Shown here: positions 1 through 64,000 of the stretch, piece after piece
Layout: each line of letters starts with the position of its first letter
Position numbering within the stretch: the stretch's first letter is position 1
Origin: an uncultured bacterium
GTDB lineage: Bacteria > Patescibacteriota > Patescibacteriia > Magasanikbacterales > GWA2-37-8
NCBI GenBank assembly: GCA_937903605.1
Contig: CALCZC010000007.1
Coordinates: 189,805 to 253,804 of the forward strand
Direction: 5' to 3'
Length of the DNA stretch: 64,000 bases
Notes under the pieces: generated by a model
Seen by the model: the letters and a program-made list of their open reading frames with translations, nothing else
Told to the model about the DNA's origin: nothing
Database searches by the model: none
Made by a program: the position numbers and the translations under genes

Positions 1-227
1 AGTGTCATATTTCAATATCTTGAGTATATAATAGCTAAAATAATTTTTCAATACAACAATAAATCTTTTTGCTTTAATTTAGCATAGTTATGCTAATCAC
101 CGGCCCCGCTGAGCGGGGCTACTCTCGCGCTTAGCGCGAGGCTTGCAAATTTTTTAAGTTTATTATATACTGGAAGCAAATCGCTTATTAAACGCGAAAT
201 TTTTAATGTATTTAATATTTTAATCCT

Positions 228-425
228 ATGGGTTTACCAGGCCATAGACGAACTTCGTCTCATAAAAGAAAAAGAGCTGCTCATTTTGCTCTTTCCTCTA
301 CCGCTATTAATGCTTGCCCAAAATGTGGCAAAGCTGTTCGTCCGCATCGCGCATGCGCTTTTTGCGGTACTTATAAAGGAAAACAAGTGATTAAAACTGA
401 AAAAAAATTAACTAAAAAGAAATAA
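228..425 (+). CDS. rpmF: 50S ribosomal protein L32
   Basis: 65 aa protein with the CPKCG...HRACAFCG zinc-ribbon motif typical of L32. Confidence 0.85.
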   Translation: MGLPGHRRTSSHKRKRAAHFALSSTAINACPKCGKAVRPHRACAFCGTYKGKQVIKTEKKLTKKK

Positions 426-437
426 CTTTGAAATCTT

Positions 438-1016
438 ATGTCCAATCGCCATTTGGCGCGCAGTATCGCGCTGCAAGTCCTTTTTGAATGGGACTTTCGC
501 GGGAAAAATTTACAAGAACTCGGTTCTATCGTTGAACACGACTTGTTAGAATTTGGCGCGGGATTGAACGAAAAAGATTTTACTCTTTCTTTGGTTAATG
601 GTGTTATTGAAAACATACCCGCCATTGACGAGGTTATTATCAAATACGCTCCGAGTTGGCCTATAGAGCAGATTACCAACGTAGATCGCAATGTTTTACG
701 TTTGGGAATATATGAGCTCAAGATAGCTCAAGAAGTTCCACCAAAAGTAGCCATCAATGAGGCTATAGAATTGGCTAAGAGTTATGGTGGTCCTGCTTCA
801 GGCAAATTTGTCAACGGAGTTTTGGGTTCTATCTACAAGGATATTCCCGAAGATGAAAAAATCGCTTTAGAGGAAAAAACTAAAAAGAAAGATAAAATAG
901 AAGAAAGCGAAGAAGTTGAAGAAACTACAGAGGAAATTACCGAGAATGAAACTGAAGTTGAAAAAAATACAAATAATAACGAAGATGACTACGAAACACC
1001 CGATGTTGAAAGATAA
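438..1016 (+). CDS. nusB: Transcription antitermination factor NusB with acidic C-terminal extension
   Basis: N-terminal [14 protein letters not shown] motif matches the NusB family; Glu/Asp-rich tail. Confidence 0.75.
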
Positions 1017-1021
1017 AATAT

Positions 1022-1828
1022 ATGCCGATAAAAAAAACAATTTCAAAAAATAAAATAAAAAAGGATTTACGCAATTTACCGGAAATCAAAGAGCGTAATT
1101 TTGAAATTCTGGAAGAAAAAATCGGTATTAAATTCAAAAATTTTGAATATCTAGTTCAAGCGTTTGTCCATCGTTCTTATCTCAACGAACATCATGATTT
1201 TCCTCTTTCTCACAATGAACGACTGGAGTTTTTGGGTGATGCGGTGGTTGAACTCATTGTAACCGAACATCTTTTCAATGAATACGGTAACCCCGAGGGC
1301 GAGCTAACCAATTGGCGCGCAGCTTTGGTAAACGCCAAAATCCTCTCCTCTATCGCCTATGAGATAGGCACTGAACCATTTCTCTTTTTGAGTCACGGCG
1401 AATCCAAAGACGCCGGCACCAAAGCTCGCGATTATATCATGGCCAATTTGTTTGAAGCGCTGGTCGGGGCGATTTATCTAGATCAAGGATATGAAGCTAC
1501 TACTAAATTTTTACAAACCTGGGTATTGCCAAAATTACCCTATATTTTAGAAAATGGCTTATACTTGGACCCTAAAAGCAGGTTCCAAGAAAGCGCTCAG
1601 GAGCTGGTTGGAGTAACGCCGACTTACAAAGTTATCAGTGAAGAAGGTCCGGATCATGCCAAAAATTTCAAAGTCGGAGTTTATCTGGACAAAGAATTGG
1701 TGGCCGAAGGAAACGGCACCAGCAAACAAGAGGCTCAAACAGAAGCTGCAGAAATAGCACTCAAAATCAAAGGATGGAAAGGCCCGAAGATAGATATTAT
1801 TAAGAGAAAATCTGGTGATCCAATATAG
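1022..1828 (+). CDS. rnc: Ribonuclease III
   Basis: ERLEFLGDAVVEL catalytic signature plus a C-terminal dsRBD-like region. Confidence 0.85.
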   Translation: MPIKKTISKNKIKKDLRNLPEIKERNFEILEEKIGIKFKNFEYLVQAFVHRSYLNEHHDFPLSHNERLEFLGDAVVELIVTEHLFNEYGNPEGELTNWRAALVNAKILSSIAYEIGTEPFLFLSHGESKDAGTKARDYIMANLFEALVGAIYLDQGYEATTKFLQTWVLPKLPYILENGLYLDPKSRFQESAQELVGVTPTYKVISEEGPDHAKNFKVGVYLDKELVAEGNGTSKQEAQTEAAEIALKIKGWKGPKIDIIKRKSGDPI

Positions 1829-1899
1829 CCGGTCTTCAGACTTCAGACTACTGACTACGGAACACAGAAGACAGAAGACTGTAGACCGAAGTCCGACAC

Positions 1900-1972
1900 G
1901 GGTCGCTAGCTCAGCTGGTAGAGCAGGTCCCTCTTAAGGACAAGGTCCGGAGTTCGAATCTCCGGCGACCCA
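1900..1972 (+). tRNA. tRNA-Lys (anticodon CTT)
   Basis: Hand-folded cloverleaf: acceptor GGGTCGC/GCGACCC, T-arm CGGAG-TTCGAAT-CTCCG, anticodon loop CTCTTAA; no encoded CCA. Confidence 0.75.
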
Positions 1973-1978
1973 CTAAAA

Positions 1979-2010
1979 AATAACTTCTCATTTATGAGGA
2001 GTTATTTTTT
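1979..2010 (+). terminator. Hairpin plus T-run after tRNA-Lys
   Basis: aataacttctcattta tgaggagttatttttt. Confidence 0.5.
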
Positions 2011-2021
2011 ATTATGTTGAG

Positions 2022-2153
2022 CCGGAGATTCGAACAAAGGGGTGGTGGGGAAAGTATTTCCCCACATTACCGAGGAGGAGCTGTTGAGGAACCCGAAGGT
2101 TCCTCAAGGAGGAGGCCAAAGGCCGACGACGTTCGATTCCTCCGGCGACCCAC
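2022..2153. other. tRNA-linked structured module E1
   Basis: Begins with the exact reverse complement of the tRNA-Lys T-loop and 3' T-stem (ccggagattcgaa). Ends with a near-copy of the tRNA 3' end (ttcgattcctccggcgacccac). Internal hairpins; the minus strand reads cUUCGg. Confidence 0.5.
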
Positions 2154-2340
2154 GACGCTTAGCGTCGTTAAAGGAACGCTTAGCGTTCCACAAACCGCTA
2201 AGTATACGAAGGGACGCTCAGCGTCCCACAAACAAAACAATCCTGCGTCAGCGGGATTTTTTTGTTTATACGATTAAGGCGAACTTTTTTGTCATTCCCG
2301 CGAAGGGACGCTGAGCGTTCCGAAGGCGGGAATCCAGTGG
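2153..2340. repeat. Cluster of GC-rich hairpins with 3-nt loops
   Basis: gacgcTTAgcgtc, ggaacgcTTAgcgttcc, gggacgcTCAgcgtccc, gggacgcTGAgcgttcc. Confidence 0.6.
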
Positions 2341-2343
2341 TGA

Positions 2344-2640
2344 TCAAAATGGCAATAATTCGTCGTACAAATCTTTCCATTGTGGATTATTTTCTTCAAT
2401 CAATCTTAATTTCCATTTTCTATTCCATTTTTTAAGATGTTTTTCTCTTGATATGGCATTATCTATATTATCGTAAACTTCATAATATACCAAAATATGT
2501 ACATTGTATTTTTTGGTAAAGCCTTTTATTGTATTACTTTTATGCTCAAAATTTCTTCTAATCAAATCATTGGTTACGCCGGTATATAATGTACCGTTTT
2601 TCTGACTAGCTAAAATATAGACATAATATTGTTTGGACAT
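2344..2640 (-). CDS. GIY-YIG nuclease family protein (UPF0213/YhbQ-like)
   Basis: YYVYILAS...GTLYTGVTNDLIRR...EHK...KKY GIY-YIG core. Confidence 0.75.
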   Translation of the reverse strand: MSKQYYVYILASQKNGTLYTGVTNDLIRRNFEHKSNTIKGFTKKYNVHILVYYEVYDNIDNAISREKHLKKWNRKWKLRLIEENNPQWKDLYDELLPF

Positions 2641-2711
2641 ATATTATACATTAATACTTTCCTGGATCCCCGCCTTTCCCAAAGGGAGGCCTTTGGCCCG
2701 CGGGGATGACA

Positions 2712-2748
2712 ATCAAAAACCGCTCCTATTTATTAGGAACGGTTTTTA
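2712..2748. terminator. Bidirectional hairpin terminator after the giant gene
   Basis: aaaaaccgctcctatttattaggaacggttttt immediately 3' of the 2757 stop. Confidence 0.5.
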
Positions 2749-2756
2749 TTATTTTT

Positions 2757-5700
2757 TTATTCCACAGGAACATCTGCCGGAGTTTCAGCCGGGGCTGCAG
2801 GTTCTTCAGTCGGAGAGGTATCTGGTACCGGTTCTTCTACCGGAGGTGTTTCTTCAACCGGCTCTACCGGCGTTTCAGCCGGAGGCGTTTCTGTTACAGG
2901 TTCTATTGGAGTTTCCGCCGGCGCTTCTATCGGCGCGGATGGCGTGGATTCGCCAGAGCTTTCAATCGGCGGTAAAATTATTTCTTCGTTTATTTTATTA
3001 TAAAAATCTTTTAACGATTCTACCGTGCCGTTTGAACTATAAATTTTCGTATCATCCTCCACTATATAGGCCTGCCAATTAAATATTACACTATCGGTCG
3101 CTTGTTCGGTCAAAGTAATTTCAAATCCGCGAGTCGTGACATTTTGTAATTTCCAACGACCGTCAAAATTGAGAGGGGTAATTCCCATCATCGGTGGTAC
3201 GGCATATTCTCCTTCAAAATCAACTTTCACCGAAATATCTCCGGCCATAATTTGCGCTTGACCCAACAAATTAGTTTCCATTTCTTCAGGGATTTCTTCA
3301 ACAATTTCTTCAGTAGTCAACATCGGGGTTTCCTTTGAATCATCTTGCCATACGCGATAATAATCAATATCTATATATTGCGCCCCGCCTCCGGCTACGG
3401 TATTGTTCATAATCATAGAAGTCAACCCGACAGTCGGAATATTGGTCGTTGCTTGACCGCAATAAAACCAATCCACTCCGTCAGTTGCATCGTTATCAAT
3501 ATAAAAATTTATCTCTCCCGTCCCGTCACCATTACTGGAAACTACTTCTATTTTTGCCACCCCAAATACAGCAGTGTTGATAGCTTGTCCCGCACAATCA
3601 ACAACAGTGGAAGCTCCGGCGCGACGCGAAACACCCTGCCACTCTCCGTTGGTGGTGTTATTGGTAAAATAAACACCGTTTAGAGGGTCTGCAGTTTGAG
3701 CTCGAGACAGATTGCTCAAACCAATTCTAAATCGGATATTGGCAGTAACAGCGGACGGAGAAGCTTTGAAAGTTATGACCGGTAAATTGGCGGTATTAAA
3801 GACAAGATTGGCGGTTCCGGCAGTTGTAATCCCATGATATGCCAAACAAGAGTTGGCGCCATTTGTCGCTTGCTGTCTGCCGATACCGTTTACTCCGTTT
3901 GCCACTGAACTCCAAGTACAAGCCGTATTTTCATCAACTGTGAATTGTTGAAAATCACCCCAAGCATACAAAGTATCTGCAGTCACATTTCCTCTACCGC
4001 GCATAAATTCTTCGCCAAAATAAGAATTTCTAGCAATAAAAGCTCCTGTTTCTAAACTCATCCCAAAATTTTGTGATAAATATTTTGCCTCACCCACAAC
4101 AACTCCATCTGAATTTAGCCAATGTTGTAAAGCTGCAGTTTGTCCAACCATACCCTGAACAGCTAAACCAACATTAGTAGTAGTAGCAGTCAAAATATGA
4201 ACCTGACCGGAAAAAACATTTGTATCATTAGCAAAACCACCAAAGCCTATTTCACCAGTTCTAGCTATTTGCATATCTGAATATTCTGTACTACTACCTA
4301 CGGGCTGACGCTTAATACTCCAATAAGGAGTATCGGCTCTGGTATCTAAACGGAAAATAGCACCAATAGAAGAAGTATTTCTATCCCCCAGCTGAGTAGC
4401 ATTAATACCATAGCTCAATAATGTTCCCCCGACTTCTGAGAATAAACCAGCTTTCCATGTAGAACTGTTGGTTACATTCAAACCAATTAAATCAGTGGAA
4501 CCAGCTCGATTAGGGAAAGCATTTGGACCAATTATCCAACCGTCAGTGCCTGAAGTAATTCTGAAATCTCCTTCGTTCAAACTCAATTTAGAAATAGGGG
4601 TAGACGTCCCAATGCCTATATATCCACCATTGGTTATTCTCATTCTTTCATTTTCCGCTTGCCAACCATCAGTCATAAAAATAAGTGCAGCATCGGTACT
4701 GGTAGATTCATTTATAAAATAAGAACCACCCGGAGCTACAGAGTCCCAAACTGCACTTCCTGGCAAAACACCCGCGAAACCTGGAGTGTCTATGCCATAA
4801 TAACCCAATTGTAAAAATTCAACATCACTCCCAGCTTTTAAATTAAATAAAGCTGTTTTGGTACTACTTCCAGATTTTACCTCTGCAGTAAGACCATTAT
4901 CCGGTTCATAAATTCGCAATTTATAATAACCAATATCCGAAGTTCCTATACCGACATGGCCGTATTGATTTACAATTAATGCTGGTTCAGAAGAACTAGT
5001 CATAATACTCAACAACGGATAAGTGGTTGTGCCGGTAATGGATAACATAGCCCCAGGATCTTGCTGATTAATACCTATTGTACCGGTAGAATTCAAAGTT
5101 AAAACATTGTTAAATAATCCCGCATCATCTACAAAATAAAATATAAATTTATCATCTTGATTATCATCTCTTTTTGAAAGTTGCCAATATTTATTATTTT
5201 GGGTTACAAAATTCAAGTTTGTAGCTCCCGCAATAGTTTTTTGTAAAATTGTCATTGCCGGGCCTGCATTATCTGTCACTACATGCAAAGGTGCTTGAGG
5301 AGTAGTAGTACCGATACCAACAGGACCACCAATCACCATTTTACCTGTGGTAGTAACATCGCCATTTACCTGTAAAGCAGTTGAACTCACTAAACCCGAA
5401 ACCATCAAACCGTTTGATAATTCAAATTGTGTAGCAGAATTATTCCAACGTAGATAATTATTAATGCCATTGTTAAAATAAAAATTATTATTTCCTGCAG
5501 TAGTAAATTGAATATTATCACCAAACAAAACCGGACCGGATAAAGTAGATGTTCCGGTGACCGATAAATTTCCACCTAACTTAGAGTGTCCAACTACTTC
5601 AAATTTTACATTACTACTGGTGGCACTATTTCCTACCACTACTGCATAATCTCCTGTTAAGTCCGGATAAACAACATTAGCGGTCGTAGTTACCCAAATA

Positions 5701-8700
5701 CTACTGCCTCCGCCACCAGATGGCCAAGTATTGCGAGTCACTCCGCCCAAAGTGATGGAATCAGCCACCAAAATATCAGTGGTACTCACTGTGCCTAAAA
5801 CATTGATATTGTTTACAGTCAAATCCGAAATCGTAGTTGTAGCCAAAATTGAATTACCCAAAACATTCAGCGTGCCGTCAATATATACCGAAGAACTGGC
5901 ATAAATAATATCTTTGAACCACACCGGAAGAGTTGTGGAAGTTGTCAAAACATTTCCGCCGTTGTGCGAAGCTAACAACCAGTTGGCGGTCGCCCCGCCG
6001 GCACTCGCCAACAAATTTCCGTTCCAATAAAGATCTCCGCCAATGTTGTAAATAGAGTTGGTGGTAGTGGCTGTGGCCGTATCTCCAATATAAATACCTC
6101 CGTCAACGTGGAGTTTGTTAAGCGGATCATAAAGTGCTTGGCCGATACCCACAAACCCGGTTCCTGCCTGAATAGTCAAAATGTCGTCCCCTTCCGCCCC
6201 GACTGAGTCGTCCCAAAGACGAAAATCCAGAGAACTGGTCGGCATATACCAAGACCAACCATTGTCATAACTACCACTATTCACGCGACGGATATAATGT
6301 CCCGCCTCACCGTTACCATTGGCGACAATGGTAATATAATTACGAGAGCTGGTAGGACTGGAGCTTAAATCAGATCCCCAAACTTCCAAAAGATCATAAG
6401 GTGTGGAAGTGCCTATTCCAAAAGAACCCTCAAATGTGGCAAAAGATTTATTTTGTAAATCACCATGACCGTTACTAATAAAATATTCCACTGTGCCGGA
6501 AACTCCGTCCGCAGTATATCTCACCGGGAAAATATCAGTATCTGTTTTGAACTGGTTGGAAGTCAACACTATATGATCGTTGGCCGTATTGGCGGAGCTA
6601 AGGTAAACATTGTTTTCACTAACCCCCGGACCGGCCCAAGCAAAAGAAGAATTGGTGATTTGCACTCCGGATAAAACAGTGGAACTGTTCACATAAGCCG
6701 GAATCAATTTTACGCTTCCCGGAGCCACAGTCAAAATTGTTGCAAATGCCGAATCAACATAAGTATTAAATCTGGCATTATCATGATAAAAAATCTTAAC
6801 GTTATTTGCCGGAGCAGTGGCATAAATCGGAAAAGTGATTACAGGGTCTTTGATAGTAGCAATACTACGTAAACTTTGATTATCGGTATAAAGCACAGAT
6901 AGATCATCGTCACTGTCATAAGTATTTACAAAAATTTCCGGGTTATAGATATAAGCGTTGGTAATAGTTGAGCTGGTTAGATAAAAAATGGTATTTATTT
7001 TTGTCCCAACAGTATTGGTAGTTTGAGTAAAGTTGTATTTATTGGCGGTAAAACTTTCCAAAGTGCCGTTTTCTTGATAAACCACGGCTTGGATATCTTT
7101 ACTACCGTCCGTATATTTCGCACCCACAGTTACATTTTTCAAAACAGATTTACCTGCGCTTTTTATCTCTACCGCATAATCATCCGTATTTTCCAGATCA
7201 ACCATAGATAAAACACTGCCATAAGTCATATCAAACGTGACTTTGCCTTTGATAAAAGTATTACAACCCATACCTCGAACTACTACAAAATCTTTCATCT
7301 GCAAATCTTCGGTGAAAGTTCCGGCGGAAACTGAAACCGTATAAGGATTGGTAGAAGACGATAAAACCGCGGCCGTATCAATAGCGTTTTGGATGGTTTT
7401 TTTTGCTCTGGCCGTACTGTTGCCATCAAAACTGTCTTTACCGCTCACCGCGTTAACATAAATAATATTACCTTCAATAAGCGCGTCATTAATAACGATT
7501 TCCGACCAAACATTGTGATTATTATTGATATTGCGAAGTTCCATGATACCGTTATTGTCACGGAAACCATATCCTGCTGCTCCGGTCGTAGTGCCAAAAT
7601 TAATATAACGATTTTCTCCTTCAATAAAAACATTACCACTAATTGATAACGGGGCCAAAGGAGTGGAAGTACCGATACCAACATAACCGGCATTACCCCC
7701 GCCGGTTCCAACTATCACCATACTTCTTTGTTCGTCGGTTGGATCAACATCAAAAATAATATCTCCGCCCGAGGCCAATGTCGAAAGTAATAAATCACTG
7801 ACTGAATACAACGCCAAACTGCCGGAAATTCCCGGGAGTCCGTCATTCCAGCCGGAACTCAAGGCTGTCAAACCGCCCAATTTTCCCAAATCGTTATACA
7901 AACTAAATTCCGCAGTAGAAGAAGGACCGGAGTTGTTATTGTGAATAGCCAAATTTAATTCATCATTAGTATCTCCGTATAAATAAAAGGCCTTGCCATT
8001 GACAGTGGTAGTATTTATAGCCACTAAACCGTTTTCATCTATAATCACGCGCTCTGTGCCGGCTGTTTGAAAATGAATTTTGTTTTCATTTGGTGAAGCT
8101 TCGGTTTCCACTTTAGTATCTCCGTCCGCGTCTTGAATATATGTGCTAGTATTACCACCGACAACCGGCGAGCCGTTCCAATAAAGTTGCCCGCCAAGAT
8201 TATAAAGGGTGTAAGAAGTTACTGCCGGAGAAGTACTGCAAATAGACAATCCACCTATTAATGTCAAAGCGTTTTTTGGTGTGGTAGTACCAATACCGAT
8301 AAAACCGCTGCTAGACACAAAAATATTACTGGTCGGCGCCCAAGAATCTCCATCCCAATAAGCAAATTGCCCTTCGGTAACACCAGGATCAACAGCAGTC
8401 AAAGGAACACTATTCATAAGATAACTACCGGTAATATCTATATCTCCGTCAACAGTCAATTGTGAATTGGGAGTGGAAGTACCAATACCGACATTGTCAC
8501 TACTGCCTTGTACAAACAAGGCATAATCATTATCCGGCGTCTTAACTTGAAAATCATAATTTCCACTACTACTGTTAAATATCGCTCCTCCTTGGAAATA
8601 CATCAACGAATTAAACCCATCCAAAGTCATTAATTTATTATCAATCAAACTTTTACCATCACCGGTGTCGTTGTTATAAAAATTAAAAAGCAAATTGGAG

Positions 8701-11700
8701 TTTGTTCCATATTTTGACATCATCCAACCTCGCATACTGGAAGTAGAACCAAATCCATCGGTATCCGAATAAAGATACAATCCGGCAATAGCACTCCTAT
8801 CTCCGCTGATTGCGGATAATTTTGCCTCACTGCTAGTCGCTTGAACTCCGAGCATCGTTCTTTCTCCGGGATTGTCATTAACAAAGATTAAACCATTATT
8901 TCTATAATAATCAGCTTGATAAGATAGTTTCGGAAGAATAGCCATGCCCGTATCAATTTTGATAACATCTTGATTGATATTGGAGTGCCTACCAAATAAA
9001 ACCACCCCTTCTTCTTCAGCCAAAGCGTAAAAATAAACATTGGCCGGATTATTGATGCTAATATCGGCACTGGAAAAAGCTCCGTCGCTCGAAGAAATAT
9101 TTATGGACGAACTGTCTTTTTGATCAATATTCAAAGTGGCCGCTTTCTGCAAATAACTGGCCGTAACTTTGGTAGCGGAATCGTCATTGGTAATAATGTT
9201 ATAATCCAAACCCCACATGTTGGAATAACGAATTTCCGCATAAGATCCGTTTCCTTCTATAAAAAGCCCTGTGCCCAAATCGCTGTTGGATCCGAATTCA
9301 CTGCCAACCATATAAAAAGATGACGAACCTGTCGTACTTTTCAAATGTACAAATCTGTTTTCAACATTTTCCATATAAACATTTTCGACTTGAGCTGCAG
9401 CACCGTTGTCTAAATTCACACCAATATTGCCGATATTATAAAAATCTGATTTGAAAATATTTAACAAGTTGGCTACTTGCATATTTATACCTGTCTCTGT
9501 GTCTATAATCACCAATTCGGAAAAATCCATCCAAACACTGCCGGTATTACTAACTCTAATAGCATCGCAACCGGATGTATTTCGAAAACCGACGGTTTGT
9601 GAACCGTCAATGGTCAACAAACGAATAGAAAAATCATTTTCTTCAGAAAAATTTATTTCAAAAATAGGACCGGGAGAACTGACCAGGTCCGTTGTCGGAC
9701 GAATCATCACCGCTTCTGTACTCATACCTCGAATACTTTTTATGTGAGTACTGGTAACAACCAAAGTAGATGAAACATCATAAACTCCGGGATAAATATT
9801 TATTATAGTGTCATAATCAACACCATTAGCAAAAGCAACAGCGTCTTCCAAATTATCAAAATCTCCCCCGCTTTTGGCCACATTGATGATATGGTCAACT
9901 TTGGTCGAAAAATTATTCCAACCACCACTCGCGTTCTTCCATTGCATCACCCCGGCATTATCGCGAATACCATAACCTACTGTCCCTGTATTATTTCCGA
10001 AATTCAAATACCTATCCGCGCCGGTAATAGAAAGATTGCCATAAACATCCAAAGCGGAAAGAGGAGAAGTGGTACCGATACCGACAGAACCTCCAAAATA
10101 ATTCACAGATGCTGTACCATCGGAATAAATATTAAAATTGGAATTTTGAGCAAAATTTTGTTCTTCGATATAAAGTCCGTACAAACTTCCGATTGTTCCC
10201 GTTCCCGTGCCGCTGGTCGGGTTATTAATTCTCATTCCAAAAGCCGTTCCAATATTTCCTCCTTCTATACCAAAATCTGATTGAATAGCCGAAGCATTGG
10301 AAATAATCCCATTACCTATACCGTTTTCAATATAACCGCTTAAGCCCAAAGCCAATCCTATGTTTCCGCTAAAATTTACATCTCCGGAACCATTAGTCGC
10401 TGTTTGTCCTCTCAATCCGAAAGCAACACCAACACTTCCCGTGGAATTGTCCAACTCGGCAGAAGAAATTTGTCCCAAAATCATGTTAACCGATCCTGAA
10501 CCTTGATGAATAACTTGATTTAAAAGACCGGCGATAACTTCAAAATTATTATTATTACCTTCATTGGTTGTAACACTGAGCAAAGTATTGATTGTTGTAG
10601 AAGCATCTTCTATAGGATCAAGCTCTATACCCATAACATTACCCAAAGTAAAGCCGTCTCCTGAATTTGATAAATTTGTATATTTTTTATAAGAAGCAAA
10701 AACCGAACCGCTTGGAATCTCTGCGGGAAAATTTTCTCCCACCATCAATTGAGTGATCGTGGTGGTGGACAAAGTGGAACTTCCTATAACATTCAAGTTG
10801 TTATTTATTATCAAAGCTCCGGTCATGGTATCGCCTGCAACATTAACCCAATTGTCCGTACCGGAGACCATAAAAGAGGTACTAGTAAAACCACTCCCCA
10901 CCAAACTCGTGCCGTTAAACCAAATAAATTCATTGCTCGCAAAACTGCCGGCATTGGTGCCGCCATTGGCAATCGGCAAAATTCCCGCGATATCGGAAGT
11001 CAGGTTTACTGTTGAAGTAGACCAAACACCGTTGTTAATTTTTACAAAACCTGTCCAACCGCTAGTGTCTTGTCCTGTCCCGCCATAATTGGTCGCAATA
11101 ATATCACCCTGCCATGTACCGGCGGAAATAGTACCAAAAGAAGATGCTCCGGTTAAGATAAGATTGGCAATAGTAGTCGTTGCCATCAGAGTATTTCCGG
11201 TAATGGCTAAATTTCCACTAATACTGGAAGTGGCAGTGCTACTGTTCATGGTTAAGTTTGCACCTGTAAATCCGCCGGATAAAATATTTAAATTCAAATT
11301 GTTATCCAGAGCCAAAAGCGTATTGGCCACAGCAGTGGAAGAAGCATGAAAACCGTCAACTCTGTCGGAATTGAAAGCATACGGATGAGTCGCCAAAATC
11401 ACACGCGGACTGGCTTCGTTGTCACTTTCTATTTTTACCGCCAAATAATAAGTACCTGTGCTAAAATCCAAATAACTCGGAAAAGCGCCGCAAGCACCAA
11501 GATTTACGGTAAAATATCCTTGGGCATCAGGTTGAACTTTGGGACAATTTCCGGAACTGCCGTCATAGACTTCAGTCCAAAGCAAAGGTCCGGCGGAACT
11601 TGGCGTATCTGTAGGAACTCCGGTGTTTGCGTTGTTATAAATAGAAAATTGAATAGTGGTAGAAGTAGTAATCGGCGTTCCTCCGTTATCTCGCAATCTG

Positions 11701-11852
11701 CCTTGGTAATTTATCAGGTTTGGAATAGCTAAAACTTCTTTACCTATAAAAGAAAAAACCGTCACTAACGCAACAAAAAACATGGCTTTCTGTATATTCA
11801 TCTTTAGAAAGTTAACAAGGAGTTTGGATTTTATTCCCCTCCGAATATTCAT
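2757..11852 (-). CDS. Giant (3031 aa) secreted cell-surface protein with beta-helix domains, recurring GIGT(S/T)TP motif and Pro/Glu/Thr-rich C-terminus
   Basis: Uninterrupted 9.1-kb ORF with an N-terminal signal peptide. Two beta-helix cap-like motifs (AVSGKDSFDGNSTARAKKTIQNAIDTA; AKSGGDFDNLEDAVAFANG). At least 8 copies of VGIGTSTP-like motifs. Tail (ETP/VEP)n. Confidence 0.8.
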   Translation of the reverse strand: MNIRRGIKSKLLVNFLKMNIQKAMFFVALVTVFSFIGKEVLAIPNLINYQGRLRDNGGTPITTSTTIQFSIYNNANTGVPTDTPSSAGPLLWTEVYDGSSGNCPKVQPDAQGYFTVNLGACGAFPSYLDFSTGTYYLAVKIESDNEASPRVILATHPYAFNSDRVDGFHASSTAVANTLLALDNNLNLNILSGGFTGANLTMNSSTATSSISGNLAITGNTLMATTTIANLILTGASSFGTISAGTWQGDIIATNYGGTGQDTSGWTGFVKINNGVWSTSTVNLTSDIAGILPIANGGTNAGSFASNEFIWFNGTSLVGSGFTSTSFMVSGTDNWVNVAGDTMTGALIINNNLNVIGSSTLSTTTITQLMVGENFPAEIPSGSVFASYKKYTNLSNSGDGFTLGNVMGIELDPIEDASTTINTLLSVTTNEGNNNNFEVIAGLLNQVIHQGSGSVNMILGQISSAELDNSTGSVGVAFGLRGQTATNGSGDVNFSGNIGLALGLSGYIENGIGNGIISNASAIQSDFGIEGGNIGTAFGMRINNPTSGTGTGTIGSLYGLYIEEQNFAQNSNFNIYSDGTASVNYFGGSVGIGTTSPLSALDVYGNLSITGADRYLNFGNNTGTVGYGIRDNAGVMQWKNASGGWNNFSTKVDHIINVAKSGGDFDNLEDAVAFANGVDYDTIINIYPGVYDVSSTLVVTSTHIKSIRGMSTEAVMIRPTTDLVSSPGPIFEINFSEENDFSIRLLTIDGSQTVGFRNTSGCDAIRVSNTGSVWMDFSELVIIDTETGINMQVANLLNIFKSDFYNIGNIGVNLDNGAAAQVENVYMENVENRFVHLKSTTGSSSFYMVGSEFGSNSDLGTGLFIEGNGSYAEIRYSNMWGLDYNIITNDDSATKVTASYLQKAATLNIDQKDSSSINISSSDGAFSSADISINNPANVYFYALAEEEGVVLFGRHSNINQDVIKIDTGMAILPKLSYQADYYRNNGLIFVNDNPGERTMLGVQATSSEAKLSAISGDRSAIAGLYLYSDTDGFGSTSSMRGWMMSKYGTNSNLLFNFYNNDTGDGKSLIDNKLMTLDGFNSLMYFQGGAIFNSSSGNYDFQVKTPDNDYALFVQGSSDNVGIGTSTPNSQLTVDGDIDITGSYLMNSVPLTAVDPGVTEGQFAYWDGDSWAPTSNIFVSSSGFIGIGTTTPKNALTLIGGLSICSTSPAVTSYTLYNLGGQLYWNGSPVVGGNTSTYIQDADGDTKVETEASPNENKIHFQTAGTERVIIDENGLVAINTTTVNGKAFYLYGDTNDELNLAIHNNNSGPSSTAEFSLYNDLGKLGGLTALSSGWNDGLPGISGSLALYSVSDLLLSTLASGGDIIFDVDPTDEQRSMVIVGTGGGNAGYVGIGTSTPLAPLSISGNVFIEGENRYINFGTTTGAAGYGFRDNNGIMELRNINNNHNVWSEIVINDALIEGNIIYVNAVSGKDSFDGNSTARAKKTIQNAIDTAAVLSSSTNPYTVSVSAGTFTEDLQMKDFVVVRGMGCNTFIKGKVTFDMTYGSVLSMVDLENTDDYAVEIKSAGKSVLKNVTVGAKYTDGSKDIQAVVYQENGTLESFTANKYNFTQTTNTVGTKINTIFYLTSSTITNAYIYNPEIFVNTYDSDDDLSVLYTDNQSLRSIATIKDPVITFPIYATAPANNVKIFYHDNARFNTYVDSAFATILTVAPGSVKLIPAYVNSSTVLSGVQITNSSFAWAGPGVSENNVYLSSANTANDHIVLTSNQFKTDTDIFPVRYTADGVSGTVEYFISNGHGDLQNKSFATFEGSFGIGTSTPYDLLEVWGSDLSSSPTSSRNYITIVANGNGEAGHYIRRVNSGSYDNGWSWYMPTSSLDFRLWDDSVGAEGDDILTIQAGTGFVGIGQALYDPLNKLHVDGGIYIGDTATATTTNSIYNIGGDLYWNGNLLASAGGATANWLLASHNGGNVLTTSTTLPVWFKDIIYASSSVYIDGTLNVLGNSILATTTISDLTVNNINVLGTVSTTDILVADSITLGGVTRNTWPSGGGGSSIWVTTTANVVYPDLTGDYAVVVGNSATSSNVKFEVVGHSKLGGNLSVTGTSTLSGPVLFGDNIQFTTAGNNNFYFNNGINNYLRWNNSATQFELSNGLMVSGLVSSTALQVNGDVTTTGKMVIGGPVGIGTTTPQAPLHVVTDNAGPAMTILQKTIAGATNLNFVTQNNKYWQLSKRDDNQDDKFIFYFVDDAGLFNNVLTLNSTGTIGINQQDPGAMLSITGTTTYPLLSIMTSSSEPALIVNQYGHVGIGTSDIGYYKLRIYEPDNGLTAEVKSGSSTKTALFNLKAGSDVEFLQLGYYGIDTPGFAGVLPGSAVWDSVAPGGSYFINESTSTDAALIFMTDGWQAENERMRITNGGYIGIGTSTPISKLSLNEGDFRITSGTDGWIIGPNAFPNRAGSTDLIGLNVTNSSTWKAGLFSEVGGTLLSYGINATQLGDRNTSSIGAIFRLDTRADTPYWSIKRQPVGSSTEYSDMQIARTGEIGFGGFANDTNVFSGQVHILTATTTNVGLAVQGMVGQTAALQHWLNSDGVVVGEAKYLSQNFGMSLETGAFIARNSYFGEEFMRGRGNVTADTLYAWGDFQQFTVDENTACTWSSVANGVNGIGRQQATNGANSCLAYHGITTAGTANLVFNTANLPVITFKASPSAVTANIRFRIGLSNLSRAQTADPLNGVYFTNNTTNGEWQGVSRRAGASTVVDCAGQAINTAVFGVAKIEVVSSNGDGTGEINFYIDNDATDGVDWFYCGQATTNIPTVGLTSMIMNNTVAGGGAQYIDIDYYRVWQDDSKETPMLTTEEIVEEIPEEMETNLLGQAQIMAGDISVKVDFEGEYAVPPMMGITPLNFDGRWKLQNVTTRGFEITLTEQATDSVIFNWQAYIVEDDTKIYSSNGTVESLKDFYNKINEEIILPPIESSGESTPSAPIEAPAETPIEPVTETPPAETPVEPVEETPPVEEPVPDTSPTEEPAAPAETPADVPVE

Positions 11853-12000
11853 AATGTTTTTACTATATTATTATACCATATATACAATTTTCAAAAAACC
11901 TCTCAGCTAGCCAAAATAAATAAACTGTGGATAACTTGTGTATAAACAAAAAACTCGCTTTTTTCGCGAGTTTTAATTCAAAAATATAAATTCAAAAATC

Positions 12001-12717
12001 CTAAATATTAGCGAGCGCTGTTATAGTAATTACCCCGTTATAACTACCTGATTTTTGATCTATTGGCGCGCTGGCACGATAATCAACCACAGTCACGGTA
12101 GTGCCCCAATTACATGTCGGACAATTCATAAATTGCGAATTTACAGTTGGAAATCCGCCATATTTAGCATTTAGAAGAGTGTCATCACTACCCCACCAAG
12201 CATTGTTATAATTGGAAGTCGTGCCTGATTGTTTTACACGAAAAGACAGATTGTTTCCCGGTGTATTTGTGGCATTGCCGGAACCGCTCGGATTCCAAGA
12301 AACATAATCCGGGAAATCAACCGATGAATCAACGGTCAAATCTACAGTTGAACTTACATCCTCTCTTTTGACTGACAAATTATATCCACTTAATGAACCG
12401 GGTATAGTAACATAAACCGCAGAACTGGCAAAAGTTGGTATATTTGGCAATATTTCTCCAAAATTTACAGTCGGCTCAACAGTAATTACCATCATAGGAA
12501 ATTCCATTACCAATCCGTGATCATAAATATAGTTTGTACTGGTGGCTCTACCTACCGCCGGATCACCAGCTCCACCTTTTAATTGAAAACCACTGGAAGT
12601 AGCGTCGTGATAGATAGTGCCGTAAGTTTGTCTATCAATTTGATTCTGCGCCAAAACTACCTGAGAAGTTATCAGGCACGATATCAAAATAACGGCTAAT
12701 TTTAGAGAAAAAGACAT
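12001..12717 (-). CDS. Secreted protein, WxL-like C-terminus (paralog A)
   Basis: Signal peptide; C-terminal SYNGVITITALANI; paralogous to 12964..13650. Confidence 0.7.
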   Translation of the reverse strand: MSFSLKLAVILISCLITSQVVLAQNQIDRQTYGTIYHDATSSGFQLKGGAGDPAVGRATSTNYIYDHGLVMEFPMMVITVEPTVNFGEILPNIPTFASSAVYVTIPGSLSGYNLSVKREDVSSTVDLTVDSSVDFPDYVSWNPSGSGNATNTPGNNLSFRVKQSGTTSNYNNAWWGSDDTLLNAKYGGFPTVNSQFMNCPTCNWGTTVTVVDYRASAPIDQKSGSYNGVITITALANI

Positions 12718-12721
12718 AAAA

Positions 12722-12860
12722 AAACAAACTCAAATCTCAAAGTTCAAATCTCAAAACTTTTGTATTGATTGGCAATATTCAAATTATCCGTCCCGCCAAG
12801 CGGGACTCCAAACTTTTGACTTTTGAGTTTTGAATTTTGATATTTTATATTATACCTCAT
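12722..12860. promoter_or_regulatory. Divergent promoter region with long imperfect palindrome around a GC hairpin
   Basis: Arms ctcaaatctcaaagttcaaatctcaaaacttt / aaacttttgacttttgagttttgaattttga flank gtcccgccaagcgggac. Confidence 0.4.
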
Positions 12861-12963
12861 TTTACCGTTATTCGTAAAACTAATTACTTATCCACATATT
12901 TTTCGTTTTTATATTTTTTCCCTATTATCAAAAAAATCAAAAAATAGTATAATACCTTGTGGA

Positions 12964-13650
12964 ATGATTTTAACATTAAATCATTTCAATAAATTAATAA
13001 ATTTATTTATTAACCTAATTTATTTTATGAGGAGGAAACTTCTTTCTTTCATCGTCCTTATGGCGATGTTTACCGCTTATAGCGGATATTTAAATCTCGG
13101 CGTGGCCAAAGCCGCCGAAGACAGTGAACAACAAACTATAGTTTTGTATGTCACTTCAACCATCACTTTAACATTGGCGACTTCCACGATAAATCTCGGC
13201 ACTTTAACTCCGGGAACTCCTGTCAACGGCAATACTTCTTTGACAGTCACTACCAACGATCATAATGGTTTCAACTTACAAGTAAAAAGAGACGACGCTG
13301 ATTCCACTTTGGATTTGGATGCTGATGGCACTGTCAATTTTCCAGATGCTACAGCTTGGAATTACTCTGCGCCAAATGCCACAACTTCTCCTGAAGTAGG
13401 AGCCAATCTTTCTTTCCGTTTGATGGTGGCCGGTACTGACGCCGCTTTGCAAAATACAGGTTTTTGGGGAACTGACGGAGCCAAACTTTGGGCCGGTTTT
13501 CCAACTACCAATCAACGCGTAACAGGTATCAGCAGTTGGGTTGGAGCAGCTCAAAATGTCGCTTACGAATTTAGAGCCGATGCTCCGGCTACTCAGGAAT
13601 CCGGTCAATACACAGGTACTATTACCTTTACCGCGATTACCAATCCATAA
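12964..13650 (+). CDS. Secreted protein, WxL-like C-terminus (paralog B); true start probably MRRKLL near 13030
   Basis: Signal peptide; C-terminal YTGTITFTAITNP resembles the WxL distal motif YxxxITWxLxxxP. Confidence 0.7.
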   Translation: MILTLNHFNKLINLFINLIYFMRRKLLSFIVLMAMFTAYSGYLNLGVAKAAEDSEQQTIVLYVTSTITLTLATSTINLGTLTPGTPVNGNTSLTVTTNDHNGFNLQVKRDDADSTLDLDADGTVNFPDATAWNYSAPNATTSPEVGANLSFRLMVAGTDAALQNTGFWGTDGAKLWAGFPTTNQRVTGISSWVGAAQNVAYEFRADAPATQESGQYTGTITFTAITNP

Positions 13651-13673
13651 ATTAACAATTTAATTTCATTTTT

Positions 13674-14627
13674 ATGAAAAGCATGTTGAACTGGAGGGTT
13701 CTTACGGTTTTTTTCTTAGTTGTTTTTTGTACGCTTTTCAAAATAGAAGCTGCGTCCGCGCAGCTTTCTATTTCTATCTATCCTCTTTCCTTTAAAGCAC
13801 AGGTAAATCCTGGAGATACCTGGAGCGGCAGCGTCACGGTTATAAACCCCAATGATTATCCTATTTCCGTTCGTCCTGAAAGAGAAAATCTTGTTGGAGG
13901 CGCGGAAGGTGAAGTTAGTTTAATAGGAGAAACTGATCAGAACTACGGTCTAGCTTCTTGGATTAAATACAACTCTGAAAAAGACTTCGTTTTAGCGGCC
14001 GGAGAAAGAAGAAAAATAGATTTTGTGATGAATGTGCCAAAAAACGCCCAACCTGGCGGACATTACGGTGCGGTTCTTTTTCGCGGCACGGAAATAAATA
14101 AAAAGCCATCCGGAGAAAGCGGACTTGGTGTAGCCGGGCGCGTAGGATCGGTAATGCTCTTTGAAGTCAGTGGAGACGTGCAAAAAACCGGAGAAATTTT
14201 TTCCGTTGAAACAAAGAAATTTATCGCTCACGGACCTCTTGATCTGACTTTTAAAGTCAAGAATACTGGTAATACTTTTTTCTTACCTGAAGGAAAAGTT
14301 GAATTCAAACATTTTTGGAAAAAACTTGAAACTACTTGGGAACCGCGCGTGGTATTTCCGGGATATGAAAGAACATTCAAAACAACTCTTGATAAAAAAT
14401 ATCTTTTTGGTCCTGTCAAAGCCACTATTTTGGCCAAAATGAGCGACGGAGCGGATTTAACCCCGATTTCCGTGACTGTTTGGGCATGGCCTTGGAAAGA
14501 AACATTGATCTTACTCGGTATTATCGCCGTGCTTTGGTTATTGAAAATTTGGTTGCTAAAAAACTTCAAAATTGTTAAAATAGAAAAAACGGAAAATACA
14601 GACGAAAATAAAAAAGGAGATGCCTAA
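13674..14627 (+). CDS. Secreted beta-rich protein with C-terminal TM anchor (DufA/DUF916-DUF3324-like topology)
   Basis: Signal peptide, roughly 270-aa ectodomain, C-terminal helix LILLGIIAVLWLLKIWLL, short charged tail. Confidence 0.6.
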   Translation: MKSMLNWRVLTVFFLVVFCTLFKIEAASAQLSISIYPLSFKAQVNPGDTWSGSVTVINPNDYPISVRPERENLVGGAEGEVSLIGETDQNYGLASWIKYNSEKDFVLAAGERRKIDFVMNVPKNAQPGGHYGAVLFRGTEINKKPSGESGLGVAGRVGSVMLFEVSGDVQKTGEIFSVETKKFIAHGPLDLTFKVKNTGNTFFLPEGKVEFKHFWKKLETTWEPRVVFPGYERTFKTTLDKKYLFGPVKATILAKMSDGADLTPISVTVWAWPWKETLILLGIIAVLWLLKIWLLKNFKIVKIEKTENTDENKKGDA

Positions 14628-15723
14628 ACGATTGTTAAAATCAATCTTTGCGACACAAGCCTCGAAATATTTCCTTTTGGGGCTTGTGTTTTTATTGTCC
14701 GCTCTGCCGGCTTTGGTTTTTGGCGCCGTAGTCACACAAAATGTAACCGTTTCCATCGATAATAGCTCTTATCACTGTTCCAACAAAACTCAAGATTATG
14801 ATGAAACCGGTGTGGATTGTGGCGGAACGCTTTGCGGAACTTGCGGAACACATTGTACAAACGGAATTAAAGATTTTGACGAAACAGGCGTTGATTGCGG
14901 AGGGTCTTTGTGTCCTTCTTGCGGCGGGGGTGGAGGCGGTGGCGGGGGTGGAGGGGGTTCTCTGCCGGTTTTAGTTTCTTCAGTAAACTTTTCCGGTTTT
15001 GCTTATCCGAATGCCAAAATATTTTTTCTTCGCGACGGAATTTTGGTTAATACCTTTTTTGCTTCTTCAACCGGAACTTTTCAATATTTGTTAAATTCCA
15101 TTACTGCCGGTAATTATCGTTACACCTTTTACGCTTCCGACTCAAGAGGAGGATATTCTTCTTCTTTGGTTTTTCCTTTAACCGTGGTTGCCGGAAATTC
15201 TTATCAAGTAAGCAACATTTTGATTCCTCCGACCTTATATTTCAATTCTCAAGAAATAAAGCGCGGTGACAGTTTAGAATTTTATGGTCAAAGCGCACCA
15301 AACTCAATTCTTCTGCTGGAATTAAAAAATTCTGTTTCCGGAAATACTTCCGCTTTTCAAACCATCGCCGATTCTTCGGGAAATTATTCTTATCTTTTAG
15401 AAACCTTGGGGTTGCCGGAAGGAAATTATGAAATCAAAATCAAAATGAAAATCGGTCTTATTGAAAGCGCTTTTAGCAATTCTTTTCCTTTTACGATCGG
15501 CGTCAAAACAGTGGAAAAACCCGTTCCTACGAGTAAATGTCCGGCCAAAGGCGATCTTAACGGCGATTGTAGAGTAAATTTGGTTGATTTTTCCATTGCC
15601 GCTTATTGGTACAAACGCACGGTCGCCACAAGTTTTATCAATACGGAAAATTCACAACTCAACGGCGATGATATTATCAACTTGATAGATTTTAGTATTT
15701 TGGCTTATTATTGGACCGGGTAG
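14620..15723 (+). CDS. Secreted Cys-rich repeat protein with poly-Gly linker and C-terminal dockerin-like repeats
   Basis: Two YDETGVDCGG.LC..CG repeats; a Gly12 run; GDLNGDCRVNLVDFSIAAY and QLNGDDIINLIDFSILAYYW match the dockerin Ca-binding repeat consensus. Confidence 0.7.
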   Translation: MPKRLLKSIFATQASKYFLLGLVFLLSALPALVFGAVVTQNVTVSIDNSSYHCSNKTQDYDETGVDCGGTLCGTCGTHCTNGIKDFDETGVDCGGSLCPSCGGGGGGGGGGGGSLPVLVSSVNFSGFAYPNAKIFFLRDGILVNTFFASSTGTFQYLLNSITAGNYRYTFYASDSRGGYSSSLVFPLTVVAGNSYQVSNILIPPTLYFNSQEIKRGDSLEFYGQSAPNSILLLELKNSVSGNTSAFQTIADSSGNYSYLLETLGLPEGNYEIKIKMKIGLIESAFSNSFPFTIGVKTVEKPVPTSKCPAKGDLNGDCRVNLVDFSIAAYWYKRTVATSFINTENSQLNGDDIINLIDFSILAYYWTG

Positions 15724-15727
15724 TGAA

Positions 15728-15778
15728 AGTTCGGCTAGGCGCCCTTAGCGCCCTATTGCCGAAGGCAAGCCGAACTTC
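15728..15778. repeat. GC-rich three-stem structured element
   Basis: agttcggc ... gccgaact encloses ggcgcccttagcgcc and ttgccgaaggcaa. Confidence 0.45.
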
Positions 15779-15810
15779 TACTACCCGGTGGACCGGGATA
15801 ATGTAAAGAT

Positions 15811-16098
15811 ATGTTTTTTTACGTTTATATTATACAAAGTTTAAAAAATAAAAGCCTTTATGTTGGCTATACCCAAGATTTAATAAAAAGATTAGACCAA
15901 CACAATGATGGCAATAGTACGTATACAAAAAAATATATACCTTGGCAATTAATTCACTACGAAGCTTACCGCAATGAAATAGATGCAAAACGCAGAGAAA
16001 AATATCTCAAAACAAATCAGGGGAGCCGTTTATTGAAGCGTATGTTAAAAGAATACTTTTATAATCAAAATTCCAATGATTCAGATTCAAAAACTTAA
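15811..16098 (+). CDS. GIY-YIG nuclease family protein (second copy)
   Basis: FYVYIIQS...SLYVGYTQDLIKRLDQHN...KKY...EKYLK. Confidence 0.75.
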   Translation: MFFYVYIIQSLKNKSLYVGYTQDLIKRLDQHNDGNSTYTKKYIPWQLIHYEAYRNEIDAKRREKYLKTNQGSRLLKRMLKEYFYNQNSNDSDSKT

Positions 16099-17014
16099 AA
16101 ATCACCTCTTGATACCAATGGTTATTTTGGGAGCTTTCTTTGTAATTACACCTACTTTGGCTGCGGAATTTTTTGCCACAGCTTCCAATCATAATCCTGA
16201 AATCGGTGAATACATACAAGTGGACTTATTTTTGGATACTGCCAAAGAAGAAATAAACGCTTTGGAAGCCGCTGTTATTTTTCCTGAAAATTTGTTGGAT
16301 CTGGTGGATTTTTCTTATGGAAATTCGGTTATCAATTATTGGGTGGAAAAACCTCACCAAACTGACGAACATAATAAAATATTTTTTTCAGGTATTACTC
16401 CCGGCGGATTCAACGAAAACTCAGCTTATTTGTTATCTTTGATTTTTAAAACCAAAAATACCGGCCGCGGTGAAATACTTTTTTCTCAAAATAAAACTTT
16501 GAAAAACAACGGCTTTGGCACGGAAACGAAGAGTTCGGGAAAAAAACTTTCTTTCAATGTTCAAACCGGTCTCAAAGGTGATGATACGGAAAATATTTAT
16601 AAAAATTTAGACAAAATACCTCCGGAAAACTTTGATCTTTTTGTTTATGAAGATAATAATATCGCTTCCGACAAGAAAGCTTTGATTTTTGACACGATAG
16701 ACAAAGATTCCGGGGTATCCCGTTATGAAGTATTAGAAGAAAAAACCGGACACTTGTTAGGTTGGGAATTTAAAATAGGACGCTGGACTCCGGCAACCAG
16801 CCCTTATGTTTTGCAAGATCAACAAATGCGTAGCAATATCTATGTCAAAGCCATAGACAGAGCCGGAAATGAACGAATTGTCTCATTAATGACCGTTCAG
16901 ACTCCGCGATGGTATACGAATTTGAATTTTTGGATTATAATAATAACTGTAATCATACTTCTCATTTTATCCAGGAGGGCTTATGAGAGATTTTCGCGGA
17001 AAAATAAAAATTAA
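16076..17014 (+). CDS. Cohesin-like domain surface protein with C-terminal TM anchor
   Basis: Signal peptide; IGEYIQVDLFLDTAKEEINALEAAVIFPENLLDLVDFSYG pattern typical of a cohesin beta-sandwich; C-terminal TM WIIIITVIILLIL. Confidence 0.55.
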   Translation: MIQIQKLKNHLLIPMVILGAFFVITPTLAAEFFATASNHNPEIGEYIQVDLFLDTAKEEINALEAAVIFPENLLDLVDFSYGNSVINYWVEKPHQTDEHNKIFFSGITPGGFNENSAYLLSLIFKTKNTGRGEILFSQNKTLKNNGFGTETKSSGKKLSFNVQTGLKGDDTENIYKNLDKIPPENFDLFVYEDNNIASDKKALIFDTIDKDSGVSRYEVLEEKTGHLLGWEFKIGRWTPATSPYVLQDQQMRSNIYVKAIDRAGNERIVSLMTVQTPRWYTNLNFWIIIITVIILLILSRRAYERFSRKNKN

Positions 17015-17798
17015 ACTGGCGATTTTTGTCGCTTCTATTTTTGCTTCTTTTGCTTTTGTTTCGATTTCCGAAGCGGCTTCTTTGTATTTTTCACCGAGTT
17101 CAGCGACTTATCGTCTCGGTGAAACTTTCCAAATTTCTCTGTATGTAAATAGTGCCGATCAAGCTATGAATGCCGCTCAAGCAACGGTCAATTTTCCAAT
17201 CGACAAACTTTCTGTTATTTCCGTTTCCACTAGAAATTCTATTTTTTCCTTAATGGTGGAAAGTCCTACTTTTTCCAATGTAAATGGTAGTGCCGGTTTC
17301 TCCGGAATAGTTTTGAATCCCGGATATACCGGAAAAAGTGGCCGATTGGTAACAATAAATTTCTCAGCCAAGACTTTAGGAAAAGCAACGATTACCGTTG
17401 GTGGGGCTCAAGTTTTGGCCAATGACGGAGTTGGTACAAATATTTTAACCGGTCGTGGCAGTGCTACGGTAAATATTATTGAGAGACCCAAAGTTGAACC
17501 TAAACCAGAAGTTAAGCCGGAAACAAAACCTACCACTACTCCGGAAGTTGTTACTCCAACCACCACACCAACTACGACAATTATTTATGTAACAACCACA
17601 CAATATATTATAACCTCTACCGCTTGCTCGGTTGAAAAACTACCGGTAATTTATTTGAAAATCGGTGGACTATCTACTGGTCCCAGTTTCTTACTCTTAC
17701 TGTTACTCATACTTTCCGCGTTGATAACAATTTATAGTTTTTATAAAGGCTTCACCTATCCGGAAAAAAAGAAAAGAATTTTTGGAAAGAGAAAATAA
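16983..17798 (+). CDS. Cohesin-like domain surface protein with Thr/Pro linker and C-terminal anchor
   Basis: LGETFQISLYVNSADQAMNAAQATVNFPIDKLSVISVS...GRLVTINFSAKTLGKATI; (TTP) linker; C-terminal LSTGPSFLLLLLLILSALI plus a basic tail. Confidence 0.6.
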   Translation: MRDFRGKIKIKLAIFVASIFASFAFVSISEAASLYFSPSSATYRLGETFQISLYVNSADQAMNAAQATVNFPIDKLSVISVSTRNSIFSLMVESPTFSNVNGSAGFSGIVLNPGYTGKSGRLVTINFSAKTLGKATITVGGAQVLANDGVGTNILTGRGSATVNIIERPKVEPKPEVKPETKPTTTPEVVTPTTTPTTTIIYVTTTQYIITSTACSVEKLPVIYLKIGGLSTGPSFLLLLLLILSALITIYSFYKGFTYPEKKKRIFGKRK

Positions 17799-17882
17799 AA
17801 AATACCGACCCGCTCAATTCAAAAGAGCGGGTTTTTTATACTTGATTTTTTTATCTAAATCTGCTACACTTTTGGCAATATT

Positions 17883-17954
17883 GCCCCTATAGTTTAATGG
17901 ATAAAATATCAGGCTTCGAACCTGAGGATGGGAGTTCGATTCTCTCTGGGGGCA
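17883..17954 (+). tRNA. tRNA-Arg (anticodon TCG)
   Basis: Hand-folded: acceptor GCCCCTA/TGGGGGC, anticodon stem TCAGG/CCTGA with loop CTTCGAA, T-arm GGGAG-TTCGATT-CTCTC. Confidence 0.7.
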
Positions 17955-17990
17955 CAAAAAATATTCGATTTAATATCAAATATTTTTTTA

Positions 17991-18117
17991 AGAGAGAATC
18001 GAATTAGGGAAGGGAGAAACCGGGAGGTTTCTCTTTGCGGAGGAAAGGTATTGGAAAACCCGAAGGTTTTTCAAAGAGGAGCGAAGCGACGATGTGAGTC
18101 TTCTCTCTGGGGGCACA
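17991..18117. other. tRNA-linked structured module E2
   Basis: Begins with agagagaatcgaa, the exact reverse complement of the tRNA-Arg T-loop and 3' T-stem. Ends with tctctctgggggcaca. Shares GAGGAG, the ccgaagg hairpin and the cgacga(c/t)g core with E1. Confidence 0.5.
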
Positions 18118-18461
18118 ACACTCAACGTCCCACAAAAAATCCATAATCAAAGAAAATAAAATTCTAAATATCCAACTTTATGTCGGATATTTTTTAATTT
18201 ATTTTTTATAAATTTTTAATTTACATTTTTTACTTTTGAATTTTGAGTTTTGACTTTTGAGTTCGACTCGTCTGTGACGAGTCGCCCTGTGTATAACTTC
18301 ACAAAATCTATTTCATTATTTTGCAAAAGCATTTATAATAAAGATAGGTCGAATTTTTTATGACATGCTTGTCTATAAAAAATTTATAAATTTTTTCTTG
18401 CGATCGCAAGATGAAAAAAATTATTTCATTTATCTCAAAAAAGAAAGGGGGTGCGCAAACT

Positions 18462-18578
18462 ATGAAAAAGAAAGCTAAAAAAGTTGTGAAAAAAGCTAAA
18501 AAAGTTGTAAAGAAAGTTAAAAAAGCTGTAAAAAAAGTAGCTAAAAAGAAAGTTGCCAAAAAAGGCAAAAAGAGATAG
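18462..18578 (+). CDS. 38-aa lysine-rich basic peptide (MKKKAKKVVKKAKKVVKKVKKAVKKVAKKKVAKKGKKR)
   Basis: ATG preceded by aaggggg RBS; followed by hairpin terminator caccgt...acggtgttttt; not in the ORF track (under 60 aa). Confidence 0.55.
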   Translation: MKKKAKKVVKKAKKVVKKVKKAVKKVAKKKVAKKGKKR

Positions 18579-18699
18579 TCTTTTCCTCACACTAAAAACA
18601 CCGTAAGTTATAGACTCACGGTGTTTTTATTTTTCTTTACTAACTATCAGAACACTGCTACAATAAAACTATAAGTATAATTATTAATTTATTTAATAT

Positions 18700-19911
18700 A
18701 TGTACAAAAAATTTTTAATTTCTTCGGTAATAATGTTTTTTGGATTGGTTTTGCTCTCGGGTAAAACTATGGCCATGGAAGAAAAAAGTTTTGAGGATGG
18801 AACTTTGATAAAAATCAAAGGTCAAAAAGTAATTTATTTACTGGAAGAAGGTGTCAAAAGACCTTTTGCCAATTCCGATACTTATAAAAATTACGGATAT
18901 TCTTGGTATGAAATAAAAACTGTCAAAGAAGAAGATGTGGCAAATTATCAAACCGGTCCGGAAATCAAAACACCGACCGTACAAATAACCGCTGATAAAC
19001 TTTTTGTTCGAAAGTGGCCGTTGCGTTTTAGTAAAATTTTATTTACCGCACAAAAAAATGAAACTTACGAAATAGTGGACATGATGGGCTCTTGGTATAA
19101 AATCAAAAATAACGAAAAAATTCTAGGTTGGGTTTCTTCACGTTATACTGTTGTTTTGGATGAAGAGATGGATGACTTCGTAATTATCAAGAAAGAAGAA
19201 GCGAAGTCCCTCACCGAACAAAGTTCTGGTGACGGGAAAAAAATTGAATCAATCAAAACCGAAGAAGTCAAAACCGAACCAATTGCAAAAGAGCCGGTAG
19301 TGAAAGAATCTGCTCCGAGCAAAGCGCTGACTTTGAACTATCTTGGTAATGGAAAATTTTCCTGGAAAAAAGTCGGAACATTTTCACAAGGGTACAAATT
19401 AGTCTGGTCAAAAAATTCCAATCCGACATATCCTCTGCGCGATGGAGATAAATATGCTTTTTATTCCAATCCTGAAACATTAACCGGTTATGTAACGGCT
19501 TTTGCCGGTGAAGGAAAATATTATGTGCGAGTTTGTGAATATTTGGGTGGTAAGTGCGGCATATATAGTAACCAAGTCACAATTACGTTGCTTGGTGATA
19601 CTGAAAAAACAGTAGAAAAAGAAACAACTCAAGCCGTAACTTCAATCACATTAACTTCTTTGGGTGAAGGAAAAATCAATTGGAAAGTAAACGGCTACTC
19701 CAAAAGTGGTTTCAAAGTTGTTTGGTCACAAAACCCATCCCCTACTTACCCGACTCGCGACGGTGATCAATATCATTACTATTCGGAACCGACCCAAACC
19801 ACAGATACTGTAAATAATTTTGACGGCGAAGGAAAATATTATGTTCGGGTATGCGAATACTTGGGAGGAAAATGTGGAATTTACAGTAATCAAATAGAAG
19901 TGAATTTATAA
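18700..19911 (+). CDS. Secreted protein with SH3b-like domain and two roughly 90-aa tandem repeats
   Basis: Signal/TM N-terminus; WYKIKNNEKILGWVSS SH3b-like; repeats ending GEGKYYVRVCEYLGGKCGIYSNQ x2. Confidence 0.7.
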   Translation: MYKKFLISSVIMFFGLVLLSGKTMAMEEKSFEDGTLIKIKGQKVIYLLEEGVKRPFANSDTYKNYGYSWYEIKTVKEEDVANYQTGPEIKTPTVQITADKLFVRKWPLRFSKILFTAQKNETYEIVDMMGSWYKIKNNEKILGWVSSRYTVVLDEEMDDFVIIKKEEAKSLTEQSSGDGKKIESIKTEEVKTEPIAKEPVVKESAPSKALTLNYLGNGKFSWKKVGTFSQGYKLVWSKNSNPTYPLRDGDKYAFYSNPETLTGYVTAFAGEGKYYVRVCEYLGGKCGIYSNQVTITLLGDTEKTVEKETTQAVTSITLTSLGEGKINWKVNGYSKSGFKVVWSQNPSPTYPTRDGDQYHYYSEPTQTTDTVNNFDGEGKYYVRVCEYLGGKCGIYSNQIEVNL

Positions 19912-19923
19912 AAGATTTAAAAC

Positions 19924-19955
19924 AAAAAAACCGCCGAACAGCTTCGGCGGTTTTA
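19924..19955 (+). terminator. Rho-independent terminator
   Basis: aaaaaaccgccgaacagcttcggcggtttt. Confidence 0.6.
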
Positions 19956-19960
19956 GTTTT

Positions 19961-20311
19961 TTATTCTTTACCAAACAATCGTTCAAATTCTTTATTACTT
20001 ATTAATTCTTTTAAGATGTCTTTTGCAACTTCTCTGTTTAAGTTTAATTTTTTTCCATCTATTTCTCCTGCTCTTTCTAAATCTTCTTTATAATTATCAC
20101 CGCCAAAATCTTCTTTTCCGGTTTTAACATAATTTTTTAACCAATCAACCGTCATTAAATAAACGGTGTGAAAATGTTCTTGAGAATATTTCAAACCATC
20201 TATTATCTGTTTTTTACCTTGTTCTATTCTCTCTTCCTCTTTCACTTTTTCCTCCATCCGCGATTGAACAAAGTCAGGATTATCTACGCCATAAGACTCT
20301 AAAGGATTCAT
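19961..20311 (-). CDS. Hypothetical protein
   Basis: 116-aa ORF downstream of the helicase on the same strand; no recognisable motif. Confidence 0.5.
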   Translation of the reverse strand: MNPLESYGVDNPDFVQSRMEEKVKEEERIEQGKKQIIDGLKYSQEHFHTVYLMTVDWLKNYVKTGKEDFGGDNYKEDLERAGEIDGKKLNLNREVAKDILKELISNKEFERLFGKE

Positions 20312-20390
20312 ATTATAAAAAATTAAAATTGGATTATATTATTAAATTAGCATAAAATATCCTTTTTTTCAAGAGTTCGCTAATTAAATT

Positions 20391-22496
20391 TTATAAATCA
20401 TCCAAATCTCGTAAAAAACTTCCCGGCCTTATTTTAGCTGGTTTGTCTATATAAGCGCTTTCCTCGGCTTCATAAACTACCCCGCTTATCGGATCGTTGA
20501 ATCTAGTTGAGTTTTCTGAAATTAACGATTTATCGTCCAACAAATCGTTATTAATTTCACTTAAAAACATACTTGGTCCGCTCAAACTATCACCCCATCC
20601 CCCACCAACCATTGGATAAGTCAAAAATAAATTATTCTTGGCACGTGTTATGGCCACATAAAACAAACGTCTTTCTTCTTCCAATCCTTGTGTTTCGCTA
20701 AGCGATCTATCACTTGGAAATGCACCGCTACTTAAATTGATAATAAAAACATTTTCCCATTCCAATCCTTTGGCTTGATGCACAGTAGATAAAATAATTT
20801 TATCTTTTCGTTCTTCTTGTTTATCTTCAATGTTTTTAGCTGTAAATCCTTCTTGTAACGCCGCTTCCGCCAAAAATTCTTCCAGTTTATCGTATTTTTC
20901 CGCAAACGTCATGAGTTGTTTGATGTCGGCTTTCCTGTCTTTGTAATCCAGATATTCATTTTCCAGATAATCTTTATAAGCCGAATCTAAAATTTTATTT
21001 ATCATATTGGCTGGAGTTCTGTCGCTAGTTAACATTTCATCCCAAATTTTCAAAAAGTTTTCAAAGCCTACCTGAGCTTTACCACCCAAAATATTTTTGA
21101 CTTCCGGCAGTTCTTCAATATTTTTTAAACCATTCACAAATTCCATGATTTTTTCCACTGCTGAGGGACCTATCCCTTCTTCGTGCAACAAAACTCTTGT
21201 CCAAGCAGCCAGGTCATTCAAGTTACTTACTATACGCAAATAACTGAGCACATCTTTGATGTGTGCGCGTTCAAAAAATCTCATTCCCCCGCGATAATCA
21301 TAGGGAATTCCGGCTTTGGTCAATTCCATTTCAAGCATTTGACTGTGCGCGCTGGCGCGAAAAAGCACAGCAATTTCACTTGGCGCTACATCTTTTTCCA
21401 AAAATTCCACGATTTTTTCCAACACAAAACTTGCTTCCATGCTTTGATCCATCTGCGGGCGAAGTTGGGGTTTCTCTCCCCCGTCTTTTATCGGTTTTAA
21501 ACTTTTTTTGTATTGTTTGGTATTGTAAGAAATAATATCATTGGCGATTTCCAAAATTTCTTTGGTACTGCGATAATTGGTTTCCAATTTAAAAATTTTT
21601 GCCTCCGGATAATCTCGTTCAAAATTTAAAATATTTTCTATATTGGCGGCACGAAAAGAGTAGATGCTTTGCGCATCATCACCAACAACCAAAATATTTT
21701 TATGCACACTGGCCAATTTTTTTATAATTTCCGCTTGAATTTTATTGGTATCCTGATATTCATCCACCATGATATATTGAAATTGCGTGGCAAATTTATT
21801 TTTTATTTCCTCATTTTGCAAAAGTAGTAACCAATTGGTCAGCAAATCGTCAAAATCCATACAATTGGCTTGTTTTTTGCGTTTTTCATATTCGCTCCAT
21901 ACATTTTTTATCTGGTCGGCCACGGCAAACCATTGCGGATATTTCAAATCCAAAACTTCTTCAATTGTTGTGTCGGCATTTTTGGCAAAAGAAATTATTC
22001 CTTGCAACACATTGGCCGAAGGATTTTTTTTGTCCGTACCGGAACTAAAAATATCTTTGGCGCAAAGTTTTATCAAACTGCGACTATCCTCACTATCAAG
22101 CACGGTAAATTTTTCTGTATATCCAATAACGTTCGCATAGCGTTTCAAAATTTTATAAGCAATACTATGAAACGTTCCGGCCCAAGGGAGAAAAGACTTC
22201 GGACTTCGGACTTCGGTCTTCGGACTTCTGTCTTCGTCACCTTCACTTTTCTGTAGACCGTAGACCGTAGACCGTAGACCGCTTACTCGTTCTATCATTT
22301 CTTTCGCTGCTTTGTTGGTAAAAGTCACAAGTAAAATATTTTCCGGTTTTATCCCCTGTTCCAATAAATAAGCTACCCTGTATGTAACGGTTCTTGTTTT
22401 GCCTGAACCAGCTCCGGCTAATACTAAACAAGGACCGTCACCCATATAGATCACGGCCAATTGTTCTTGGTTGAGTTCTTTGGAAAAATCAATCAT
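20391..22496 (-). CDS. UvrD/PcrA-family ATP-dependent DNA helicase
   Basis: GAGSGKTRTV (motif I), VTFTNKAAKEM, VDEYQDTN; carries a roughly 25-aa low-complexity insertion built from DNA repeats. Confidence 0.85.
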   Translation of the reverse strand: MIDFSKELNQEQLAVIYMGDGPCLVLAGAGSGKTRTVTYRVAYLLEQGIKPENILLVTFTNKAAKEMIERVSGLRSTVYGLQKSEGDEDRSPKTEVRSPKSFLPWAGTFHSIAYKILKRYANVIGYTEKFTVLDSEDSRSLIKLCAKDIFSSGTDKKNPSANVLQGIISFAKNADTTIEEVLDLKYPQWFAVADQIKNVWSEYEKRKKQANCMDFDDLLTNWLLLLQNEEIKNKFATQFQYIMVDEYQDTNKIQAEIIKKLASVHKNILVVGDDAQSIYSFRAANIENILNFERDYPEAKIFKLETNYRSTKEILEIANDIISYNTKQYKKSLKPIKDGGEKPQLRPQMDQSMEASFVLEKIVEFLEKDVAPSEIAVLFRASAHSQMLEMELTKAGIPYDYRGGMRFFERAHIKDVLSYLRIVSNLNDLAAWTRVLLHEEGIGPSAVEKIMEFVNGLKNIEELPEVKNILGGKAQVGFENFLKIWDEMLTSDRTPANMINKILDSAYKDYLENEYLDYKDRKADIKQLMTFAEKYDKLEEFLAEAALQEGFTAKNIEDKQEERKDKIILSTVHQAKGLEWENVFIINLSSGAFPSDRSLSETQGLEEERRLFYVAITRAKNNLFLTYPMVGGGWGDSLSGPSMFLSEINNDLLDDKSLISENSTRFNDPISGVVYEAEESAYIDKPAKIRPGSFLRDLDDL
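22195..22281. repeat. Tandem 9-bp (acttcggac-like) and 7-bp (gtagacc x4) repeats inside the helicase CDS
   Basis: gacttcggacttcggacttcggtcttcggacttctg ... gtagaccgtagaccgtagaccgtagaccg. Confidence 0.8.
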
Positions 22497-22499
22497 AAC

Positions 22500-23111
22500 T
22501 TAACTTTGTGCCGGTTCTTTTAGGTCTACCACATTTTCTTTGTTTGTTTTATCTACATTTAACAACAATACTTCTAAATCCATAATTATTTTTTCCGGCG
22601 CACCCTTACTCTTAAACCAGAGCTCACTTATTTCACACAAATATTCTCCTTTTATTTTCCCTGTTTTCAAGTTAACGCTAACTTTCTGGCCAGTTTTTTC
22701 CTTTACCAATTTTTCCAATACCTGTTTAAGAGTCGGCTCCTTTGTTTTCTCCTGGTTATTAATTTCTTTTATTAATTTTTCCGTATAAATAGAAGTTCTT
22801 TCCAGCACTCTTTTGCGAACTCCTTCTTTATATTCTTGCCATTTTTTGGTATAGGCTATTTCTTCCACCTTTTCTCCATTTTGAAAATCAATATTTTCCA
22901 GATGGCCTTCTCTACCCTGGTTAGTTTTAACTAAAATATAACCGTCTTTTACTTTTGATTGAAAATCCTCATTGTGAGGATCGTAAACATCTACAAAACC
23001 GTCAACCGAACCTTTTTCGGAGACTTTTAGCCATTTTAAACCTTCTTTTTCCGGATTAAATTTTTCTCTTTCTGACATATTTTTTATTATTATTTTTAGC
23101 TTGATTATCAT
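22500..23111 (-). CDS. Hypothetical protein (start may be the internal Met MSEREK)
   Basis: 203-aa ORF, 4 bp upstream of the helicase on the same strand. Confidence 0.5.
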   Translation of the reverse strand: MIIKLKIIIKNMSEREKFNPEKEGLKWLKVSEKGSVDGFVDVYDPHNEDFQSKVKDGYILVKTNQGREGHLENIDFQNGEKVEEIAYTKKWQEYKEGVRKRVLERTSIYTEKLIKEINNQEKTKEPTLKQVLEKLVKEKTGQKVSVNLKTGKIKGEYLCEISELWFKSKGAPEKIIMDLEVLLLNVDKTNKENVVDLKEPAQS

Positions 23112-23269
23112 ACCATATCATTGATTTTTTTCGCAAGACATGATAAAAAACATACCAATATACTAATGTACGAATGATACTAATCAAATACTAATACTCA
23201 AATACGAATACGTATTCGTATTATATTCGTATAATTAGTACAATTCGTATATTAGTATAAATTTATTTT

Positions 23270-24445
23270 ATGTTTTTCGAAACACTTAAAAATGACAATC
23301 AAACCAAAGCCCGAACCGGCATTATCCATACCGACCACGGAGATATTGAAACTCCTGCTTTTATGCCTGTGGGCACCCAAGCTACCGTCAAAACCCTGGA
23401 CCAACAGGACTTGCTTGATATTGATGCGCAAATTATTCTTGGCAACACCTACCATTTGCATTTACGCCCGGGCGAAGATCTTATAGCTAGTCAAGGTGGT
23501 TTGCATAAATTTATGAATTGGAATCGCCCTATTTTAACAGATTCGGGTGGTTTCCAGGTTTTTTCACTGGGTTTGCAAAAAAAGATGAAAGGACAAGGCG
23601 GTTTGGTAAATATTGATGAGGAGGGCGTGACTTTTCAAAGTCACATTGATGGCAGTTCACACCGATTTACTCCCGAATCAGCGATTGAAATTCAACACAA
23701 ACTTGGCGCTGATATTATAATGGCGTTTGACGAATGTACTCCGGATACCGCACCACGCGAATATATAGAAGAAGCTATGCAACGCACTCACCGATGGGCT
23801 GATCGTTGTATCAAAGAACATCAAAAAAACACTGCTTACCACGGTTACAAACAATTTTTATTTGGTATTATCCAAGGTGCAGGAAACGAAGAACTCCGCA
23901 AAAAATCCGCACAATATATTTCCTCCCTTCCTTTTGACGGCATTGCCATTGGCGGAGAAAGTATCGGCTACAACATGGAAGCCACCAAAGATATTTTGGA
24001 TTGGGTTACGCCGATAATTCCGGAAAACAAACCTCGTTACACCATGGGTCTTGGACTTTCACCTCTTGATTTATTGATTGCTGTGGAGCACGGTGCTGAT
24101 ATGTTTGATTGTGTCGCTCCGACCCGTCTTGCCCGTCACGGCATGCTTTTTTGTCATTGCGAGAGTAACGAAGCAATCCCACAAAAAGATAAATATCGTT
24201 TAAATATAAAGAATGCCAAATTTGAAAACGACCTCTCCCCGATTGATCCAGATTGTACTTGTCCGGTTTGTAAAAATTATACACGCTCATATTTACACCA
24301 TCTTTTCTCCGCAGATGAAATGACCGGCATGCGTCTCTCCACCATTCACAATCTTTACTTCATGCTGAATTTAATGAAAGAAACACGAAAAGCGATAAAT
24401 GAAGACAGATTTACAGAATTACTCAACAAGTGGAAAACGGCTTAA
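23270..24445 (+). CDS. tgt: Queuine tRNA-ribosyltransferase (tRNA-guanine transglycosylase)
   Basis: FETPAFMPVGTQATVK, DSGGFQV, zinc site CTCPVCKNYTRSYLHHL. Confidence 0.85.
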   Translation: MFFETLKNDNQTKARTGIIHTDHGDIETPAFMPVGTQATVKTLDQQDLLDIDAQIILGNTYHLHLRPGEDLIASQGGLHKFMNWNRPILTDSGGFQVFSLGLQKKMKGQGGLVNIDEEGVTFQSHIDGSSHRFTPESAIEIQHKLGADIIMAFDECTPDTAPREYIEEAMQRTHRWADRCIKEHQKNTAYHGYKQFLFGIIQGAGNEELRKKSAQYISSLPFDGIAIGGESIGYNMEATKDILDWVTPIIPENKPRYTMGLGLSPLDLLIAVEHGADMFDCVAPTRLARHGMLFCHCESNEAIPQKDKYRLNIKNAKFENDLSPIDPDCTCPVCKNYTRSYLHHLFSADEMTGMRLSTIHNLYFMLNLMKETRKAINEDRFTELLNKWKTA

Positions 24446-24516
24446 CCAAGCCGTTTTTACTTGCCCTGTACCGAACTTGTTCTGGTACAGGGTTACTTTA
24501 AATTAAATCCATTATT

Positions 24517-24600
24517 GTCCCGCTAAGCGGGACTATAACCTCGGCTTATCTTCGCGAGGCCCCGCTGAGCGGAGCTATATTGACGCTCAGCGCCGAGGTT
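24517..24600. repeat. GC-hairpin cluster (gtcccgcTAAgcgggac, ccccgcTGAgcgg, gacgcTCAgcg)
   Basis: Direct reading; long-range pairing aacctcggc/gccgaggtt encloses two of the hairpins. Confidence 0.55.
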
Positions 24601-24657
24601 GACAAAACCGCGAAAATGTGCTATATTTATTTGTTAGTTCATTACAAATAACAAACA

Positions 24658-25506
24658 ATGGAGAATATCATGTTAAGTTTACTTAATGAGGTTATCTGGG
24701 ATTACATTCCCCTTCTCTTGACCGCCCTGGTTATTCTGCTTTCTATTTTGATCTGGCTTCAGATTAAAAACTATTTGAAGCAAAACAAAAAAGAACAAGT
24801 AGAAGTGAAGCAGGAAAAAAGTATCTTTGAAAAGAAAATCAAAAGAAAAGACCCTCTTGAAGAGGCGGTTCAAAAAGAAATTTCCCTTGACCCAAAAATC
24901 GTCCGTCTACAAACTCACTTTCTCAATGTTTTACGCAACTTGACTGTAGACGCCAAAGAATTAGGTTTTACCTATGATTCTGACACTATTCAATATCTCC
25001 TTGCTGACTGGGAAAAAGTTCTTACTCACTATCTGAAAAATATTCAGGAGTTTGAAAAAGCGGAAATCCCTTTCCTTCCTTGCATTCCTGTGAATCAGCA
25101 TAATCCGCGACAAATGATGGAAACTCTTTATCGCAACGGTTCGGTCTCGGGGCTTTGTAATATTGATATTCAGAAACTGGAACAAACTGTTCCTCTTCCT
25201 AAAAAGACTTACTGGATCTTTGGGGTAGACTTCAAAAAAACCGAGCCTGATAAAATTTTCTGTCATGAAAGAAAAGAAGGGCTGGCAATAAATGAATTAA
25301 TTTTTGCCGCATCTTTTGTTGAGGATTTATGGAGAAACAAAAACACCCAACTTTTCTCCATAATTACTCTTTCTGATAGAATCCCGCTGATTTTCCGGTT
25401 TAATCTCAGAAATGAGGTGCCGGAAATCAAGGCCTTCTCCGAAAAAGAAAGTGCCAGAGAATACTACCTGGCGACCTGCAAAGACCGTGTGTGCTTTGCA
25501 GAATAA
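24658..25506 (+). CDS. Hypothetical membrane-anchored protein
   Basis: N-terminal TM helix; 282-aa ORF; terminator follows at 25512-25540. Confidence 0.55.
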   Translation: MENIMLSLLNEVIWDYIPLLLTALVILLSILIWLQIKNYLKQNKKEQVEVKQEKSIFEKKIKRKDPLEEAVQKEISLDPKIVRLQTHFLNVLRNLTVDAKELGFTYDSDTIQYLLADWEKVLTHYLKNIQEFEKAEIPFLPCIPVNQHNPRQMMETLYRNGSVSGLCNIDIQKLEQTVPLPKKTYWIFGVDFKKTEPDKIFCHERKEGLAINELIFAASFVEDLWRNKNTQLFSIITLSDRIPLIFRFNLRNEVPEIKAFSEKESAREYYLATCKDRVCFAE

Positions 25507-25545
25507 ATTTTGCCCGTCTCTTTTAGAGGCGGGCTTTTTTATTTT

Positions 25546-25619
25546 ACTGGGTTGACCCTGTGAAATATCGTCCGCCTTAGCGGACGATCCTGTTTATAAC
25601 AGGATTTCACTGGGTTGAC
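25546..25619. repeat. Inverted-repeat-bounded element, copy A
   Basis: ccctgtgaaat ... atttcactggg; flanked by direct repeat actgggttgac; inner hairpin gtccgccttagcggac. Confidence 0.55.
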
Positions 25620-25682
25620 AAAAGTGTTAAATTGAGGTATGCTTAAGCATTCGTCCTTTAACAACTTTTCAGGGAGTTTGTC

Positions 25683-26051
25683 ATGAAAACGGTCAGTTTA
25701 AAAGAGCTTAAGTCCTTCACTTTTGTCATTATCTTCTATCTGATTATCGGTTCGCTTTTGGTTTATCTCGGTCTTCCCGGCTATGTTCTGGGTTTCGTTT
25801 TGGCCGCCTGGACTTTGGCTGTTTTGTCTTTTGACATCAGAAACACACGACTGGCTATCGTTGACTCTTCTCGTCTTCTCTTAGGGTTAACTCCACCTTA
25901 TCTCATTTTCAACGGTCTTCCTTTTTTCACTCAGATATTCAAATACTACTTTTTCACCATCAGTACAGTCCTGGCCTTTGCCATTCTTTATTGGATGATA
26001 AAGGTCAAAGATGATTTGACCAACCATCCGGAAAAATTCTTGGACTACTAA
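25683..26051 (+). CDS. Hypothetical membrane protein
   Basis: Multiple predicted TM helices. Confidence 0.5.
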   Translation: MKTVSLKELKSFTFVIIFYLIIGSLLVYLGLPGYVLGFVLAAWTLAVLSFDIRNTRLAIVDSSRLLLGLTPPYLIFNGLPFFTQIFKYYFFTISTVLAFAILYWMIKVKDDLTNHPEKFLDY

Positions 26052-26066
26052 CTAAAGGAGAATACG

Positions 26067-26480
26067 ATGAAGAACTTACTGAGGAAAACCGAAAACGACC
26101 GGTTCAACGACTTGTTCTTCAATCTGGCTCTCGGACTTTTCGCTGGTTTTTTCAGCGGTCTAGGAATGTTCATGATGGTGAGCGACGAGCAAGTCATTTT
26201 GATGCTTGGGATGATGATAGCAACTATCGGGGTGTATTCGGTTTACACCCATGAATATAAGGCTGCCGCCCTGGTCTTTGCCACAATTCTGCCCATCATG
26301 ACCTTGGCCGCCTATCTCAAAATGGGGATCAAATACGATATTCCCGAATTGACAAGCGGTCTGCTCATTTTTCTTCAAGGATTTTTCTCTTCCCTTGTCC
26401 TAAGTATATTTATCGTTGCCTACCATCACGGTGGAAAAATGATAAAAGAGGATAAGGGCTATGGAGGCCCTCCCGAATAA
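26067..26480 (+). CDS. Hypothetical membrane protein
   Basis: Multiple predicted TM helices. Confidence 0.5.
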   Translation: MKNLLRKTENDRFNDLFFNLALGLFAGFFSGLGMFMMVSDEQVILMLGMMIATIGVYSVYTHEYKAAALVFATILPIMTLAAYLKMGIKYDIPELTSGLLIFLQGFFSSLVLSIFIVAYHHGGKMIKEDKGYGGPPE

Positions 26481-26526
26481 TGTTCTTTCAAAAAAACACC
26501 CGCCCTGTTCAAGGGGCGGGTTTTTC

Positions 26527-26844
26527 TTATTTAATTTCAACATCTACATCTGTCTCTCTATTTCCATGCTTAATCCCAATATCTCTTATGATTTTTAAAA
26601 TATGTTTATCTTCACAAATTCTTTTCAAATACTCATCGTCATTTTCCTCGGGTGAGAGTTTTGGCGGCATTTCTTCTTTTTTCAAATCAACCGACAAGCT
26701 TACATTTTCATCCAAAATATACTTCAAATAAAACTTTTTTGAAGTCGTGCCAAAATCTTTGTGTTTTTCCAAACAAAGAGTTACCAAAATCGGTTTTCCT
26801 TTTTCAAAATCGTTTTTTATTTCCCCTCTTTTTCCTTCATGCAT
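26527..26844 (-). CDS. Hypothetical protein
   Basis: 105-aa ORF between convergent genes. Confidence 0.4.
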   Translation of the reverse strand: MHEGKRGEIKNDFEKGKPILVTLCLEKHKDFGTTSKKFYLKYILDENVSLSVDLKKEEMPPKLSPEENDDEYLKRICEDKHILKIIRDIGIKHGNRETDVDVEIK

Positions 26845-26937
26845 ATATTAAAAATTTAATTAATCCTACCTTATATCTTATGCTTGTTTTTGAAAACTGT
26901 CAAAACTTGCCTTTCTTTATTTTTTAAACTAAACTGG

Positions 26938-27078
26938 ATAGCATCTCCCCTCTCCTTACAAAGCCTGGTCCCATACCGACCCGCAAGGGTCTGGTGTCGG
27001 GAGAGAGGGTTAGGGTGAGGTTAGGTTTGGCTTCCCTCTCCTTACGAAGGAAAGGGTTAGGGTGAGGTCTTACTATAT
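26938..27078. repeat. GC-rich repeat pair containing GGGTTAGGGTGAGG
   Basis: ccctctccttac(a/g)aag...gggttagggtgagg appears twice. Confidence 0.6.
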
Positions 27079-27086
27079 TATAAACT

Positions 27087-27554
27087 ATGAAAATAAACAT
27101 CATCGTTGTCGGAAAATTCAAAGAAACTTATTGGTCACAAGCGGAAAAAGAATATCTCAAACGCTTGTCCGCCTGGTTTAAGGTAAATATCATTGAACTC
27201 AAAGAAGAAAGTTTTACTGAAAAAGACGACCACGAAAATATCAAAGCCAAAGAAGCCGATAAAATCCTGGCCAAAATCCCGGCTAATTCTTTTGTCATAG
27301 CGCTTGATGAAAACGGTGTAGAATTTGAAAGCGAAAAGTTTGCAGACAAATTGCAATCTTGGTTAGAACTTGGAGATGAACTTACTTTTGTTCTCGGCGG
27401 ACCGCTTGGATTGTATGAAACTGTACTGCAAAAAGCTAAATTCAAATTGTCTTTATCACAAATGACATTTCCTCACCAAATGGCACGGGTTTTTCTGTTG
27501 GAACAGCTTTATAGAGCGCAAATGATAAACCAAAATAGAAAATACCATTACTAA
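27087..27554 (+). CDS. rlmH: 23S rRNA (pseudouridine1915-N3)-methyltransferase RlmH
   Basis: 155-aa SPOUT protein: MKINIIVVGK..., ALDENG, FVLGGPLG, LSLSQMTFPHQMARV. Confidence 0.8.
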   Translation: MKINIIVVGKFKETYWSQAEKEYLKRLSAWFKVNIIELKEESFTEKDDHENIKAKEADKILAKIPANSFVIALDENGVEFESEKFADKLQSWLELGDELTFVLGGPLGLYETVLQKAKFKLSLSQMTFPHQMARVFLLEQLYRAQMINQNRKYHY

Positions 27555-27636
27555 ACGACCACCTGGTCGTTTTTCTTTTTAACTTTACAAACTCCGTCTT
27601 TTCCTCTAAAATACCCCTATATTAACTATAATTTTT

Positions 27637-28620
27637 ATGTCCAAAAAACGCACTTTTTCAGGAGTTAAACCCAGCAACGAAATACATCTGGGCAATTATT
27701 TTGGCGCGATAAAAAACTGGGTGGAAATGCAAGACGAATATGAATGTATTTTTTCCATCGTGGATTTTCATGCTCTGACGGTTTATCAAAAACCGGAAGA
27801 CATACAAAAAAACATCTTCAATATCGCCAAGACCTATCTGGCTTTAGGTATTGATCCGAAAAAATCCCTCATTTTCCAACAATCCGATGTCAAAGAACAT
27901 ACTGAACTTTGCTGGATACTCAATACCATTGCCAAAGTTGGAGAAATGGAACGCATGACCCAATACAAAGACAAAGCCAAAGAACATCCGGAAAATATTA
28001 ATGTCGGTTTGTTTGATTACCCGGTCCTTATGGCCGCGGATATTTTTCTTTATGACACACAAGCCGTTCCGGTCGGCGATGATCAAAAACAACATGTGGA
28101 ACTGGCCCGCGATTTGGCCATCCGTTTTAATTCACTCTACGGTGAAACTTTTGTGATTCCCGAACCGGTCATCAAAAAAGAAGGTCGCCGCATCATGGGT
28201 TTGGACAATCCTCTCAAAAAAATGAGCAAAACCGCTTCTTCGACATTAAATTACATTTCTTTGGTTGACGATCCGGAAGTTGCCAAGAAAAAAATTATAA
28301 AAGCGGTCACGGATTCCGGAAATGAAATCAAATATGCGGAAGACAAGCCCGCGCTTTGCAATTTGCTCACCATTTATTCTTTGCTCACCGGCGAACTCAT
28401 CAAAAATATTGAAGAAAAATACACTGGCAAAGGTTACGGAGATTTCAAAAAGGATCTGGCTGATATTGTTGCCGACTTCTTGGTTGATTTCCAGAAAAAG
28501 TTTAATAAAATATCTGATAAAGAAGTAAAAAAAATATTAGAAGACGGCGCAGACAAAGCGCGAAAAATCGCAGCCAAGAAAATGGAAGAAGTAAAACAAA
28601 AAATCGGGATAAAAATATAA
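27637..28620 (+). CDS. trpS: Tryptophan--tRNA ligase
   Basis: Class I HIGH-like SGVKPSNEIHLGNYFGA and KMSKT; 327 aa. Confidence 0.85.
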   Translation: MSKKRTFSGVKPSNEIHLGNYFGAIKNWVEMQDEYECIFSIVDFHALTVYQKPEDIQKNIFNIAKTYLALGIDPKKSLIFQQSDVKEHTELCWILNTIAKVGEMERMTQYKDKAKEHPENINVGLFDYPVLMAADIFLYDTQAVPVGDDQKQHVELARDLAIRFNSLYGETFVIPEPVIKKEGRRIMGLDNPLKKMSKTASSTLNYISLVDDPEVAKKKIIKAVTDSGNEIKYAEDKPALCNLLTIYSLLTGELIKNIEEKYTGKGYGDFKKDLADIVADFLVDFQKKFNKISDKEVKKILEDGADKARKIAAKKMEEVKQKIGIKI

Positions 28621-28624
28621 GCAT

Positions 28625-28760
28625 TCCCCTCCTCTTCCTCAAGAGGAGGGTTAGGGTGGAGTCTTAGTCCCCTCCTTTTATCTAAGAGGAGGGTTAGGGT
28701 GGAGTCTTAGTCCCCTCCTTTTATTTAAGAGGAGGGCTAGGGTGGAGTGGTCAAAAAGAC
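28625..28760. repeat. Three tandem copies of a roughly 43-bp GC-rich hairpin unit
   Basis: cccctcc(t)tttat(c/t)taagaggagggttagggtggagtcttagt, three copies. Confidence 0.7.
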
Positions 28761-28822
28761 TCTCCCTTAATCCCTCTCTTAAAAAAGAGAGGGAAATCCA
28801 GAAAGTCTTTTGTAAATTTAAA

Positions 28823-29389
28823 ATGCCTAAAAAACTTCTCACAATTCTTATTCTTTTTCTCTTGGCGGTGTTTTTATCCGTCTTTATTGTATTTACCGCT
28901 TCCAAAAAACCGACACCCGCACCCAAACCATTAATCACCAATCTTCTCACTATGCAACTACTCTCTCCTGATTTCAAAAACAACGAAATCATTCCTGGTA
29001 AATTCACTTGTGACGGGCTCAATATTAACCCGGAATTGAAAATTTACGGCATTCCGGACAACGCTTTATCTCTGGCTATTATTTTAAACGACCCCGATTC
29101 TGTTGGTGGTGATTGGTCGCATTGGGTAATGTGGAATATAGACCCTAAAACTGAACTTATTGCAGAAAATTCCGTGCCTGCAGGCGCATTTGTCGGCAAA
29201 ACCGACTTTGACAATAACAAATATGGCGGTCCCTGTCCCCCGTCCGGCTCGCATCGTTATGTTTTCCATCTTTACGCCCTAGATACCAATTTAGATATTC
29301 CACAAAATTCTAACAAAGCGGATTTGCTTAAAGCGATAGAGGGGCATTTGATAGCAGAGACGGAATTGGTTGGAGTTTATAGCAAATAA
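28823..29389 (+). CDS. PEBP (YbhB/YbcL) family protein with N-terminal TM anchor
   Basis: GGPCPPSGSHRYVFHLYALD signature; start chosen at MPKKLL because the upstream part of the track ORF overlaps the repeat array. Confidence 0.7.
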   Translation: MPKKLLTILILFLLAVFLSVFIVFTASKKPTPAPKPLITNLLTMQLLSPDFKNNEIIPGKFTCDGLNINPELKIYGIPDNALSLAIILNDPDSVGGDWSHWVMWNIDPKTELIAENSVPAGAFVGKTDFDNNKYGGPCPPSGSHRYVFHLYALDTNLDIPQNSNKADLLKAIEGHLIAETELVGVYSK

Positions 29390-29419
29390 AAATAATTTAT
29401 TCTTAATTAATCTTCTTTT

Positions 29420-29695
29420 ATGTTCAAGCCAACAAAAAATAAAATCTTACTTTCATTACTCGTCTCCATCGTCATCTTGATAATATATATAATATATTTT
29501 AAATTTTTTTACATTTCCAGCGAACCTTGCCATCTTGTGCTTTGCGCAAAAATAGAGGAATATAAAATATTTTCAATAAGACCAACCTGTTGTGGATATA
29601 CAATGAAAAAATTATTAACTGAAATAATTTCAGTTATTTTATCATCTTTTTTGGTTAGCTATCTGGCTATATCAATTATTAATAGAAAAAAATAA
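29420..29695 (+). CDS. Small hypothetical membrane protein
   Basis: Two TM helices; 91 aa. Confidence 0.4.
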   Translation: MFKPTKNKILLSLLVSIVILIIYIIYFKFFYISSEPCHLVLCAKIEEYKIFSIRPTCCGYTMKKLLTEIISVILSSFLVSYLAISIINRKK

Positions 29696-29812
29696 TTTAA
29701 ACTTGAATCCAAAAGGCGCCTAACCGGCGTCTTTTTTAATTTACAAACTATATTTATTTTTATCGTGTTTTAAGATATAATTAAAGCACTTATTTTTATA
29801 AAATATTTCTTT

Positions 29813-30910
29813 GTGTTTTTTGCAACCAGAAAACTAAACGACCTCTATCTCAGCGTGGCGATAAAATCTTTCGCGCTTTCCATGCTTGGTATCTTCATAC
29901 CTATTTTTTTGATCAAACAAGGTTACACCCTATCAAATGTTTTGATTTTTTATGCTGTACTAAACGCCACCCACGCCCTATTTGTAATCCCGGCGACAAA
30001 AATTTGTTCTGCATACGGTTTTCGTTACTGCATTTCTTTGAGTTTCCCGCTACTTTTGGTTTTTTATGCCGGACTTTATACGTTAAATATTTATCACTGG
30101 CCTTTATTTCTCTTGGGTTTTGTTTCTGGTCTCAGTAATGCTTTTTATTGGATCGGATATCATCTTGATTTTTCAGTCTTTGGCGACCACCATCATCGTG
30201 GCAGAGAAGTCGGAACAGTAAAAATAATAACTTTGATTTTCCAAGCTCTAGGCCCACTTACCGGAGGTTTGATTTTGGCTTTCATCGGTTTTGGAGCTCT
30301 TTTTATCAGCGCCGCAATTTTACTCCTTTGTTCTTCTTTGCCGCTTTTTTTCCTCAAAAAAAATCATTCACCCATTATTTTTTCCGCCAAAAAATTTTTT
30401 AAAGGACAAAAGATAAAAGACGTTTTAACTTTTGCCGGCTATGGTATAGAAAGCGGGATCGCCACAGTTATTTGGCCGATATTTATCTTTTTTGCAGTTT
30501 TAAATAACTTTTGGGAACTGGGGCTTATCTCTTCTTTATCTTTATTTTTCTCTTTGATCTTTATTTTTATTGTTGGAAAACTTTTTGATGTTTGTGGAAA
30601 AATAATTTTGAAACTCGGATCTGTTCTAAACGCCATGGTTTGGGTTTTTCGTTTTTTTGTCAGTACCAAATTTCAAGTTTACTTAGCTGATTCTCTCTAT
30701 GGTATCACGCAAACACTTGTCCATATCCCCTTTGATGCGATGAGTTATGAAAAAGCCAACAAAACCGACATTATCAATCTTATCACTCTTCGAGAAATCA
30801 CTATTCAAACAGCCCGGGTTGTATTGTTTATACTTTTAATCTTTATTTCCGACTTCACTTTTAGTTTCCTCTTTGGCGGTGGTGCATCTCTGCTTTTTTT
30901 ATTATTTTGA
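29813..30910 (+). CDS. MFS-type multi-pass membrane transporter
   Basis: About 12 hydrophobic helices; 365 aa. Confidence 0.55.
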   Translation: MFFATRKLNDLYLSVAIKSFALSMLGIFIPIFLIKQGYTLSNVLIFYAVLNATHALFVIPATKICSAYGFRYCISLSFPLLLVFYAGLYTLNIYHWPLFLLGFVSGLSNAFYWIGYHLDFSVFGDHHHRGREVGTVKIITLIFQALGPLTGGLILAFIGFGALFISAAILLLCSSLPLFFLKKNHSPIIFSAKKFFKGQKIKDVLTFAGYGIESGIATVIWPIFIFFAVLNNFWELGLISSLSLFFSLIFIFIVGKLFDVCGKIILKLGSVLNAMVWVFRFFVSTKFQVYLADSLYGITQTLVHIPFDAMSYEKANKTDIINLITLREITIQTARVVLFILLIFISDFTFSFLFGGGASLLFLLF

Positions 30911-30922
30911 TAAATAAACAAT

Positions 30923-31444
30923 ATGTCCAAATCTCAAATTGAAACAGATAAAACAATTTTGGACTTTCTTGGAAATACAAAAATTTTTACTCCAGAAGAT
31001 TTGGTTATTTTGCGCAACAAAATTTTTTCCCATTTGGAATTTCGTCCGTACAATGACGAAACAAAAACACACGCCGACAGTATTCAATGGAAAAGAACGG
31101 CGTCAGAAATAATCAGGGACGGCTATGTTTATCAAGGCAAGGCTTGTTCGGATTTAACAATAGTATTTTTGGCTTTATGCAAAGCCGCCGGCATTGAAGG
31201 GCTTTTGGTTAAACTGAAAAGTTTGGATGATAAGAAAACCCACTCCATAGCCGAGATTAATTTAAACGGCGCTTGGTATAGAATAGATGTTTCAAGCAAA
31301 GATTCCCTTCCTTTCGCGGGACAACTTACAGACGAGTCTATTTGGAATAAAAATTATAAAGTTTGGAAAAAAGGACGTGATATTTGGGACCTGGAACTTG
31401 ATGATATAAACACGGAAAATAAAATTTTTAAAAAAGACGCCTAA
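30923..31444 (+). CDS. Transglutaminase-like cysteine peptidase domain protein
   Basis: GKACSDLTIVFLALCKAAGI...HSIAEI...GAWYRIDVS (Cys-His-Asp core). Confidence 0.55.
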   Translation: MSKSQIETDKTILDFLGNTKIFTPEDLVILRNKIFSHLEFRPYNDETKTHADSIQWKRTASEIIRDGYVYQGKACSDLTIVFLALCKAAGIEGLLVKLKSLDDKKTHSIAEINLNGAWYRIDVSSKDSLPFAGQLTDESIWNKNYKVWKKGRDIWDLELDDINTENKIFKKDA

Positions 31445-31508
31445 CCAGCGTCTTTTTTAAAAATAAAAAAACCACCCATTAAGCGGGGTGGCGCGCTGTG
31501 AACAATTT

Positions 31509-31805
31509 TTAGTCTGTTCTTATTGTGGCGCCTTTGAAAGGCCATCCCGTACAGACATATACCTCGACGAGGATGCCGGCTGGATTTACAGCCTTAACTG
31601 TAAATTTTGCCGCATCTTTTTCATCACATCCGCGCAAGCCTACCATAAAAAAGCTTTTGTCAATAATGCGGACCTTGCTGTATCCCTGCTTTTTCAAGGA
31701 TTCTCTTGCAGCATTTTCATCTGCAAAAACTCCGCGGCAAGCAATGATAAGCATCAAAATAATTGAAACGGTAAAAACAAAAATACTATTCTTTGTTGAA
31801 TCCAT
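31509..31805 (-). CDS. Small secreted hypothetical protein
   Basis: Signal peptide; 98 aa; minus-strand terminator cagcgcgccaccccgcttaatgggtggttttttt. Confidence 0.5.
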   Translation of the reverse strand: MDSTKNSIFVFTVSIILMLIIACRGVFADENAARESLKKQGYSKVRIIDKSFFMVGLRGCDEKDAAKFTVKAVNPAGILVEVYVCTGWPFKGATIRTD

Positions 31806-32045
31806 TTTATTCTCCGGTCGTATATGGCCCGACTCCGGCGCTTAATTAAACTAAATGTAAGGAACAAATATTTTAACAACGCATTGTAGCACATTTTAAC
31901 ACTTTTGTCAATAGTTTAGCTTGGCTAATTTTAGCCAAAATTAAATATAAATAATGCCTTTCGCCCCCGTTTTTTAATATTCAATATTCAGTATTCAATA
32001 TTAAATTATTGACAAACACTCCATTCTTTGCTAATATTTCCTCAA

Positions 32046-32148
32046 ATTCAACCCTGTAAAATCCGCTATCGCGGACCACGGGGCAAGCTAATAAACGGTG
32101 GGATCTGCGGGCCACTCCCGTGGAGCTTGTACCACTAAACATATTTTT
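32046..32148 (+). promoter_or_regulatory. Putative ribosomal protein L1 autoregulatory leader
   Basis: GC-rich structured segment (gcggaccacggggcaagc...gggatctgcgggccactcccgtggagc) directly upstream of rplA in an AT-rich context. Confidence 0.35.
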
Positions 32149-32823
32149 ATGGGAAAAAGAATTGACGCTCTTCGCGCCAAAGTAGACCAAAACAAAGTCT
32201 ATTCCGTAGAAGAAGCTATCAAACTCGTTAAAGAAACTTCTAGTGTGAAGTTTGACGCTAGTGTGGAAATCCACGCTCAACTTGGTATTGACCCAAAAAA
32301 AGGTGAACAACAAATTCGTTCTACCGTCGTCCTACCTCACGGTACTGGCAAAAGCAAAAAAGTAGCGGCTTTCGTTTCTGCTGAAAAGGAAAAAGAAGCC
32401 AAAGAAGCCGGAGCTGATTTCATCTATGGTGAAGAAGATATCAAAAAAATCAAAGACACCGGTAAAATAGAATTTGATGTGGCTGTCACCACTCCGGATA
32501 TGATGCCAAAAATGGCTGTGGCCGCGAAAGTATTGGGTCCAAAAGGCTTGATGCCAAATCCGAAAACCGAAACTGTCGGTCCGAATATCAAAAAAATGGT
32601 TGAGGAATTGAAAAAAGGTAAAATCACTTTCAAAAACGATGATGGCGCCAATGTCCATCAAATCATCGGCAAAGTCAGTTTCGATGAAGCTAAATTAAAA
32701 GAAAATTTTGAAGCCTTTTTGGATGCTCTCAAAAAAGTGAAACCAAATTCCGCCAAAGGAACTTATATCAAGAACTTGACTGTCAATGCGACCATGGGTC
32801 CGGCGATAAAGGTACAGGCTTAA
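32149..32823 (+). CDS. rplA: 50S ribosomal protein L1
   Basis: MGKRIDALRAKVD...KFDASVEIHAQLGIDPKKGEQQIRSTVVLPHGTGK; start set at the internal ATG at 32149. Confidence 0.85.
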   Translation: MGKRIDALRAKVDQNKVYSVEEAIKLVKETSSVKFDASVEIHAQLGIDPKKGEQQIRSTVVLPHGTGKSKKVAAFVSAEKEKEAKEAGADFIYGEEDIKKIKDTGKIEFDVAVTTPDMMPKMAVAAKVLGPKGLMPNPKTETVGPNIKKMVEELKKGKITFKNDDGANVHQIIGKVSFDEAKLKENFEAFLDALKKVKPNSAKGTYIKNLTVNATMGPAIKVQA

Positions 32824-33034
32824 TACAAATTAAATAAAAAATCCGCTGTAAGGCGGATTTTTTATTTAATTTAATTTTCAATTTTTAATTTAAAATTTTT
32901 AATTAATTTTCAATTTTTTACACAATCTTGCAATCTTTAAATCTTTAAATCTTGCAATTTTACAGACTTGCCAATACCCCCAAAATTTGATAAATTTGAT
33001 ATGCTAAAAAACTCTAATTTTTAAACTATTTTTT

Positions 33035-33493
33035 ATGCAAAAACCTCGCGAAAACGCTATTTCTTGGGACGAATGTTTCATGCGTATGGCCAATGTGATA
33101 GCAGAGCGTAGCAAAGACCCTAGTACTCAAGCCGGAGCAGTTGTCGTGACCGCCGATAACGTGGTAGTGGGCCTTGGATATAACGGTTTTCCTCGTGGAA
33201 TAGACAGCAACGATTTACCATGGGACAGAGAAGGAGAATTACAAAATACTAAATACGCTTATGTCTGTCATGCTGAAGAAAACGCTATTTATAATGCCAA
33301 CGGTCCGGTTCGTGATTGTAAAATTTATTGTACACTTTTTCCTTGTAATGAATGTGCTAAAACCATTATCCAAAACGGTATACGCGAAGTAATTTTTGAA
33401 AGCGATAAATACCACGACACCCCAGCTTGTATCGCCTCTCGCAAAATGTTTGATTTAGCCGGTGTAACTTATAGAGAATACAAAAATCGATAA
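33035..33493 (+). CDS. dCMP deaminase (cytidine/deoxycytidylate deaminase family)
   Basis: CHAEENAI and PCNECAKTI zinc-binding motifs. Confidence 0.8.
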   Translation: MQKPRENAISWDECFMRMANVIAERSKDPSTQAGAVVVTADNVVVGLGYNGFPRGIDSNDLPWDREGELQNTKYAYVCHAEENAIYNANGPVRDCKIYCTLFPCNECAKTIIQNGIREVIFESDKYHDTPACIASRKMFDLAGVTYREYKNR

Positions 33494-33591
33494 ACGATTT
33501 AAATAATTTAAAGATTCAAAGATTTAAAGATTGTAAAAACCGTACAAAATCTTTTAATCTTTCAATCTTACAATCTTTCAATCTCAAACTT

Positions 33592-34143
33592 ATGTCAAAA
33601 ATTATCCTCGGTTTTGTCGGTGAAATTTCTTGTGGAAAATCCACGGCTACACAATATCTCAAAAACAAGTATGGTGCTGTGACTTTCAAATTCTCTGATT
33701 GTTTACGCGATGTCGCCTCTCGCATGCATATCGAAAAAACACGTGAAAATCTTCAGCTCATTTCCACTGTTTTACGCCAAAATTTTGGCGATGATTTATT
33801 GTCAAAAATTTTAGCTGAAGATGTTCGCAACGCAGATGCGGAAATTATTATTACCGAAGGTGTTCGCAGATTAAGCGACATCACTTATCTCAAAGATGTT
33901 CCGGGATTCAAACTCATAGCCATCAAAACCGATGAACGTATCCGTTTTGAGAGATTAACCCAAAGAAGCGAAAATATTGACGATAAAAATAGAACTTGGG
34001 AAGAATTTCAAAAAGATGGCCAAAGAGAAACCGAATTACGTATCAAAGAAACAATGGATCAAGCCGATTTTACTCTGGATAACAACGGCTCTGCCGAAGA
34101 GTTACACGCGCAAATAGATGCTTTAATGACCCAACTACAATAA
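33592..34143 (+). CDS. P-loop nucleotide kinase (dNMP kinase-like)
   Basis: Walker A GEISCGKST; embedded in the thymidylate-synthesis gene cluster. Confidence 0.5.
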   Translation: MSKIILGFVGEISCGKSTATQYLKNKYGAVTFKFSDCLRDVASRMHIEKTRENLQLISTVLRQNFGDDLLSKILAEDVRNADAEIIITEGVRRLSDITYLKDVPGFKLIAIKTDERIRFERLTQRSENIDDKNRTWEEFQKDGQRETELRIKETMDQADFTLDNNGSAEELHAQIDALMTQLQ

Positions 34144-34145
34144 TT

Positions 34146-34679
34146 ATGCAAAATATTGAAGTGGAAATTCGTAGTTTTCTTACCGAAGAACAATATAATC
34201 ATTTTTTGGAATATTTCAAACAAAATTCTATATTTGTAAACGAAGATTATCAAGAAACTTATTATTTTGACGGCCCGCAAGATTTACGTATCCAAAAAAA
34301 TAATTTCTACGCCAAAATTTGGTTAAAAAGCGGAAAAATCCATGATGAACAGCGTGAAGAAACGGAAATAAAATTTGATAAAGAAGATTTTGGCCAAGCG
34401 GAAAAACTTTTTTTGAACTTGGGTTATAAAACTCAGATAAAATGGTTTCGCACGCGCAATGTTTTCAAATGGCAAGATATCACCGTGACCATCGACTATT
34501 CCAAAGGCTACGGCTATATCATTGAATTTGAAAAAATGTCGGATGAAGAAAATAAAAACAAAGATTTGGAGTATCTCAAAAACAAAATGGCTGAATTGCA
34601 AATAACCCAAACCCCGAAAGAAGAATTTGATACAAAATATAATTATTATAAAGAACATTGGGAGGAATTAACTAAATAA
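34146..34679 (+). CDS. CYTH-like (triphosphate tunnel metalloenzyme) domain protein
   Basis: N-terminal EVEIRSF (ExExK-like) motif, YYFD, IEFE acidic motifs. Confidence 0.45.
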   Translation: MQNIEVEIRSFLTEEQYNHFLEYFKQNSIFVNEDYQETYYFDGPQDLRIQKNNFYAKIWLKSGKIHDEQREETEIKFDKEDFGQAEKLFLNLGYKTQIKWFRTRNVFKWQDITVTIDYSKGYGYIIEFEKMSDEENKNKDLEYLKNKMAELQITQTPKEEFDTKYNYYKEHWEELTK

Positions 34680-34681
34680 TT

Positions 34682-35113
34682 ATGCAAATTAAAATAAAAC
34701 GGATAGATAAAGAACTTTCGCTTCCGGCTTACCAAACAGAAGGTTCAGCTGGTTTTGATATTTATGCGCGGGAAAATACTGTTATTGCACCAAAAACTAT
34801 TTCACTAGTACCAAGTAATTTAATTATTGCTACTCCACCTGGGTTTATGCTCGTTGTGGCTTCGCGCTCCAGCACGCCTAAACGCAAAGGATTAATGATT
34901 GCCAACGGAATCGGTATCGTGGATAGCGATTACAGCGGGCCGGAAGATGAAATAAAAATTTTAGTTTACAATTTTACCGAAAATGAAGTTATGGTAGAAA
35001 AAGGCGAACGTATCGCTCAAGGACTTTTTGTTAAAGTAGAACAAGGACAGTGGGAAGAAACTGATATTATGGAAAACCCTACTCGCGGAGGTTTTGGTTC
35101 AACGGGAAAATAA
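34682..35113 (+). CDS. dut: dUTP diphosphatase
   Basis: GSAGFDIYA, IANGIGIVDSDYSGPE, RIAQ motifs. Confidence 0.85.
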   Translation: MQIKIKRIDKELSLPAYQTEGSAGFDIYARENTVIAPKTISLVPSNLIIATPPGFMLVVASRSSTPKRKGLMIANGIGIVDSDYSGPEDEIKILVYNFTENEVMVEKGERIAQGLFVKVEQGQWEETDIMENPTRGGFGSTGK

Positions 35114-35141
35114 ACTTCATTTAATTAATTTTTATAAAAAT

Positions 35142-36014
35142 ATGCGTACTTATCTCGATATTGTCCAAAAAATTATTGATACTGGTGAACGCAAAGAAAA
35201 TCGAACTGGTGTTGATACTATTGCTATTGCTGGGGCTATGTTTGAACACGATATGAGTAAAGGTTTTCCTCTTTTGACCACCAAAAAAACTCCTTTCAAG
35301 GTTATGGCCACAGAATTGGAATTTTTTATCAAAGGCATTACAAATAAAAATTGGCTAATAGAAAGAAACTGTCATATTTGGGATGAATGGGCTTCACCTT
35401 TAAAAGTTGCTTATGGCCATAATGAGGAGACCAAGAAAAAAATGATGGAAGAAAGGGATTTGGGTCCGATTTATGGCTTTCAGTGGCGTCATTTCAACGC
35501 TGATTATGAAAATTTTGATTCCGACTATTCTGGCAAAGGTATAGACCAGTTAAAAAAGCTGGTTGAAACTTTGAAAAAAAATCCTAACGATCGCCGCATG
35601 ATAGTGTCTGCTTGGAATCCAAGCAAATTACACGAAATGGCTCTTCCTCCTTGTCATTACAGCTTTCAAGTTACAGTTATAAACGGAAAATTAAATTTAC
35701 TTTGGAATCAAAGATCGGTAGATACTATGCTCGGACTTCCTTTCAATATCGCTTCTTATGCCTTGCTTTTACATTTACTTGCCAAAGAAGCCGGATTGCA
35801 AGAAGGTAAACTAGTTGGATTTTTGGCCGATACTCATATTTATGTTAATCATCTTGACGGAGCCAAAGAACAATTGTCACGCGATCCAAATATCTATCCT
35901 CTACCGCAAATTGTGACAGAAAATTTTACTTCTATTTTTGATTGGAAAGCGGAAAATACCAAATTGCAAAATTATCAAAGTTTTCCAAAAATTGAATTCC
36001 CTATCGCAGTATAA
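35142..36014 (+). CDS. thyA: Thymidylate synthase
   Basis: MRTYLDIV..., active-site LPPCH, DTHIY; start at the internal ATG after the dut stop. Confidence 0.9.
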   Translation: MRTYLDIVQKIIDTGERKENRTGVDTIAIAGAMFEHDMSKGFPLLTTKKTPFKVMATELEFFIKGITNKNWLIERNCHIWDEWASPLKVAYGHNEETKKKMMEERDLGPIYGFQWRHFNADYENFDSDYSGKGIDQLKKLVETLKKNPNDRRMIVSAWNPSKLHEMALPPCHYSFQVTVINGKLNLLWNQRSVDTMLGLPFNIASYALLLHLLAKEAGLQEGKLVGFLADTHIYVNHLDGAKEQLSRDPNIYPLPQIVTENFTSIFDWKAENTKLQNYQSFPKIEFPIAV

Positions 36015-36015
36015 T

Positions 36016-36525
36016 ATGAAAACAACACTTTTGATGGCTATAACAGCCGACGGAAAAATCGCAAAAAATTCCACCCATTTTGCCAATTGGACTTCTGGTG
36101 CAGATAAAAAAATGTTCGTAGAAAAAACCAAATCTGCCGGTGTAATTATTATGGGCTTAACAACCTATCAGACTATTGGTCGCCCGCTTCCAGGTCGTCT
36201 AAATATTGTTTTAACCCCAGAGCCAGAAAAAGAAACTTCGATTCCAGGATCTTTGGAATACGCTTCGCAAACTCCAAAAGAAATCTTGGAGAATTTGGAA
36301 AAAAGAAATTTTTCTGAAGCTATTATCGGCGGTGGTTCAACTATAAATGGATTGTTTTTAAAAGAAAATTTAATTGATGAAATTTGGTTGACCGTAGAAC
36401 CAAAAATTTTTGGTGAAGGCCTCGATCTTTTTCGTGGAGTAGAGGTTGATTTGAATTTAGAATTGCTGAAAACCGTTCAGTTGGATAAAAATGTAATTCA
36501 ACTAAAATACAAAGTGCTAAAATAA
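36016..36525 (+). CDS. folA: Dihydrofolate reductase
   Basis: VIIMGLTTYQTIGRPLPGRLNIVLT and IIGGGSTI motifs; start at MKTTLL directly after the thyA stop. Confidence 0.75.
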   Translation: MKTTLLMAITADGKIAKNSTHFANWTSGADKKMFVEKTKSAGVIIMGLTTYQTIGRPLPGRLNIVLTPEPEKETSIPGSLEYASQTPKEILENLEKRNFSEAIIGGGSTINGLFLKENLIDEIWLTVEPKIFGEGLDLFRGVEVDLNLELLKTVQLDKNVIQLKYKVLK

Positions 36526-36581
36526 ACACCAAATTGAAAATTCATTAAAAATTGTAAAATTAAAAATTAAAAATTCTACTT

Positions 36582-37295
36582 ATGTTCATAATGCTCGACG
36601 CAATAGACGGAGGCGGTAAAGGTACCGTTATCTCCGCTTGGAAAGAATATATTACCTCCCAAGGCAACCCTATTTTTGATCTGAAAGATTATTGGGAACA
36701 AAACAAACAATACCCGGAGATAAATGAACTGCGATCTTATGATTTTGTTTTTACCGCCGAGCCGACTTATGCCGGTATCGGTCAAGTAATCCGTGATGAA
36801 CTTATCAGGACCGGCACAGACTATCCTCCGGAAGCTGTGGCTCAGGCTTATTCTTTGGATCGTTTGGTACTTTATAAAAAAATTATTTTACCACTTTTGG
36901 CTCAAGACAAATTTATCATTCAAGACAGAGGTTTTTCCACCTCTTTGGCTTATCAAAACGCCCAAACTCCGGAATTAACCTTTGAAAAACTACTGGCCAT
37001 GCCGGGAAACACTCTGGCGCTAAAACACCGCCCTGATTATCTCATTCTTTTGACCACCGAGCCGGAAGAAGCCATGCGCCGACTGGATGCTCGTGGAGAT
37101 AAAAAAGACAACGTTATCTTTGAAAACCTTGATTTTCAAAAGAAAACCGCCGCCACCTTTATGTCTCCTGGTTACCAAGAAATTTTTACCCAAGCCGGGA
37201 CCAAAATATTTTACTTGTCTACAATGGGTGAAATTGATATAATAAGACAAAAGGCTAAAGAACTTTTAGCCAATATTATTAATCAAAAAGTTTAA
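36582..37295 (+). CDS. tmk: Thymidylate kinase
   Basis: P-loop DGGGKGT, DRGFSTSLAYQ motif. Confidence 0.8.
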   Translation: MFIMLDAIDGGGKGTVISAWKEYITSQGNPIFDLKDYWEQNKQYPEINELRSYDFVFTAEPTYAGIGQVIRDELIRTGTDYPPEAVAQAYSLDRLVLYKKIILPLLAQDKFIIQDRGFSTSLAYQNAQTPELTFEKLLAMPGNTLALKHRPDYLILLTTEPEEAMRRLDARGDKKDNVIFENLDFQKKTAATFMSPGYQEIFTQAGTKIFYLSTMGEIDIIRQKAKELLANIINQKV

Positions 37296-37304
37296 ATAAA
37301 TCAT

Positions 37305-38072
37305 ATGCTTATCACCGCCTCTGAAATCATCAAAAAAAGCTGGGAAACATATTCCAAAAATTGGAAAGCTCTTTTGCCTTATATGGTTTTGATTTTTGCT
37401 TCCTCTGTTACTTTGGGCCTTGTCGGTATTTTGGGATTGCAAATTGAAAAATTTTTAGCCAAAGGATCTTTGATTTTTATCAATAATTTATTTATTGCCG
37501 CTTTAACTTTAGCTTTACTCTTGTTTTCTCTCTGGATTACCATAGCTCTAACCAAAAACTTAAAAGCGATTATTGAAAAAAAAGAAATCGGACGCATCAA
37601 AGAAAACATGCTACAAACCAGTAAGTATCTCTGGCCAATAATCTGGGCTTCGTTTTTACTTGTTTTGGCTATTTTGGGAGGATTTATTCTATTTCTAATC
37701 CCAGCCTTGATCTTCGCCATTTGGTTTGTTTATTATTTCTATACTGTCATTTTTGAAGAAAAAAAAGGAATTGAAGCTTTGAAAAGTAGCAAGTCGCTGG
37801 TTTCTGGAAGATGGTGGAAAACACTTTGGCTTATTTTAGCTCCAAGCATATTTTACGGAATTATTATTTTGGTTATCCAAGGAGCTATCAATTATCCGTT
37901 AATTTTTATTTTTGGTGAAAAAACTTTAACTTATGTCTTTACTCGTTCAGTCCTGACCACAACTATATCTGCTCTATTCGCTCCCCTTTCTGCTTTAACT
38001 ACTCTTTATCTTTATCTTAGTGCCAAAGCTAATCCGCTGGAAAAAGTACCTGAAACTCCGGACAAAATATAA
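37305..38072 (+). CDS. Hypothetical multi-pass membrane protein
   Basis: Six or more TM helices. Confidence 0.5.
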   Translation: MLITASEIIKKSWETYSKNWKALLPYMVLIFASSVTLGLVGILGLQIEKFLAKGSLIFINNLFIAALTLALLLFSLWITIALTKNLKAIIEKKEIGRIKENMLQTSKYLWPIIWASFLLVLAILGGFILFLIPALIFAIWFVYYFYTVIFEEKKGIEALKSSKSLVSGRWWKTLWLILAPSIFYGIIILVIQGAINYPLIFIFGEKTLTYVFTRSVLTTTISALFAPLSALTTLYLYLSAKANPLEKVPETPDKI

Positions 38073-38217
38073 ATACTTATCCAAAAAAATACTCTGTTCC
38101 ACAGAGTATTTTTTAATTGACTTAACCGTTTAAAAAAGGTAAAATCTTATATGATATATAGTATCAAAAATACAATATACGATATACAAAATACGCTATA
38201 CGAAAATATTAAATTTT

Positions 38218-39759
38218 ATGCCAAAGCTAATCCCAGTCATCGGCCTTGAAATCCACGTTGAACTCAACACCAAGAGTAAAATGTTTTGTTCTTGCGCCAA
38301 TAATCCCGATAAAGATACTCCTAATACCAATATTTGCGAGGTTTGCTTGGCACACCCGGGAACTTTACCAGTACCAAATATTGAAGCTCTACACTCTACT
38401 ATCAAGATTGCCAAAGCTCTCAATTGTAAAATAGCTGAAAAATCCAAATTTGATCGTAAACATTATTTTTATCCGGATTTACCCAAAGGCTACCAAATTT
38501 CTCAATTTGACCAGCCAATCGGTGAAACAGGTTTTATTGATTTGCAGTTTATAAACGTCAAAAATGATCGTCCAACAGCGAGAATTGGTATTACACGCGT
38601 TCATCTGGAAGAAGATACTGCCAAACTGCTTCATGATAAAGGCGGTAATACTTTGGTTGATTTTAATCGTGCTGGCGTACCGCTGGTAGAAATAGTTTCT
38701 AATCCAAATATACAAACATCTACCGAAGCTAAAGTTTACTGTCAAGAATTACAAACTATTTTTCGCTATTTAGACGTTTCCGACGCTGATATGGAAAAAG
38801 GACATATGCGTTGCGAAGCCAATGTTTCCATGCAAGAAGAAGGAAAATTTATCATTGAAGGGTCCAATATTTCCGCGCTTGACGGATATACCCTCAATCA
38901 TAAAGTAGAATTGAAAAACATCAATTCTTTCCGCGCCATGGAAAAAGCTATTGAATATGAGATAAAAAGACAAACCGAAGCTCTGCAAAAAGGAGAAACA
39001 CAGTTGCCGGAAACTCGTGGCTGGGATGACGAAAAAGGAGAAAGTTATGTTCAACGCGTCAAAGAAACTTCCGCTGATTATCGCTATTTCCCCGAACCGG
39101 ATATCCCGGTTTTTGAACCGCTCAAACTCTGCCCCGATGTCGTTTTACCGGAGCTACCAAACGCCAGACGACAAAGATTTTTTGATGAATATGGTTTTTC
39201 TTATGCTGATGCGGATTTATTAACCCAAAATAAATATTGGAGCGGTTATGCGGAAAATGTGATGACCGAACTGCAAGAATGGATAGATTCTTTACCAGAA
39301 ACCAAAAGCGAAGATAGTATTTACAAGAAAAAAGAACTGGCAAAACTCGCCGGCGGTTGGTTAACCACCAAATTAACCGGCGCAATGGCAGAAAGAAAAA
39401 TAGATATCAGAATTTTGAAATTAAGCGCTGAAAATTTCGCTGAACTTATTACTTTGATTTATGCTAAAAGAGTAAATTCTACCAATGCTCAGAAAATACT
39501 CAATGAAATGCTTGATTCTAATACCGATATTGATCCGACGCATATCATGGAAGAAAAAGGCTATGGCCAAGTTAGCGATGAAAATAAATTGGAAGAAATA
39601 ATTTTGGAAGTTATCAAAAATTACCCGGCTCAAGTGGAACAATTCAAATCCGGTAAAGACCCGATAATCAAATTTTTACTTGGCATGGTGATGAAAGCCA
39701 CGGAAGGTAGTGCTGATCCGATAATAGCGGAAAAAATACTCCGAGAAAGATTGAAGTAA
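38218..39759 (+). CDS. gatB: Asp-tRNA(Asn)/Glu-tRNA(Gln) amidotransferase subunit B
   Basis: VIGLEIHVELNTKSKMFCSC N-terminal signature; 513 aa. Confidence 0.85.
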   Translation: MPKLIPVIGLEIHVELNTKSKMFCSCANNPDKDTPNTNICEVCLAHPGTLPVPNIEALHSTIKIAKALNCKIAEKSKFDRKHYFYPDLPKGYQISQFDQPIGETGFIDLQFINVKNDRPTARIGITRVHLEEDTAKLLHDKGGNTLVDFNRAGVPLVEIVSNPNIQTSTEAKVYCQELQTIFRYLDVSDADMEKGHMRCEANVSMQEEGKFIIEGSNISALDGYTLNHKVELKNINSFRAMEKAIEYEIKRQTEALQKGETQLPETRGWDDEKGESYVQRVKETSADYRYFPEPDIPVFEPLKLCPDVVLPELPNARRQRFFDEYGFSYADADLLTQNKYWSGYAENVMTELQEWIDSLPETKSEDSIYKKKELAKLAGGWLTTKLTGAMAERKIDIRILKLSAENFAELITLIYAKRVNSTNAQKILNEMLDSNTDIDPTHIMEEKGYGQVSDENKLEEIILEVIKNYPAQVEQFKSGKDPIIKFLLGMVMKATEGSADPIIAEKILRERLK

Positions 39760-39873
39760 GTTTTGACTTTGGTCTTCAGTCTACAGACTACAAAAAATCT
39801 GCCGTTACCGGCAGATTTTTTTATTTTACAACATTCGGAGCATTCGGATATAATTCGTAGATTCGGATTATAT

Positions 39874-40455
39874 TTATCGTTTTCCTAACATTTTCAACGC
39901 TTCCTTCATCAATTGTTCGCTGGTTTTACCGTTAGCTTGAAGTTTTTGTACTGTATCTCTGGCTTGTACTCCACTGTATCCCAAAGCCATTAAACCTTCT
40001 ATTACATCCCCTATTTCATTACTAAATCCTTGGCCCAAATTTGCACTTGTACTTGGTCCGACTTTATTTTTGAGTTCTACTACCAATCTTTCCGCGGTTT
40101 TTTTACCCATTCCAGAAACCTTTGTGAGGTAAGCAACATCGCTACGAGCGATAGCTGAACTGATTTCTCCAACACTGCCCAATGATAAAATACGTAAAGC
40201 GGTCTTCGGACCAACTCCGGAAACTAATAAAAATTTTTCAAATAAACTTTTTTCTTCTTTATTTTTAAAACCAAACAAATCCATCGCATTTTCTCTAACT
40301 GCCAAATATGTCAAAATTTCGGTTTCCATCCCGACTTTAAAAAACTCGGCGCCATTGGTATTAACCAAAATTTCATAACCAACGCCCCCGGCAGTCAAAA
40401 CTATTATCTGCTCGCCATTGTTTTCTATAATTTTTCCTTTGATAAGAGAAATCAT
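39874..40455 (-). CDS. ruvA: Holliday junction DNA helicase RuvA
   Basis: MISLIKGKI...VLTAGGVGYEI N-terminal signature. Confidence 0.8.
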   Translation of the reverse strand: MISLIKGKIIENNGEQIIVLTAGGVGYEILVNTNGAEFFKVGMETEILTYLAVRENAMDLFGFKNKEEKSLFEKFLLVSGVGPKTALRILSLGSVGEISSAIARSDVAYLTKVSGMGKKTAERLVVELKNKVGPSTSANLGQGFSNEIGDVIEGLMALGYSGVQARDTVQKLQANGKTSEQLMKEALKMLGKR

Positions 40456-40529
40456 ACTATTTAGTATAAAGTATATAGTATTTAGTATTAAGTATCCATA
40501 CTTTATACTTAATACTCAATACTAAATAC

Positions 40530-41513
40530 CTATTTATTTTTTTTATTACGGTTTACCCGAATAAGTCCTCCGCAAGTCAATACTTCCACACCTTTCTTTT
40601 CCAATTCATCCAAAAACAAATTCATCCCCAAAGAATCCGAAGATATATGTCCGGCTACTACCACATTCATAAATTGTTCTTTGGCTTTGTTCATAGCATC
40701 ATCTTTCATATGCATCGTCACAATAGTACTAATCCCGGCTTTACTCAGGATCTCATAAACTTTTTGTGACGGATTGGTACCACCGGTCATTTCCATCAAA
40801 AACTTACCGACTCGATGTCGCGGATTGCCGGCAAACAGTTTCGGTCCGGCTCCGACTTTTTTTGCTTCAGAATATTCCGGAATTTCTAGCAAAACTTTCA
40901 ATAAATCATTTATAGTTTCTGGTTTCTTATTTTTCAAAAACTTTTCCACATATTGACTTACCAGGTTATCGGTTACTGTGTGTGTATTCATCAAATCAAT
41001 TTGCAAAAGTTTGGCCATATCAATGACCTGAAAATGATTGGCCGGGTGAACACTACGTCCTACTTCTTTCATTCTTTCTTCGGTAATTTGTTCGGCCAGA
41101 TGGACCGGAATTCCGAGATTTTCATAAACTTCTGTTGTCATATCCATCACCCCGTGCAAATCCGCCAATCCCCTGCCTATCGGATGATGAGCCAAAATCA
41201 AATCTATTTTTTTACCCCTTTCGTTAAGTTGAGAAGCCAACAAAATTTCCGCTGAACCAATATCAATCCCGGCCAAAATTCTTTTTACTGGCTTTTTGGG
41301 GTCGCCCAGATGCAAACGACTGTCTGCGTAAGGATTAAAAAGTCGTTCAGTATCAAAATATTTTTTATCTGCCGGCTTGAGATCCTCGTATTCTTTTTTG
41401 ACTCTGTTGAGATATTTTTTAACCCCTTTTTCCCCTCGCGGATCAGCTGCAATAGACATTTTCAAAGCTGTTTCAAAAATTTGTTGGATAGTCATCATAT
41501 GTGTATGTATCAA
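40530..41513 (-). CDS. Nif3-family dinuclear metal-centre protein
   Basis: IDIGSAEILLASQLNERGKKIDLILAHHP and C-terminal AGHISSDS motifs. Confidence 0.5.
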   Translation of the reverse strand: MIHTHMMTIQQIFETALKMSIAADPRGEKGVKKYLNRVKKEYEDLKPADKKYFDTERLFNPYADSRLHLGDPKKPVKRILAGIDIGSAEILLASQLNERGKKIDLILAHHPIGRGLADLHGVMDMTTEVYENLGIPVHLAEQITEERMKEVGRSVHPANHFQVIDMAKLLQIDLMNTHTVTDNLVSQYVEKFLKNKKPETINDLLKVLLEIPEYSEAKKVGAGPKLFAGNPRHRVGKFLMEMTGGTNPSQKVYEILSKAGISTIVTMHMKDDAMNKAKEQFMNVVVAGHISSDSLGMNLFLDELEKKGVEVLTCGGLIRVNRNKKNK

Positions 41514-41695
41514 GTTTGCCTCGTGATCCGTTTTAAACGGATTTTACGGGGTATTATGTATTAAGTATATGAATTTTAGCTTTTTAGGGCTAAAAAGTCA
41601 ACTTTACTAGAACCTATAAACATCTTGACAAAAAAAGAAAAATAAGCTACATTATACGGCACGTTCATTAAAAATTTTTAACAGCGGAGAAAAAA

Positions 41696-41965
41696 ATGGC
41701 AAAAGAACAACGTCCAAAAAACTTGGCTGGGTATAAAAGCCTTAAAAAATTGGCAAAAGATATAGCCAATTTGAGCTATAACTCCGTTTACATTTTTTTG
41801 CTTTGTCTTGGGGCGGAAATGCTCCGGGCTTCAGCAAAAGATGAAGAAGATGGTAAAGTTAAACTCGCCAAAAAGCTTTCCGATATCGCTGATTATTTAA
41901 ACAGGGCTGGCAAAGAAATGGGTGAGGCTTGGGATATTTGCGAGGACCACACTGAAGAAATCTAA
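41696..41965 (+). CDS. Hypothetical protein
   Basis: 89-aa ORF. Confidence 0.35.
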   Translation: MAKEQRPKNLAGYKSLKKLAKDIANLSYNSVYIFLLCLGAEMLRASAKDEEDGKVKLAKKLSDIADYLNRAGKEMGEAWDICEDHTEEI

Positions 41966-42011
41966 AAAGGCGCAAAAACGCCTAGAAAAAACTTTTAAAC
42001 ATTGAGGGAGG

Positions 42012-42227
42012 ATGCTCATGGCAGAAAAAGGACCGCAGAAAAAGAAGAAAGAAAACAGAAGAGATGGTCAGAAACAGATAGAAAATGGCATAATGGAACA
42101 TGCCGGTATCGTACGCCGTGCAGTTCATACGCCGGTTTCTAAAAAAGTTATTCGTGGACATACCGGTCCGGTTCTGTCGGCCGGTCAGCAGAATCGCCTG
42201 ATAGATTGGGTTCCGTCCGGCTGTTAA
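42012..42227 (+). CDS. Small basic hypothetical protein
   Basis: ggagg RBS precedes the ATG; strong terminator follows. Confidence 0.4.
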   Translation: MLMAEKGPQKKKKENRRDGQKQIENGIMEHAGIVRRAVHTPVSKKVIRGHTGPVLSAGQQNRLIDWVPSGC

Positions 42228-42240
42228 AAGATCTTTATAC

Positions 42241-42271
42241 ACAAAAGCGTCCCATAGGGACGCTTTTTTTA
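42241..42271 (+). terminator. Rho-independent terminator
   Basis: aaaagcgtcccatagggacgcttttttt. Confidence 0.65.
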
Positions 42272-42275
42272 TTTA

Positions 42276-42345
42276 CTCCGTGAAATTTCATCCCGATGAA
42301 AAATCGGGATGAACCTGCCAAAGGCAGGATTTCACAGGGGTGAAC
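42276..42345. repeat. Inverted-repeat-bounded element, copy B
   Basis: ctccgtgaaat ... atttcacaggggtgaac; inner hairpins tcatcccgat/atcgggatga and cctgcc/ggcagg. Confidence 0.55.
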
Positions 42346-42349
42346 CCGG

Positions 42350-43177
42350 TTAAACTCTAAACTTTTTCCCTAGAAAATCTCTAAAAGCTTTTTTATCAAA
42401 ATCCCAAAAATTTGTTGGTACTGGAATTTTGCCCAAACTATTTTCCGCTTCTATGGTAAAAATCGGATATGCTAGCCCAGATAATTTTTTTCGTAATTCA
42501 CTATAAATTTTTATTTCTTTTTTCAGATCAACTTCAAACGGTTTAGCATTAGCAACCGGATCACAATGAAAAAGATAATAAGGTTTAACTCCGATTTCTG
42601 TCAGTTTTTCAAATAATTCTTGTAAGATTTTTACATTATCGTTTATTCCTTTCAAAAAAACAGTTTGACTCAAAATCATAGTTACACCTGTTTGTATTTT
42701 TTTTATTGCTTTGTCTGTTTCTTTGCTCAATTCATTAAAATGATTAACATGCAACATTAGATAAATTGGTTTATTTTTAACTGTTTTTAAAATTTTTACT
42801 ATTTTATCGTTTATGGCTTTTGGATAAGTTATTGGCAATCTAGTACCGATACGAATCATTTTTATTTGTGATAAATTTCCCAATTCTTTCAAACATTTTT
42901 CTAAAACTTCCGGCGTATTCAGCGGATCTCCGCCGGAAAAAATTAACTCTTTTATTTCTTTATTTTTTATCAAGTATCTTTTTATTTCCTTTATTTCTTT
43001 ATTTTTTATCAAGTATTTCATTTTCATCATTTCCCTTTTTCGCATACAAAAAGCACATTCTTGGGCGCAAATATTATTTACCAAAATCAAGGCCCTATTT
43101 TTATAACGGCAAATCAATTTAGGTACCGGCATATTTTGAATTTCCAAAAACGGATCGCTGTTGTTTATTTTTTTCAT
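42350..43177 (-). CDS. epmB: Radical SAM lysine 2,3-aminomutase-like protein (EpmB/YjeK family), short form with in-frame 12-aa tandem duplication
   Basis: CAQECAFC (CX3CX2C) followed by LIFSGGDPL; adjacent to epmA. Confidence 0.6.
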   Translation of the reverse strand: MKKINNSDPFLEIQNMPVPKLICRYKNRALILVNNICAQECAFCMRKREMMKMKYLIKNKEIKEIKRYLIKNKEIKELIFSGGDPLNTPEVLEKCLKELGNLSQIKMIRIGTRLPITYPKAINDKIVKILKTVKNKPIYLMLHVNHFNELSKETDKAIKKIQTGVTMILSQTVFLKGINDNVKILQELFEKLTEIGVKPYYLFHCDPVANAKPFEVDLKKEIKIYSELRKKLSGLAYPIFTIEAENSLGKIPVPTNFWDFDKKAFRDFLGKKFRV

Positions 43178-44205
43178 ATATTTTCCACTTGATCTTTGGC
43201 AGACATAAAAATCACATCGTTTATATCCTTGGCGCCCGTGAAAAGCATTATTGCTCTATCCAAGCCCAAAGCAATTCCGCCAGATAGCTTCATTCCACTT
43301 TGCAAAGCCTTTATAAATTCAGTATCTATCGGGAAAACTTCTTTCCCGAGTTCTTGTCTCAAATTTCTATCTTTTTCCAAATTTTCTTGTTGTTTTTGCG
43401 CATCAGTTAACTCACCAAAAGCATTGCAAAGTTCCAAACCTGCAATATAACATTCAAAACGTTCTGCATATCTACTATCTTCACAAAATTGCGACAACGA
43501 AGTCATTTGTGCGGGATAATCATAGATAATAACCGGCTTTTCCCAACCCAATTTCGGCTCTATTTCATTCAAAAATATTTTATAAAACAAATCTTCATAT
43601 TTTTCTTTTTCTTCAACTTGATATCCTTTTTCTTTTGCCAAAATAGACATTTTTTCTATATTCAAATAATCATCTAAATTAATTCCTAAATATTTTTGCC
43701 AAATTTCTTTCATCTGCATTCTGTCCCAAGCAATATTTATCGAGATATTTTTATCATTTCTACTGACAAAATCCTGACTCAAGGTCTGACCGATACTTTT
43801 GAATAAATTTTCCAAATCATCCATAATGTCCGTCAATTTTCCGGGCGAACGATACCATTCTATCATGGTAAATTCGGGATTGTGTGTTCCGCCAAAATCT
43901 TCTCTGTTACGAAAGCAAGGGCAAATTTCAAAAATTTTTTCATACCCGGCGCAAAGCAATTTTTTCAGTGCATATTCCGGAGAAGTGTGTAAATAAAATG
44001 GATACTCTTGGCCCATAGGATGAATATATCTAATCCCGATAGGATCTAGATACGGCTCTTGTGAAGCAGTTTTTACCGCTATCGGGGTTTGCGCTTCAAC
44101 AAAACCGAGCGACCAAAAAAACTCTCTTGTTTTTTTCAAAATTAAGAGTTTTTTATCATAAATTTCCTTAGTCTTTGGGTTGTCTTTTAGTTCTTTCCAA
44201 TTCAT
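43174..44205 (-). CDS. epmA: EF-P lysyltransferase EpmA (GenX/PoxA; class II LysRS paralog)
   Basis: Class II aaRS motif 2 CPCFRNREDFGGTHNPEFTMIEWY; 343 aa; lacks an anticodon-binding domain. Confidence 0.7.
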   Translation of the reverse strand: MNWKELKDNPKTKEIYDKKLLILKKTREFFWSLGFVEAQTPIAVKTASQEPYLDPIGIRYIHPMGQEYPFYLHTSPEYALKKLLCAGYEKIFEICPCFRNREDFGGTHNPEFTMIEWYRSPGKLTDIMDDLENLFKSIGQTLSQDFVSRNDKNISINIAWDRMQMKEIWQKYLGINLDDYLNIEKMSILAKEKGYQVEEKEKYEDLFYKIFLNEIEPKLGWEKPVIIYDYPAQMTSLSQFCEDSRYAERFECYIAGLELCNAFGELTDAQKQQENLEKDRNLRQELGKEVFPIDTEFIKALQSGMKLSGGIALGLDRAIMLFTGAKDINDVIFMSAKDQVENI

Positions 44206-44298
44206 ACAAAATATTTGCTTATTTTAAACAAATATTGGGCTTTTGTCAATATTTAAAACCGCCCCTTTATTTAGGAGGCGGTTTTAAATATTTTTTAT

Positions 44299-45249
44299 TT
44301 AAGGGTTTATTTTAATCGGAACTAAACTTGGGGTAACTTTTACTGGTGTAACTCTCAACTGTTCTCTAAGACGAATTTTACTTACTTTTCCAACGACCTC
44401 CACGCCTTTCTCATAGGCTTCTACTTCCAAAGGCATATCATCATCATATTGAGCTAGTTTCTCCGGGGCTAGCATGGCAACAACCGGATCAAAGTCTAAA
44501 GTCCAAATCGCTTTTTTAAGAGCTTTCCAAAAATCTTTTATAAATCCGGCAGCCGCATGGTCGAAAAGTTCATTAAACCAACGAATCGCATATTTATCTC
44601 TATTGCCGGCGTATTGTTCACAGTGGGTTAGTTCATGAGCCATCCAATAAATGTTATCGTTGCTAAGATCTGTTAATTTTTTAGCGCTAGCAAAAGTTTT
44701 AACATACTTTTCATCACCAAACATTATTTTATAGCCATCCGTGATTCCCAGGTGAGGAGAATTTAATTTCTCTTTTAGTCTTGGCGCATAACCAAAAGTC
44801 ACTCTCTTTAAATCGCATTTTTTAGCATCATAATAAGGAGACAGGTCTGTAACCATCTGAGTAGAAAATTTTTGCATTTTTGCGCCTTTGCCCACCCAAT
44901 CCATATATAAACTAAAAACTTTTGCCAATAATCCGTTCCAACCAGACCAACTCATCAAAGTTTTGGGGGCGGTGGTAGTTTCAGCTAAATAGATTTTTTC
45001 CAATAGCACTGAAGGGGCAATAAGTTTATCATTTATCAAATTTACAATATCATCATCTGACAAAAGAGCGTAATTTACAGCCGGTAATTTAACGGTTGTA
45101 TTTTTATTCAAAGCATTGTCGCTAATACTAAATACTATATTACTCTGAACAATGTCTTGTTCGTTTATAAAGATTTGGTAAGTCATAAACCCTACAAACC
45201 CGACGGTTAAAAACAACAAAAACATTAAAATTTGTGTTGAATATTTCAT
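44299..45249 (-). CDS. Membrane-anchored protein with HExxH(C)EQ zinc-metallopeptidase-like motif (DUF4157-like)
   Basis: N-terminal TM; MAHELTHCEQY. Confidence 0.45.
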   Translation of the reverse strand: MKYSTQILMFLLFLTVGFVGFMTYQIFINEQDIVQSNIVFSISDNALNKNTTVKLPAVNYALLSDDDIVNLINDKLIAPSVLLEKIYLAETTTAPKTLMSWSGWNGLLAKVFSLYMDWVGKGAKMQKFSTQMVTDLSPYYDAKKCDLKRVTFGYAPRLKEKLNSPHLGITDGYKIMFGDEKYVKTFASAKKLTDLSNDNIYWMAHELTHCEQYAGNRDKYAIRWFNELFDHAAAGFIKDFWKALKKAIWTLDFDPVVAMLAPEKLAQYDDDMPLEVEAYEKGVEVVGKVSKIRLREQLRVTPVKVTPSLVPIKINP

Positions 45250-45329
45250 AAATTAAAATTAATAAATAATTTAAAACCCGCTTTAATCATAACATTAAAA
45301 CGGGTTTTTTTCAAATATTTCCAGGTTTT

Positions 45330-48227
45330 TTAAATTTTTTCCACTGCAAGTTGAATTTTTTCTCCATCAATCTCCGTTTCTTTATTTAGTGTTTCTCGTT
45401 GTTCTATTTTTTCTGCTAAAACACTTTGTTTTAATTTCTCGGAATTTTTTTCAACAATATCTTTTAGGTTTTCGCTTTTAGTATTAAAAATCAAAACAAT
45501 TTTATCGTTAACCGTCAATTTCTGATCTTTACGCATTTGGTTGACGGTTCGCACTATTTCTCGAACTGCACCTTCTTTTTTAAGTTCAGGTGTAATTTCC
45601 GTATCTAACCAAACTTTCAAGCCATTGTTTTCTTTAATATTATCGACAAAAGAGAATTTTTTATCAAAAACAGCTTCTTTGACATTTAATTCTTCGGCTA
45701 GAATCTTTAATAACCCTTCTTCTGTCTTTTCGTTTATTACAACTTTAGACAAGGGCTGGCGAACCTTGAGACTTTTTTCTGCTCGCAAAGATAAACCGAG
45801 CTCCACTGCTTTGCGTACTTTTTCCATTTCTTCCAAAACATCTTTGTCTATTTTTTCCGTTTCTGGCCAGTCTTCCAAATGCACACTTTCTTTTTCTCCG
45901 CCCAAAGACAAATATATTTTTTCCGCGATAAACGGCGTAACAGGCGCCATAACTTTTGACAATACAGATAAAACTTCATGAGTAGTAGATAAAGCGGCTT
46001 TTTTATCTTCTTCATCATTACCTTTGAAACGATCGCGAGAACGACGTACATACCATTGTGATAACTCGGTCACAAATTCCAAAATAGGTCGGTTGGCTTT
46101 TACCAAACGATAATTTTCCATATTTTCGGTAATTTCTTTTACCAGTAAATTTAATTTAGCCAAAATCCATTTATCCAAAATGTTTTTTGATTTTATTTTT
46201 TCCGGTTTTTTACCTTCACTAAACATTTCATAAAATTCATAGACGTTCCAGAGGGTATTTACCAACTTACCATAAATTTCTCGGACGCTTTCTTCATTAA
46301 AATTTAGGTCCTCGGCTTCCATAACCGGAGAAGTGGCCAGATAATATCTCACCGCATCCGCACCATATTTTTGCAACAGCATTTCCGGATCCGGATAATT
46401 GCGTAAGCTTTTACTCATTTTTTTGCCGTCAGCGGCCAAAACCATACCGTTTACAATCACATTTTTGAAGGCTGGAACATTTTTGATTTTGGGAATGACT
46501 GATTTTCCTTCTTGTGATAAAGCGGTAGCTAAAATATGTAAGGTATAAAACCAACCTCGAGTTTGATCTTGTCCTTCGGCGATAAATTCAGCTGGAAAAG
46601 ATTTTTCAAATTTTTCTTTATTTTCAAAAGGATAGTGCATTTGTGCATAAGGCATACTACCACTCTCAAACCAGCAATCCAAAACTTCCGGAATTTTATA
46701 ATATTCTTTACTGTCTTTTTTGATAACTATTTGATCCACAAAGTGTTTGTGCAAATCCGTGATTTTTTGCCCGCTCAACTCTTCCAATTCTTTAACCGAA
46801 CCGATACAAATACGATCGCCATCTTTGCTTTCCCAAATAGGAAGAGGTGTTCCCCAAAAACGGTTACGCGAAATTGCCCAATCACGAGCCGAATCTAACC
46901 AATCACCAAAACGACCTTCTTTAATATGACTGGGAATCCAATTTATTTTCTGATTATTTTTTAACATCTGATCTTTGATATCTGTCACTTTTACAAACCA
47001 ACTGTCGGTTGCATAATTAAGCAACGGCGTGTCACAACGCCAACAATGCGGATAACTATGTTCTATTTTTTCTTTGCTAAATAATTTATTTTGCCCGGCC
47101 AACCATTTGATAATTTCTACATCGGTTTTTTGCGGATCTTCTTTTGGTTTTACTTCTTGACCTACAAAATCAGTTACTTCTTCTACAAAACGACCGGTCA
47201 TATCCACATGTTGTACCAGTGGAATTTTTTCCTTTTGTCCGACATTAAAATCATCTTCGCCGAAAGCTGGTGCAATATGTACCACTCCGGTACCATCAAC
47301 CGTAGTGACAAAAACAGCATTAACCACACGAAAGGCATTTTCTGTGTTGGCAAAATAAGGAAATAAAGGCTCATATTTCAAACCTGTCAAACGATCCCCT
47401 TCTATTTGTTTGATTATTTCAAACGGGATATCTTTGAAAACCGTTTCCGCTCTATCTTTTGCTACCAAATAATGAGTATCTTCTGCTTTTACCACTATAT
47501 ATTGAATATCTCCGCCCAATGCCAACAAAACATTTCCGGGCAATGTCCATGGTGTCGTGGTCCAAGCCAAAATATATAATTCTTTTAAATCTAAAATTTC
47601 AGGATTTGTAACTTTAAATTTTACCGTTACAGAAATATCTTTTATATCTTTATATCCTTGAGACGCTTCGAAATTGGAAAGCGGGGTGCTACATCGCGGA
47701 CAAATATGCATGGGCTTGTGTCCTTTATAAATCAAATTTTGGTCCCAGAGCTGTCGAAACACCCACCAAACACTTTCCATAAATTCCACATTCATGGTTT
47801 TGTAATCATTTTCCATATCAACCCAACGACCAATACGACGAACGGTTTTTTTCCACTCTTTAGCATAGGTCATGACACTACTACGACAAGCTTCATTAAA
47901 TTTTGCGATACCATAATCTTCTATATCTTTACGTCCACCTAAACTTAAATCTTTTTCCACAATATTTTCCACTGGTAAACCATGACAATCCCAGCCCCAG
48001 CGTCGTTCAACTTTAAATCCGCGCATCGTAAAATAGCGCGGCACCACATCTTTCATCAAAGAAGCCACGATGTGACCATAATGCGGCAAACCGGTAGCAA
48101 ACGGCGGACCATCATAAAAAGCATAGGGCTTGGAATCCGGATTTTTTTGTAAAGATTTCTCAAAACATTGGTGTTTGTCCCAATATTCAAGTATTTTATT
48201 TTCTTCTTCGTTAGCGTTGTATAACAT
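45330..48227 (-). CDS. ileS: Isoleucine--tRNA ligase
   Basis: PPFATGLPHYGHI (HIGH), GWDCHGLPVE (IleS-specific), KKMSKSLRN (KMSKS); 965 aa. Confidence 0.8.
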   Translation of the reverse strand: MLYNANEEENKILEYWDKHQCFEKSLQKNPDSKPYAFYDGPPFATGLPHYGHIVASLMKDVVPRYFTMRGFKVERRWGWDCHGLPVENIVEKDLSLGGRKDIEDYGIAKFNEACRSSVMTYAKEWKKTVRRIGRWVDMENDYKTMNVEFMESVWWVFRQLWDQNLIYKGHKPMHICPRCSTPLSNFEASQGYKDIKDISVTVKFKVTNPEILDLKELYILAWTTTPWTLPGNVLLALGGDIQYIVVKAEDTHYLVAKDRAETVFKDIPFEIIKQIEGDRLTGLKYEPLFPYFANTENAFRVVNAVFVTTVDGTGVVHIAPAFGEDDFNVGQKEKIPLVQHVDMTGRFVEEVTDFVGQEVKPKEDPQKTDVEIIKWLAGQNKLFSKEKIEHSYPHCWRCDTPLLNYATDSWFVKVTDIKDQMLKNNQKINWIPSHIKEGRFGDWLDSARDWAISRNRFWGTPLPIWESKDGDRICIGSVKELEELSGQKITDLHKHFVDQIVIKKDSKEYYKIPEVLDCWFESGSMPYAQMHYPFENKEKFEKSFPAEFIAEGQDQTRGWFYTLHILATALSQEGKSVIPKIKNVPAFKNVIVNGMVLAADGKKMSKSLRNYPDPEMLLQKYGADAVRYYLATSPVMEAEDLNFNEESVREIYGKLVNTLWNVYEFYEMFSEGKKPEKIKSKNILDKWILAKLNLLVKEITENMENYRLVKANRPILEFVTELSQWYVRRSRDRFKGNDEEDKKAALSTTHEVLSVLSKVMAPVTPFIAEKIYLSLGGEKESVHLEDWPETEKIDKDVLEEMEKVRKAVELGLSLRAEKSLKVRQPLSKVVINEKTEEGLLKILAEELNVKEAVFDKKFSFVDNIKENNGLKVWLDTEITPELKKEGAVREIVRTVNQMRKDQKLTVNDKIVLIFNTKSENLKDIVEKNSEKLKQSVLAEKIEQRETLNKETEIDGEKIQLAVEKI

Positions 48228-48257
48228 AATAAAAAATTTTTAATTTTTAATTTTTTA

Positions 48258-48318
48258 CCCCGTGAAATCCTATCGTAGATAGGATCGTCCGCCACAGCGG
48301 AAGATATTTCACAGGGGT
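48258..48318. repeat. Inverted-repeat-bounded element, copy C
   Basis: ccccgtgaaat ... atttcacaggggtgaat. Confidence 0.55.
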
Positions 48319-48330
48319 GAATTTTTAAAT

Positions 48331-48545
48331 AAAAAAACACGCGGTTGCGTGTTAAGAGCCCTGGTTAAGGGCGGTACCATCTTAACTTTATACTTAATTT
48401 AGTGGTTTTTACGGGCCCGACCGGGAGAGTCTATTTTTTGCTAAAATAAGCAAATTTCTTTCTCCAACGCTCTCTAAAAAAGATCCTTGTTGATAGCAAG
48501 TCTTAGCGTTTTTAACTTGTTCTAATAATACCTATTTATAAAATA
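48331..48545 (-). promoter_or_regulatory. T-box-like riboswitch leader of ileS
   Basis: Minus strand: TTGACA-17 nt-TATTAT promoter, Stem-I-like region, conserved T-box core UGGUACCGC, then terminator acacgcaaccgcgtgttttttt. Confidence 0.55.
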
Positions 48546-48671
48546 TTTGTCAATTTATTTTAAATACTATCAACATCTCTAATAAATTGCCAAAACTCTA
48601 CAAACCTTATATAATAAGGATATTAAATTACAATCTTGTAATCTTTAAATCTTGCAATTTTGCAACCTCTT

Positions 48672-49109
48672 ATGTTCTACATCGCCGCCGACCATGCCGG
48701 TCATAAACTCAAAAAAGAATTGGAGCAAATTTTCAAAAACCAAGAAATGGAGTTTGAAGATTTGGGGGCCAAAAACTATGATGAACAGGACGATTTCACT
48801 GATTTTGTCATCCCTTTAGCCAAAAAAGTGTTGGAAACAGGTAATAAAGGAGTCTTGATTTGTGGCAGTGGACACGGTATGTGTATAGCCGCCAACAAAG
48901 TCGCTGGCATCAGAGCGATTGTCGGTTATAGTATTTCTGGAAGCGAACTCGGGCGTAAACACAACGACGCCAATGTTTTATGTTTGGCAGGCAGACTTTT
49001 GACCAAAGATCACGCCGCTGCTATTATCAAAACTTTTTTAAATACTGAATTTTCCGGCGAGGAAAGATTTATTCGAAGAAATAAAAAAATATCCGATCTA
49101 GAAAAATAA
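48672..49109 (+). CDS. rpiB: Ribose-5-phosphate isomerase B
   Basis: MFYIAADHAGHKLK..., GVLICGSGHGMCIAANKVAGIRA; ATG at 48672 preferred over the TTG at 48660. Confidence 0.8.
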   Translation: MFYIAADHAGHKLKKELEQIFKNQEMEFEDLGAKNYDEQDDFTDFVIPLAKKVLETGNKGVLICGSGHGMCIAANKVAGIRAIVGYSISGSELGRKHNDANVLCLAGRLLTKDHAAAIIKTFLNTEFSGEERFIRRNKKISDLEK

Positions 49110-49110
49110 T

Positions 49111-49749
49111 ATGCAAATTGTTCCTGCTATCTTGTTAAATAATTTTTCCGATTTTAAATCGCAAATAAAAAAAGTTAAAAATATTTTTCCACTTGTCCAA
49201 ATAGATATTTGTGATGGACGATTTGTCAAAAATAAAACTTTCAAAGAACGTTTACAAATCAACAAATTATCTCTCCCCTGTTTGTTAGAACTTCACTTGA
49301 TGGTAAAAGATCCGGAAAAAGAACTGAAAAAATGGGAAAAAGTAAAAAATATTTTTCGTGTTTATATTCACGCCGAAACTTTGAAAAATAATTTTGATAA
49401 AATAGATAATGTTGTTCGTAAAAACGGCTGGCAATTGGGTTTAGTTTTAAACCCAGAAACAAAAATAGATAAGATTACCAAGTATTTGAATAAAATTGAA
49501 GCTGTACTTTTTATGACTGTCCAGCCAGGCATTCAAGGACAAAAGTTGATAAAACCAGTTTTGAAAAAAATAAAGTCTTTTACCGCAAAAAATAAAAATA
49601 TTTTGATTGCGGCTGACGGAGGAATAAATCTGGAGAATATAAAAGAAGTTAAAAAAGCAGGTGTGGTAGAATTTTGTATTGGAGGAAAACTAGTAATGGC
49701 GGAAGATATAAAAAAAATAAAAAAAGAATTTGAAAAAAGAATAAAATAA
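49111..49749 (+). CDS. rpe: Ribulose-phosphate 3-epimerase-like protein
   Basis: IVPAIL..FSDF...VQIDICDGRFV and MTVQPGIQGQKLI match Rpe motifs; the first metal-binding His is replaced by Gln. Confidence 0.6.
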   Translation: MQIVPAILLNNFSDFKSQIKKVKNIFPLVQIDICDGRFVKNKTFKERLQINKLSLPCLLELHLMVKDPEKELKKWEKVKNIFRVYIHAETLKNNFDKIDNVVRKNGWQLGLVLNPETKIDKITKYLNKIEAVLFMTVQPGIQGQKLIKPVLKKIKSFTAKNKNILIAADGGINLENIKEVKKAGVVEFCIGGKLVMAEDIKKIKKEFEKRIK

Positions 49750-49910
49750 AACTATTTCAAAACTAACTATCTTTCTGAGCGCAGCGAAGAATCACTTATA
49801 GTTAAACTTATTTTTCAAAGTATTGTTTAAGGGATCCTTCGTTTCACTCAGGATGACGCCTGCCTGAAAATTGATAATTGAAAATTAATTAAAAATTGTA
49901 AAATTAAAAA

Positions 49911-50879
49911 TTGAAAATTTTATTTATGCTCGATTTACTCATTATAGGCGGTTCCGCTGCCGGTTGCAGTGCAGCTATTTACGCAGCTCGTAGAAAACTT
50001 AACTTCAAACTTATTACTCACGATGTCGGTGGTGAAGTAGCTTATGCCGGAGAAGTCAGTAATTGGCTGGGTATTAAAAACATTTATGGTTATGAATTGG
50101 CGCAAAATTTTGCCGCCCATGTTCGTGCCAATGGTGTAGAAATAGAAGAAGGTTGGAAAGTTTTTGCTATCCAAAAAGAAGAAGTCGGTTTTAGTATAAA
50201 AGCTCGTAACAGCAAAGGAGAGGAACGATCTGAATCCGCCAAAACCGTGCTTATTGCCACCGGTATTCATCCCCGACATTTGGGTGCAAAAAATGAAGAA
50301 GAGCTCTTTCATAAGGGAGTTACTTATTGCACTGTTTGTGATGGTCCTCTTTTCAAAAATAAAACCGTGGCCGTACTTGGCGGAGGTAACGCAGCACTAG
50401 AGGCCGCTGTCATGATGAGTGGTATTGCTCAAAAAGTGCACTTGATGACTATCGAGCCCGATACTCCTGAAAAAAAATTCGGCTTTCCAACAGGCGATGA
50501 TGTTTTGATAGAAAAAGTAAAAAATTTGCCTAACGTGGAAATTATCCATTATGCAGATACTTTTGAATTTATCGGCGAAAATAGATTAGCTGGTTTGAAA
50601 TATCGCGATTTACGTGACAATACAAAAGAAGAAAAAGAATTAGCAATTGAAGGGGCGATGATCCACGTCGGTATGGTGCCAAATTCAGAATTTATAGACA
50701 TCGTAGAAAAAGACAGGGCTAAACAAATTATTGTTGATAGAAATTGTCATACCAATGTGCCAGGGATTTTTGCCGCTGGCGATGTTACCGACACTCCCTA
50801 TAAACAAATTATCGTAGCTGCAGGACAAGGAACGGTGGCAGCCTTAGCAGCTATAGAGTATCTTAATAAACAAAAGTAG
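49911..50879 (+). CDS. trxB: Thioredoxin-disulfide reductase
   Basis: FAD motif IIGGSAAGCSAA; redox CTVCDG; NAD(P) motif VLGGGNAALEAA. Confidence 0.75.
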   Translation: MKILFMLDLLIIGGSAAGCSAAIYAARRKLNFKLITHDVGGEVAYAGEVSNWLGIKNIYGYELAQNFAAHVRANGVEIEEGWKVFAIQKEEVGFSIKARNSKGEERSESAKTVLIATGIHPRHLGAKNEEELFHKGVTYCTVCDGPLFKNKTVAVLGGGNAALEAAVMMSGIAQKVHLMTIEPDTPEKKFGFPTGDDVLIEKVKNLPNVEIIHYADTFEFIGENRLAGLKYRDLRDNTKEEKELAIEGAMIHVGMVPNSEFIDIVEKDRAKQIIVDRNCHTNVPGIFAAGDVTDTPYKQIIVAAGQGTVAALAAIEYLNKQK

Positions 50880-50983
50880 ATAACGAAATACGAACTCCGC
50901 CAAAAGGCGGTACGAAATTACGAACCCAATTCGTTTCGTAATTACGTATTATTTCGTATTTCGTATCTATTAACTTTAATCAT

Positions 50984-51271
50984 ATGAATATCCCTCTCTT
51001 CGACATCATTCTCAACGTCATCGCCGGCCTCGGAGCCATCATGATTACCTACGCTGTATTTTTAGGACACGAGACAAAGCAAGATATCGTACTCGCAATT
51101 GGTTCTTTTTGTTTACTTGTTTACGCCCTTTGGATCAGTAATGTAATTTTTACACTCGCCATGGGCGGATTATTTCTTGCTAGCATGGTTGAGTTTGTGG
51201 AAATACTAGTGGGAATACATACACCGGTTGGAACTATCAAACAAAATTCAAACAACAAATTAAAATCGTAG
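50984..51271 (+). CDS. Small hypothetical membrane protein
   Basis: Three TM helices; 95 aa. Confidence 0.45.
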   Translation: MNIPLFDIILNVIAGLGAIMITYAVFLGHETKQDIVLAIGSFCLLVYALWISNVIFTLAMGGLFLASMVEFVEILVGIHTPVGTIKQNSNNKLKS

Positions 51272-51285
51272 TTCAACTTATTAAA

Positions 51286-51405
51286 ATCCCAATTTCCAAT
51301 TCCCAATGTCCAATGAATGACCAATGCTTAAATGATTAAATTTTGGACATTAGGATTTGGGATTTGATTGGTCATTGGTCATTGGGGTTTGGTCATTTTA
51401 AAAAT
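51286..51405. repeat. Inverted arrays of CCAAT/ATTGG words forming a roughly 120-bp imperfect palindrome
   Basis: cccaatttccaattcccaatgtccaatgaatgaccaatg ... cattggtcattggtcattggggtttggtca. Confidence 0.6.
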
Positions 51406-51446
51406 CTTGCAATCTTGTAATCTTTCAATCTTTAAATTTTTCTTTT

Positions 51447-52433
51447 ATGTTCAACTTAATCACCATCGGCGATGCGGTCGTTGATAATCACATAATCCTT
51501 GATGAAGCAGAAGTAGAATGCAGTGTTGATAAAAAAACCTGTCGTTTGTGTTTGGATTATGCGGCCAAAGTACCGGTTAGTGAGAGCTTTCAAAATATTG
51601 GCGGCAATGCTGTCAATGTAGCTATTGGCGCTAGCAAACTAGGGCTCTCTACCGCTGTCTTAACCGATCTAGGCAAAGATGCTAATGGTAAAACTGTAAT
51701 TTCCGAACTCAAAAAATATGGTGTAGATACAAAATTGACAAAGCTAAATCCTAAAAATGAAACTCGTTTTGCAATAGTTCTCAATTACAAAGGTGAGCGT
51801 ACTATTTTATCTTCACACAAGAAAAAAATATATTCTTGGCCGGAAAATCTCCCGGCAACTGATTGGATTTACTACACTTCTTTATCTGACGGTTTTGAAG
51901 TTTTACAAAAAAATCTTTTTACTCATCTCAAAAAACACCCAACCGTTCGTCTAGCTTATAATCCCGGATCATTTCAATTAAAAAATTCTTTGAATAGCGT
52001 TTTGGAAACTATCAAAAAAACCGATGTTCTGATAGTCAATCTTCAAGAAGCGGAAATTATTTTAAATACCACTTGGCAAAAAGAAAAAAGCATTGTTACC
52101 ATCATTCATAAATTACTCGCTCTAGGAGCAAAAGAAGTGGTGATTACCGATGCGGAAAAAGGAGCTTATACCGGCAATCAAGACGGTATTTGGAAAATAG
52201 AATCATTTCCGGTAAAAGTAGTGGCCAAAACCGGCGCTGGCGACGCATTTTCCTCCGGTTATTTATCCGCACGACAATATGATCATGATATTGCCGATGC
52301 TCTAGTCTGGGGCATTGCTAATAGTTGTAGTGTAATAAGTAGTTTCGGCTCACATGCAAAGTTGTTGGAAAAAGATAATATAAAAAATTATATAAAAAGA
52401 TACAGCGATATAACACCAAAGAAAATCTCTTAA
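51447..52433 (+). CDS. PfkB-family carbohydrate kinase (ribokinase-like)
   Basis: GGNAVNVAIGASKLG and GAGDAFSSGYL motifs. Confidence 0.75.
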   Translation: MFNLITIGDAVVDNHIILDEAEVECSVDKKTCRLCLDYAAKVPVSESFQNIGGNAVNVAIGASKLGLSTAVLTDLGKDANGKTVISELKKYGVDTKLTKLNPKNETRFAIVLNYKGERTILSSHKKKIYSWPENLPATDWIYYTSLSDGFEVLQKNLFTHLKKHPTVRLAYNPGSFQLKNSLNSVLETIKKTDVLIVNLQEAEIILNTTWQKEKSIVTIIHKLLALGAKEVVITDAEKGAYTGNQDGIWKIESFPVKVVAKTGAGDAFSSGYLSARQYDHDIADALVWGIANSCSVISSFGSHAKLLEKDNIKNYIKRYSDITPKKIS

Positions 52434-52514
52434 ATTTCTCTAAACAAAACATCCTGATTTATGTCAGGATGTTTTTAAATAAAAAAGGGAAGCAAAGCTT
52501 CCCATAAAAATGAT

Positions 52515-52690
52515 CTAGGTTAACCATCCACCTTGATCAGTAAGGAGCCTCCAGATTTGGGCCATGTTCGGCCGGGCCTGAGGCACAGGGCGCTAGGCGA
52601 AGTATATGTTGGGTTTTGGCCCACTAAAGGAACGGTTTCATGACTTCCTCCTTGCCCAATAACGGGCTGTGGTTGTTTATTATTAAAGAA
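52515..52690. ncRNA. Unassigned GC-rich structured island (candidate ncRNA)
   Basis: Roughly 175 nt of markedly higher GC between convergent genes, with many complementary segments (gggcc/ggccc, ggagcctcc); no convincing ORF. Confidence 0.3.
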
Positions 52691-52887
52691 CGATAAATTA
52701 TAACACATATTTTATATTTTGTCAAGGGGTTTGTACCATTTTTATAAAAATATTCATTTTTTATTATAAATAAGCCAATTTTATGTTATATTTTAGCTAA
52801 TTTATTGTCATTTTTTTTCTGACAAAAAGTACTTAATTATTAAAAAAACGCACAGTTGTGCGTTTTAAGAGACTCTTTTAAAAAATT

Positions 52888-53403
52888 TTATAGTTTCTGC
52901 AAGATCGCTTCACCCCAAGCCAATGCCGCACTCGGCCCAGTGGCAGTAATGAGATTATTGTCTACAACTACCGGTTCATCAACATATTCCGCTCCGGCTT
53001 TTTTAAAAATTTTACCCAATTCTCCATCTCCATCCCAACCAGTCGCTTTTTTACCTGCCAAAACTCCGGCAGCAGCCAAAATTCGCGGGGAAATACAGAT
53101 AGCTCCCCAGAGTTTATTACTCTTTGCAATCTCTCTAAAAATTTTATATGTTTTTTCATTATCCAAATATTCTACTGCTCCATGTCCACCAACCAAAAAT
53201 ATTCCATCGTAATCAGACGGTTTAATTTCTTCCAAACTTATATCGGATTGCGCAATTTCTTGAGTACGAGAAGCAATAACTTTTCCTTTTTTATCGCTTC
53301 CTGTTATCACTTCAACCCCCGCATTTTCCAAAATCTTTTTTGGTTCAAAATATTCCATTGGCTGGAAGCCCTCAGAAGCAATTATAAAAAGCAGTTTTTT
53401 CAT
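52888..53403 (-). CDS. DJ-1/PfpI family protein
   Basis: YDGIFLVGGHG and ICISPRILAAAGVL (nucleophile-elbow Cys) motifs. Confidence 0.75.
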   Translation of the reverse strand: MKKLLFIIASEGFQPMEYFEPKKILENAGVEVITGSDKKGKVIASRTQEIAQSDISLEEIKPSDYDGIFLVGGHGAVEYLDNEKTYKIFREIAKSNKLWGAICISPRILAAAGVLAGKKATGWDGDGELGKIFKKAGAEYVDEPVVVDNNLITATGPSAALAWGEAILQKL

Positions 53404-53412
53404 AATTTTAAT

Positions 53413-53946
53413 TTAAACATCTAAAGATTTTCTGCTTAATTTTATTAAAAAATAAATAAAACTAATCACAAAGAAAATGGAAAAACATATACCTAAAACT
53501 GAAATTATATAAAATTCCCACTCTACTAGCGACCGATAATATTCGCCTTGTGAAAAAATATCTGAAAACTTAATATATTCATTAAATTTTGTTAAAAATA
53601 TTAATAATACAAAAAAAATAATAGAACTTATTATACCAACAAACGCAGTTTTTTTATATTTTAAACACAAGTTTCTTATTTTTTCTTTATCTTTATTATT
53701 ATTTGCTAAAAAATATATTAAAAAAGAAAAAAGGAATATAAAAATTAAAGAAATCATAATAGCAGATGAAGCTATTTTATAAATTTCTTCAATAGGCAAC
53801 AAAGTTGGTCCTCTCATCGTACAATCCAAAGGATTTGGACACAAATCTTCCATGGTATATTTTTGCGAATAAACATTTTGACCTGCTAATAAAAATACCA
53901 AAAATAAAAAAGTTAAAATTACTATTTTTTTCATATTATTCATCAT
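53413..53946 (-). CDS. Hypothetical membrane protein
   Basis: Signal peptide plus four TM helices. Confidence 0.5.
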   Translation of the reverse strand: MMNNMKKIVILTFLFLVFLLAGQNVYSQKYTMEDLCPNPLDCTMRGPTLLPIEEIYKIASSAIMISLIFIFLFSFLIYFLANNNKDKEKIRNLCLKYKKTAFVGIISSIIFFVLLIFLTKFNEYIKFSDIFSQGEYYRSLVEWEFYIISVLGICFSIFFVISFIYFLIKLSRKSLDV

Positions 53947-54661
53947 AAAAATTAATTTGTCTTGTTTCTTCTATCCCCCTCATCCTGTTCAAATCCATTT
54001 TTCTCCCCGTAAAAAAGTCTATTGATTGGGATATGGAATGAAAACTCAATTCCGGGCCAAGTAAACATAAGCCGTATTCAAACATTCTTATTTTTTCTCT
54101 GATTTCATCCGCCAAAATAGGGTGATCCTGTTCATTGAGGGCTATTTCTCGCAAACCTTTCAATTTATCTTCGATCTGTTCCAATAATTTATTATATTCA
54201 TCCACTTTTTCCAAAAATCTTTTTTTCTCTGTGCTGGCAATTTGTTGATTGACGTATTTTTTTAAATCTTCTTGCATTTTGAGTAGTGCTTTATACAATT
54301 CCACTCTTTCTTCACTTTCAAAATAAGCGGCCGGACGACCGGAATGCAAATCACGCAAACTCAAACCATAATCTTTGTAATGAAGATACTTTTCTTTTAA
54401 ATCTGGAGATAAGTATGGTTGTAAAAACTCATCACCGTAAGCATTTTCCGCAATCGTCAAAAAATCCTTATAGGCCTGATTCCACGGCCAAAGAATATAT
54501 CCGAAGGTTATCATCGTATCCTCTATTTGGTGTGGGGTTAACGATTGATTGGTTTCCAATTGCCACATCGCCTCTTTTATTTTTTCCTTTTCTTCTTTAG
54601 GAAAAAGAGGAGGGATGTTGCTATAAAAGTATCTGAATAGTTGAATTGTATAATTAGACAT
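53936..54661 (-). CDS. Hypothetical protein
   Basis: 241-aa ORF; predicted helical; no recognised motif. Confidence 0.5.
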   Translation of the reverse strand: MSNYTIQLFRYFYSNIPPLFPKEEKEKIKEAMWQLETNQSLTPHQIEDTMITFGYILWPWNQAYKDFLTIAENAYGDEFLQPYLSPDLKEKYLHYKDYGLSLRDLHSGRPAAYFESEERVELYKALLKMQEDLKKYVNQQIASTEKKRFLEKVDEYNKLLEQIEDKLKGLREIALNEQDHPILADEIREKIRMFEYGLCLLGPELSFHSISQSIDFFTGRKMDLNRMRGIEETRQINFYDE

Positions 54662-54705
54662 GTGAAAAATTTTTAATTTTTAATTTTACAATTTTTAATT
54701 AATTT

Positions 54706-55209
54706 TCAATTTACAATTTTGCAATCTTTAAATCTTGTAATCTTGTAATTTTCGGCGATGTAATACATCGCCACTCCCGCTGCCACCGACACATTCAAAC
54801 TGTTCTTCTTCCCATGCATGGGAATTTCTACCGCTTTGTCGCAGTATTTCAATTGGTCTTTGGTAACACCGGTTTTTTCGTTTCCAAAGACCAATACACA
54901 AGGGAATTTTGGTTTCCAAGAAAACATATCCACACTGGTTTTTGTTTGTTCCAGCGCTACTATATTATACCCTTTTTCTTTCAATTGTTTAAGTAATTTT
55001 CCAGTTTGTTTGCAATATTCCCATTTTACGAAATTTTCCGCCCCGAGAGACACTTTGAGAAGACTAGGATGAGGTGGATATGGAGAATAGCCGGTAATAT
55101 AAACTTTATCAACTCCTGCACCATCAGCCGTGCGTAAAATCGCGCCGACATTATGTGCGCTTCTAATATTTGGCACTACTACTACAAATTTTTCTTTAGA
55201 CTCTTGCAT
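54706..55209 (-). CDS. SpoU/TrmH-class RNA 2'-O-methyltransferase (TrmL-like size)
   Basis: VVVPNIRSAHNVGAILRTADGAG, VFGNEKTGV, LNVSVAAGVAMY SPOUT motifs. Confidence 0.7.
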   Translation of the reverse strand: MQESKEKFVVVVPNIRSAHNVGAILRTADGAGVDKVYITGYSPYPPHPSLLKVSLGAENFVKWEYCKQTGKLLKQLKEKGYNIVALEQTKTSVDMFSWKPKFPCVLVFGNEKTGVTKDQLKYCDKAVEIPMHGKKNSLNVSVAAGVAMYYIAENYKITRFKDCKIVN

Positions 55210-55337
55210 TTTAGAAATTAAAAAGGTAATATATAATATATTGTTTAGTATATATTTTATTTATAAAATATACAAATTTTTAATAAAGTATATGGCTATA
55301 TTTAACCTAATATTTATAATTAATAACAAATAAATTT

Positions 55338-55853
55338 ATGAATGAATCAAATTTACATGAACATTTGTGTGCGGTGGAACCGTCAAAAGAAACTAAAGAT
55401 GTATTAGCTGTTAATTTAAGTAAAACAAAAAAAGAAAGCTTTAATAAATTTCTTAACCAAACACCTAAAGGACTAAAAGGAAGTGGCATCGAAAATAGAC
55501 TACTAGTACTTGGCTTACAAATTGAATTAGCCAAAAATTTATTAGATGAGGAAGAGATGCTAAAATTTAATGAAATAATTAATAAAATTCACAATATACA
55601 AGAAATGAATAAAAGTGAAATAACCACAGCCACTCTTTCACACTTTTGCAACAGCAAAAGGCAAGAAATTTTAATTCCTGATTTTGATAAACATCCTAAT
55701 GTATCAATGAAATTACAAGGTAAATTTATAGACAAACTTCGAAGTTTAGGATTTGATATATCAAAAGGAAGTGAAGGTCATACTGATCCAAAAAAATATT
55801 ATCTAAAATTAAGTTTTCTCGAAGAATATGATGACGCATATTTTAAAGAATAA
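55338..55853 (+). CDS. Hypothetical protein
   Basis: 171-aa ORF with a terminator downstream. Confidence 0.5.
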   Translation: MNESNLHEHLCAVEPSKETKDVLAVNLSKTKKESFNKFLNQTPKGLKGSGIENRLLVLGLQIELAKNLLDEEEMLKFNEIINKIHNIQEMNKSEITTATLSHFCNSKRQEILIPDFDKHPNVSMKLQGKFIDKLRSLGFDISKGSEGHTDPKKYYLKLSFLEEYDDAYFKE

Positions 55854-56027
55854 TAAAAATTGATATTGTATTAAACAAGCCTACAACTATTTGTCAAAAA
55901 TTAAAAAATCCTCAAAATTTGAGGGTTTTTTAATTTGGCTCTCTTTGTTGCTTTTTTTCATAAAATATACTAAAATTCAGATATGCTTAATAAGATTTTA
56001 GTAGTTTTTTGTTAAATAAGCAAAAAT

Positions 56028-56726
56028 ATGAAACCAAATTTAAAGCTGGTTATAAATATTAAAAAAGAAATTGGTAGTGCCCAAGGATTTATAAAATACA
56101 GTGATTACGTAGATCGCTTTTTACCATTAAACTTTCAGTATATCCTCAACAAAAAATTTACCCCTGTTGAACGAAATAAAATGGTAGCAGAATATACAAA
56201 ACACATCCATAATTTATATAAAAAAGAAATCCGGGAAGGCGTGGCAGAAACCAAAAAACGCTGGGCAAAAATCGAAAACAAATTTTACCGCCTGATAGAT
56301 AAAATCTTTCAGGGACACCCCTGGCCAAAAGGAAAATATACCGGATATGCTTCTATTTACCACATGTATCCCCGATATATAAAAGAAAAAACTTTTTTCT
56401 TTCCTTATAAACAAAACAAGCTAGATCCGCGATTAACCATAGCCCACGAAATGCTACATTTTATTTTCTTTGACTATATAAAAAACAAATACGGTATCGA
56501 GGAGCGTGACAAAATCAAAAGCAAAGAGCCGAAATATGTTTGGAAAATTTCGGAAACCTTCAATGTCGTGATTGAAAACTGGCAACCTTATATGAAACTT
56601 TTTGGTAGAAAAGAAAAAAGAACACCCTACCACCAAGGATATAAAAAAATGTTTAGCAAGATGACCAAACAATGGACTAAGGAACAAAATATCAATAAAT
56701 TACTTAATAACTATTTTAAAATATAA
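56028..56726 (+). CDS. Hypothetical protein with HEMLH motif
   Basis: TIAHEMLHFIF (HExxH). Confidence 0.45.
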   Translation: MKPNLKLVINIKKEIGSAQGFIKYSDYVDRFLPLNFQYILNKKFTPVERNKMVAEYTKHIHNLYKKEIREGVAETKKRWAKIENKFYRLIDKIFQGHPWPKGKYTGYASIYHMYPRYIKEKTFFFPYKQNKLDPRLTIAHEMLHFIFFDYIKNKYGIEERDKIKSKEPKYVWKISETFNVVIENWQPYMKLFGRKEKRTPYHQGYKKMFSKMTKQWTKEQNINKLLNNYFKI

Positions 56727-56735
56727 TCAAAAAAT

Positions 56736-58655
56736 ATGGACGAACAACATTTGCAAAAAAAAGAAGAGATTGTTGAAAACAATCCGGAAAAAATCGTTGA
56801 AGAAAAAACAAAAAAATGTTTTTTACATTCAGCTTGGTTGCCGCTAATTTTTTGGCTTGTTTTTGCCGGAGTTTTTTATTTTTTCGCTTATGATCTGGCC
56901 ACTATCAAATTTTCCGATATTACTGACAAACGTGTTATCTCTATTTTTAGCAAATACAGTATTTATGCAGGTTTAATTTTTGGTCTTTTATCCATGCTTG
57001 GAGGTTATCTGATTTATGCGATTTTACGCAAAACTAAGCTAAAAAATAATACTTTTATCTATCCACTTTTAACCGCTTTGATGGCTTTGCCTTGGTATTT
57101 ATTTGCCAGACAGCTGGTTTATTTTGAAAATAGATATACTGACATTGCTCGCGGTGTTATCAATTATATCGGTTACCCTCTACTTTCTACGGCCAAATTT
57201 ATCTTTGCTTTGACTTTGATTTGGCTTATCGTTTTGATAATAAAACTTTTGGTTAAAAAAGGTTTAAATAAAAAAGTTACTACTGTGGCGATTATTTTGC
57301 TCTCCCCTATGTTTCTTAACGGCTGTATCGGAGATATAAATGAATGGGCGTGCAGTTTTTTTGACGATCCTGATCATTGTTATCAAAATGCCGGCGTTCA
57401 AGAAGGCGATACCGATACTTGCGCTAAAATTAAAGGTGAAGGTTTTAACGGTTCAAATCCGCCACGAGATAAATGTTATTTGCGAATTGCGGAAAATACC
57501 GGTGATTTGAGCGCTTGCGATAAAATCCAAGGTGGTCTTTATTCATATACTAAAGAAGAATGTATTTTGGGCGCCTCGGTAAAATTCAAAAATCCAGAAG
57601 GTTGTTTGATGCTATCCGGCGCTGATAAAAAAAGTTGTGTTTCTCAAGTTGGTCCTTATTTATTACCGGGTAGTGTCTTGGAAATAGATGATCAGATAAA
57701 TATACTCAAAGAAGAGTTGAAAAACAATCCTGACGCGGAACTGCAAAAACAATTGGACGGTTTGGAAAAAAAGAGAAACGACTATTTGGGTGTGATGGAT
57801 GATAAAAACAAAAAAGATTACGAATCATTATCCGATCCCATGAATAAAAAAGTGGCGATGGATTATTATAGCGGGAGAATTGATCAAAAAACCAAAGATG
57901 CCTTAACCGCCTTAAACGATAGCCTGCGAGGAAAAGGAGAAAAGCTCAGCGACCAAGAATATAAATCGCTAAGTGAAATGTTGGCTTACAAAAATGATCC
58001 AAAAAATGACATTGAAAATATGGACCCCTCGGAAATAGTAAAATTGCGTTGGAATGAAAAATTTGGCAATGCTGTTGATAGTTTGAAATTTTGGAATAGT
58101 AATCCAACCGAAGCGGAAAAAAAATATGATGAACAATTGCTTTTTTATCAAAGAATGTTAGAAAGACAAGCGGCTATAGAAAAAGGCCTCAGTCAAAAGC
58201 AACAGGATTTTGGGCGTGAAGCTGATAGAGTTACAGGTTACATCAAAGACCAAATCTATGACAAAATAATGGACGAAGCCAAGAAAGAAGCTTTTGGCGA
58301 ACTGCTTGATTTAGTGGATTCTCCTGCTTCCGCTCCGGTAACCGCAATTTTGGGCGAAGCTATAGATACAGTCAAAAAAGAGGCTCAATCAGCTGAATTT
58401 CGTGGTTTAGTCCGAGCTTACAATAAAGGCATGGAGGAAGAATTGCGTAAGTTTAGCGGCAATGTAGACAAAGCTCATGCAGCCGTTACTGCCAACTTGC
58501 AAAAAGACCCTTACATGTATGAGGACAAAAATACTTTTGCCAAATACGGTAATATCTTGGAAAACAAAGATTGCGACGGGAGCAATCCGCATTGTATTCA
58601 ACGAGATGTTTTTTGGAAGGCGATGAAAAAATCCTACACCTATCAAAATAAATAA
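56736..58655 (+). CDS. Membrane protein with Cys-rich extracytoplasmic segment and long helical C-terminal region
   Basis: Four to five N-terminal TM helices; at least 10 Cys in a roughly 150-aa segment. Confidence 0.55.
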   Translation: MDEQHLQKKEEIVENNPEKIVEEKTKKCFLHSAWLPLIFWLVFAGVFYFFAYDLATIKFSDITDKRVISIFSKYSIYAGLIFGLLSMLGGYLIYAILRKTKLKNNTFIYPLLTALMALPWYLFARQLVYFENRYTDIARGVINYIGYPLLSTAKFIFALTLIWLIVLIIKLLVKKGLNKKVTTVAIILLSPMFLNGCIGDINEWACSFFDDPDHCYQNAGVQEGDTDTCAKIKGEGFNGSNPPRDKCYLRIAENTGDLSACDKIQGGLYSYTKEECILGASVKFKNPEGCLMLSGADKKSCVSQVGPYLLPGSVLEIDDQINILKEELKNNPDAELQKQLDGLEKKRNDYLGVMDDKNKKDYESLSDPMNKKVAMDYYSGRIDQKTKDALTALNDSLRGKGEKLSDQEYKSLSEMLAYKNDPKNDIENMDPSEIVKLRWNEKFGNAVDSLKFWNSNPTEAEKKYDEQLLFYQRMLERQAAIEKGLSQKQQDFGREADRVTGYIKDQIYDKIMDEAKKEAFGELLDLVDSPASAPVTAILGEAIDTVKKEAQSAEFRGLVRAYNKGMEEELRKFSGNVDKAHAAVTANLQKDPYMYEDKNTFAKYGNILENKDCDGSNPHCIQRDVFWKAMKKSYTYQNK

Positions 58656-58658
58656 AAC

Positions 58659-59381
58659 ATGTTAGAAAAAAACCCAGAAAAACAAAATAAAAAAAGTTGG
58701 CGTGACCGTATTTTGATTACCGTCCGTTTATTGTTATTAATCTCTTTGCTTTTAAACTTATTTTTTGTCGGTTTTGAAATATTTTTAGACGGCGATGTTT
58801 CCAAAACAGAAGTTTTTGAAGAACTTTACAAAAGATTGGAGCTGGGTTTTTGGACCTTGATAACCCTGCTTTTAACTTTCGTACCTGGTTATATTCGCAA
58901 GCACCAAAAACTAAATATCCCGGAAATTTTGGAAATAACTATTGTTTTGTTTGTTTATGCGGGAATGTTTTTCAGTGTTCGCTTTGATATGTATTATCGT
59001 TTTTGGTGGTGGGATGATTTATTGCACACTTTGGCCGGAATTATTATCGGTTTTGTCAGTTTTATTTTCATGTATAAAATAAATCTCCACTATAAATTAA
59101 ATATTCGTCCTGGTTTTTTGGCTTTTTTAGCTTTTACCATAGCGGTTACCGCCGGGGTACTTTGGGAAATACTTGAATTTACATCAGATGTCCTGTTTAA
59201 AACCGCCCATCAAAAATGGAATTTGCCGGATACGGAAATAATGATTGGCAAACCATATCAGGGTAGCGGATTGCGAGATACTATGTCTGATCTGATAGTT
59301 AACGGTTTTGGCGCTTTCTTTACTTCACTGTTCTGTTATTTCCTTTACAAAAAAGAGACAAAAGAAAATTTAATTCCTTAA
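58659..59381 (+). CDS. Hypothetical multi-pass membrane protein
   Basis: Five or six TM helices. Confidence 0.5.
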   Translation: MLEKNPEKQNKKSWRDRILITVRLLLLISLLLNLFFVGFEIFLDGDVSKTEVFEELYKRLELGFWTLITLLLTFVPGYIRKHQKLNIPEILEITIVLFVYAGMFFSVRFDMYYRFWWWDDLLHTLAGIIIGFVSFIFMYKINLHYKLNIRPGFLAFLAFTIAVTAGVLWEILEFTSDVLFKTAHQKWNLPDTEIMIGKPYQGSGLRDTMSDLIVNGFGAFFTSLFCYFLYKKETKENLIP

Positions 59382-59405
59382 TTTTGATATTTAATTTAAT
59401 AAATT

Positions 59406-60146
59406 ATGAACACACTTTTTTTAATTGTTCTTTCGTGTCTAGCCATTACTCTTTGTGTTTGGATAGCTCTCTTTTTACTTTATCTAAAAAAAGAAACCTT
59501 AAATAAAATAACTCTTTTTTTAGTAGCTCTTTCCGCCGGCGCGCTTATTGGCGGAGCATTTTTACATCTTTTACCCGAAGCCGCCCACGAGCTCGATGCT
59601 GAGTTGATTTTTTTGATCACCCTTTTATCTTTTGTTTTCTTTTTTCTTTTGGAAAAAACCCTATTTTGGCGTCACTGTCATAAAGGCGAATGTCCAGTAC
59701 ACACTTTTGGTTATATGAATCTAGTTGGAGATTCTTTGCATAACTTTATTGACGGTTTGGTAATTGCCAGTACTTTTCTGATAGACATTCGTTTGGGTTT
59801 GGTTACTACTGCCATCATTGCCCTGCATGAAATACCGCAGGAAATTGGTGATTTTGGCGTATTGCTTCATGCCGGTTTTGAAAAAAGAAAAGCCCTGCTT
59901 GTGAATTTTCTAGTAGCCTTAACCGTGCTTTTGGGTGGAATAGTTGGTTATTTTATTTCTTTTAAACTAGAAAATATTATTCCTTATCTTCTGCCTTTCG
60001 CCGCCGGGGGGTTTATCTATATTGCCTCTTCGGATTTGATGCCGGAAATTCGCAAAGAAACAAATCTCAAAAAATCCATGCTTTCTTTTGTTGTTTTTAT
60101 TTTTGGTGTAATATTAATGTACACCGCTACTTTATTTGAACACTAA
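59406..60146 (+). CDS. zupT: ZIP-family metal transporter (ZupT-like)
   Basis: HNFIDGLVIASTF and HEIPQEIGDFGVLL signature motifs. Confidence 0.75.
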   Translation: MNTLFLIVLSCLAITLCVWIALFLLYLKKETLNKITLFLVALSAGALIGGAFLHLLPEAAHELDAELIFLITLLSFVFFFLLEKTLFWRHCHKGECPVHTFGYMNLVGDSLHNFIDGLVIASTFLIDIRLGLVTTAIIALHEIPQEIGDFGVLLHAGFEKRKALLVNFLVALTVLLGGIVGYFISFKLENIIPYLLPFAAGGFIYIASSDLMPEIRKETNLKKSMLSFVVFIFGVILMYTATLFEH

Positions 60147-60150
60147 ACAT

Positions 60151-60378
60151 ATGGAAGATCTGCAATTAGGTATTTATCAACATTTTAAAGGTAATTTATA
60201 CGAAGTTATCGCTGTCGGTAAAGACAGTGATACTCTGGAAGACCTGGTAGTTTATAAAGCGCTTTACGATTCCGCGGAATTTGGCAAAAATGCCATTTGG
60301 ATAAGGCCAAAAGAAAAATTTTGCGAGGAAATAATAGTTGACGGCAAAAAAATTCCAAGGTTTAAATTTGTAAAATAA
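60151..60378 (+). CDS. DUF1653 family protein
   Basis: YQHFKGNLYEV...VVYKALYD...WIRP pattern. Confidence 0.55.
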   Translation: MEDLQLGIYQHFKGNLYEVIAVGKDSDTLEDLVVYKALYDSAEFGKNAIWIRPKEKFCEEIIVDGKKIPRFKFVK

Positions 60379-60449
60379 TTTTTAAAAAACACCCTTTAGG
60401 GTGTTTTTCCTTATTATTTACAAGCTTACCGACTTACTAGCTTACCAGC

Positions 60450-60944
60450 TTATCTGCTTTTAATTTTTTCCATCCACAATCTTTGTGCCGCACAAACAGC
60501 CACTGCCAAGGCATCGGCAGCATCATCGGATCTGATTTTTTGTTTTAACCCCAAAACAGTAGCGGTCATTTTTTGTATCTGTTTTTTTTCCGCTTTGCCA
60601 TAGCCGGTAATCGCTTGTTTTACTTGCAAAGGAGTAAACTCATAAATTTCCATTTTATTTTCAATCCCGGCAAGCAGTATCGCTCCTCTGGCTTGCCCAA
60701 CATCCATCGCGGTTTTGGCATTTTTGAAAAAAAATAATTTTTCCACTCCCATAACTTCTGGTTTGTATTTTTTACTAAGAGCATCAACTTTTTCTTTAAT
60801 TTCCATCAAACGACAAACAAAAGATTTCTTTGAATCAGTATTTAGACAACCATAAACAAGCGCTTTCCATTGACCACTTTGTTTTTTTTCTATCACTCCA
60901 TAACCCATCCGGCCATAGCCGGGATCTATTCCGAGAATTTTCAT
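60450..60944 (-). CDS. ruvC: Crossover junction endodeoxyribonuclease RuvC
   Basis: MKILGIDPGYGRMGYGVIE N-terminal signature. Confidence 0.85.
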   Translation of the reverse strand: MKILGIDPGYGRMGYGVIEKKQSGQWKALVYGCLNTDSKKSFVCRLMEIKEKVDALSKKYKPEVMGVEKLFFFKNAKTAMDVGQARGAILLAGIENKMEIYEFTPLQVKQAITGYGKAEKKQIQKMTATVLGLKQKIRSDDAADALAVAVCAAQRLWMEKIKSR

Positions 60945-61084
60945 AACTTTTTATTTGCTGTTTATTTTTATACTTTTTCAAAAATTATTCTATCTTTTGT
61001 GTTTTTGTATCCTGTAGCATGTATTAAGTATTATGTATGTGACAAGACCGCATAATACATACTACATAATACATTCTACACAGT

Positions 61085-61816
61085 TTACTTCGCGTTAGTA
61101 AAATAATCCTCCACATCTTCTCTTTCTTCTAACTCTCCGAATAAATTTTGCAATTTATCAACATTTTCTTCCGGAATTTCCACTTTTTCTTTAGCCACCC
61201 ATTCAATTCCCGATTTATTTGGTTCTAGATTCATTTCTTTTATTTTACCTAGAACTTTTTGTAAATCTTCTATTTTGGTCAGCACTTCTATTTCGTCTTC
61301 CTCAACTTTAATATCTTGCGCACCAACTTCTATCAAACTCATTTCAAAATCATCTTGAGAAATATTTTTGTTTTTTAACTCTTCTGCTGTTAGTCTTATA
61401 ACCCCGATTTGTTCGAACATCCAAGCTACACTACCCGGGCCGGCCATACTACCACCGCTTTTGGTTAAAATGTGTTTAATTTCCGAAACAGTGCGGTTTT
61501 TGTTATCTGTAACCGCTTTGATAAGCACAGCCACTCCGCCAGGACCAAAGGCTTCATAAAGCGCTTCTTCTAAAACGATTCCGTCATTGAGTTCTCCCGT
61601 TCCTTTTTTAATCGCTTTATCAATATTATCTTTTGGCATACTCACACTTTTGGCTTTATCTATCGCAATCCGAAGAGAAAAGTTTTTATCCGGATCTCCG
61701 CCACCTTTAGCGGCAATGGTAATTAATTTTGAATATTTGGAAAACATAGCACTACGCAGTGCATCTTGTTTGCCTTTTCGGCCTTGAATATTGTGCCATT
61801 TAGAGTGACCAGACAT
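61085..61816 (-). CDS. yebC: YebC/PmpR family transcriptional regulator
   Basis: MSGHSKWHNIQGRKGKQDA N-terminal signature; upstream of ruvC as is typical. Confidence 0.85.
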   Translation of the reverse strand: MSGHSKWHNIQGRKGKQDALRSAMFSKYSKLITIAAKGGGDPDKNFSLRIAIDKAKSVSMPKDNIDKAIKKGTGELNDGIVLEEALYEAFGPGGVAVLIKAVTDNKNRTVSEIKHILTKSGGSMAGPGSVAWMFEQIGVIRLTAEELKNKNISQDDFEMSLIEVGAQDIKVEEDEIEVLTKIEDLQKVLGKIKEMNLEPNKSGIEWVAKEKVEIPEENVDKLQNLFGELEEREDVEDYFTNAK

Positions 61817-61944
61817 ATAAATTACAAGATTTAAAGATTGAAAGATTTAAAGATTAACTATCTTTATTTTACCAACAAATCTTTTAAAAAGCAACTAAAA
61901 AAGCCCGTTTGAGACGGACTTTTTTAGGCTTAATTAAGCAAAAA

Positions 61945-64000
61945 TTATTTCTTAAACCCCGTACCAGCCGGAATCAGGCGACCAATGATAACATTTTCTT
62001 TGAGACCTTCCAAATAATCAATTTTACCGGTAATCGCGGTATTGATAAGTACACGCGCGGTTTCTTGGAACGATGCGGCGGAAAGGAAGCTTTGAGTAGA
62101 AAGAGAGACTCTAGTAATACCCAATAACAACTCTCGTCCTGCGGCTTCTTTGCCTCCGTCTTTTTTGGTTTGATTATTACAAAATTCCAAATGTGCTTTT
62201 TCTACAACCTCGCCAGGTAGTAATTCAGAATCTCCGGCATCTTCCACATAAACACGACTAAACATTTGGCGAATAATAACTTCCATGTGTTTATCATTAA
62301 CTTTCTGACCCTGAGAAGAATATATATTTTGCACTTCTTCCAAAATATATTTTTGAACTGCCGGACGTCCGCGAAGTTCAAACAATTCTTGTAAATTGAT
62401 AGAACCGTCAGTTAACTGATCGCCTTTTTTTACTTCATCTCCATCTTTTACATACAATTTATAACCTAGCGGAACAATATACTCGCGGATCTTCGGTCCA
62501 TTGTAAGAAAGAAAAATTTTATTTTTTTCAATTTTTACTTGACCGCCATATTTGGCTTTTATTTCTTCACCCGATGATCCTCGAACAACCAAAACAGTAT
62601 CCTGTTCTACCATCTCATCGTTTTTAACCATTACTTCATCTTCGCTACCAACACTAATTTTCATTTCATCCATTCCTTCAAAGTGAACTTTAACTATTTT
62701 TTGTCCACGACGACCTTCAAAAATTTTCTTACCGGTGGCGGAAGTTATAATTTTTCCATCTGCGTCTTCTATTTCTACTTTTCCTTCTACATCAGTCAAA
62801 AGTGCCTGATGTTTAGGAGAGCGTACTTCAAAGATTTCTTCGATACGAGGCAAACCTTGAGTAATGTCGCTTCCCGCCACACCGCCGGTATGGAAAGTAC
62901 GAAGTGTCAATTGAGTGCCAGGCTCACCGATAGATTGAGCAGCAATAATTCCAACAGAAGCTCCAAGCTCCGCGGGTTTATTATAAGACAAATCATAACC
63001 ATAGCATTTCTGACAAACTCCTTTTGGACATTTACATTTGAAAACCGAACGTACATGGATAGATTCAACTTTATTTTTTTCTATTTCGCGAGCAGCTTTT
63101 TCATCGACAACCTCACCGGCTTTTACTATAACTTTATTACCTGATTTTACATCTTCTACCACATAACGACCGACAACTCTGTCTGCCAATTTCTCGCCCA
63201 TCTCTGCTGATTGAGCTGTTGTAAACACTTCCCCCTCTTTGGCACCACAATCTTCTTCCAAAACTACAACATCTTGTGCTACATCCACCAAACGACGAGT
63301 CAAATAACCAGCACCAGCAGTACGCAAAGCGGTATCAGATAAACCTTTACGAGTACCGTGGGAAGAAATGAAAAATTCCAAAGAATCAAAACCTTCTTTA
63401 AAGTTACCTTTAACTGGAAGCTCAATAATATCGCCAGATGGAGAAGCCACCAAACCTTTCATACCAATAACCTGACCGAGTTGTCCCCAAGAACCACGAG
63501 CACCAGATTCGATCATGGCGTAAACTGGACCAACCTTGTTAAGCATCTCTTTATTATTGGCAATAATTTTATCTTTGGCTTCAGTCCAAATTTCCAAAAT
63601 TTTAGCGTGCTTTTCTCCTTGAGTGAGCAAACCTTCGTTGCGTAAATTTTCTACTTCACGAACTTTCGCATCACATTCTTTTATCAAAGCAGCTTTGGCT
63701 TCAATTTTTGGAAAGTCATTCATACTTAAGGAATAACCTGATTTAGTACCATATTTAAAACCAAGATTTTTTAAATCATCCAAAAAAGCAGCTGTTTTTT
63801 CTTGACCATAAATTTCCAAATAGGAAGAGATAACATTGCCGAGTTTCTTGACGGTAATAACATCATTGATGAAAGAAATTTCTTCTGGTAAAACCTGATT
63901 GAAAATAATACGTCCAATCGAGGTTTCAATACGCGGATTAGTCCCTTCAGGAAATTTTTTCAAATCTGTAAAACGAACTCTGATTTTTTCATGTAAAGTA
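61945..64000 (-). CDS. rpoC: DNA-directed RNA polymerase subunit beta' (C-terminal part; 5' end lies beyond the window)
   Basis: C-terminal ...LKENVIIGRLIPAGTGF; internal GYDLS/NADFDGD-region-like segments. Confidence 0.8.
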   Translation of the reverse strand, partial: TLHEKIRVRFTDLKKFPEGTNPRIETSIGRIIFNQVLPEEISFINDVITVKKLGNVISSYLEIYGQEKTAAFLDDLKNLGFKYGTKSGYSLSMNDFPKIEAKAALIKECDAKVREVENLRNEGLLTQGEKHAKILEIWTEAKDKIIANNKEMLNKVGPVYAMIESGARGSWGQLGQVIGMKGLVASPSGDIIELPVKGNFKEGFDSLEFFISSHGTRKGLSDTALRTAGAGYLTRRLVDVAQDVVVLEEDCGAKEGEVFTTAQSAEMGEKLADRVVGRYVVEDVKSGNKVIVKAGEVVDEKAAREIEKNKVESIHVRSVFKCKCPKGVCQKCYGYDLSYNKPAELGASVGIIAAQSIGEPGTQLTLRTFHTGGVAGSDITQGLPRIEEIFEVRSPKHQALLTDVEGKVEIEDADGKIITSATGKKIFEGRRGQKIVKVHFEGMDEMKISVGSEDEVMVKNDEMVEQDTVLVVRGSSGEEIKAKYGGQVKIEKNKIFLSYNGPKIREYIVPLGYKLYVKDGDEVKKGDQLTDGSINLQELFELRGRPAVQKYILEEVQNIYSSQGQKVNDKHMEVIIRQMFSRVYVEDAGDSELLPGEVVEKAHLEFCNNQTKKDGGKEAAGRELLLGITRVSLSTQSFLSAASFQETARVLINTAITGKIDYLEGLKENVIIGRLIPAGTGFKK

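Follow-up and report, generated by a model that had tools for sequence, protein, structure and literature searches.

Cohesins and dockerins are the defining modules of the cellulosome. Within cellulosomes, anchoring scaffoldins such as the type I cohesins of C. thermocellum OlpA/OlpC (3ul4, 4dh2) and R. flavefaciens ScaE (2zf9) are cell-bound by SLH domains or sortase, and their ligands are scaffoldins or enzymes. Non-cellulosomal counterparts have been described in the toxin/glycosidase complexes of Clostridium perfringens (2w1n, 2jh2, 2vo8) and for a cohesin of Archaeoglobus fulgidus (2xdh). Two other systems are relevant here: the Pam pilus of CPR bacteria, for which the published model has PamR as a necessary membrane tether at the base of the pilus, in a preprint that mentions no cohesin or dockerin (bioRxiv 10.64898/2026.03.03.709456), and the WxL/Csc clusters of Firmicutes, which comprise a small protein, a large protein and WxLIP, a protein with two Ig domains and a transmembrane (TM) helix (PMC10599100).

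In the 64-kb stretch of DNA analysed here (the window, from an ultrasmall CPR/Patescibacteria bacterium; all coordinates are window positions), a dockerin gene (DOC) and two cohesin genes (cohA, cohB) lie on the plus strand, and we think it probable that they form a non-cellulosomal, calcium-dependent joint by which a surface-filament or adhesin system is tethered to the membrane. Binding of the dockerin to these cohesins is our inference, as are the need for calcium, the stoichiometry and the target of the DOC head. The locus comprises the following features:

2757 to 11852, minus strand: giant secreted protein, 3031 aa (ORF; conserved neighbour in the closest relatives)
12001 to 12717, minus strand: p238, PamT-like pilin-domain protein, 238 aa (NCBIfam, seeded HMM)
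12964 to 13650, plus strand: p228, small Pam-type pilin-domain protein, 228 aa as listed (NCBIfam, seeded HMM)
13674 to 14627, plus strand: p317, WxLIP-like protein, 317 aa, two Ig-like domains and a C-terminal TM helix (Pfam, family profile)
14620 to 15723, plus strand: DOC, secreted dockerin protein, 367 aa (ORF, Pfam, homologs, family alignment A3)
14620 to 14727, plus strand: predicted Sec signal peptide of DOC, residues 1-36 (...PALVFG/AVV), read from the sequence
14776 to 14925, plus strand: Cys-rich head of DOC, two [YF]DETGVDCGG.LC..CG units (sequence)
14923 to 14958, plus strand: Gly12 linker of DOC, residues 102-113 (sequence)
14977 to 15519, plus strand: two Ig-like stalk domains of DOC, approximate limits (weak Pfam matches, family)
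15529 to 15720, plus strand: dockerin module, DOC residues 304-367 (PDB match, conservation)
15553 to 15588, plus strand: Ca loop 1 of the dockerin module, D312-D323
15655 to 15690, plus strand: Ca loop 2 of the dockerin module, Q346-D357
15721 to 15812, plus strand: GC-rich structured leader of the GIY-YIG element (folding, comparison of relatives)
15811 to 16098, plus strand: GIY-YIG nuclease ORF, 95 aa (Pfam GIY-YIG, E 1.6e-16)
16076 to 17014, plus strand: cohA, membrane-anchored cohesin protein, 312 aa, with signal peptide, cohesin (16163-16564), second beta-sandwich (16637-16888), TM helix (16922-17002) and basic tail (AF2, Foldseek, profiles)
16983 to 17798, plus strand: cohB, membrane-anchored cohesin protein, 271 aa, with signal peptide, cohesin (17076-17480), Thr/Pro-rich linker (17481-17681), TM helix (17682-17756) and Lys-rich tail (family Pfam, hhalign, AF2, Foldseek)

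The pairs of C. perfringens and A. fulgidus are among the best structural matches, and the locus shares with them cohesins that occur singly and not in cellulosomes, and a dockerin carried by a non-cellulolytic protein; unlike them, it has both cohesins on small type I membrane proteins, a non-enzymatic Ig-stalk protein as the partner, a trio whose operon is fixed throughout an entire bacterial radiation, and a dockerin that often carries a Cys pair, a probable staple of the first Ca loop. The anchoring scaffoldins, also close fold matches, would have in common with cohA and cohB that a cell-bound one-cohesin protein captures a dockerin-bearing partner at the cell surface, but cohA and cohB are attached by a TM helix, and no enzymes or carbohydrate-binding modules were seen here. 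The locus resembles the Pam system in its CPR-specific pilin-domain genes and a gene for a membrane-anchored protein with two Ig domains, which lie immediately 5' of the trio; however, the pilin-like proteins of the window score far below the NCBIfam cut-offs, and Saccharimonadia and Microgenomatia are the main groups in which Pam is described, while most of the named loci here belong to Parcubacteria/Paceibacteria-type candidate phyla. The WxL/Csc layout is mirrored by the small pilin, the large pilin and p317, although WxL proteins differ in binding peptidoglycan non-covalently, and we know of no cohesin-dockerin genes in WxL clusters.

Almost all of the 80 species-level Patescibacteria loci compared keep the order DOC-cohA-cohB. 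A locus scan found exactly one dockerin ORF in 71 of 75 loci, the 64-kb window contains no second one, and the ratio of DOC to cohesin genes is 1:2 per locus. The non-cellulosomal role suggested by the original prediction is likely, because the single dockerin ORF of the window, as of each related locus, is not on an enzyme, and the trio probably serves to keep surface structures attached to the cell, with no part in cellulose degradation. The alternative of a small cellulosome-like scaffold, on which enzymes would break down polysaccharides, would agree with the presence of both defining cellulosome modules and with best PDB matches that are cellulosomal, but it is very improbable, since the sole dockerin here and in related loci sits on the Ig-stalk protein, cohA and cohB each contain one cohesin and lack a carbohydrate-binding module, and no glycoside hydrolase was found among the window ORFs scanned.

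All the strings quoted in the original prediction are present in the sequence, and its order of a dockerin gene followed by two cohesin genes is correct; the three are not directly consecutive, however, as the GIY-YIG ORF lies between DOC and cohA. Nor is the module 'self-contained', as had been claimed: it makes up the conserved 3' half of a larger operon, which also contains pilin-domain and WxLIP-like genes. The start of DOC overlaps the stop of the p317 ORF, the p228 ORF joins the same gene string, and such overlapping genes at the locus count towards linkage of the trio (ORF list). The usual upstream neighbours are Pam-type pilin-domain genes and a WxLIP-like membrane protein gene (here 12001-14627), the latter directly 5' of DOC in about 40 of the 80 loci. 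The trio was also found beside unrelated upstream genes (giant + c5 + c2; Type II loci) and is therefore not tied to pilins only.

DOC has at least 942 homologs, and 35 members form its family alignment, A3. The protein consists of a signal peptide, two Cys-rich units, Gly12, two Ig-like domains and a dockerin. The predicted signal peptide has a basic n-region, with a hydrophobic segment at residues 20-38. The head contains eight Cys (53, 67, 72, 75, 79, 93, 98 and 101), its units occupy residues 60-76 and 86-102, and it is the most variable part of DOC, with head types in the family that carry DETGVDCGG, CGN..GE.CDG or a Cys-free domain of ~170 aa. Of 73 DOC homologs, 60 have a poly-Gly run of at least five residues, and A3 shows G104-G110 to be invariant or almost invariant. 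In the stalk, weak Pfam matches cover residues 124-182 (Big_6, also matched by 33 of the 35 family members) and 219-277 (Big_13).

In A3, no part of DOC is as well conserved as the dockerin, which fits a fixed protein partner. The C-terminal 57 residues match the solved dockerin 2y3n_B (E 1.6e-5), and although Pfam Dockerin_1 scores 21.1 bits on DOC itself, 1.8 below the cut-off of 22.9, it is matched by 29/35 family members, which bears out the dockerin call. Within the module, GDLNGDCRVNLVDFSIAAY corresponds to residues 311-329 and QLNGDDIINLIDFSILAYYW to residues 346-365; D312, N314, D316, N320, D323, D350 and D357 are invariant, the second Ca loop has Gln in place of Asp at position 1, and the two helices are near-identical repeats, VNLVDFSIAAYWY and IDLVDFSIMAYYW, across the 35 homologs. 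Cys307 and Cys317 covary (both present in 61 sequences, neither in 40, one in 2), suggesting a probable disulfide that staples the first Ca loop.

The cohesin calls on both downstream ORFs were upheld by confident AlphaFold models (pLDDT 86 for cohA; averages of about 89-97 for the blocks spanning the cohesin domain of cohB) and by best PDB matches that are almost all cohesins. In Foldseek, cohesins make up nearly all of the top 50 PDB matches of cohA and every one of the top 36 of cohB, and 2w1n, a cohesin+FN3 structure, matches cohA over both domains (E 5e-11). The cohA profile matches cohesin 5aoz (E 0.0055), its family comprises 2,986 clusters at E≤1e-30, and PF00963 is matched by 7 of 34 cohA homologs and 22 of 25 cohB homologs; the window's own cohA and cohB have no match to Pfam Cohesin at E≤1. 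The two families match each other with 99.9% probability (hhalign) and have in common the motifs N-A, FSGI..PGG and NDG.GT. The segment IGEYIQVDL... lies in cohA, and LGETFQISL..., like LSTGPSF, in cohB; the two cohesin segments had been quoted in the reverse of gene order. Alternatively, cohA and cohB might be PamR-type pilus tethers or assembly factors taking a pilin donor strand, their cohesin fold being a mere beta-sandwich and the dockerin-like module of DOC binding calcium or wall polymers instead of them. PamR of Ca. Mycosynbacter amalyticus, described as two beta-sandwiches with a C-terminal TM helix (32.8 kDa), approximates cohA in size and layout, and no cohesin partner is known for many dockerin-like modules outside cellulosomes. 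We nevertheless regard this as improbable, given that Foldseek puts cohesins, and not RbmA or FnIII pairs, in essentially all of the top 50 places for both proteins, that a dockerin gene always adjoins, one per locus, and that within DOC the dockerin is conserved best.

Both cohesin proteins end in a hydrophobic helix followed by a basic tail, kept in both families, in agreement with the predicted membrane anchoring. A reading of these anchors as PGF-CTERM/PEP-CTERM-type sorting signals, which a sortase-like enzyme would cleave so as to move the cohesins to wall or lipid, draws on the LSTGPSF, hydrophobic stretch and basic tail of cohB, which the original prediction had likened to such signals, but is extremely unlikely. 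The 'GPSF' is confined to relatives of at least 73% identity, and below about 70% the motif is lost, more distant homologs having LPxxFLKIGxxxFD, then the TM helix, then a long Lys-rich tail of 15-30 residues; cohA has no LSTGPSF-type motif. Those polytopic membrane ORFs of the window that have a Pfam identity include no exosortase, archaeosortase, rhombosortase or sortase, and its membrane ORFs show no TLxTC motif. The original prediction had itself set a sorting signal against a plain stop-transfer helix with no sorting enzyme, and by that yardstick the cohB anchor is a stop-transfer helix.

Among the upstream genes, p317 matches Pfam WxLIP_PGBD (E 4.5e-4; 11 of 27 family members also match), and its family profile matches both domains of E. 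faecium WxLIP1 (9i25, 9i1y; E 4e-5), making it a candidate membrane-anchored pilin chaperone or holder. p228, which probably starts at Met22 of the listed ORF, scores 19 bits against NCBIfam CPR_Pam_pilin_C (cut-off 55), but reaches 116 bits with an HMM whose seed was a pilin above the NCBIfam cut-off; p238, divergently transcribed upstream of the giant ORF and with a distinctive N-terminal module (residues 25-72), matches PamT far below cut-off (E 2e-6) and the seeded pilin-domain HMM with 122 bits. Pam models are matched by 16-17 of 68 upstream proteins, one of which, in L030, clears the Pam pilin cut-off (144.6 bits). The giant protein has no Pfam or PDB sequence match; its homologs adjoin the trio in L001, L002, L083 and L084, and it is probably a fibre or adhesin of the system.

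In the tethering joint that we favour, DOC would be exported by Sec as a variable head, a poly-Gly hinge, a two-Ig stalk and a calcium-binding dockerin end, and cohA and cohB, as type I membrane proteins, would each expose one cohesin at the outer surface of the cytoplasmic membrane. By plugging into one or both cohesins, the dockerin would keep DOC, plus whatever its head binds, on the cell. The rest of the operon here codes for a WxLIP-like membrane protein, a divergent giant protein and two proteins with Pam-type pilin domains. DOC would most likely be an adaptor tethering that filament or fibre to the membrane. Counting against this reading are the Pfam shortfalls of the window's cohesins and dockerin, the Gln in Ca loop 2, the unrelated upstream genes elsewhere, and a Pam model that has its own tether, PamR, without cohesin or dockerin. 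DOC could instead be a stand-alone adhesin, its head a host-binding ligand displayed on cohA/cohB independently of any filament and the pilin-like neighbours only co-regulated, which we consider rather unlikely. The trio is kept even where upstream genes differ completely (Type II loci), the head varies most, as in receptor-binding proteins, and a poly-Gly hinge with an Ig stalk is a typical adhesin layout; however, DOC overlaps the WxLIP-like gene, and the head type does not vary freely but tracks the identity of the upstream gene. A Cys-rich head is present in 31 of 36 loci with a WxLIP-like gene upstream vs 0 of 16 with the alternative c2 gene (Fisher p 2e-9, uncorrected for phylogeny; lineages are related and loci not independent). 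In addition, DOC carries the p238 N-terminal module (E 5e-14) and adjoins the giant gene in L083 and L084, two loci of related lineages on which this fusion rests, exactly where p238 is missing and pilin-like and WxLIP-like genes are absent.

The GIY-YIG ORF is a recent mobile insertion outside the cohesin-dockerin machinery. The same site holds GIY-YIG proteins, 56-71% mutually identical, in L029, L032 and L072. The leader of the element (MFE -39.9 kcal/mol, z -5.1) is missing from the nearest relatives, L001 and L002, and is kept in L072, L029 and L032, where the substitutions look compensatory by eye.

Seven closely packed ORFs occupy positions 12001-17798 in the ORF listing of the window. 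They include the gene of a secreted dockerin protein (DOC) and those of two predicted membrane-anchored cohesin proteins (cohA and cohB), and on the minus strand the series continues beyond p238 into a giant ORF.

ORFs of the locus, with coordinates in the window, strand and product
2757-11852, minus strand: giant ORF, 3031 aa, coming after p238 on this strand
12001-12717, minus strand: p238, Pam-type pilin-like protein, 238 aa
12964-13650, plus strand: p228, Pam-type pilin-like protein, 228 aa
13674-14627, plus strand: p317, WxLIP-like protein, 317 aa
14620-15723, plus strand: DOC, dockerin protein, 367 aa
15811-16098, plus strand: GIY-YIG ORF, 95 aa
16076-17014, plus strand: cohA, cohesin protein, 312 aa
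16983-17798, plus strand: cohB, cohesin protein, 271 aa

Overlaps occur between p317 and DOC (8 nt), between the 95-aa ORF and cohA (23 nt) and between cohA and cohB (32 nt), and a tRNA-Arg gene lies directly after cohB. The gap between 12717 and 12964 carries promoter-like sites (consensus matches only) in both directions, which fits two divergent operons. Every string quoted in the original prediction was found in its place in the window, and the predicted series of a dockerin gene followed by two cohesin genes stands, although the intervening 95-aa ORF had been overlooked and the two cohesin segments had been quoted in reverse order.

The C-terminal module of DOC has the two F-hand calcium loops (Asp or Asn at positions 1, 3, 5, 9 and 12) and the helices that define a dockerin of about 60 residues. 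Loop 1 consists of D312, N314, D316, N320 and D323, all invariant in an alignment of 35 homologs, and loop 2 of Q346, N348, D350, N354 and D357, of which D350 and D357 are invariant; the sole departure from the F-hand pattern is position 1 of loop 2, which is Gln in the window and variable across the family. In the same alignment this module is the best-conserved region of the protein, and the helices after the two loops are near repeats of one another. Residues 309-365 match a solved dockerin of a cellulosomal family-48 hydrolase (2y3n_B) end-to-end with an E-value of 1.6e-5, other dockerins matching more weakly. The dockerin claimed from the sequence is thus borne out by this match and by the 29 of 35 homologs that match Dockerin_1 (PF00404) at E<=0.01, while DOC of the window itself reaches a borderline 21.1 bits over profile positions 1-53 of 57, below the curated cut-off of 22.9; Big_6 is matched by 33 of the 35. 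At least 942 DOC homologs exist, some of them labelled by NCBI automated annotation. Two Cys residues covary, one lying 4-8 residues upstream of the first loop and the other within it, at position 6 or 4: among 103 distinct sequences, 61 have both and 40 neither, two have the upstream Cys alone and none the loop Cys alone. In the window the pair is Cys307 and Cys317, and the covariation suggests that they probably form a disulfide stapling the first calcium loop. We know of no such Cys pair in classical dockerins.

Neither cohA nor cohB of the window matched the Pfam Cohesin family (PF00963) at E<=1 in a direct scan, and a scan with NCBIfam likewise gave no cohesin match, so their identity was traced through homologs, profiles and structure. 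Single-sequence searches of the PDB with either protein returned chance matches only (a SUMO tag linker, a cold-shock protein), and the cohB family profile found no match among PDB sequences. For cohB, 149 homologs were collected, many with a precomputed PF00963 match or the NCBI name "cohesin domain-containing protein", and 22 of 25 aligned family members matched PF00963 at E<=0.01. Word searches gave 86 homologs of cohA, PF00963 being matched by 7/34 at the same threshold, and the cohA profile matched a cohesin of Ruminococcus flavefaciens (5aoz, E 0.0055). The two family profiles match each other with a probability of 99.9% over 154 columns, and the paralogs keep common conserved motifs on strands 3, 5 and 6 and in the 8-9 loop. 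The AlphaFold model of cohA (overall pLDDT 86, with blocks across residues 31-160 averaging 92-98) comprises a signal-type helix, a beta-sandwich (30-163), a second beta domain (188-271) and a helix (283-309). Its 50 best Foldseek matches in the PDB are nearly all cohesins, with TM-scores up to 0.83, led by the cohesin and FN3 pair of Clostridium perfringens GH84C (2w1n, E 5e-11). In the cohB model the blocks across the cohesin domain (32-166) average pLDDT values of about 89-97, a disordered Thr/Pro-rich linker and a helix (234-258) follow, and the 36 best PDB matches are all cohesins. AlphaFold and Foldseek together place both proteins in the nine-stranded beta-sandwich (jelly-roll) fold of cohesins, and the assignment made from the sequence therefore holds for both, with PF00963 support that is transitive, through the homologs. 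A full HMM search at E<=1e-30 placed the relatives of cohA in 2,986 clusters at 50% identity, most of them 290-320 aa long and aligned end-to-end. Outside this locus, giant proteins such as P0327 (4269 aa) and P0333 (2468 aa) contain the second beta domain of cohA (profile positions ~168-258) in tandem repeats, with 31 matched stretches in one protein and 18 in another.

At the C-terminus, cohA and cohB both have a hydrophobic helix and, after it, a tail rich in Lys and Arg. Because this helix is combined with an N-terminal signal peptide, cohA and cohB are predicted to be type I membrane proteins with the cohesin outside. The original prediction had seen in the cohB anchor a resemblance to PGF-/PEP-CTERM sorting signals, which C-terminal alignments did not support. 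Such signals consist of a conserved PGF or PEP motif, a TM helix and a short basic tail, placed at the very C-terminus. The GPSF motif is confined to cohB relatives of at least 73% identity, other cohB homologs having LPxxFLKIGxxxFD ahead of the helix; the cohB tail is long (18 residues in the window, 15-30 in homologs), and the alignments show no GPSF-like motif at the cohA C-terminus. No sortase-type enzyme (archaeosortase or exosortase) was recognisable among the ten membrane ORFs of the 64-kb window, which include an MFS protein, a ZIP transporter and a GPDPase membrane domain; five of the ten have no family, three of these being polytopic. From the alignments and these 64 kb we therefore rejected a sorting signal of this kind.

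A scan with one genome per species found a cohA relative in at least 239 species, and the 80 best loci were examined. Their labels are of Patescibacteria type or uninformative, apart from a few discordant ones that are probably binning errors; they comprise Magasanik-, Wolfe-, Vogel-, Colwell-, Doudna-, Sung- and Kaiserbacteria as well as Falkow-, Jorgensen-, Komeili-, Lipton-, Nomura- and Taylorbacteria and Ca. Microsyncoccus archaeolyticus (PMX.50, locus L025). Searches with HMMs of the window proteins showed the order DOC-cohA-cohB to be kept in essentially every sufficiently long locus. One dockerin ORF per locus was present in 71 of 75, and the window has no second one. On a relative's contig (L001) the seven-gene arrangement of the window recurs, less the 95-aa ORF. 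Elsewhere cohB is typically 580-600 aa long, the 271-aa form being limited to the clade of the window. Downstream of cohB, close relatives have a 320-aa gene, then one for a T2SSE-type ATPase (type IV pilus/secretion family) and then a 382-aa gene (L001:10853-14717, L083:4070-7990, L084:4476-8441), where the window has the tRNA-Arg and other genes. A DOC homolog with 40% identity was also seen on a 13-kb contig (L082; GCA_038998885.1, JAWACL010000010.1) of a MAG labelled Candidatus Aenigmatarchaeota. Its gene string is similar (1233, 206 and 292 aa, DOC, 333 aa), with a single gene after DOC and then transketolase genes; the context resembles the same operon, and the homolog is either a case of mis-binning or a DPANN copy.

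Upstream of the trio of DOC, cohA and cohB, two layouts predominate. In Type I, to which the window belongs, a large protein, a small protein and a p317-like protein precede DOC. In Type II (L068:7510-7923, L072:6679-8221 and 15 other loci), a giant protein of 1,100-2,600 aa, a class A beta-lactamase-like protein (~330 aa; E 4e-19, below cut-off) and c2, a conserved small protein of ~137 aa that is anchored at its N-terminus and contains the motif LP..E.PTIATVTD...FF..AK.GDKVLIY, precede a longer DOC of ~445 aa. The small upstream protein of one locus (L030) scores 144.6 bits against the NCBIfam model "Pam pilus system pilin subunit", above the cut-off of 55, and the Pam models (NCBIfam NF058581 / NF058579) are matched by 16-17 of 68 Type I upstream proteins. 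An HMM seeded on the L030 domain converged on 42 ORFs in 22 loci, including p238 (122 bits) and p228 (116 bits), whose direct NCBIfam Pam scores lie far below the cut-offs (p228 19 bits against 55, p238 27 bits against 240). At residue 117, p228 has a calcium-loop-like stretch, DLDADGTVNFPD, and p238 has a similar one, DLTVDSSVDFPD.

WxLIPs are distinguished by tandem Ig domains (PF06030 / PF11797; DUF916 + DUF3324) and a C-terminal TM helix, and p317 shares this layout, with two Ig-like domains and a TM helix at residues 277-295. The profile of its family matches Enterococcus faecium WxLIP1 (9i25, 9i1y) over residues 23-252 and across both Ig domains, with an E-value of 4e-5. WxLIP_PGBD is matched by 11 of 27 family members, p317 of the window alone scoring 20.7 bits against the Pfam cut-off of 27.3. 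The giant ORF begins with a hydrophobic segment and gave no Pfam match at E<=0.01 and no PDB sequence match; its homologs adjoin the trio in L001, L002, L083 and L084 and lie downstream of cohB in L045, L066 and L070. In systems already described, WxLIPs are two-Ig-domain, TM-anchored partners of WxL surface proteins, with a predicted insertion of hairpin strands into them (PMC10599100), and the Pam pilus has TM-anchored PapD-like chaperones, donor-strand exchange and a TM-anchored tether, PamR (10.64898/2026.03.03.709456); the latter preprint mentions neither cohesin nor dockerin.

In DOC, the stalk and the dockerin are constant and the head is variable. Of 36 loci whose upstream gene is p317-like, 31 have a Cys-rich head (at least four Cys), against none of the 16 with c2 upstream (Fisher p 2e-9, uncorrected for shared ancestry). 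A poly-Gly run of five or more residues is conserved in 60 of 73 DOC homologs (12 residues in the window, 14923-14958), its position in every case being the junction of variable head and Ig stalk. In two loci (L083 and L084), the giant gene stands directly opposite DOC, p238, p228 and p317 are missing, and the N-terminus of DOC is the ~45-residue module with which p238 of the window starts (45% identity, E 5e-14); among the loci searched, this module occurs on p238 or DOC only. As read from these sequences, a fusion-type link, which rests on one clade, joins DOC to the pilin-like and giant proteins.

CPR/Patescibacteria live attached to host cells. How their surface filaments and adhesins are kept in place is, to our knowledge, poorly understood. 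The trio is a set of fixed order and ratio, one secreted dockerin protein and two membrane cohesin proteins, placed in an operon of pilin/WxLIP type. Dockerin and cohesins are connected by genomic linkage, a conserved dockerin gene adjoining the cohesin genes once per locus. We infer that the dockerin probably binds the cohesin of cohA, cohB or both, with calcium, and that this binding would anchor DOC by its base to the membrane. The head, projected by Ig stalk and Gly hinge, would then join the filament or fibre encoded upstream or bind the host itself. The near-identical halves of the dockerin and the two cohesin paralogs with the same conserved motifs make a dual-mode or ternary complex possible. 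We tentatively propose, as a speculative and rather improbable extension, that the cohesin-dockerin joint could supply the membrane tether so far missing for Pam/WxL-type surface filaments of CPR. The head of DOC would receive the end of the filament or giant fibre through strand complementation, and DOC would be plugged with calcium into the two membrane cohesins, possibly 1:1:1 with one on each of the two near-identical dockerin faces. Such a non-covalent, detachable anchor, common to thousands of Patescibacteria lineages, would replace the Gram-negative usher and the Gram-positive sortase.

In a cellulosome, dockerins are carried by carbohydrate-active enzymes, and a scaffoldin combines several cohesins with a carbohydrate-binding module. 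Such an arrangement was absent from the 64 kb: none of the window ORFs scanned matched a carbohydrate-binding module or a hydrolase, cohA and cohB have a single cohesin each, and the one dockerin of the window sits on an Ig-stalk protein. With one non-enzymatic dockerin per locus, we rejected a cellulosome for the window and the related loci. Cohesin-dockerin pairs outside cellulosomes are already known from C. perfringens and Archaeoglobus fulgidus, and some of these CPR proteins have already been labelled by automated annotation. We found no paper on a cohesin-dockerin operon in CPR; the papers found for cohesin or dockerin together with CPR, Patescibacteria or Parcubacteria concerned rumen, biogas or unrelated subjects, and the Ca. 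Microsyncoccus transcriptome paper mentions neither domain. What appears to be new is the fixed trio with TM-anchored single cohesins and its breadth across Patescibacteria, together with the probable disulfide-stapled dockerin and the linkage to Pam/WxL-type genes. The trio is among the most widely conserved surface gene sets in the loci examined, with about 3,000 clusters at 50% identity in the cohA family, and it is physically joined to newly described Pam-type pilus genes. If the dockerin plugs into two membrane cohesins, cohesin-dockerin would serve generally for cell-surface anchoring across a large share of the bacterial tree, well outside cellulose degradation. It would then also offer a concrete, testable answer to how pili are tethered in bacteria that have a wall but no outer membrane, and both of the strictly conserved binding partners are small and soluble.

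The GIY-YIG ORF belongs to a site-specific mobile element of ~350 bp (15721-16098), which is located precisely at the dockerin stop codon and which the nearest relatives lack. It comprises a 92-nt, GC-rich structured leader (MFE -39.9 kcal/mol, z -5.1) and the 95-aa ORF, which overlaps the cohA start. Closely related copies occupy the same site in three distant loci (L029:9633-9989, L032:3982-4377, L072:9572-9981), and the four same-site GIY-YIG proteins share 56-71% identity with one another, whereas identity to GIY-YIG ORFs elsewhere is 19-46%. The leader is conserved, with substitutions that appear compensatory on inspection and a repeated hairpin, CTACTACCCGGTGGACCGGG; all four inserted DOC genes end in TGGACCGGGTAG, which is half of this hairpin. 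Its features resemble those of a homing-type element, whose target would be the ultra-conserved 3' end of the dockerin gene. Beside the giant gene lies another GIY-YIG ORF (2344-2640, minus strand, 98 aa), which is unrelated and only 36% identical to the ORF at 15811-16098.

Beyond the trio, a 403-aa secreted protein (18700-19911, plus strand), which has a homolog in L002, contains a bacterial SH3 domain (E 3.9e-10) and, in translation, two ~90-residue units each ending GEGKYYVRVCEYLGGKCGIYSNQ. A 55-aa ORF (18411-18578, plus strand) consists almost entirely of Lys/Ala/Val repeats (KKAKKVVKKAKKVVKKVKKAVKKVAKKKVAKKGKKR); it overlaps minus-strand ORFs of mirrored composition and, judging from its composition, may encode a small basic protein.

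Follow-up and report, generated by a model that had tools for sequence, protein, structure and literature searches.

Three nested palindromes in a Magasanikbacterales genome as probable members of a widespread family of short mobile repeats

We found three copies of a short repeat, designated A, B and C, in a 64,000-nt stretch of DNA (the window) from an uncultured bacterium of the Magasanikbacterales (Candidatus Magasanikbacteria, CPR). They are probably members of a widespread family of short, non-coding and non-autonomous nested palindromes, mobile repeats of a MITE-like or REP-like kind. Such a family is a variant of familiar selfish or structural DNA, neither a gene nor a regulator. All three copies are intergenic, 68-73 bp long, solitary and 6-17 kb apart. 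Their hairpins fill them, leaving no space for a gene. Sequence, fold and a covariance model delimited them as follows.

25551-25619, + strand: copy A, whole element
42272-42344, - strand: copy B, read on that strand as TTCACCCC-T-GTGAAAT, CCTGCC TTT GGCAGG, TTCATCCCGAT TTTTC ATCGGGATGAA, ATTTCACGGAGTAAA
48254-48321, - strand: copy C, read on that strand as TTCACCCC-T-GTGAAAT, ATCTTCCGC TGTG GCGGACGAT, CCTATC TAC GATAGG, ATTTCACGGGGTAAA

The initial annotation had placed three elements at these positions, and all three proved real. The pattern GTGAAAT-N30-60-ATTTCAC occurred three times in the window against 0.03 expected, and none of 100 shuffles reached three. A covariance model built from two foreign copies gave A, B and C 46-60 bits (45.9, 57.6 and 60.5, respectively; E from 1e-11 to 4e-16). 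Beyond these three full copies, the same model detected just two weak, single-hairpin resemblances in the 64 kb.

32047-32088, + strand: possible decayed one-hairpin relative, CCCTGTAAAAT - CCGC TATC GCGG - ACCACGGGG, upstream of rplA
41514-41556, + strand: possible decayed one-hairpin relative, GCCTCGTGA - TCCGTTTTAAACGGA - TTTTACGGGGT

The former scored 12.7 bits (E 0.2) with a DNA fold z of -2.6 and the latter 11.6 bits (E 0.42) with a DNA fold z of -3.9; the family membership of both is uncertain.

When the arms were oriented as 5' CCCTGTGAAAT ... ATTTCACKGGG 3', A lay on the + strand and B and C on the - strand. The three copies share one fold, a long closing stem round two adjacent hairpins. 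The stem is conserved and comprises 12-16 bp, TTCACCC[T]GTGAAAT / ATTTCAC[G/T]GGGTRAA; the inverted repeat reaches further out than the ends first described, to about 16 bp (TTCACCCC / GGGGTRAA). One or two hairpins had previously been assigned to each interior, but folding gave exactly two in each of A, B and C. The z-scores of the folds ranged from -4.9 to -7.5 as RNA and from -6.4 to -9.1 as DNA. Hairpin 2 of A differs from that of C by two compensated pair changes (CCTGTT/AACAGG vs CCTATC/GATAGG). The hairpin sequences of A and B are unlike each other, although they come from one genome.

The family extends far beyond the window. A pattern scan of genomes returned at least 118 matching loci, and at least 66 two-hairpin copies were present in MAGs of CPR lineages (Moran-, Wolfe-, Nomura-, Zambryski-, Taylor- and Magasanikbacteria, Paceibacterota, Gracilibacteria), Cloacimonadota, a Desulfobacterales genome and Bacteroidota. 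In metagenomes, a further 22 stretches fitted the pattern, and the majority of them had two hairpins. Among the matches listed, 48 of 118 had two top-level hairpins, compared with 46 of 2360 shuffled interiors and 1 of 24 chance matches in viral contigs. A phage-borne element was rejected: the 42 arm matches in the viral collection were all chance occurrences in coding DNA, and it is their 24 unique interiors that yielded the single two-hairpin case.

The family consensus is TTYACCC(N)GTGAAAT ... ATTTCAC(N)GGGTRAA with a stem of 12-16 bp. Dyad symmetry is also present within each arm (TTCAC-N3/4-GTGAA), and a single T is usually left unpaired or in a wobble. The arms were fixed in the patterns used for searching, and so their apparent constancy, like that of the unpaired T, is partly an effect of ascertainment. 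The arms do covary (GTTAAAT/ATTTAAC and GTGAAAC/GTTTCAC). Structure statistics were collected copy by copy, because a MAFFT alignment scrambled the hairpins. Among the matches listed, all four Watson-Crick pair types occurred at each basal hairpin position, and the junction had no unpaired base in 40 of 58 copies. The only constraint on the interior is that it forms two adjacent, almost perfect hairpins, usually without junction bases. The hairpin pairs comprised 744 Watson-Crick pairs (97.5%), 7 G·T, 3 A·C and 9 others. This lack of a G·U excess speaks for a palindrome at the DNA level and not for an evolved RNA, and the structure looks as if it were kept up at the DNA level because the complementarity is Watson-Crick on both strands.

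Rearranged copies were also observed. The interior is inverted relative to fixed flanks in the Desulfobacterales subfamilies and in one pair of copies (L109). B has hairpins similar to those of Cloacimonadota and Moraniibacteriota (L095) copies in the reverse order. Tandem or clustered arms occur at four loci (L157, L138, L191 and L194).

The copies are found in 5' UTRs, 3' UTRs and promoter-proximal places. Among the matches listed, those with co-directional neighbours were antisense in 22 cases and sense in 16, while 12 other copies lay between divergent genes and 2 between convergent genes. A terminator was located within 25 nt of 5 of 66 listed copies, compared with 17 of 330 random positions. 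Terminator targeting is therefore not a family-wide rule and holds only for the Magasanikbacteria-type subfamily. This subfamily also shows a sense bias, about 10 (+,+) vs 2-3 (-,-), its copies being mostly sense-oriented within 5' or 3' UTRs. The hairpin loops are T-rich (31 TTT/TTC vs 14 AAA/GAA) when read on the strand that has the unpaired T. The sense bias together with the T-rich loops would fit some selection at the RNA level.

Between close relatives, orthologous intergenic sites have gained or lost copies. The comparison of orthologous regions, which the initial annotation had recommended, revealed presence/absence polymorphism at the C site, at a site upstream of pfkB and at the A site; together with the copy numbers elsewhere, this shows a multi-copy and polymorphic family not confined to these three copies. 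At the orthologous site, C is absent in two relatives (L167 and L168) whose IleRS is 96% and 91% identical to that of the window, and a relative with 82% IleRS identity carries a copy of a different subfamily there. Over 111 nt, C itself shares 93.7% identity with a copy in another MAG, which lies upstream of a different gene. The relative with 96% IleRS identity shares B (L171, 97% identity) and has the pfkB-upstream copy that is missing from the window, with two copies within 17 kb. Assemblies from short reads break at the arm, and three Logan contigs end exactly at the right arm of C. We infer transposition from these patterns; recombination or gene conversion between repeats could in principle also produce such gains and losses.

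C is situated in the leader of ileS, ahead of the ATG at 48227.

48553-48525, - strand: promoter of the ileS leader, TTGACA-17-TATTAT (motif scan)
48351-48513, - strand: divergent T-box-like ileS leader (RF00230)
48353-48336, - strand: terminator of the ileS leader (terminator scan)

C had been described as lying between the T-box terminator and the start codon of ileS. The position stood, and a UGGUACC antiterminator bulge, the promoter and the terminator are all visible; the T-box match, on the other hand, reached only 22.7 bits where gathering requires 93 (E 0.002, 206 nt searched). A T-box-type terminator upstream of C is thus plausible, if weakly supported. Host genes in sister strains seem to manage without the element, so in the window it is probably selfish or neutral DNA.

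B occupies the 3' UTR of a radical-SAM gene (stop codon 42350), ahead of a bidirectional terminator, and the genes on its two sides are convergent.

42243-42267, + strand: terminator-like hairpin AAAAGCGTCCC ATA GGGACGCTTTT with T-tract, a feature separate from B

Its T-tract runs into the end of B, forming a T7-A-TTTAC junction. The T7-A-TTTACCCC junction was found again at several other loci.

Elsewhere the same core is embedded in larger units. In Paceibacteria-type genomes it belongs to a cassette in which TATAAT, 7 nt upstream of the first stem base, is followed by the core, a leader hairpin and the ATG of many genes, with the leader hairpin and start codon at a fixed distance after the core. 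The genes behind it are unrelated and, as read from their N-termini, include an EF-G-like GTPase, an MreB-like and an L31-like protein and others. The cassette as a whole is a larger quasi-palindrome with its outer repeat ahead of the putative start site. In the Desulfobacterales genome the core stands mid-way in a unit of about 190 nt. A conserved core in an internal position is the reverse of the usual MITE pattern, in which the ends are conserved and the middle is free, and it hints at a function of the core.

These contexts give some weight to a functional structured RNA of the UTRs, such as a stabilising 5'-terminal or 3' stem-loop, an RNase III site or a translation-context element, for which mobility would be secondary. 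With the Paceibacteria TATAAT at that distance, the element would form the extreme 5' end of the mRNA. The sense preference of the Magasanikbacteria subfamily in UTRs and the biased loop composition point the same way, as does the odd base, which on the sense strand is a U bulge or a U·G wobble and not C·A. The RNA folds are very stable, and an RNase III is encoded in the window. However, a Watson-Crick share of 97.5% in the hairpins, with G·T pairs numbering 7 and A·C pairs 3, is unlike evolved RNA helices, and orientation is mixed among the matches listed. C is missing in near-identical strains, with a different insert there in another strain. The outer repeat of the Paceibacteria cassette is not explained by RNA pairing, and no Rfam family matched. 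We consider this reading possible but unlikely. An independent sRNA gene or a dedicated protein-binding operator, two of the three options in the initial annotation, is likewise disfavoured by the lack of G·U excess, the mixed positions and the near-identical strains without copies; the third, a MITE-type mobile repeat, fits best.

There is also a more specific and rather speculative reading. The dyad-symmetric stem, which is conserved across phyla and has TTCAC-N3/4-GTGAA in either arm and a single extrahelical T, might be the recognition site of a horizontally spreading enzyme of folded or branched DNA, such as a hairpin-directed or junction-directed recombinase or nuclease. The elements would be its non-autonomous passengers in CPR, Cloacimonadota, Desulfobacterota and Bacteroidota, and in Paceibacteria the core would have been domesticated as an expression cassette (-10 box, 5'-terminal three-way junction, leader hairpin, ATG) of many highly expressed genes. 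We hold this to be quite unlikely in such a specific form. 

Pfam searches of the genes called at loci spanning about 1-58 kb of the window revealed no cognate transposase, and no RAYT (IS200/IS605-like Y1 transposase) domain was among their hits. No insertion sequence with these termini and no transposase appeared in about 1 Mb of fetched loci either. A mobilising function, if any, would therefore act in trans. Pairs of far-apart arms around a transposase or ORF were also sought; the fetched loci had only scattered solo arms, as expected from chance or decay. The window has two small GIY-YIG ORFs, each behind other nested palindromes. A GIY-YIG nuclease as the mobiliser was rejected, as homologues occurred in only 3 of about 135 foreign loci and thus showed no association.

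A conventional DDE-transposase MITE was the favoured reading of the initial annotation, in which an 11-bp direct repeat flanking A was said to look like a target-site duplication. The A locus contains the following features.

25512-25534, + strand: intrinsic-terminator-like hairpin and T-tract of the upstream gene, directly before A, a separate feature
25541-25556, + strand: extra solo right-arm-like 16-mer ATTTTACTGGGTTGAC, abutting the left arm of A
25551-25566 with 25604-25619, + strand: closing stem of A, GTTGACCC-T-GTGAAAT pairing with ATTTCAC-T-GGGTTGAC
25567-25588, + strand: hairpin 1 of A, ATCGTCCGC CTTA GCGGACGAT
25589-25603, + strand: hairpin 2 of A, CCTGTT TAT AACAGG
25615-25643, + strand: promoter-like site TTGACA-17-TATGCT of the downstream gene (10/12 matches)

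The DNA fold of A had a z of -9.1. The repeat ACTGGGTTGAC is real and lies at 25546-25556 and 25609-25619, but it is no ordinary target-site duplication. Its left copy is the last 11 bases of the extra 16-mer, which matches the right arm of A (ATTTCACTGGGTTGAC) at 15 of 16 positions; the repeated unit ATTT(T/C)ACTGGGTTGAC is therefore right-arm sequence. Judged by this sequence, the 11-bp repeat is a duplicated arm and A a 1.5-unit copy. Three allelic states were observed at this site: one solo arm in an element-free relative (L176), neither arm nor element in a more distant allele (L178), and the full copy in the window.

A DDE-type MITE would account for the inverted repeats at the ends, the small size, the large number of copies and the polymorphic insertion sites. 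The repeat is present once in the element-free allele L176, as a duplication predicts, and a duplication of 11 bp is inside the range known for IS4-type elements. On the other side, the repeat comprises 16 nt of arm sequence, so that a duplication would make the right arm target DNA, and L178 has neither. No flanking repeat of common length was picked out at B, at C, at about 20 metagenome copies or at the Cloacimonadota copies, within the resolution allowed by A/T-rich flanks. A flanking direct repeat occurred only at A, where it equals arm sequence, and no target-site duplication of characteristic length emerged at these copies. The absence of a matching insertion sequence or transposase from the about 1 Mb of fetched loci and from the called genes at about 1-58 kb of the window also counts against this reading, which we regard as very doubtful.

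The arms could also be the site of a dimeric DNA-binding protein, or a portable promoter. They are dyad-symmetric, their TTCAC/GTGAA half-sites resemble CRP/FNR or Rex boxes, and TGTGAA-N4-TTCACA emerges once the interior is looped out. The arms hold outward -35-like TTCACA or TTGACA. The outer end of the right arm of A overlaps the -35 of the 10/12 promoter match, and in a few foreign copies, on a reading of the flanks, TTCACA is followed about 18 nt on by a -10-like hexamer. The element and leader ahead of unrelated genes resemble a mobile promoter. However, the window has no uninterrupted TGTGAA-N2-8-TTCACA, so that a Rex/CRP-type operator split by insertion was rejected as a formal resemblance only. 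The TTGACA box at A is, by alignment, already present in the alleles without the element; a promoter is not expected at B between convergent genes; and the promoter scan found nothing reading out of B or C. In the Paceibacteria copies TTCACA and the closest -10-like hexamer are separated by just 12-13 nt. A protein site or promoter thus appears highly unlikely. parS-like half-sites (TTTCAC|GTGAAA) were rejected too, because the halves are in the wrong order and have no supporting context.

Terminator-like hairpins do directly adjoin A, B and C in the scan, as had been noted for A and B, but chance likeness or pieces of ordinary terminators can be dismissed, given the three copies against 0.03 expected, covariance-model E values of at most 1e-11, dozens of homologous copies elsewhere, no U-tract after the elements, no enrichment near terminators among the matches listed, and terminators that remain in the element-free alleles (25512-25534 in both L176 and L178). 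What the scan called were these distinct neighbouring hairpins; the arms of the element were not called, and a single hairpin inside A was in its list with a weak tail.

For the preferred reading, a MITE/REP-like mobile repeat, the following mechanism may be proposed. A protein would recognise the dyad-symmetric arms, either as duplex or as a folded stem with an extrahelical T, and would copy or recombine the element into A/T-rich intergenic tracts without a regular target duplication. Favoured landing places would be beside terminator T-tracts or just ahead of start codons. Where arms recombine, or the template is switched between them, the products might be solo arms, copies in tandem or of 1.5 units (as in A), and interiors turned round with respect to the arms. 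After insertion the element would be co-transcribed in UTRs (C in the ileS leader, B in a 3' UTR) as a three-way junction of -30 to -41 kcal/mol, which could change mRNA processing or stability.

The family shares the features of MITEs: less than about 300 bp, non-coding, with terminal inverted repeats (here 12-16 bp), dispersed copies and site polymorphism. It departs from them in that the conserved arms are internal to a larger repeat in the Paceibacteria-type and Desulfobacterales units. Correia elements (CREE/NEMIS) of Neisseria, RUP, ERIC and bcr1 are likewise short, non-coding, multi-copy intergenic elements with terminal inverted repeats. MITEs of the Correia type are strain-polymorphic and co-transcribed, form long hairpins that are possible RNase III substrates, and sometimes carry promoter boxes. 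In Correia elements the terminal repeats measure 26 bp, the duplication is TA and the interior is conserved. In contrast, the interior of the present family is free in sequence but always forms two hairpins, there is no regular duplication, the stem is common across phyla, and in some lineages it lies inside a larger unit instead of at its ends.

REP, BIME and REPIN sequences, mobilised by RAYT (Y1 HUH), are also extragenic palindromes that occur singly, as inverted pairs and in clusters or tandem, near terminators and in 3' UTRs. They have no target duplication, are recognised as folded hairpins, and their transposase lies outside the repeat. However, the GTAG head of REP is absent from the arm consensus TTYACCC(N)GTGAAAT, and no RAYT was found among the genes called at about 1-58 kb of the window. 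REP sequences are species-specific or genus-specific, whereas the present arms are conserved across phyla, and REP forms a simple hairpin instead of a three-way junction. The IS200/IS605-derived PATE has no terminal inverted repeats, keeps the sequence of its subterminal hairpins and inserts 3' of a fixed tetra- or pentanucleotide, whereas the family has strong inverted arms, hairpin sequences that vary within one genome and no fixed left-flank motif. Integron attC sites (57-141 bp) also keep structure and not interior sequence, and have a stem with an extrahelical base and maybe a branched end. Nevertheless, the family has no R''/R' cores (RYYYAAC / GTTRRRY), its ends being TTYACCC ... GGGTRAA, and there are no cassette arrays and no integrase; the copies flank housekeeping genes. 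The likeness to attC is architectural only.

None of the 4227 Rfam families matched at gathering in the window or in 19 element-bearing loci. Sub-threshold hits (Gut-1, pieces of the anti-hemB terminator and a CRISPR-DR28 fragment) were weak or partial and were rejected. The best of them, to B, was Gut-1 RNA (RF01706), which has hairpins with GUGAAAU motifs between them. It scored 16.9 bits against a gathering score of 50, and Gut-1 is a row of three hairpins with direct GUGAAAU repeats and, unlike the present family, no inverted closing stem. A CRISPR array was rejected, since the window copies are solitary and arrays elsewhere have mutually similar 'spacers', that is, they are tandem repeats. 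Hammerhead, twister and other small ribozymes were rejected as well, because the elements lack conserved nucleotides in an unpaired core and their junction is usually without any unpaired base. Literature searches on the motif, on CPR MITEs and on Gut-1 found nothing relevant.

CPR/Patescibacteria have small genomes in which mobile DNA is generally said to be scarce. A family that inserts in the UTRs of core genes, as in the ileS T-box leader, and differs between strains at 96% IleRS identity would be a marker of recent genome dynamics. It would also explain the recurrent contig breaks in short-read MAGs, and it is a candidate source of expression variation. An 11-nt stem that extends from CPR to Bacteroidota, with interiors that are free in sequence yet paired, suggests a shared recognition protein or a DNA-level mechanism. 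The Paceibacteria cassette could open a first way into the arrangement of promoters and leaders in organisms without genetics.

Three stretches that the initial annotation had described as copies of one short element bounded by inverted repeats were all present in the window as described. The pattern GTGAAAT-N30-60-ATTTCAC occurs three times there, compared with 0.03 occurrences expected. The copies, whose common orientation is 5' CCCTGTGAAAT ... ATTTCACKGGG 3', and two further features are:

25551-25619, forward strand, copy A
42272-42344, reverse strand, copy B
48254-48321, reverse strand, copy C
25512-25534, intrinsic-terminator-like hairpin on one side of copy A
1022-1828, RNase III gene

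A, B and C have a common fold (z of -4.9 to -7.5 as RNA and -6.4 to -9.1 as single-stranded DNA). The inverted arms form a closing stem of 12-16 bp with one unpaired or wobble T, and two adjacent, linker-free hairpins inside it complete a perfect three-way junction. Two compensated pairs in hairpin 2 differ between A and C (CCTGTT/AACAGG versus CCTATC/GATAGG), and the sequences point to common ancestry of these two interiors; the hairpins of B are unlike both. A covariance model trained on two foreign copies scored the three at 46-60 bits. It found no further full copy in the window and two weak one-hairpin look-alikes (32047-32088 and 41514-41556).

The closest named relatives of the window IleRS belong to Candidatus Magasanikbacteria, of the Patescibacteria/CPR lineage, and the window lies on a metagenome contig of 301 kb. 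When one genome per species was scanned with CCCTGTGAAAT-N30-60-ATTTCACKG, at least 118 loci were found, and about half of the matches listed were clean two-hairpin elements. Among these listed matches, 48 of 118 unique interiors passed a two-hairpin criterion, compared with 46 of 2360 shuffled interiors and one of 24 chance matches in viral contigs. A stricter subfamily pattern added 22 stretches on metagenome contigs. Among the matches listed in the genome scan, the hosts of the two-hairpin elements were CPR bacteria (Moran-, Wolfe-, Nomura-, Zambryski-, Taylor- and Magasanikbacteria, Paceibacterota and Gracilibacteria), Cloacimonadota, Bacteroidota, one many-copy Desulfobacterales chromosome and several MAGs labelled Gamma- or other Proteobacteria. 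One of the last (CAYRYH01) carries elements closely matching the Magasanikbacteria copies. No Rfam family matched the window copies or 19 element-bearing loci, and no published description of the repeat was found in the literature.

On the best-supported reading, the repeat is a mobile nested palindrome of MITE/REP type that is non-autonomous. The main rival reading is a functional RNA module of untranslated regions (UTRs). Conservation is confined to the arms, which covary (GTTAAAT/ATTTAAC in L064 and L109; GTGAAAC/GTTTCAC in L069 and L140) and are each internally dyad-symmetric (TTCAC-N3/4-GTGAA). The odd position beside GTGAAAT was T·G, T·T, T-A, C-G or T·C in copies that the pattern did not pre-select, so its apparent constancy is partly due to ascertainment. 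The interior sequence is free; each of the four Watson-Crick pair types was found at each basal position in the two hairpins. The junction has no unpaired bases in 40 of 58 copies, and the hairpin pairs comprise 744 Watson-Crick, 7 G·T, 3 A·C and 9 others. An RNA helix under RNA-level selection would gather G·U pairs on one strand. Where sequences are unrelated in other respects, complementarity that is near-perfect and symmetric between strands marks a palindrome at the DNA level. Selection on both strands could preserve such a palindrome, as could hairpin-templated repair or template switching. The Watson-Crick-only pairing of the hairpins weakens the RNA module.

Mixed orientations also argue against it. 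Throughout the family the copies lie in intergenic DNA, in most cases close to a gene start; between co-directional genes 22 are antisense and 16 sense, while 12 copies lie between divergent and two between convergent genes. A bias in orientation, together with a loop bias, keeps the RNA module in contention; the Magasanikbacteria-type subfamily leans sense (about 10 (+,+) versus 2-3 (-,-)). Its 5' leader copies have the setting AAAAATTCA, CCCC...GGGGTAAA, AAATTAAAAATTAAAAATT...ATG. Upstream of such copies in relatives we observed a hairpin-rich repeated module (L076, 3650-3770; L127, 6640-6760; L171, 6700-6900, reverse strand) with the motifs GTGACACAAAGTGTCA, CCCCGCGAAGGCGGGG and CATTGCGAGGAG...GAAGCAATCC. 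Whole intergenic regions seem to be built from small perfect palindromes.

The RNA module is also kept in contention by Paceibacteria-type genomes (L148, L073, L105, L141, L118, L120, L123, L150 and others), in which the core lies inside a conserved cassette of about 150 nt upstream of unrelated genes. Read from their N-termini, these genes would encode an EF-G-like GTPase, MreB-like and L31-like proteins and a DnaQ-like exonuclease. The cassette runs GAAATTAACGAGCGAAGCGAC, TATAAT, 7 nt, the ACCCC...GGGT core, GATGATTTTCT, AATCGCTTCGCTC, AAGAAAATCAATC and ATG. Its TATAAT box is 7 nt ahead of the first stem base, and 3' of the core GGGTGATGATTTTCT precedes the loop AATCGCTTCGCTC, AAGAAAATCAATC and the ATG, beside which there is no Shine-Dalgarno sequence. 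Judged from sequence, this order would fit use as a promoter-proximal 5'-terminal stem-loop. The outer parts GAGCGAAGCGA and TCGCTTCGCTC are inverted repeats, and the whole cassette forms a quasi-palindrome of larger size, with its outer repeat 5' of the putative start site. Descent from one bigger ancestral repeat explains this arrangement equally well.

Polymorphism between strains counts further against the RNA module. Both gain and loss were seen in four orthologous comparisons. In the rpiB-ileS spacer, C is present in the window and missing from relatives with 96% (L167) and 91% (L168) IleRS identity; C is evidently dispensable for ileS and its leader. The 82% relative (L170) has a copy of another subfamily at this point. 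Its interior matches a copy in another MAG, 5' of a gene for a class I aminoacyl-tRNA synthetase that is probably metG by its N-terminus, and over 111 nt C itself shares 93.7% identity with a copy before a different gene in that same MAG. In a further strain with 96% IleRS identity the C site is filled by an unrelated insert of the AATATTGAATATT type, about 140 nt long. Different inserts make this place a hot spot for insertions. In L172 and L173 (positions 95-230), from a strain other than that of the window, the 140 nt or so that occupy the place of C, past the T-box terminator and ahead of the ileS ATG, are related to a AATATTCAATATT-type A/T repeat that we also observed at 31975-32010 of the window, upstream of rplA. 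Copy B is kept in the 96% relative (97% identity), which in addition carries one 5' of pfkB, at a place taken up in the window by unrelated sequence. The A site occurs in three states: armless, as terminator-TTATGTAACA-TTGACA (L178); with one solo right arm, as terminator-GTTTCACAGGG-TTGACA (L176); and, in the window, with a full element abutted by a solo-arm-like 16-mer. Independent short-read assemblies end exactly at the arm (GGGGTAAAA...), as expected of a dispersed repeat.

A conventional MITE that duplicates its target is less likely. The repeat has most of the features of a MITE apart from a target duplication. As for a cognate transposase, no transposase domain was found among the called genes of loci together spanning about 1-58 kb of the window. 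The 11-bp direct repeat at A, previously said to look like a target-site duplication, is real and is single in L176. It reaches 16 nt (15/16 identical) and is the right-arm sequence itself; to read it as a target duplication would mean that the arm of the element consists of target DNA. Similar tandem right-arm/left-arm junctions (ATTTCAC-N-GGGT-NNN-CCC-N-GTGAAAT) occur in L138, L140 and L191 and beside B. No flanking repeat of consistent length could be picked out at B, C or the Cloacimonadota and metagenome copies, where A/T-rich flanks limit resolution. For these reasons we read A as a 1.5-unit copy, not as an element with a regular duplication; it may have arisen by arm duplication, or L176 may derive from A by deletion between direct arms.

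Interiors can also be inverted against fixed flanks. Two L109 copies have mutually reverse-complemented interiors, as do two subfamilies in the Desulfobacterales genome, where a conserved unit of about 190 nt has the core at its middle. The hairpins of B resemble those of Cloacimonadota and Moraniibacteriota (L095) copies in reversed order. Recombination or template switching between inverted arms explains such inversions with no need of function. The Desulfobacterales chromosome OY759308.1 (L046, L049, L050, L068, L081, L102, L104, L119) holds at least 11 near-identical copies of about 190 nt, with a central GTGAAAT core and very A/T-rich hairpins. This suggests that the repeat expanded recently in a genome outside the CPR. 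Arms alone were observed in dense clusters or tandem arrays in L157 (Thermodesulfobacteriota), L194, L138, L078, L090 and L070, for example as CCCCGTGAAAC-GCCT-ATTTCACTGGGG simple hairpins, ATTTCACGGGGTAAAC three times over, or nested left-left-right-right arms. This is a BIME-like or iteron-like organisation of the same motif.

At A, a promoter match (TTGACA-17-TATGCT) has its -35 overlapping the outer end of the right arm; B lies 5 nt past the stop codon of a radical-SAM gene, directly ahead of a bidirectional terminator; and C lies past the terminator of the ileS leader (48353-48336), 26 nt ahead of the ATG. That leader (48351-48553, reverse strand) has a promoter (TTGACA-17-TATTAT), an AGAGA box, a terminator and a canonical antiterminator (AAGA-UGGUACC-GCCCU...AGGGC-UCUU, with UGGUACC as bulge). 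The T-box setting proposed for C is plausible from the promoter and antiterminator and weakly supported by the Rfam T-box model, which scored 22.7 bits in a 206-nt search (E 0.002; gathering threshold 93) and gave no match in a 601-nt search. The leader may be a divergent CPR T-box missed by the current model. A protein operator or portable promoter is less likely than the MITE/REP reading, and so are ordinary terminators. In the 3' setting of the Magasanikbacteria-type subfamily the element adjoins A7 and a locus-specific GC hairpin, which is the opposite strand's strong terminator (T7-A-TTTACCCC junction), but terminator adjacency is no family-wide trend (5/66 copies versus 17/330 controls).

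Other palindromes were observed as well. An unrelated one of like architecture (15713-15794, forward strand; DNA fold z -6.7) closes two small GC hairpins with a stem of about 20 bp (GGACCGGGTAGTGAAAGTTCGGCT...) and immediately precedes a 95-aa GIY-YIG ORF (15811-16098). A GC-rich one (2661-2710, reverse strand; TCATCCCCGC ... GCGGGGATCCAGG) with a structured interior lies immediately 5' of another small GIY-YIG ORF (2344-2640); two small interior hairpins are possible by reading, and the DNA fold predicts one (z -2.8). Its stem occurs as a simple hairpin (TCATCCCCGCGAAGGCGGGGATCCAGG) upstream of GTGAAAT elements in L076 and L127. An association of GIY-YIG genes with the element was rejected, homologues being present in only 3 of about 135 loci. 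A 3031-aa ORF (2757-11852, reverse strand) has no Pfam match on record. Many Bacteroidota/Rikenellaceae MAGs share another conserved sequence of 80 nt, ATGCGACGCTTGCCCTGTGAAATTTGAGGCACGAAAATATTTCATCAGGGAAGGAGCATATTTCACTGTGG, which has the arm motif and no two-hairpin interior (L043, L059, L060, L069, L071, L074, L079, L094, L115-L117, L125, L128, L134, L146, L151, L154).

The data establish the family, its fold, its complementarity at the DNA level, its gain and loss at orthologous sites and, over the part of the window covered, the lack of an encoded transposase. As for the mechanism of mobilisation, we infer that a trans-acting protein would recognise the dyad-symmetric arms, either in duplex form or folded into a stem with an extrahelical T. 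The element would insert into A/T-rich intergenic tracts without regular duplication, and arm-mediated recombination would yield solo arms, tandem copies and inverted interiors. The repeat lacks the GTAG of REP-RAYT systems, and no RAYT was seen among the window genes with Pfam matches; it also lacks the defining features of IS200/IS605 PATEs, attC sites and CRISPR repeats. Its perfect three-way junction is unusual, as are an interior that is free yet always paired and arms that are conserved across phyla and sometimes internal to larger units. The window copies are most plausibly selfish or neutral passengers co-transcribed in UTRs, where they may be RNase III substrates or exonuclease barriers.

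Follow-up and report, generated by a model that had tools for sequence, protein, structure and literature searches.

The window analysed here is a 64,000-nucleotide stretch of a contig from an uncultured bacterium assigned to the Patescibacteriota. On its minus strand lies ileS (45330–48227), which encodes a type 2 (eukaryote-like) isoleucyl-tRNA synthetase (IleRS) of 965 residues. The encoded protein best matches the isoleucine–tRNA ligase 8wnd (835 bits); other matches are the cytoplasmic IleRS 9wqs/7d5c (829 bits), 8c8u (784 bits) and S. aureus 1ffy (339 bits). A gap of 444 bp separates ileS from the divergent rpiB–rpe genes. Read along the minus strand, this gap holds a promoter, a 180-nt leader, a 59-nt hairpin element and an AU-rich stretch that runs to the ATG. 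The leader extends from its basal helix to a U-tract (48510–48331, 40% GC), and ileS is the gene that it would regulate.

An earlier note on this DNA, made from its letters, had proposed that the leader is a T-box with its own TTGACA-17-TATTAT promoter. That promoter is present on the minus strand (48553–48525), with TTGACA at 48553–48548, a 17-nt spacer and TATTAT at 48530–48525. This sigma-70-type promoter agrees with the consensus at 11 of 12 positions, and 14 nt lie between the end of its −10 hexamer and the basal helix downstream. Promoter-like sites as such are close to chance in the window (12 against 7.1 expected from shuffling). The assignment to the leader is backed by relatives with a low GC content: in 39 of 47, the 80 nt ahead of the leader contain a promoter that matches the consensus at 9 or more of the 12 positions. 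Many of these read TTGACA-16/17-TAnnAT, and in most low-GC relatives the −10 hexamer ends about 7–21 nt before the basal helix.

Searched with Rfam 15 at the gathering threshold, the whole window returns two tRNAs only. The T-box model RF00230, which has a gathering score of 93 bits, gives no T-box match at that score in the whole window and none at E ≤ 10 in positions 48150–48700. We asked how the same model treats related leaders. On L075, a relative from the CPR, it reaches 61.2 bits (E = 7e-11), with 6 nt standing in for 76 Stem I positions of the model. Nine more leaders score 29–48 bits: eight high-GC ones of ileS that are actinobacteria-like, and one with a low GC content. Because relatives within the family fall so far under 93 bits, RF00230 is insensitive here and its negative result is uninformative.

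We therefore rely on comparison. With the window IleRS we retrieved 80 loci from GTDB genomes, and taxon labels are given as on the database records. The closest IleRS relatives are L001 (96% identical), labelled 'uncultured Gammaproteobacteria bacterium', and L010 (91%) and L002 (82%), labelled Patescibacteria group and Candidatus Magasanikbacteria. Ten loci (L001, L002, L004, L008, L010, L016, L023, L032, L034 and L075) carry TGGNACC[GA]C upstream of ileS, and covariation is plain to see in the helices on either side. Leaving out L001, which was too short, we combined the other nine with the window as the seed of a covariance model, R1, with 158 positions and 34 pairs. R1 scores the window leader at 136.6 bits with E = 7e-37, a rough value like all R1 E-values; the next match in the 64 kb, with filters off, has E = 0.2. 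At E ≤ 1e-8 the model finds a leader upstream of ileS in 21 of the 80 loci, or 23 counting the truncated L001 and the weak L068, and 57 ileS loci were scored as having no T-box. Eleven of the loci found are outside the seed, with E-values from 1e-26 to 1e-9, and every one of these matches lies upstream of ileS.

The helices covary strongly. When 21 sequences are aligned, 86% of the cells in paired columns are paired and 29 of the 34 pairs show compensatory changes. None of 500 shuffles reaches the observed values, and sliding the partner by 1–3 columns leaves at most 49% paired. This alignment was fitted to R1, so its pair counts lean towards the structure. An ordinary MAFFT alignment agrees: with the N. 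farcinica decoding construct 6UFM included as the only solved sequence, 79% is paired and compensatory changes occur in 18 of 27 pairs, counting the pseudoknot, and 0 of 500 shuffles do as well. The structure scored on the MAFFT alignment was derived by comparison and then applied to it. It is the R1 E-value and the helix covariation that place the feature far beyond chance; the motifs alone do not. Indeed, TGGNACCRC occurs three times in the window against 1.5 expected, which is no enrichment, and terminator-like sites (3 against 1.9 expected from shuffling) are also close to chance. Folding of the single sequence lends no support: z is −2.0 for the leader, and the minimum-free-energy structure predicted for its full length departs from the homology model.

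The 5′ half of the leader resembles a very small decoding module. Its Stem I domain (48510–48466) aligns with residues 1–29 of 6UFM, a decoding construct of the crystallised Nocardia farcinica ileS T-box whose sequence we took from PMC10651847 (Supplementary Table 2). A basal helix, AACGCU/AGCGUU, pairs 48510–48505 with 48471–48466. Within it stand a hairpin, CUUG/CAAG (48500–48486), closed by the 7-nt terminal loop CUAUCAA, and a variable insert, GAUCUUUUUUAGAG, at 48485–48472. Every pair of both helices shows compensatory changes. In many CPR members a further small hairpin follows Stem I, ahead of the basal helix's 3′ strand. The string agagag, which the earlier note had singled out, is found at 48475–48470; it falls partly in the insert, which varies between lineages, and partly in the basal helix's 3′ strand, and is not a conserved box.

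The putative specifier is AUC, an Ile codon, at 48494–48492, followed by a conserved purine, A, at 48491. The AUC had already been picked out, though as part of an A/U-rich internal loop; it in fact occupies positions 3–5 of the terminal loop of the hairpin. AUCA is invariant across the family alignments (A1–A3), almost every ileS leader of the family has AUC(A), and the specifier is AUC-A and the T-box bulge has UGGU in 90 of 93 leaders. The specifier of Mtb ileS is likewise AUC (PMC11297988). The earlier note had proposed to judge its reading by an Infernal search with RF00230 together with the specifier architecture. The RF00230 score is below threshold; the architecture is present, in an ultrashort form that aligns with 6UFM.

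Stem II (48465–48426) consists of a lower helix GGAG/CUCU, an S-turn internal loop (5′ AAAGAAA, 3′ AAAUAGA) and an upper helix UUUGCU/AGCAAA. Compensatory changes affect all six pairs of the upper helix and three of the four pairs of the lower helix. The S-turn strands AAGAA and AGUAGA are conserved as far as N. farcinica; the window has AAUAGA, in which A replaces the usual G. Downstream lies the Stem IIA/B pseudoknot element, CGGUCGGGCCCGUAAAAACCA, at 48423–48403. Its IIA helix is CGG/CCG, and its IIB helix pairs GG (48417–48416) with CC (48405–48404). CGG…CCCGUAA is nearly invariant among relatives, and an A–U pair of the relatives' IIB is G–C in the window. This pseudoknot, at 3 + 2 base pairs, is the weakest module of the window leader.

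A linker (48402–48387) joins the decoding half to the discriminator. It consists of a purine string, AAAUUAAGU, followed by AUAAA, and has no Stem III hairpin, the helix that T-boxes of the broad family carry between purines (RRRxG–Stem III–AA). Linker positions A112, A113, U115, A116, A117 and G118 vary little or not at all, and the purine string AAUUAAG is conserved. A Stem III hairpin is present in L032, L075, L004 and L008 and missing in the window, L010, L002, L005, L006 and L023; about half of the relatives lack the helix.

The discriminator, or antiterminator, occupies 48386–48351 and comprises helix A1, the T-box bulge and helix A2. The T-box core AUGGUACCGC is on the minus strand, as the earlier note had said. 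A1 is a 7-bp helix, GUUAAGA/UCUUAAC, pairing 48386–48380 with 48357–48351. The bulge UGGUACC (48379–48373), within aagttaagATGGTACCGCCc, places 7 nt between A1 and A2, and A2 is a 4-bp hairpin, GCCC-UUAACCA-GGGC (48372–48358). Across relatives A1 is 94% paired and A2 99%, with compensatory changes in five of six and four of four pairs, respectively. The pair A(48380)–U(48357) is swapped to G–C in relatives, which fixes the bulge at exactly 7 nt. The base of A2 (48372/48358) is G–C in the window and A–U, U–A or G–C in CPR relatives; the canonical G.U is missing. That conserved G.U has been described as the primary steric sensor of the aminoacyl group (PMC7583486). The A2 loop holds another CUUAAC with which GUUAAG might pair; we set this alternative aside, as it is not conserved in L010 or L001.

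An intrinsic terminator follows at 48353–48331: the hairpin AACACGC-AACC-GCGUGUU (48353–48336) has 7 bp and −9.1 kcal/mol and leads into a U7 tract ending at 48331. The hairpin and U7 had been recognized before, with the hairpin placed immediately after the T-box sequence; in fact the A2 hairpin comes first, and then the A1 3′ strand. Nor does the 5′ half of the terminator overlap the T-box sequence, as had been claimed. The overlap between terminator and antiterminator is AAC (48353–48351) only, the last 3 nt of the A1 3′ strand. In relatives the terminator stems differ in sequence and are still complementary (AACACAC/GUGUGUU, AACCACC/GGUGGUU, GGCACGC/GCGUGUU and GACACCU/AGGUGUU), and the overlap with A1 ranges from 3 nt to full.

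On paper, an overlap of 3 nt makes the mutual exclusion of terminator and antiterminator weak. The computed energies are −15.5 kcal/mol for terminator plus A2, −11.2 kcal/mol for the antiterminator alone and −15.4 kcal/mol for the antiterminator with a residual 4-bp hairpin. On these values the unliganded state would permit termination, and a slight stabilization of A1 could tip the balance.

Taken with the comparative evidence, these features make it probable, with good confidence, that the leader is a T-box riboswitch adjusting ileS transcription to the charging of tRNA-Ile. The window copy is a genuine if stripped-down T-box that most likely acts by transcription attenuation. An ultrashort decoding module of the kind described for actinobacterial translational switches appears, from its sequence, to be joined here to a transcription terminator. 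The earlier note's central claim, a T-box that senses tRNA-Ile and controls ileS through an antiterminator/terminator alternative in a CPR-like genome, is supported by the comparisons. What it missed was the class (an ultrashort Stem I, an S-turn and a IIA/B pseudoknot), the position of the specifier and the smallness of the overlap.

By analogy with Firmicute and actinobacterial T-boxes, we propose how such a leader would bind tRNA, sense its charging and choose between termination and read-through. The sigma-70-type promoter of the leader would start transcription at about 48518. The nascent RNA would fold into the ultrashort Stem I and display AUC-A in the 7-nt hairpin loop, where the anticodon of tRNA-Ile(GAU) could pair with AUC. 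The Stem II S-turn would clamp the codon–anticodon duplex, and the IIA/B pseudoknot would orient Stems I and II. If the tRNA is uncharged, its 3′-ACCA would pair with the UGGU of the bulge, stack on A1 and hold the antiterminator. A1 would then retain AAC (48353–48351), three basal terminator pairs would be blocked, and polymerase would read through U7 into ileS. With charged tRNA, or with none, A1 would remain unstabilized, the 7-bp terminator would form, and transcription would stop at about 48331–48335. Bacterial tRNA-Ile(GAU) carries A73. Neither the window nor the 84 loci scanned contain a tRNA-Ile gene; an ARAGORN tRNA call in L069 is a false positive inside the ileS reading frame.

A functional T-box might also use a read-out other than simple exclusion between A1 and the terminator. 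Bound tRNA might sterically block nucleation of the hairpin, alter pausing, or control RNA stability or leader processing, and in some relatives a long-range helix enclosing the discriminator may itself be the terminator. In the clade of the window, A1 has just 3 nt in common with the terminator, which is in keeping with such schemes. So are L004, L008 and L016, which have no ordinary local terminator and whose Stem III region is complementary to sequence just before the U-run, and L069, whose T-box bulge is itself the partner of the 3′ strand. We nevertheless regard a different read-out as improbable. The three shared nucleotides form the basal pairs beside the U-tract, and basal terminator pairs adjoining the U-tract are the most important for transcript release. 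Moreover, L023, L075, L030, L157 and L122 have classical terminators spanning the whole A1 3′ strand, so that the classical logic is present within the family.

We extended the sample by scanning metagenomes for an S-turn followed by a T-box, which gave 120 additional loci, 89 of them matched by R1. Counting leaders that have AUC and a downstream ileS, a run of at least five U within about 70 nt of A1 is present in 37 of 38 low-GC leaders (<0.585) and in 1 of 32 high-GC leaders (≥0.585; Fisher p = 1e-17). Low-GC loci have such runs at a base rate of 25%, which rises to 43% in AT-rich windows. The U-run of the low-GC relatives is usually preceded by a hairpin. By contrast, 31 of the 32 high-GC leaders have no U-run, and their ileS start lies about 75–100 nt downstream. 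This contrast by GC content points to one decoding module coupled to two read-outs. In both respects the high-GC leaders are like the actinobacterial leaders described as Shine-Dalgarno sequestrators, and the low-GC, CPR-type leaders have an intrinsic terminator. Four metagenome leaders of intermediate GC content (L111, L157, L095 and L156) also have terminators and may come from phyla such as Chloroflexi or Deinococcus.

These data also bear on the idea that the window leader is a translational T-box like those of the actinobacterial ultrashort class, with the hairpin and U-run being incidental. The literature describes the decoding module solely for translational ileS T-boxes, which speaks for that idea. 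We consider it very unlikely all the same. All but one of the 38 low-GC relatives retain the U-run, and their stems show compensatory changes. In the window the ileS start codon lies 104 nt past the U-tract, in AU-rich sequence, and the leader has no Shine-Dalgarno sequence and no sequestering helix linking the discriminator to the start codon. The 59-nt element between terminator and start codon (48316–48258, minus strand) is instructive in this respect. It is a small repeat in the 5′ untranslated region, outside the T-box, that folds into a three-way junction (−32.1 kcal/mol, z = −4.8) and has two further copies in the window. It is inserted at the same spot in L002, as a diverged copy, and not in L001 or L010, and the leader is conserved in all four, which argues against a structural link between discriminator and start site. 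Exact-pattern searches for the repeat in the relatives' loci gave no match, and the diverged copy of L002 escapes them.

Could the leader instead be a decaying relic, a constitutive 5′ untranslated region with a leaky terminator that no longer senses tRNA? The window copy has a weak pseudoknot, no Stem III, a G–C pair at the base of A2 and a 3-nt overlap, and a T-box is absent from many CPR ileS loci (57 of 80). Against decay, AUCA, AAGAA, CCCGUAA, AAUUAAG and UGGUACC are invariant or nearly so although the IleRS proteins are only 52–65% identical, and compensatory changes occur in every helix. Most of the 'weakened' features recur in independent CPR lineages, which looks like a stable minimal design rather than decay. 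We give the relic hypothesis very little credence.

A minimal T-box of this kind has its nearest likeness in the ultrashort (US) Stem I class, known as translational, confined to ileS and mostly actinobacterial (PMC7583486; bioRxiv 10.1101/2023.02.28.530422; PMC1262725). Ultrashort ileS T-boxes are described for N. farcinica (6UFM), M. tuberculosis (6UFG) and M. smegmatis (Sherwood et al. 2015, as relayed in PMC7583486 and bioRxiv 10.1101/2023.02.28.530422). As in that class, the regulated gene is ileS (here for a type 2 enzyme), a basal helix carries a short hairpin with AUC-A in its terminal loop, and there is no elbow platform. Between the CPR leaders and 6UFM, the basal helix, an internal loop ending in GA and the hairpin align one to one. 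Also shared are the lower and upper helices of Stem II with AAGAA opposite AGUAGA, the IIA/B pseudoknot (CGGG-loop-CCCGU.A) with its downstream pairing, and the bulge UGGUACC. R1 itself matches high-GC actinobacteria-like ileS leaders at 22–48 bits. The differences are an intrinsic terminator and U-tract in place of a Shine-Dalgarno sequestrator, a Patescibacteria/CPR host, an AU-rich leader, the missing Stem III helix, a G–C terminal pair of A2 and, in many CPR members, the small hairpin after Stem I.

The leader also resembles the canonical class I T-boxes (RF00230; B. subtilis tyrS and glyQS, S. aureus ileS). Both have the A1/7-nt bulge/A2 discriminator, a purine string upstream of A1, Stem II with an S-turn, a pseudoknot, a terminator/antiterminator alternative and a dedicated promoter. 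However, the window leader has no distal Stem I, that is, no specifier internal loop, AG bulge or elbow-binding distal loop. Its terminator shares 3 nt with A1, whereas the classical terminator takes most of the A1 and A2 3′ strands, as happens in L023, L075 and L030. The leader also has no Stem III helix, no G.U closing A2 at its base and no match to RF00230.

T-boxes have been surveyed in Firmicutes, Actinobacteria, Chloroflexi, Deinococcus-Thermus and a few Proteobacteria (PMC2494555). In Chloroflexi/Dehalococcoides and Deinococcus, phyla poor in T-boxes, ileS is among the T-box genes (PMC2494555), as it is here. CPR/Patescibacteria are absent from the published distribution lists that we found, and our literature search found no paper linking T-boxes with CPR. 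Some US-type leaders with terminators may already have been noted by Sherwood 2015 or Vitreschak 2008. The class II model of TBDB was searched in Actinobacteria and in leaders already found by the class I model only. Together with RF00230 scores that are nil or far below threshold, this limited search means that surveys undercount T-boxes.

We lean, if only slightly, towards a wider joint reading: that CPR bacteria make broad use of a transcriptional T-box that dispenses with the elbow platform, the Stem III helix and the G.U pair, that this T-box also serves valS, and that its decoding module is portable. The short-Stem-I design does seem to occur upstream of valS, with GUC in the loop, in L130 and L081. 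The elbow platform, Stem III helix and G.U pair are all held in the field to be important for kinetic control and aminoacyl sensing. In particular, transcriptional T-boxes have been argued to need the elbow platform for kinetic reasons, namely the timely capture of tRNA (PMC7583486, section 6.2), and the leader is a natural test of that argument. If the joint reading is true, the ultrashort module is neither restricted to Actinobacteria or ileS nor tied to translational control, and it may be an old, portable module. T-box regulation would now be placed in Patescibacteria/CPR, where gene regulation has been called virtually unknown (PMC11665869). A predicted tRNA sensor of 180 nt, compact and natural, could also suit structural work and engineering, tractable Patescibacteria included.

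How did the T-box come to be in these genomes? We considered recent transfer of ileS and its T-box from Actinobacteria and rejected it: in a rough neighbour-joining tree with no support values, the CPR and high-GC IleRS fall in separate clades. The CPR lineages with a T-box belong to at least four IleRS subclades and are interspersed with lineages that have none. Judged from these sequences, old presence with repeated loss may fit somewhat better than recent transfer from Actinobacteria, and we put this forward weakly.

Two observations concern reading frames in the leader. Leader-peptide attenuation was considered and rejected, as the leader has no Ile-rich small ORF. A GTG ORF at 48340 is in a frame different from that of ileS and begins inside the 3′ strand of the terminator stem.

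In the literature consulted, the T-boxes of the ultrashort class are all said to regulate ileS. Among the loci from other genomes and metagenomes that we compared with the window (L-numbers, each with its own coordinates), we found leaders that carry GUC(G), a valine codon, apparently in the terminal loop of a short Stem I. These GUC-type leaders lie at L130 3673-3830 (plus strand), L081 2519-2668 (minus) and L092 5539-5687 (minus), with further examples in L104, L139, L134, L168 and L179. Their S-turn, pseudoknot and T-box core are the same as in the ileS leaders, and most of them have a terminator. The L130 leader scores 63 bits with R1, the covariance model built from ten ileS leaders. The gene downstream is ValRS-like (PPPNVTG..HLGH), with about 23% identity to IleRS.

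The ileS leaders themselves vary at several points. In many of those from CPR genomes (L002, L013, L017, L018, L019, L069 and L004), the GA downstream of Stem I is followed by an additional, inserted small hairpin, which precedes the 3' half of the basal helix and gives a predicted three-way junction at the base of Stem I. Its stems include UUUCC/GGAAA, UUCC/GGAA, UCCC/GGGA, GGCGC/GCGCC, UCAAC/GUUGA and GUCGC/GCGAC; at this site (48485-48472) the window has just UCU/AGA flanking a U-run. Four leaders (L004 2797-2987, L008 2818-2983, L016 1516-1665 and L069 2737-2900) have an atypical expression platform, with no ordinary local terminator. In the first three, the Stem III region is complementary to the sequence directly 5' of the U-run, and on base complementarity the two would form a long-range helix around the discriminator; in L069 the stretch 5' of the U-run has the UGGUACC bulge itself as its pairing partner. 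The bulge also varies: the L030 leader (241-382) has UGGC, not UGGU, while its specifier is still AUC, so that either the tRNA would have G73 or the discriminator position would be mismatched.

The T-box is absent from L007, a close relative whose IleRS is 62% identical. Immediately 5' of its ileS ATG, at about 1450-1507, is a hairpin (AACACG-UUAAUGG-CGUGUU) followed by U7, similar to the terminator of the window's ileS leader, and this may be what is left of a leader that was deleted. In three other loci (L019 2493-2652, L060 1971-2119 and L068 2013-2212) a gap of 380-900 nt separates the T-box from the IleRS match downstream, and immediately after the terminator an ORF starts. The leader in these lineages may control a two-gene operon.

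In the window, three genes follow ileS on the same strand (42350-45249, minus): a 316-aa ORF that has no match in Pfam; a 343-aa protein with only a class II aaRS core (tRNA-synt_2), which from its size may be an EpmA/PoxA-like paralogue; and a radical SAM protein of 275 aa. Together they could form a translation-factor modification operon under the same leader.

A small repeat family, predicted to fold as a three-way junction, has copies at window positions 48258-48316 (minus; the ileS copy), 42275-42344 (minus) and 25555-25615 (plus), and in L002 at about 2930-2980. The copies keep the outer stem, (U)UCACCCCUGUGAAAU/AUUUCACGGGGU, and vary in the two inner hairpins, with changes that are in part compensatory. 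The family has no match in Rfam. The pattern GTGAAAT-N25-55-ATTTCAC is found three times where 0.03 occurrences would be expected. In comparison with L001 and L010 the ileS copy has been inserted; the copy at 42275-42344 is flanked by a stop codon on one side and a terminator on the other. Elsewhere in the window, a single 3031-aa ORF spans 2757-11852 (minus).
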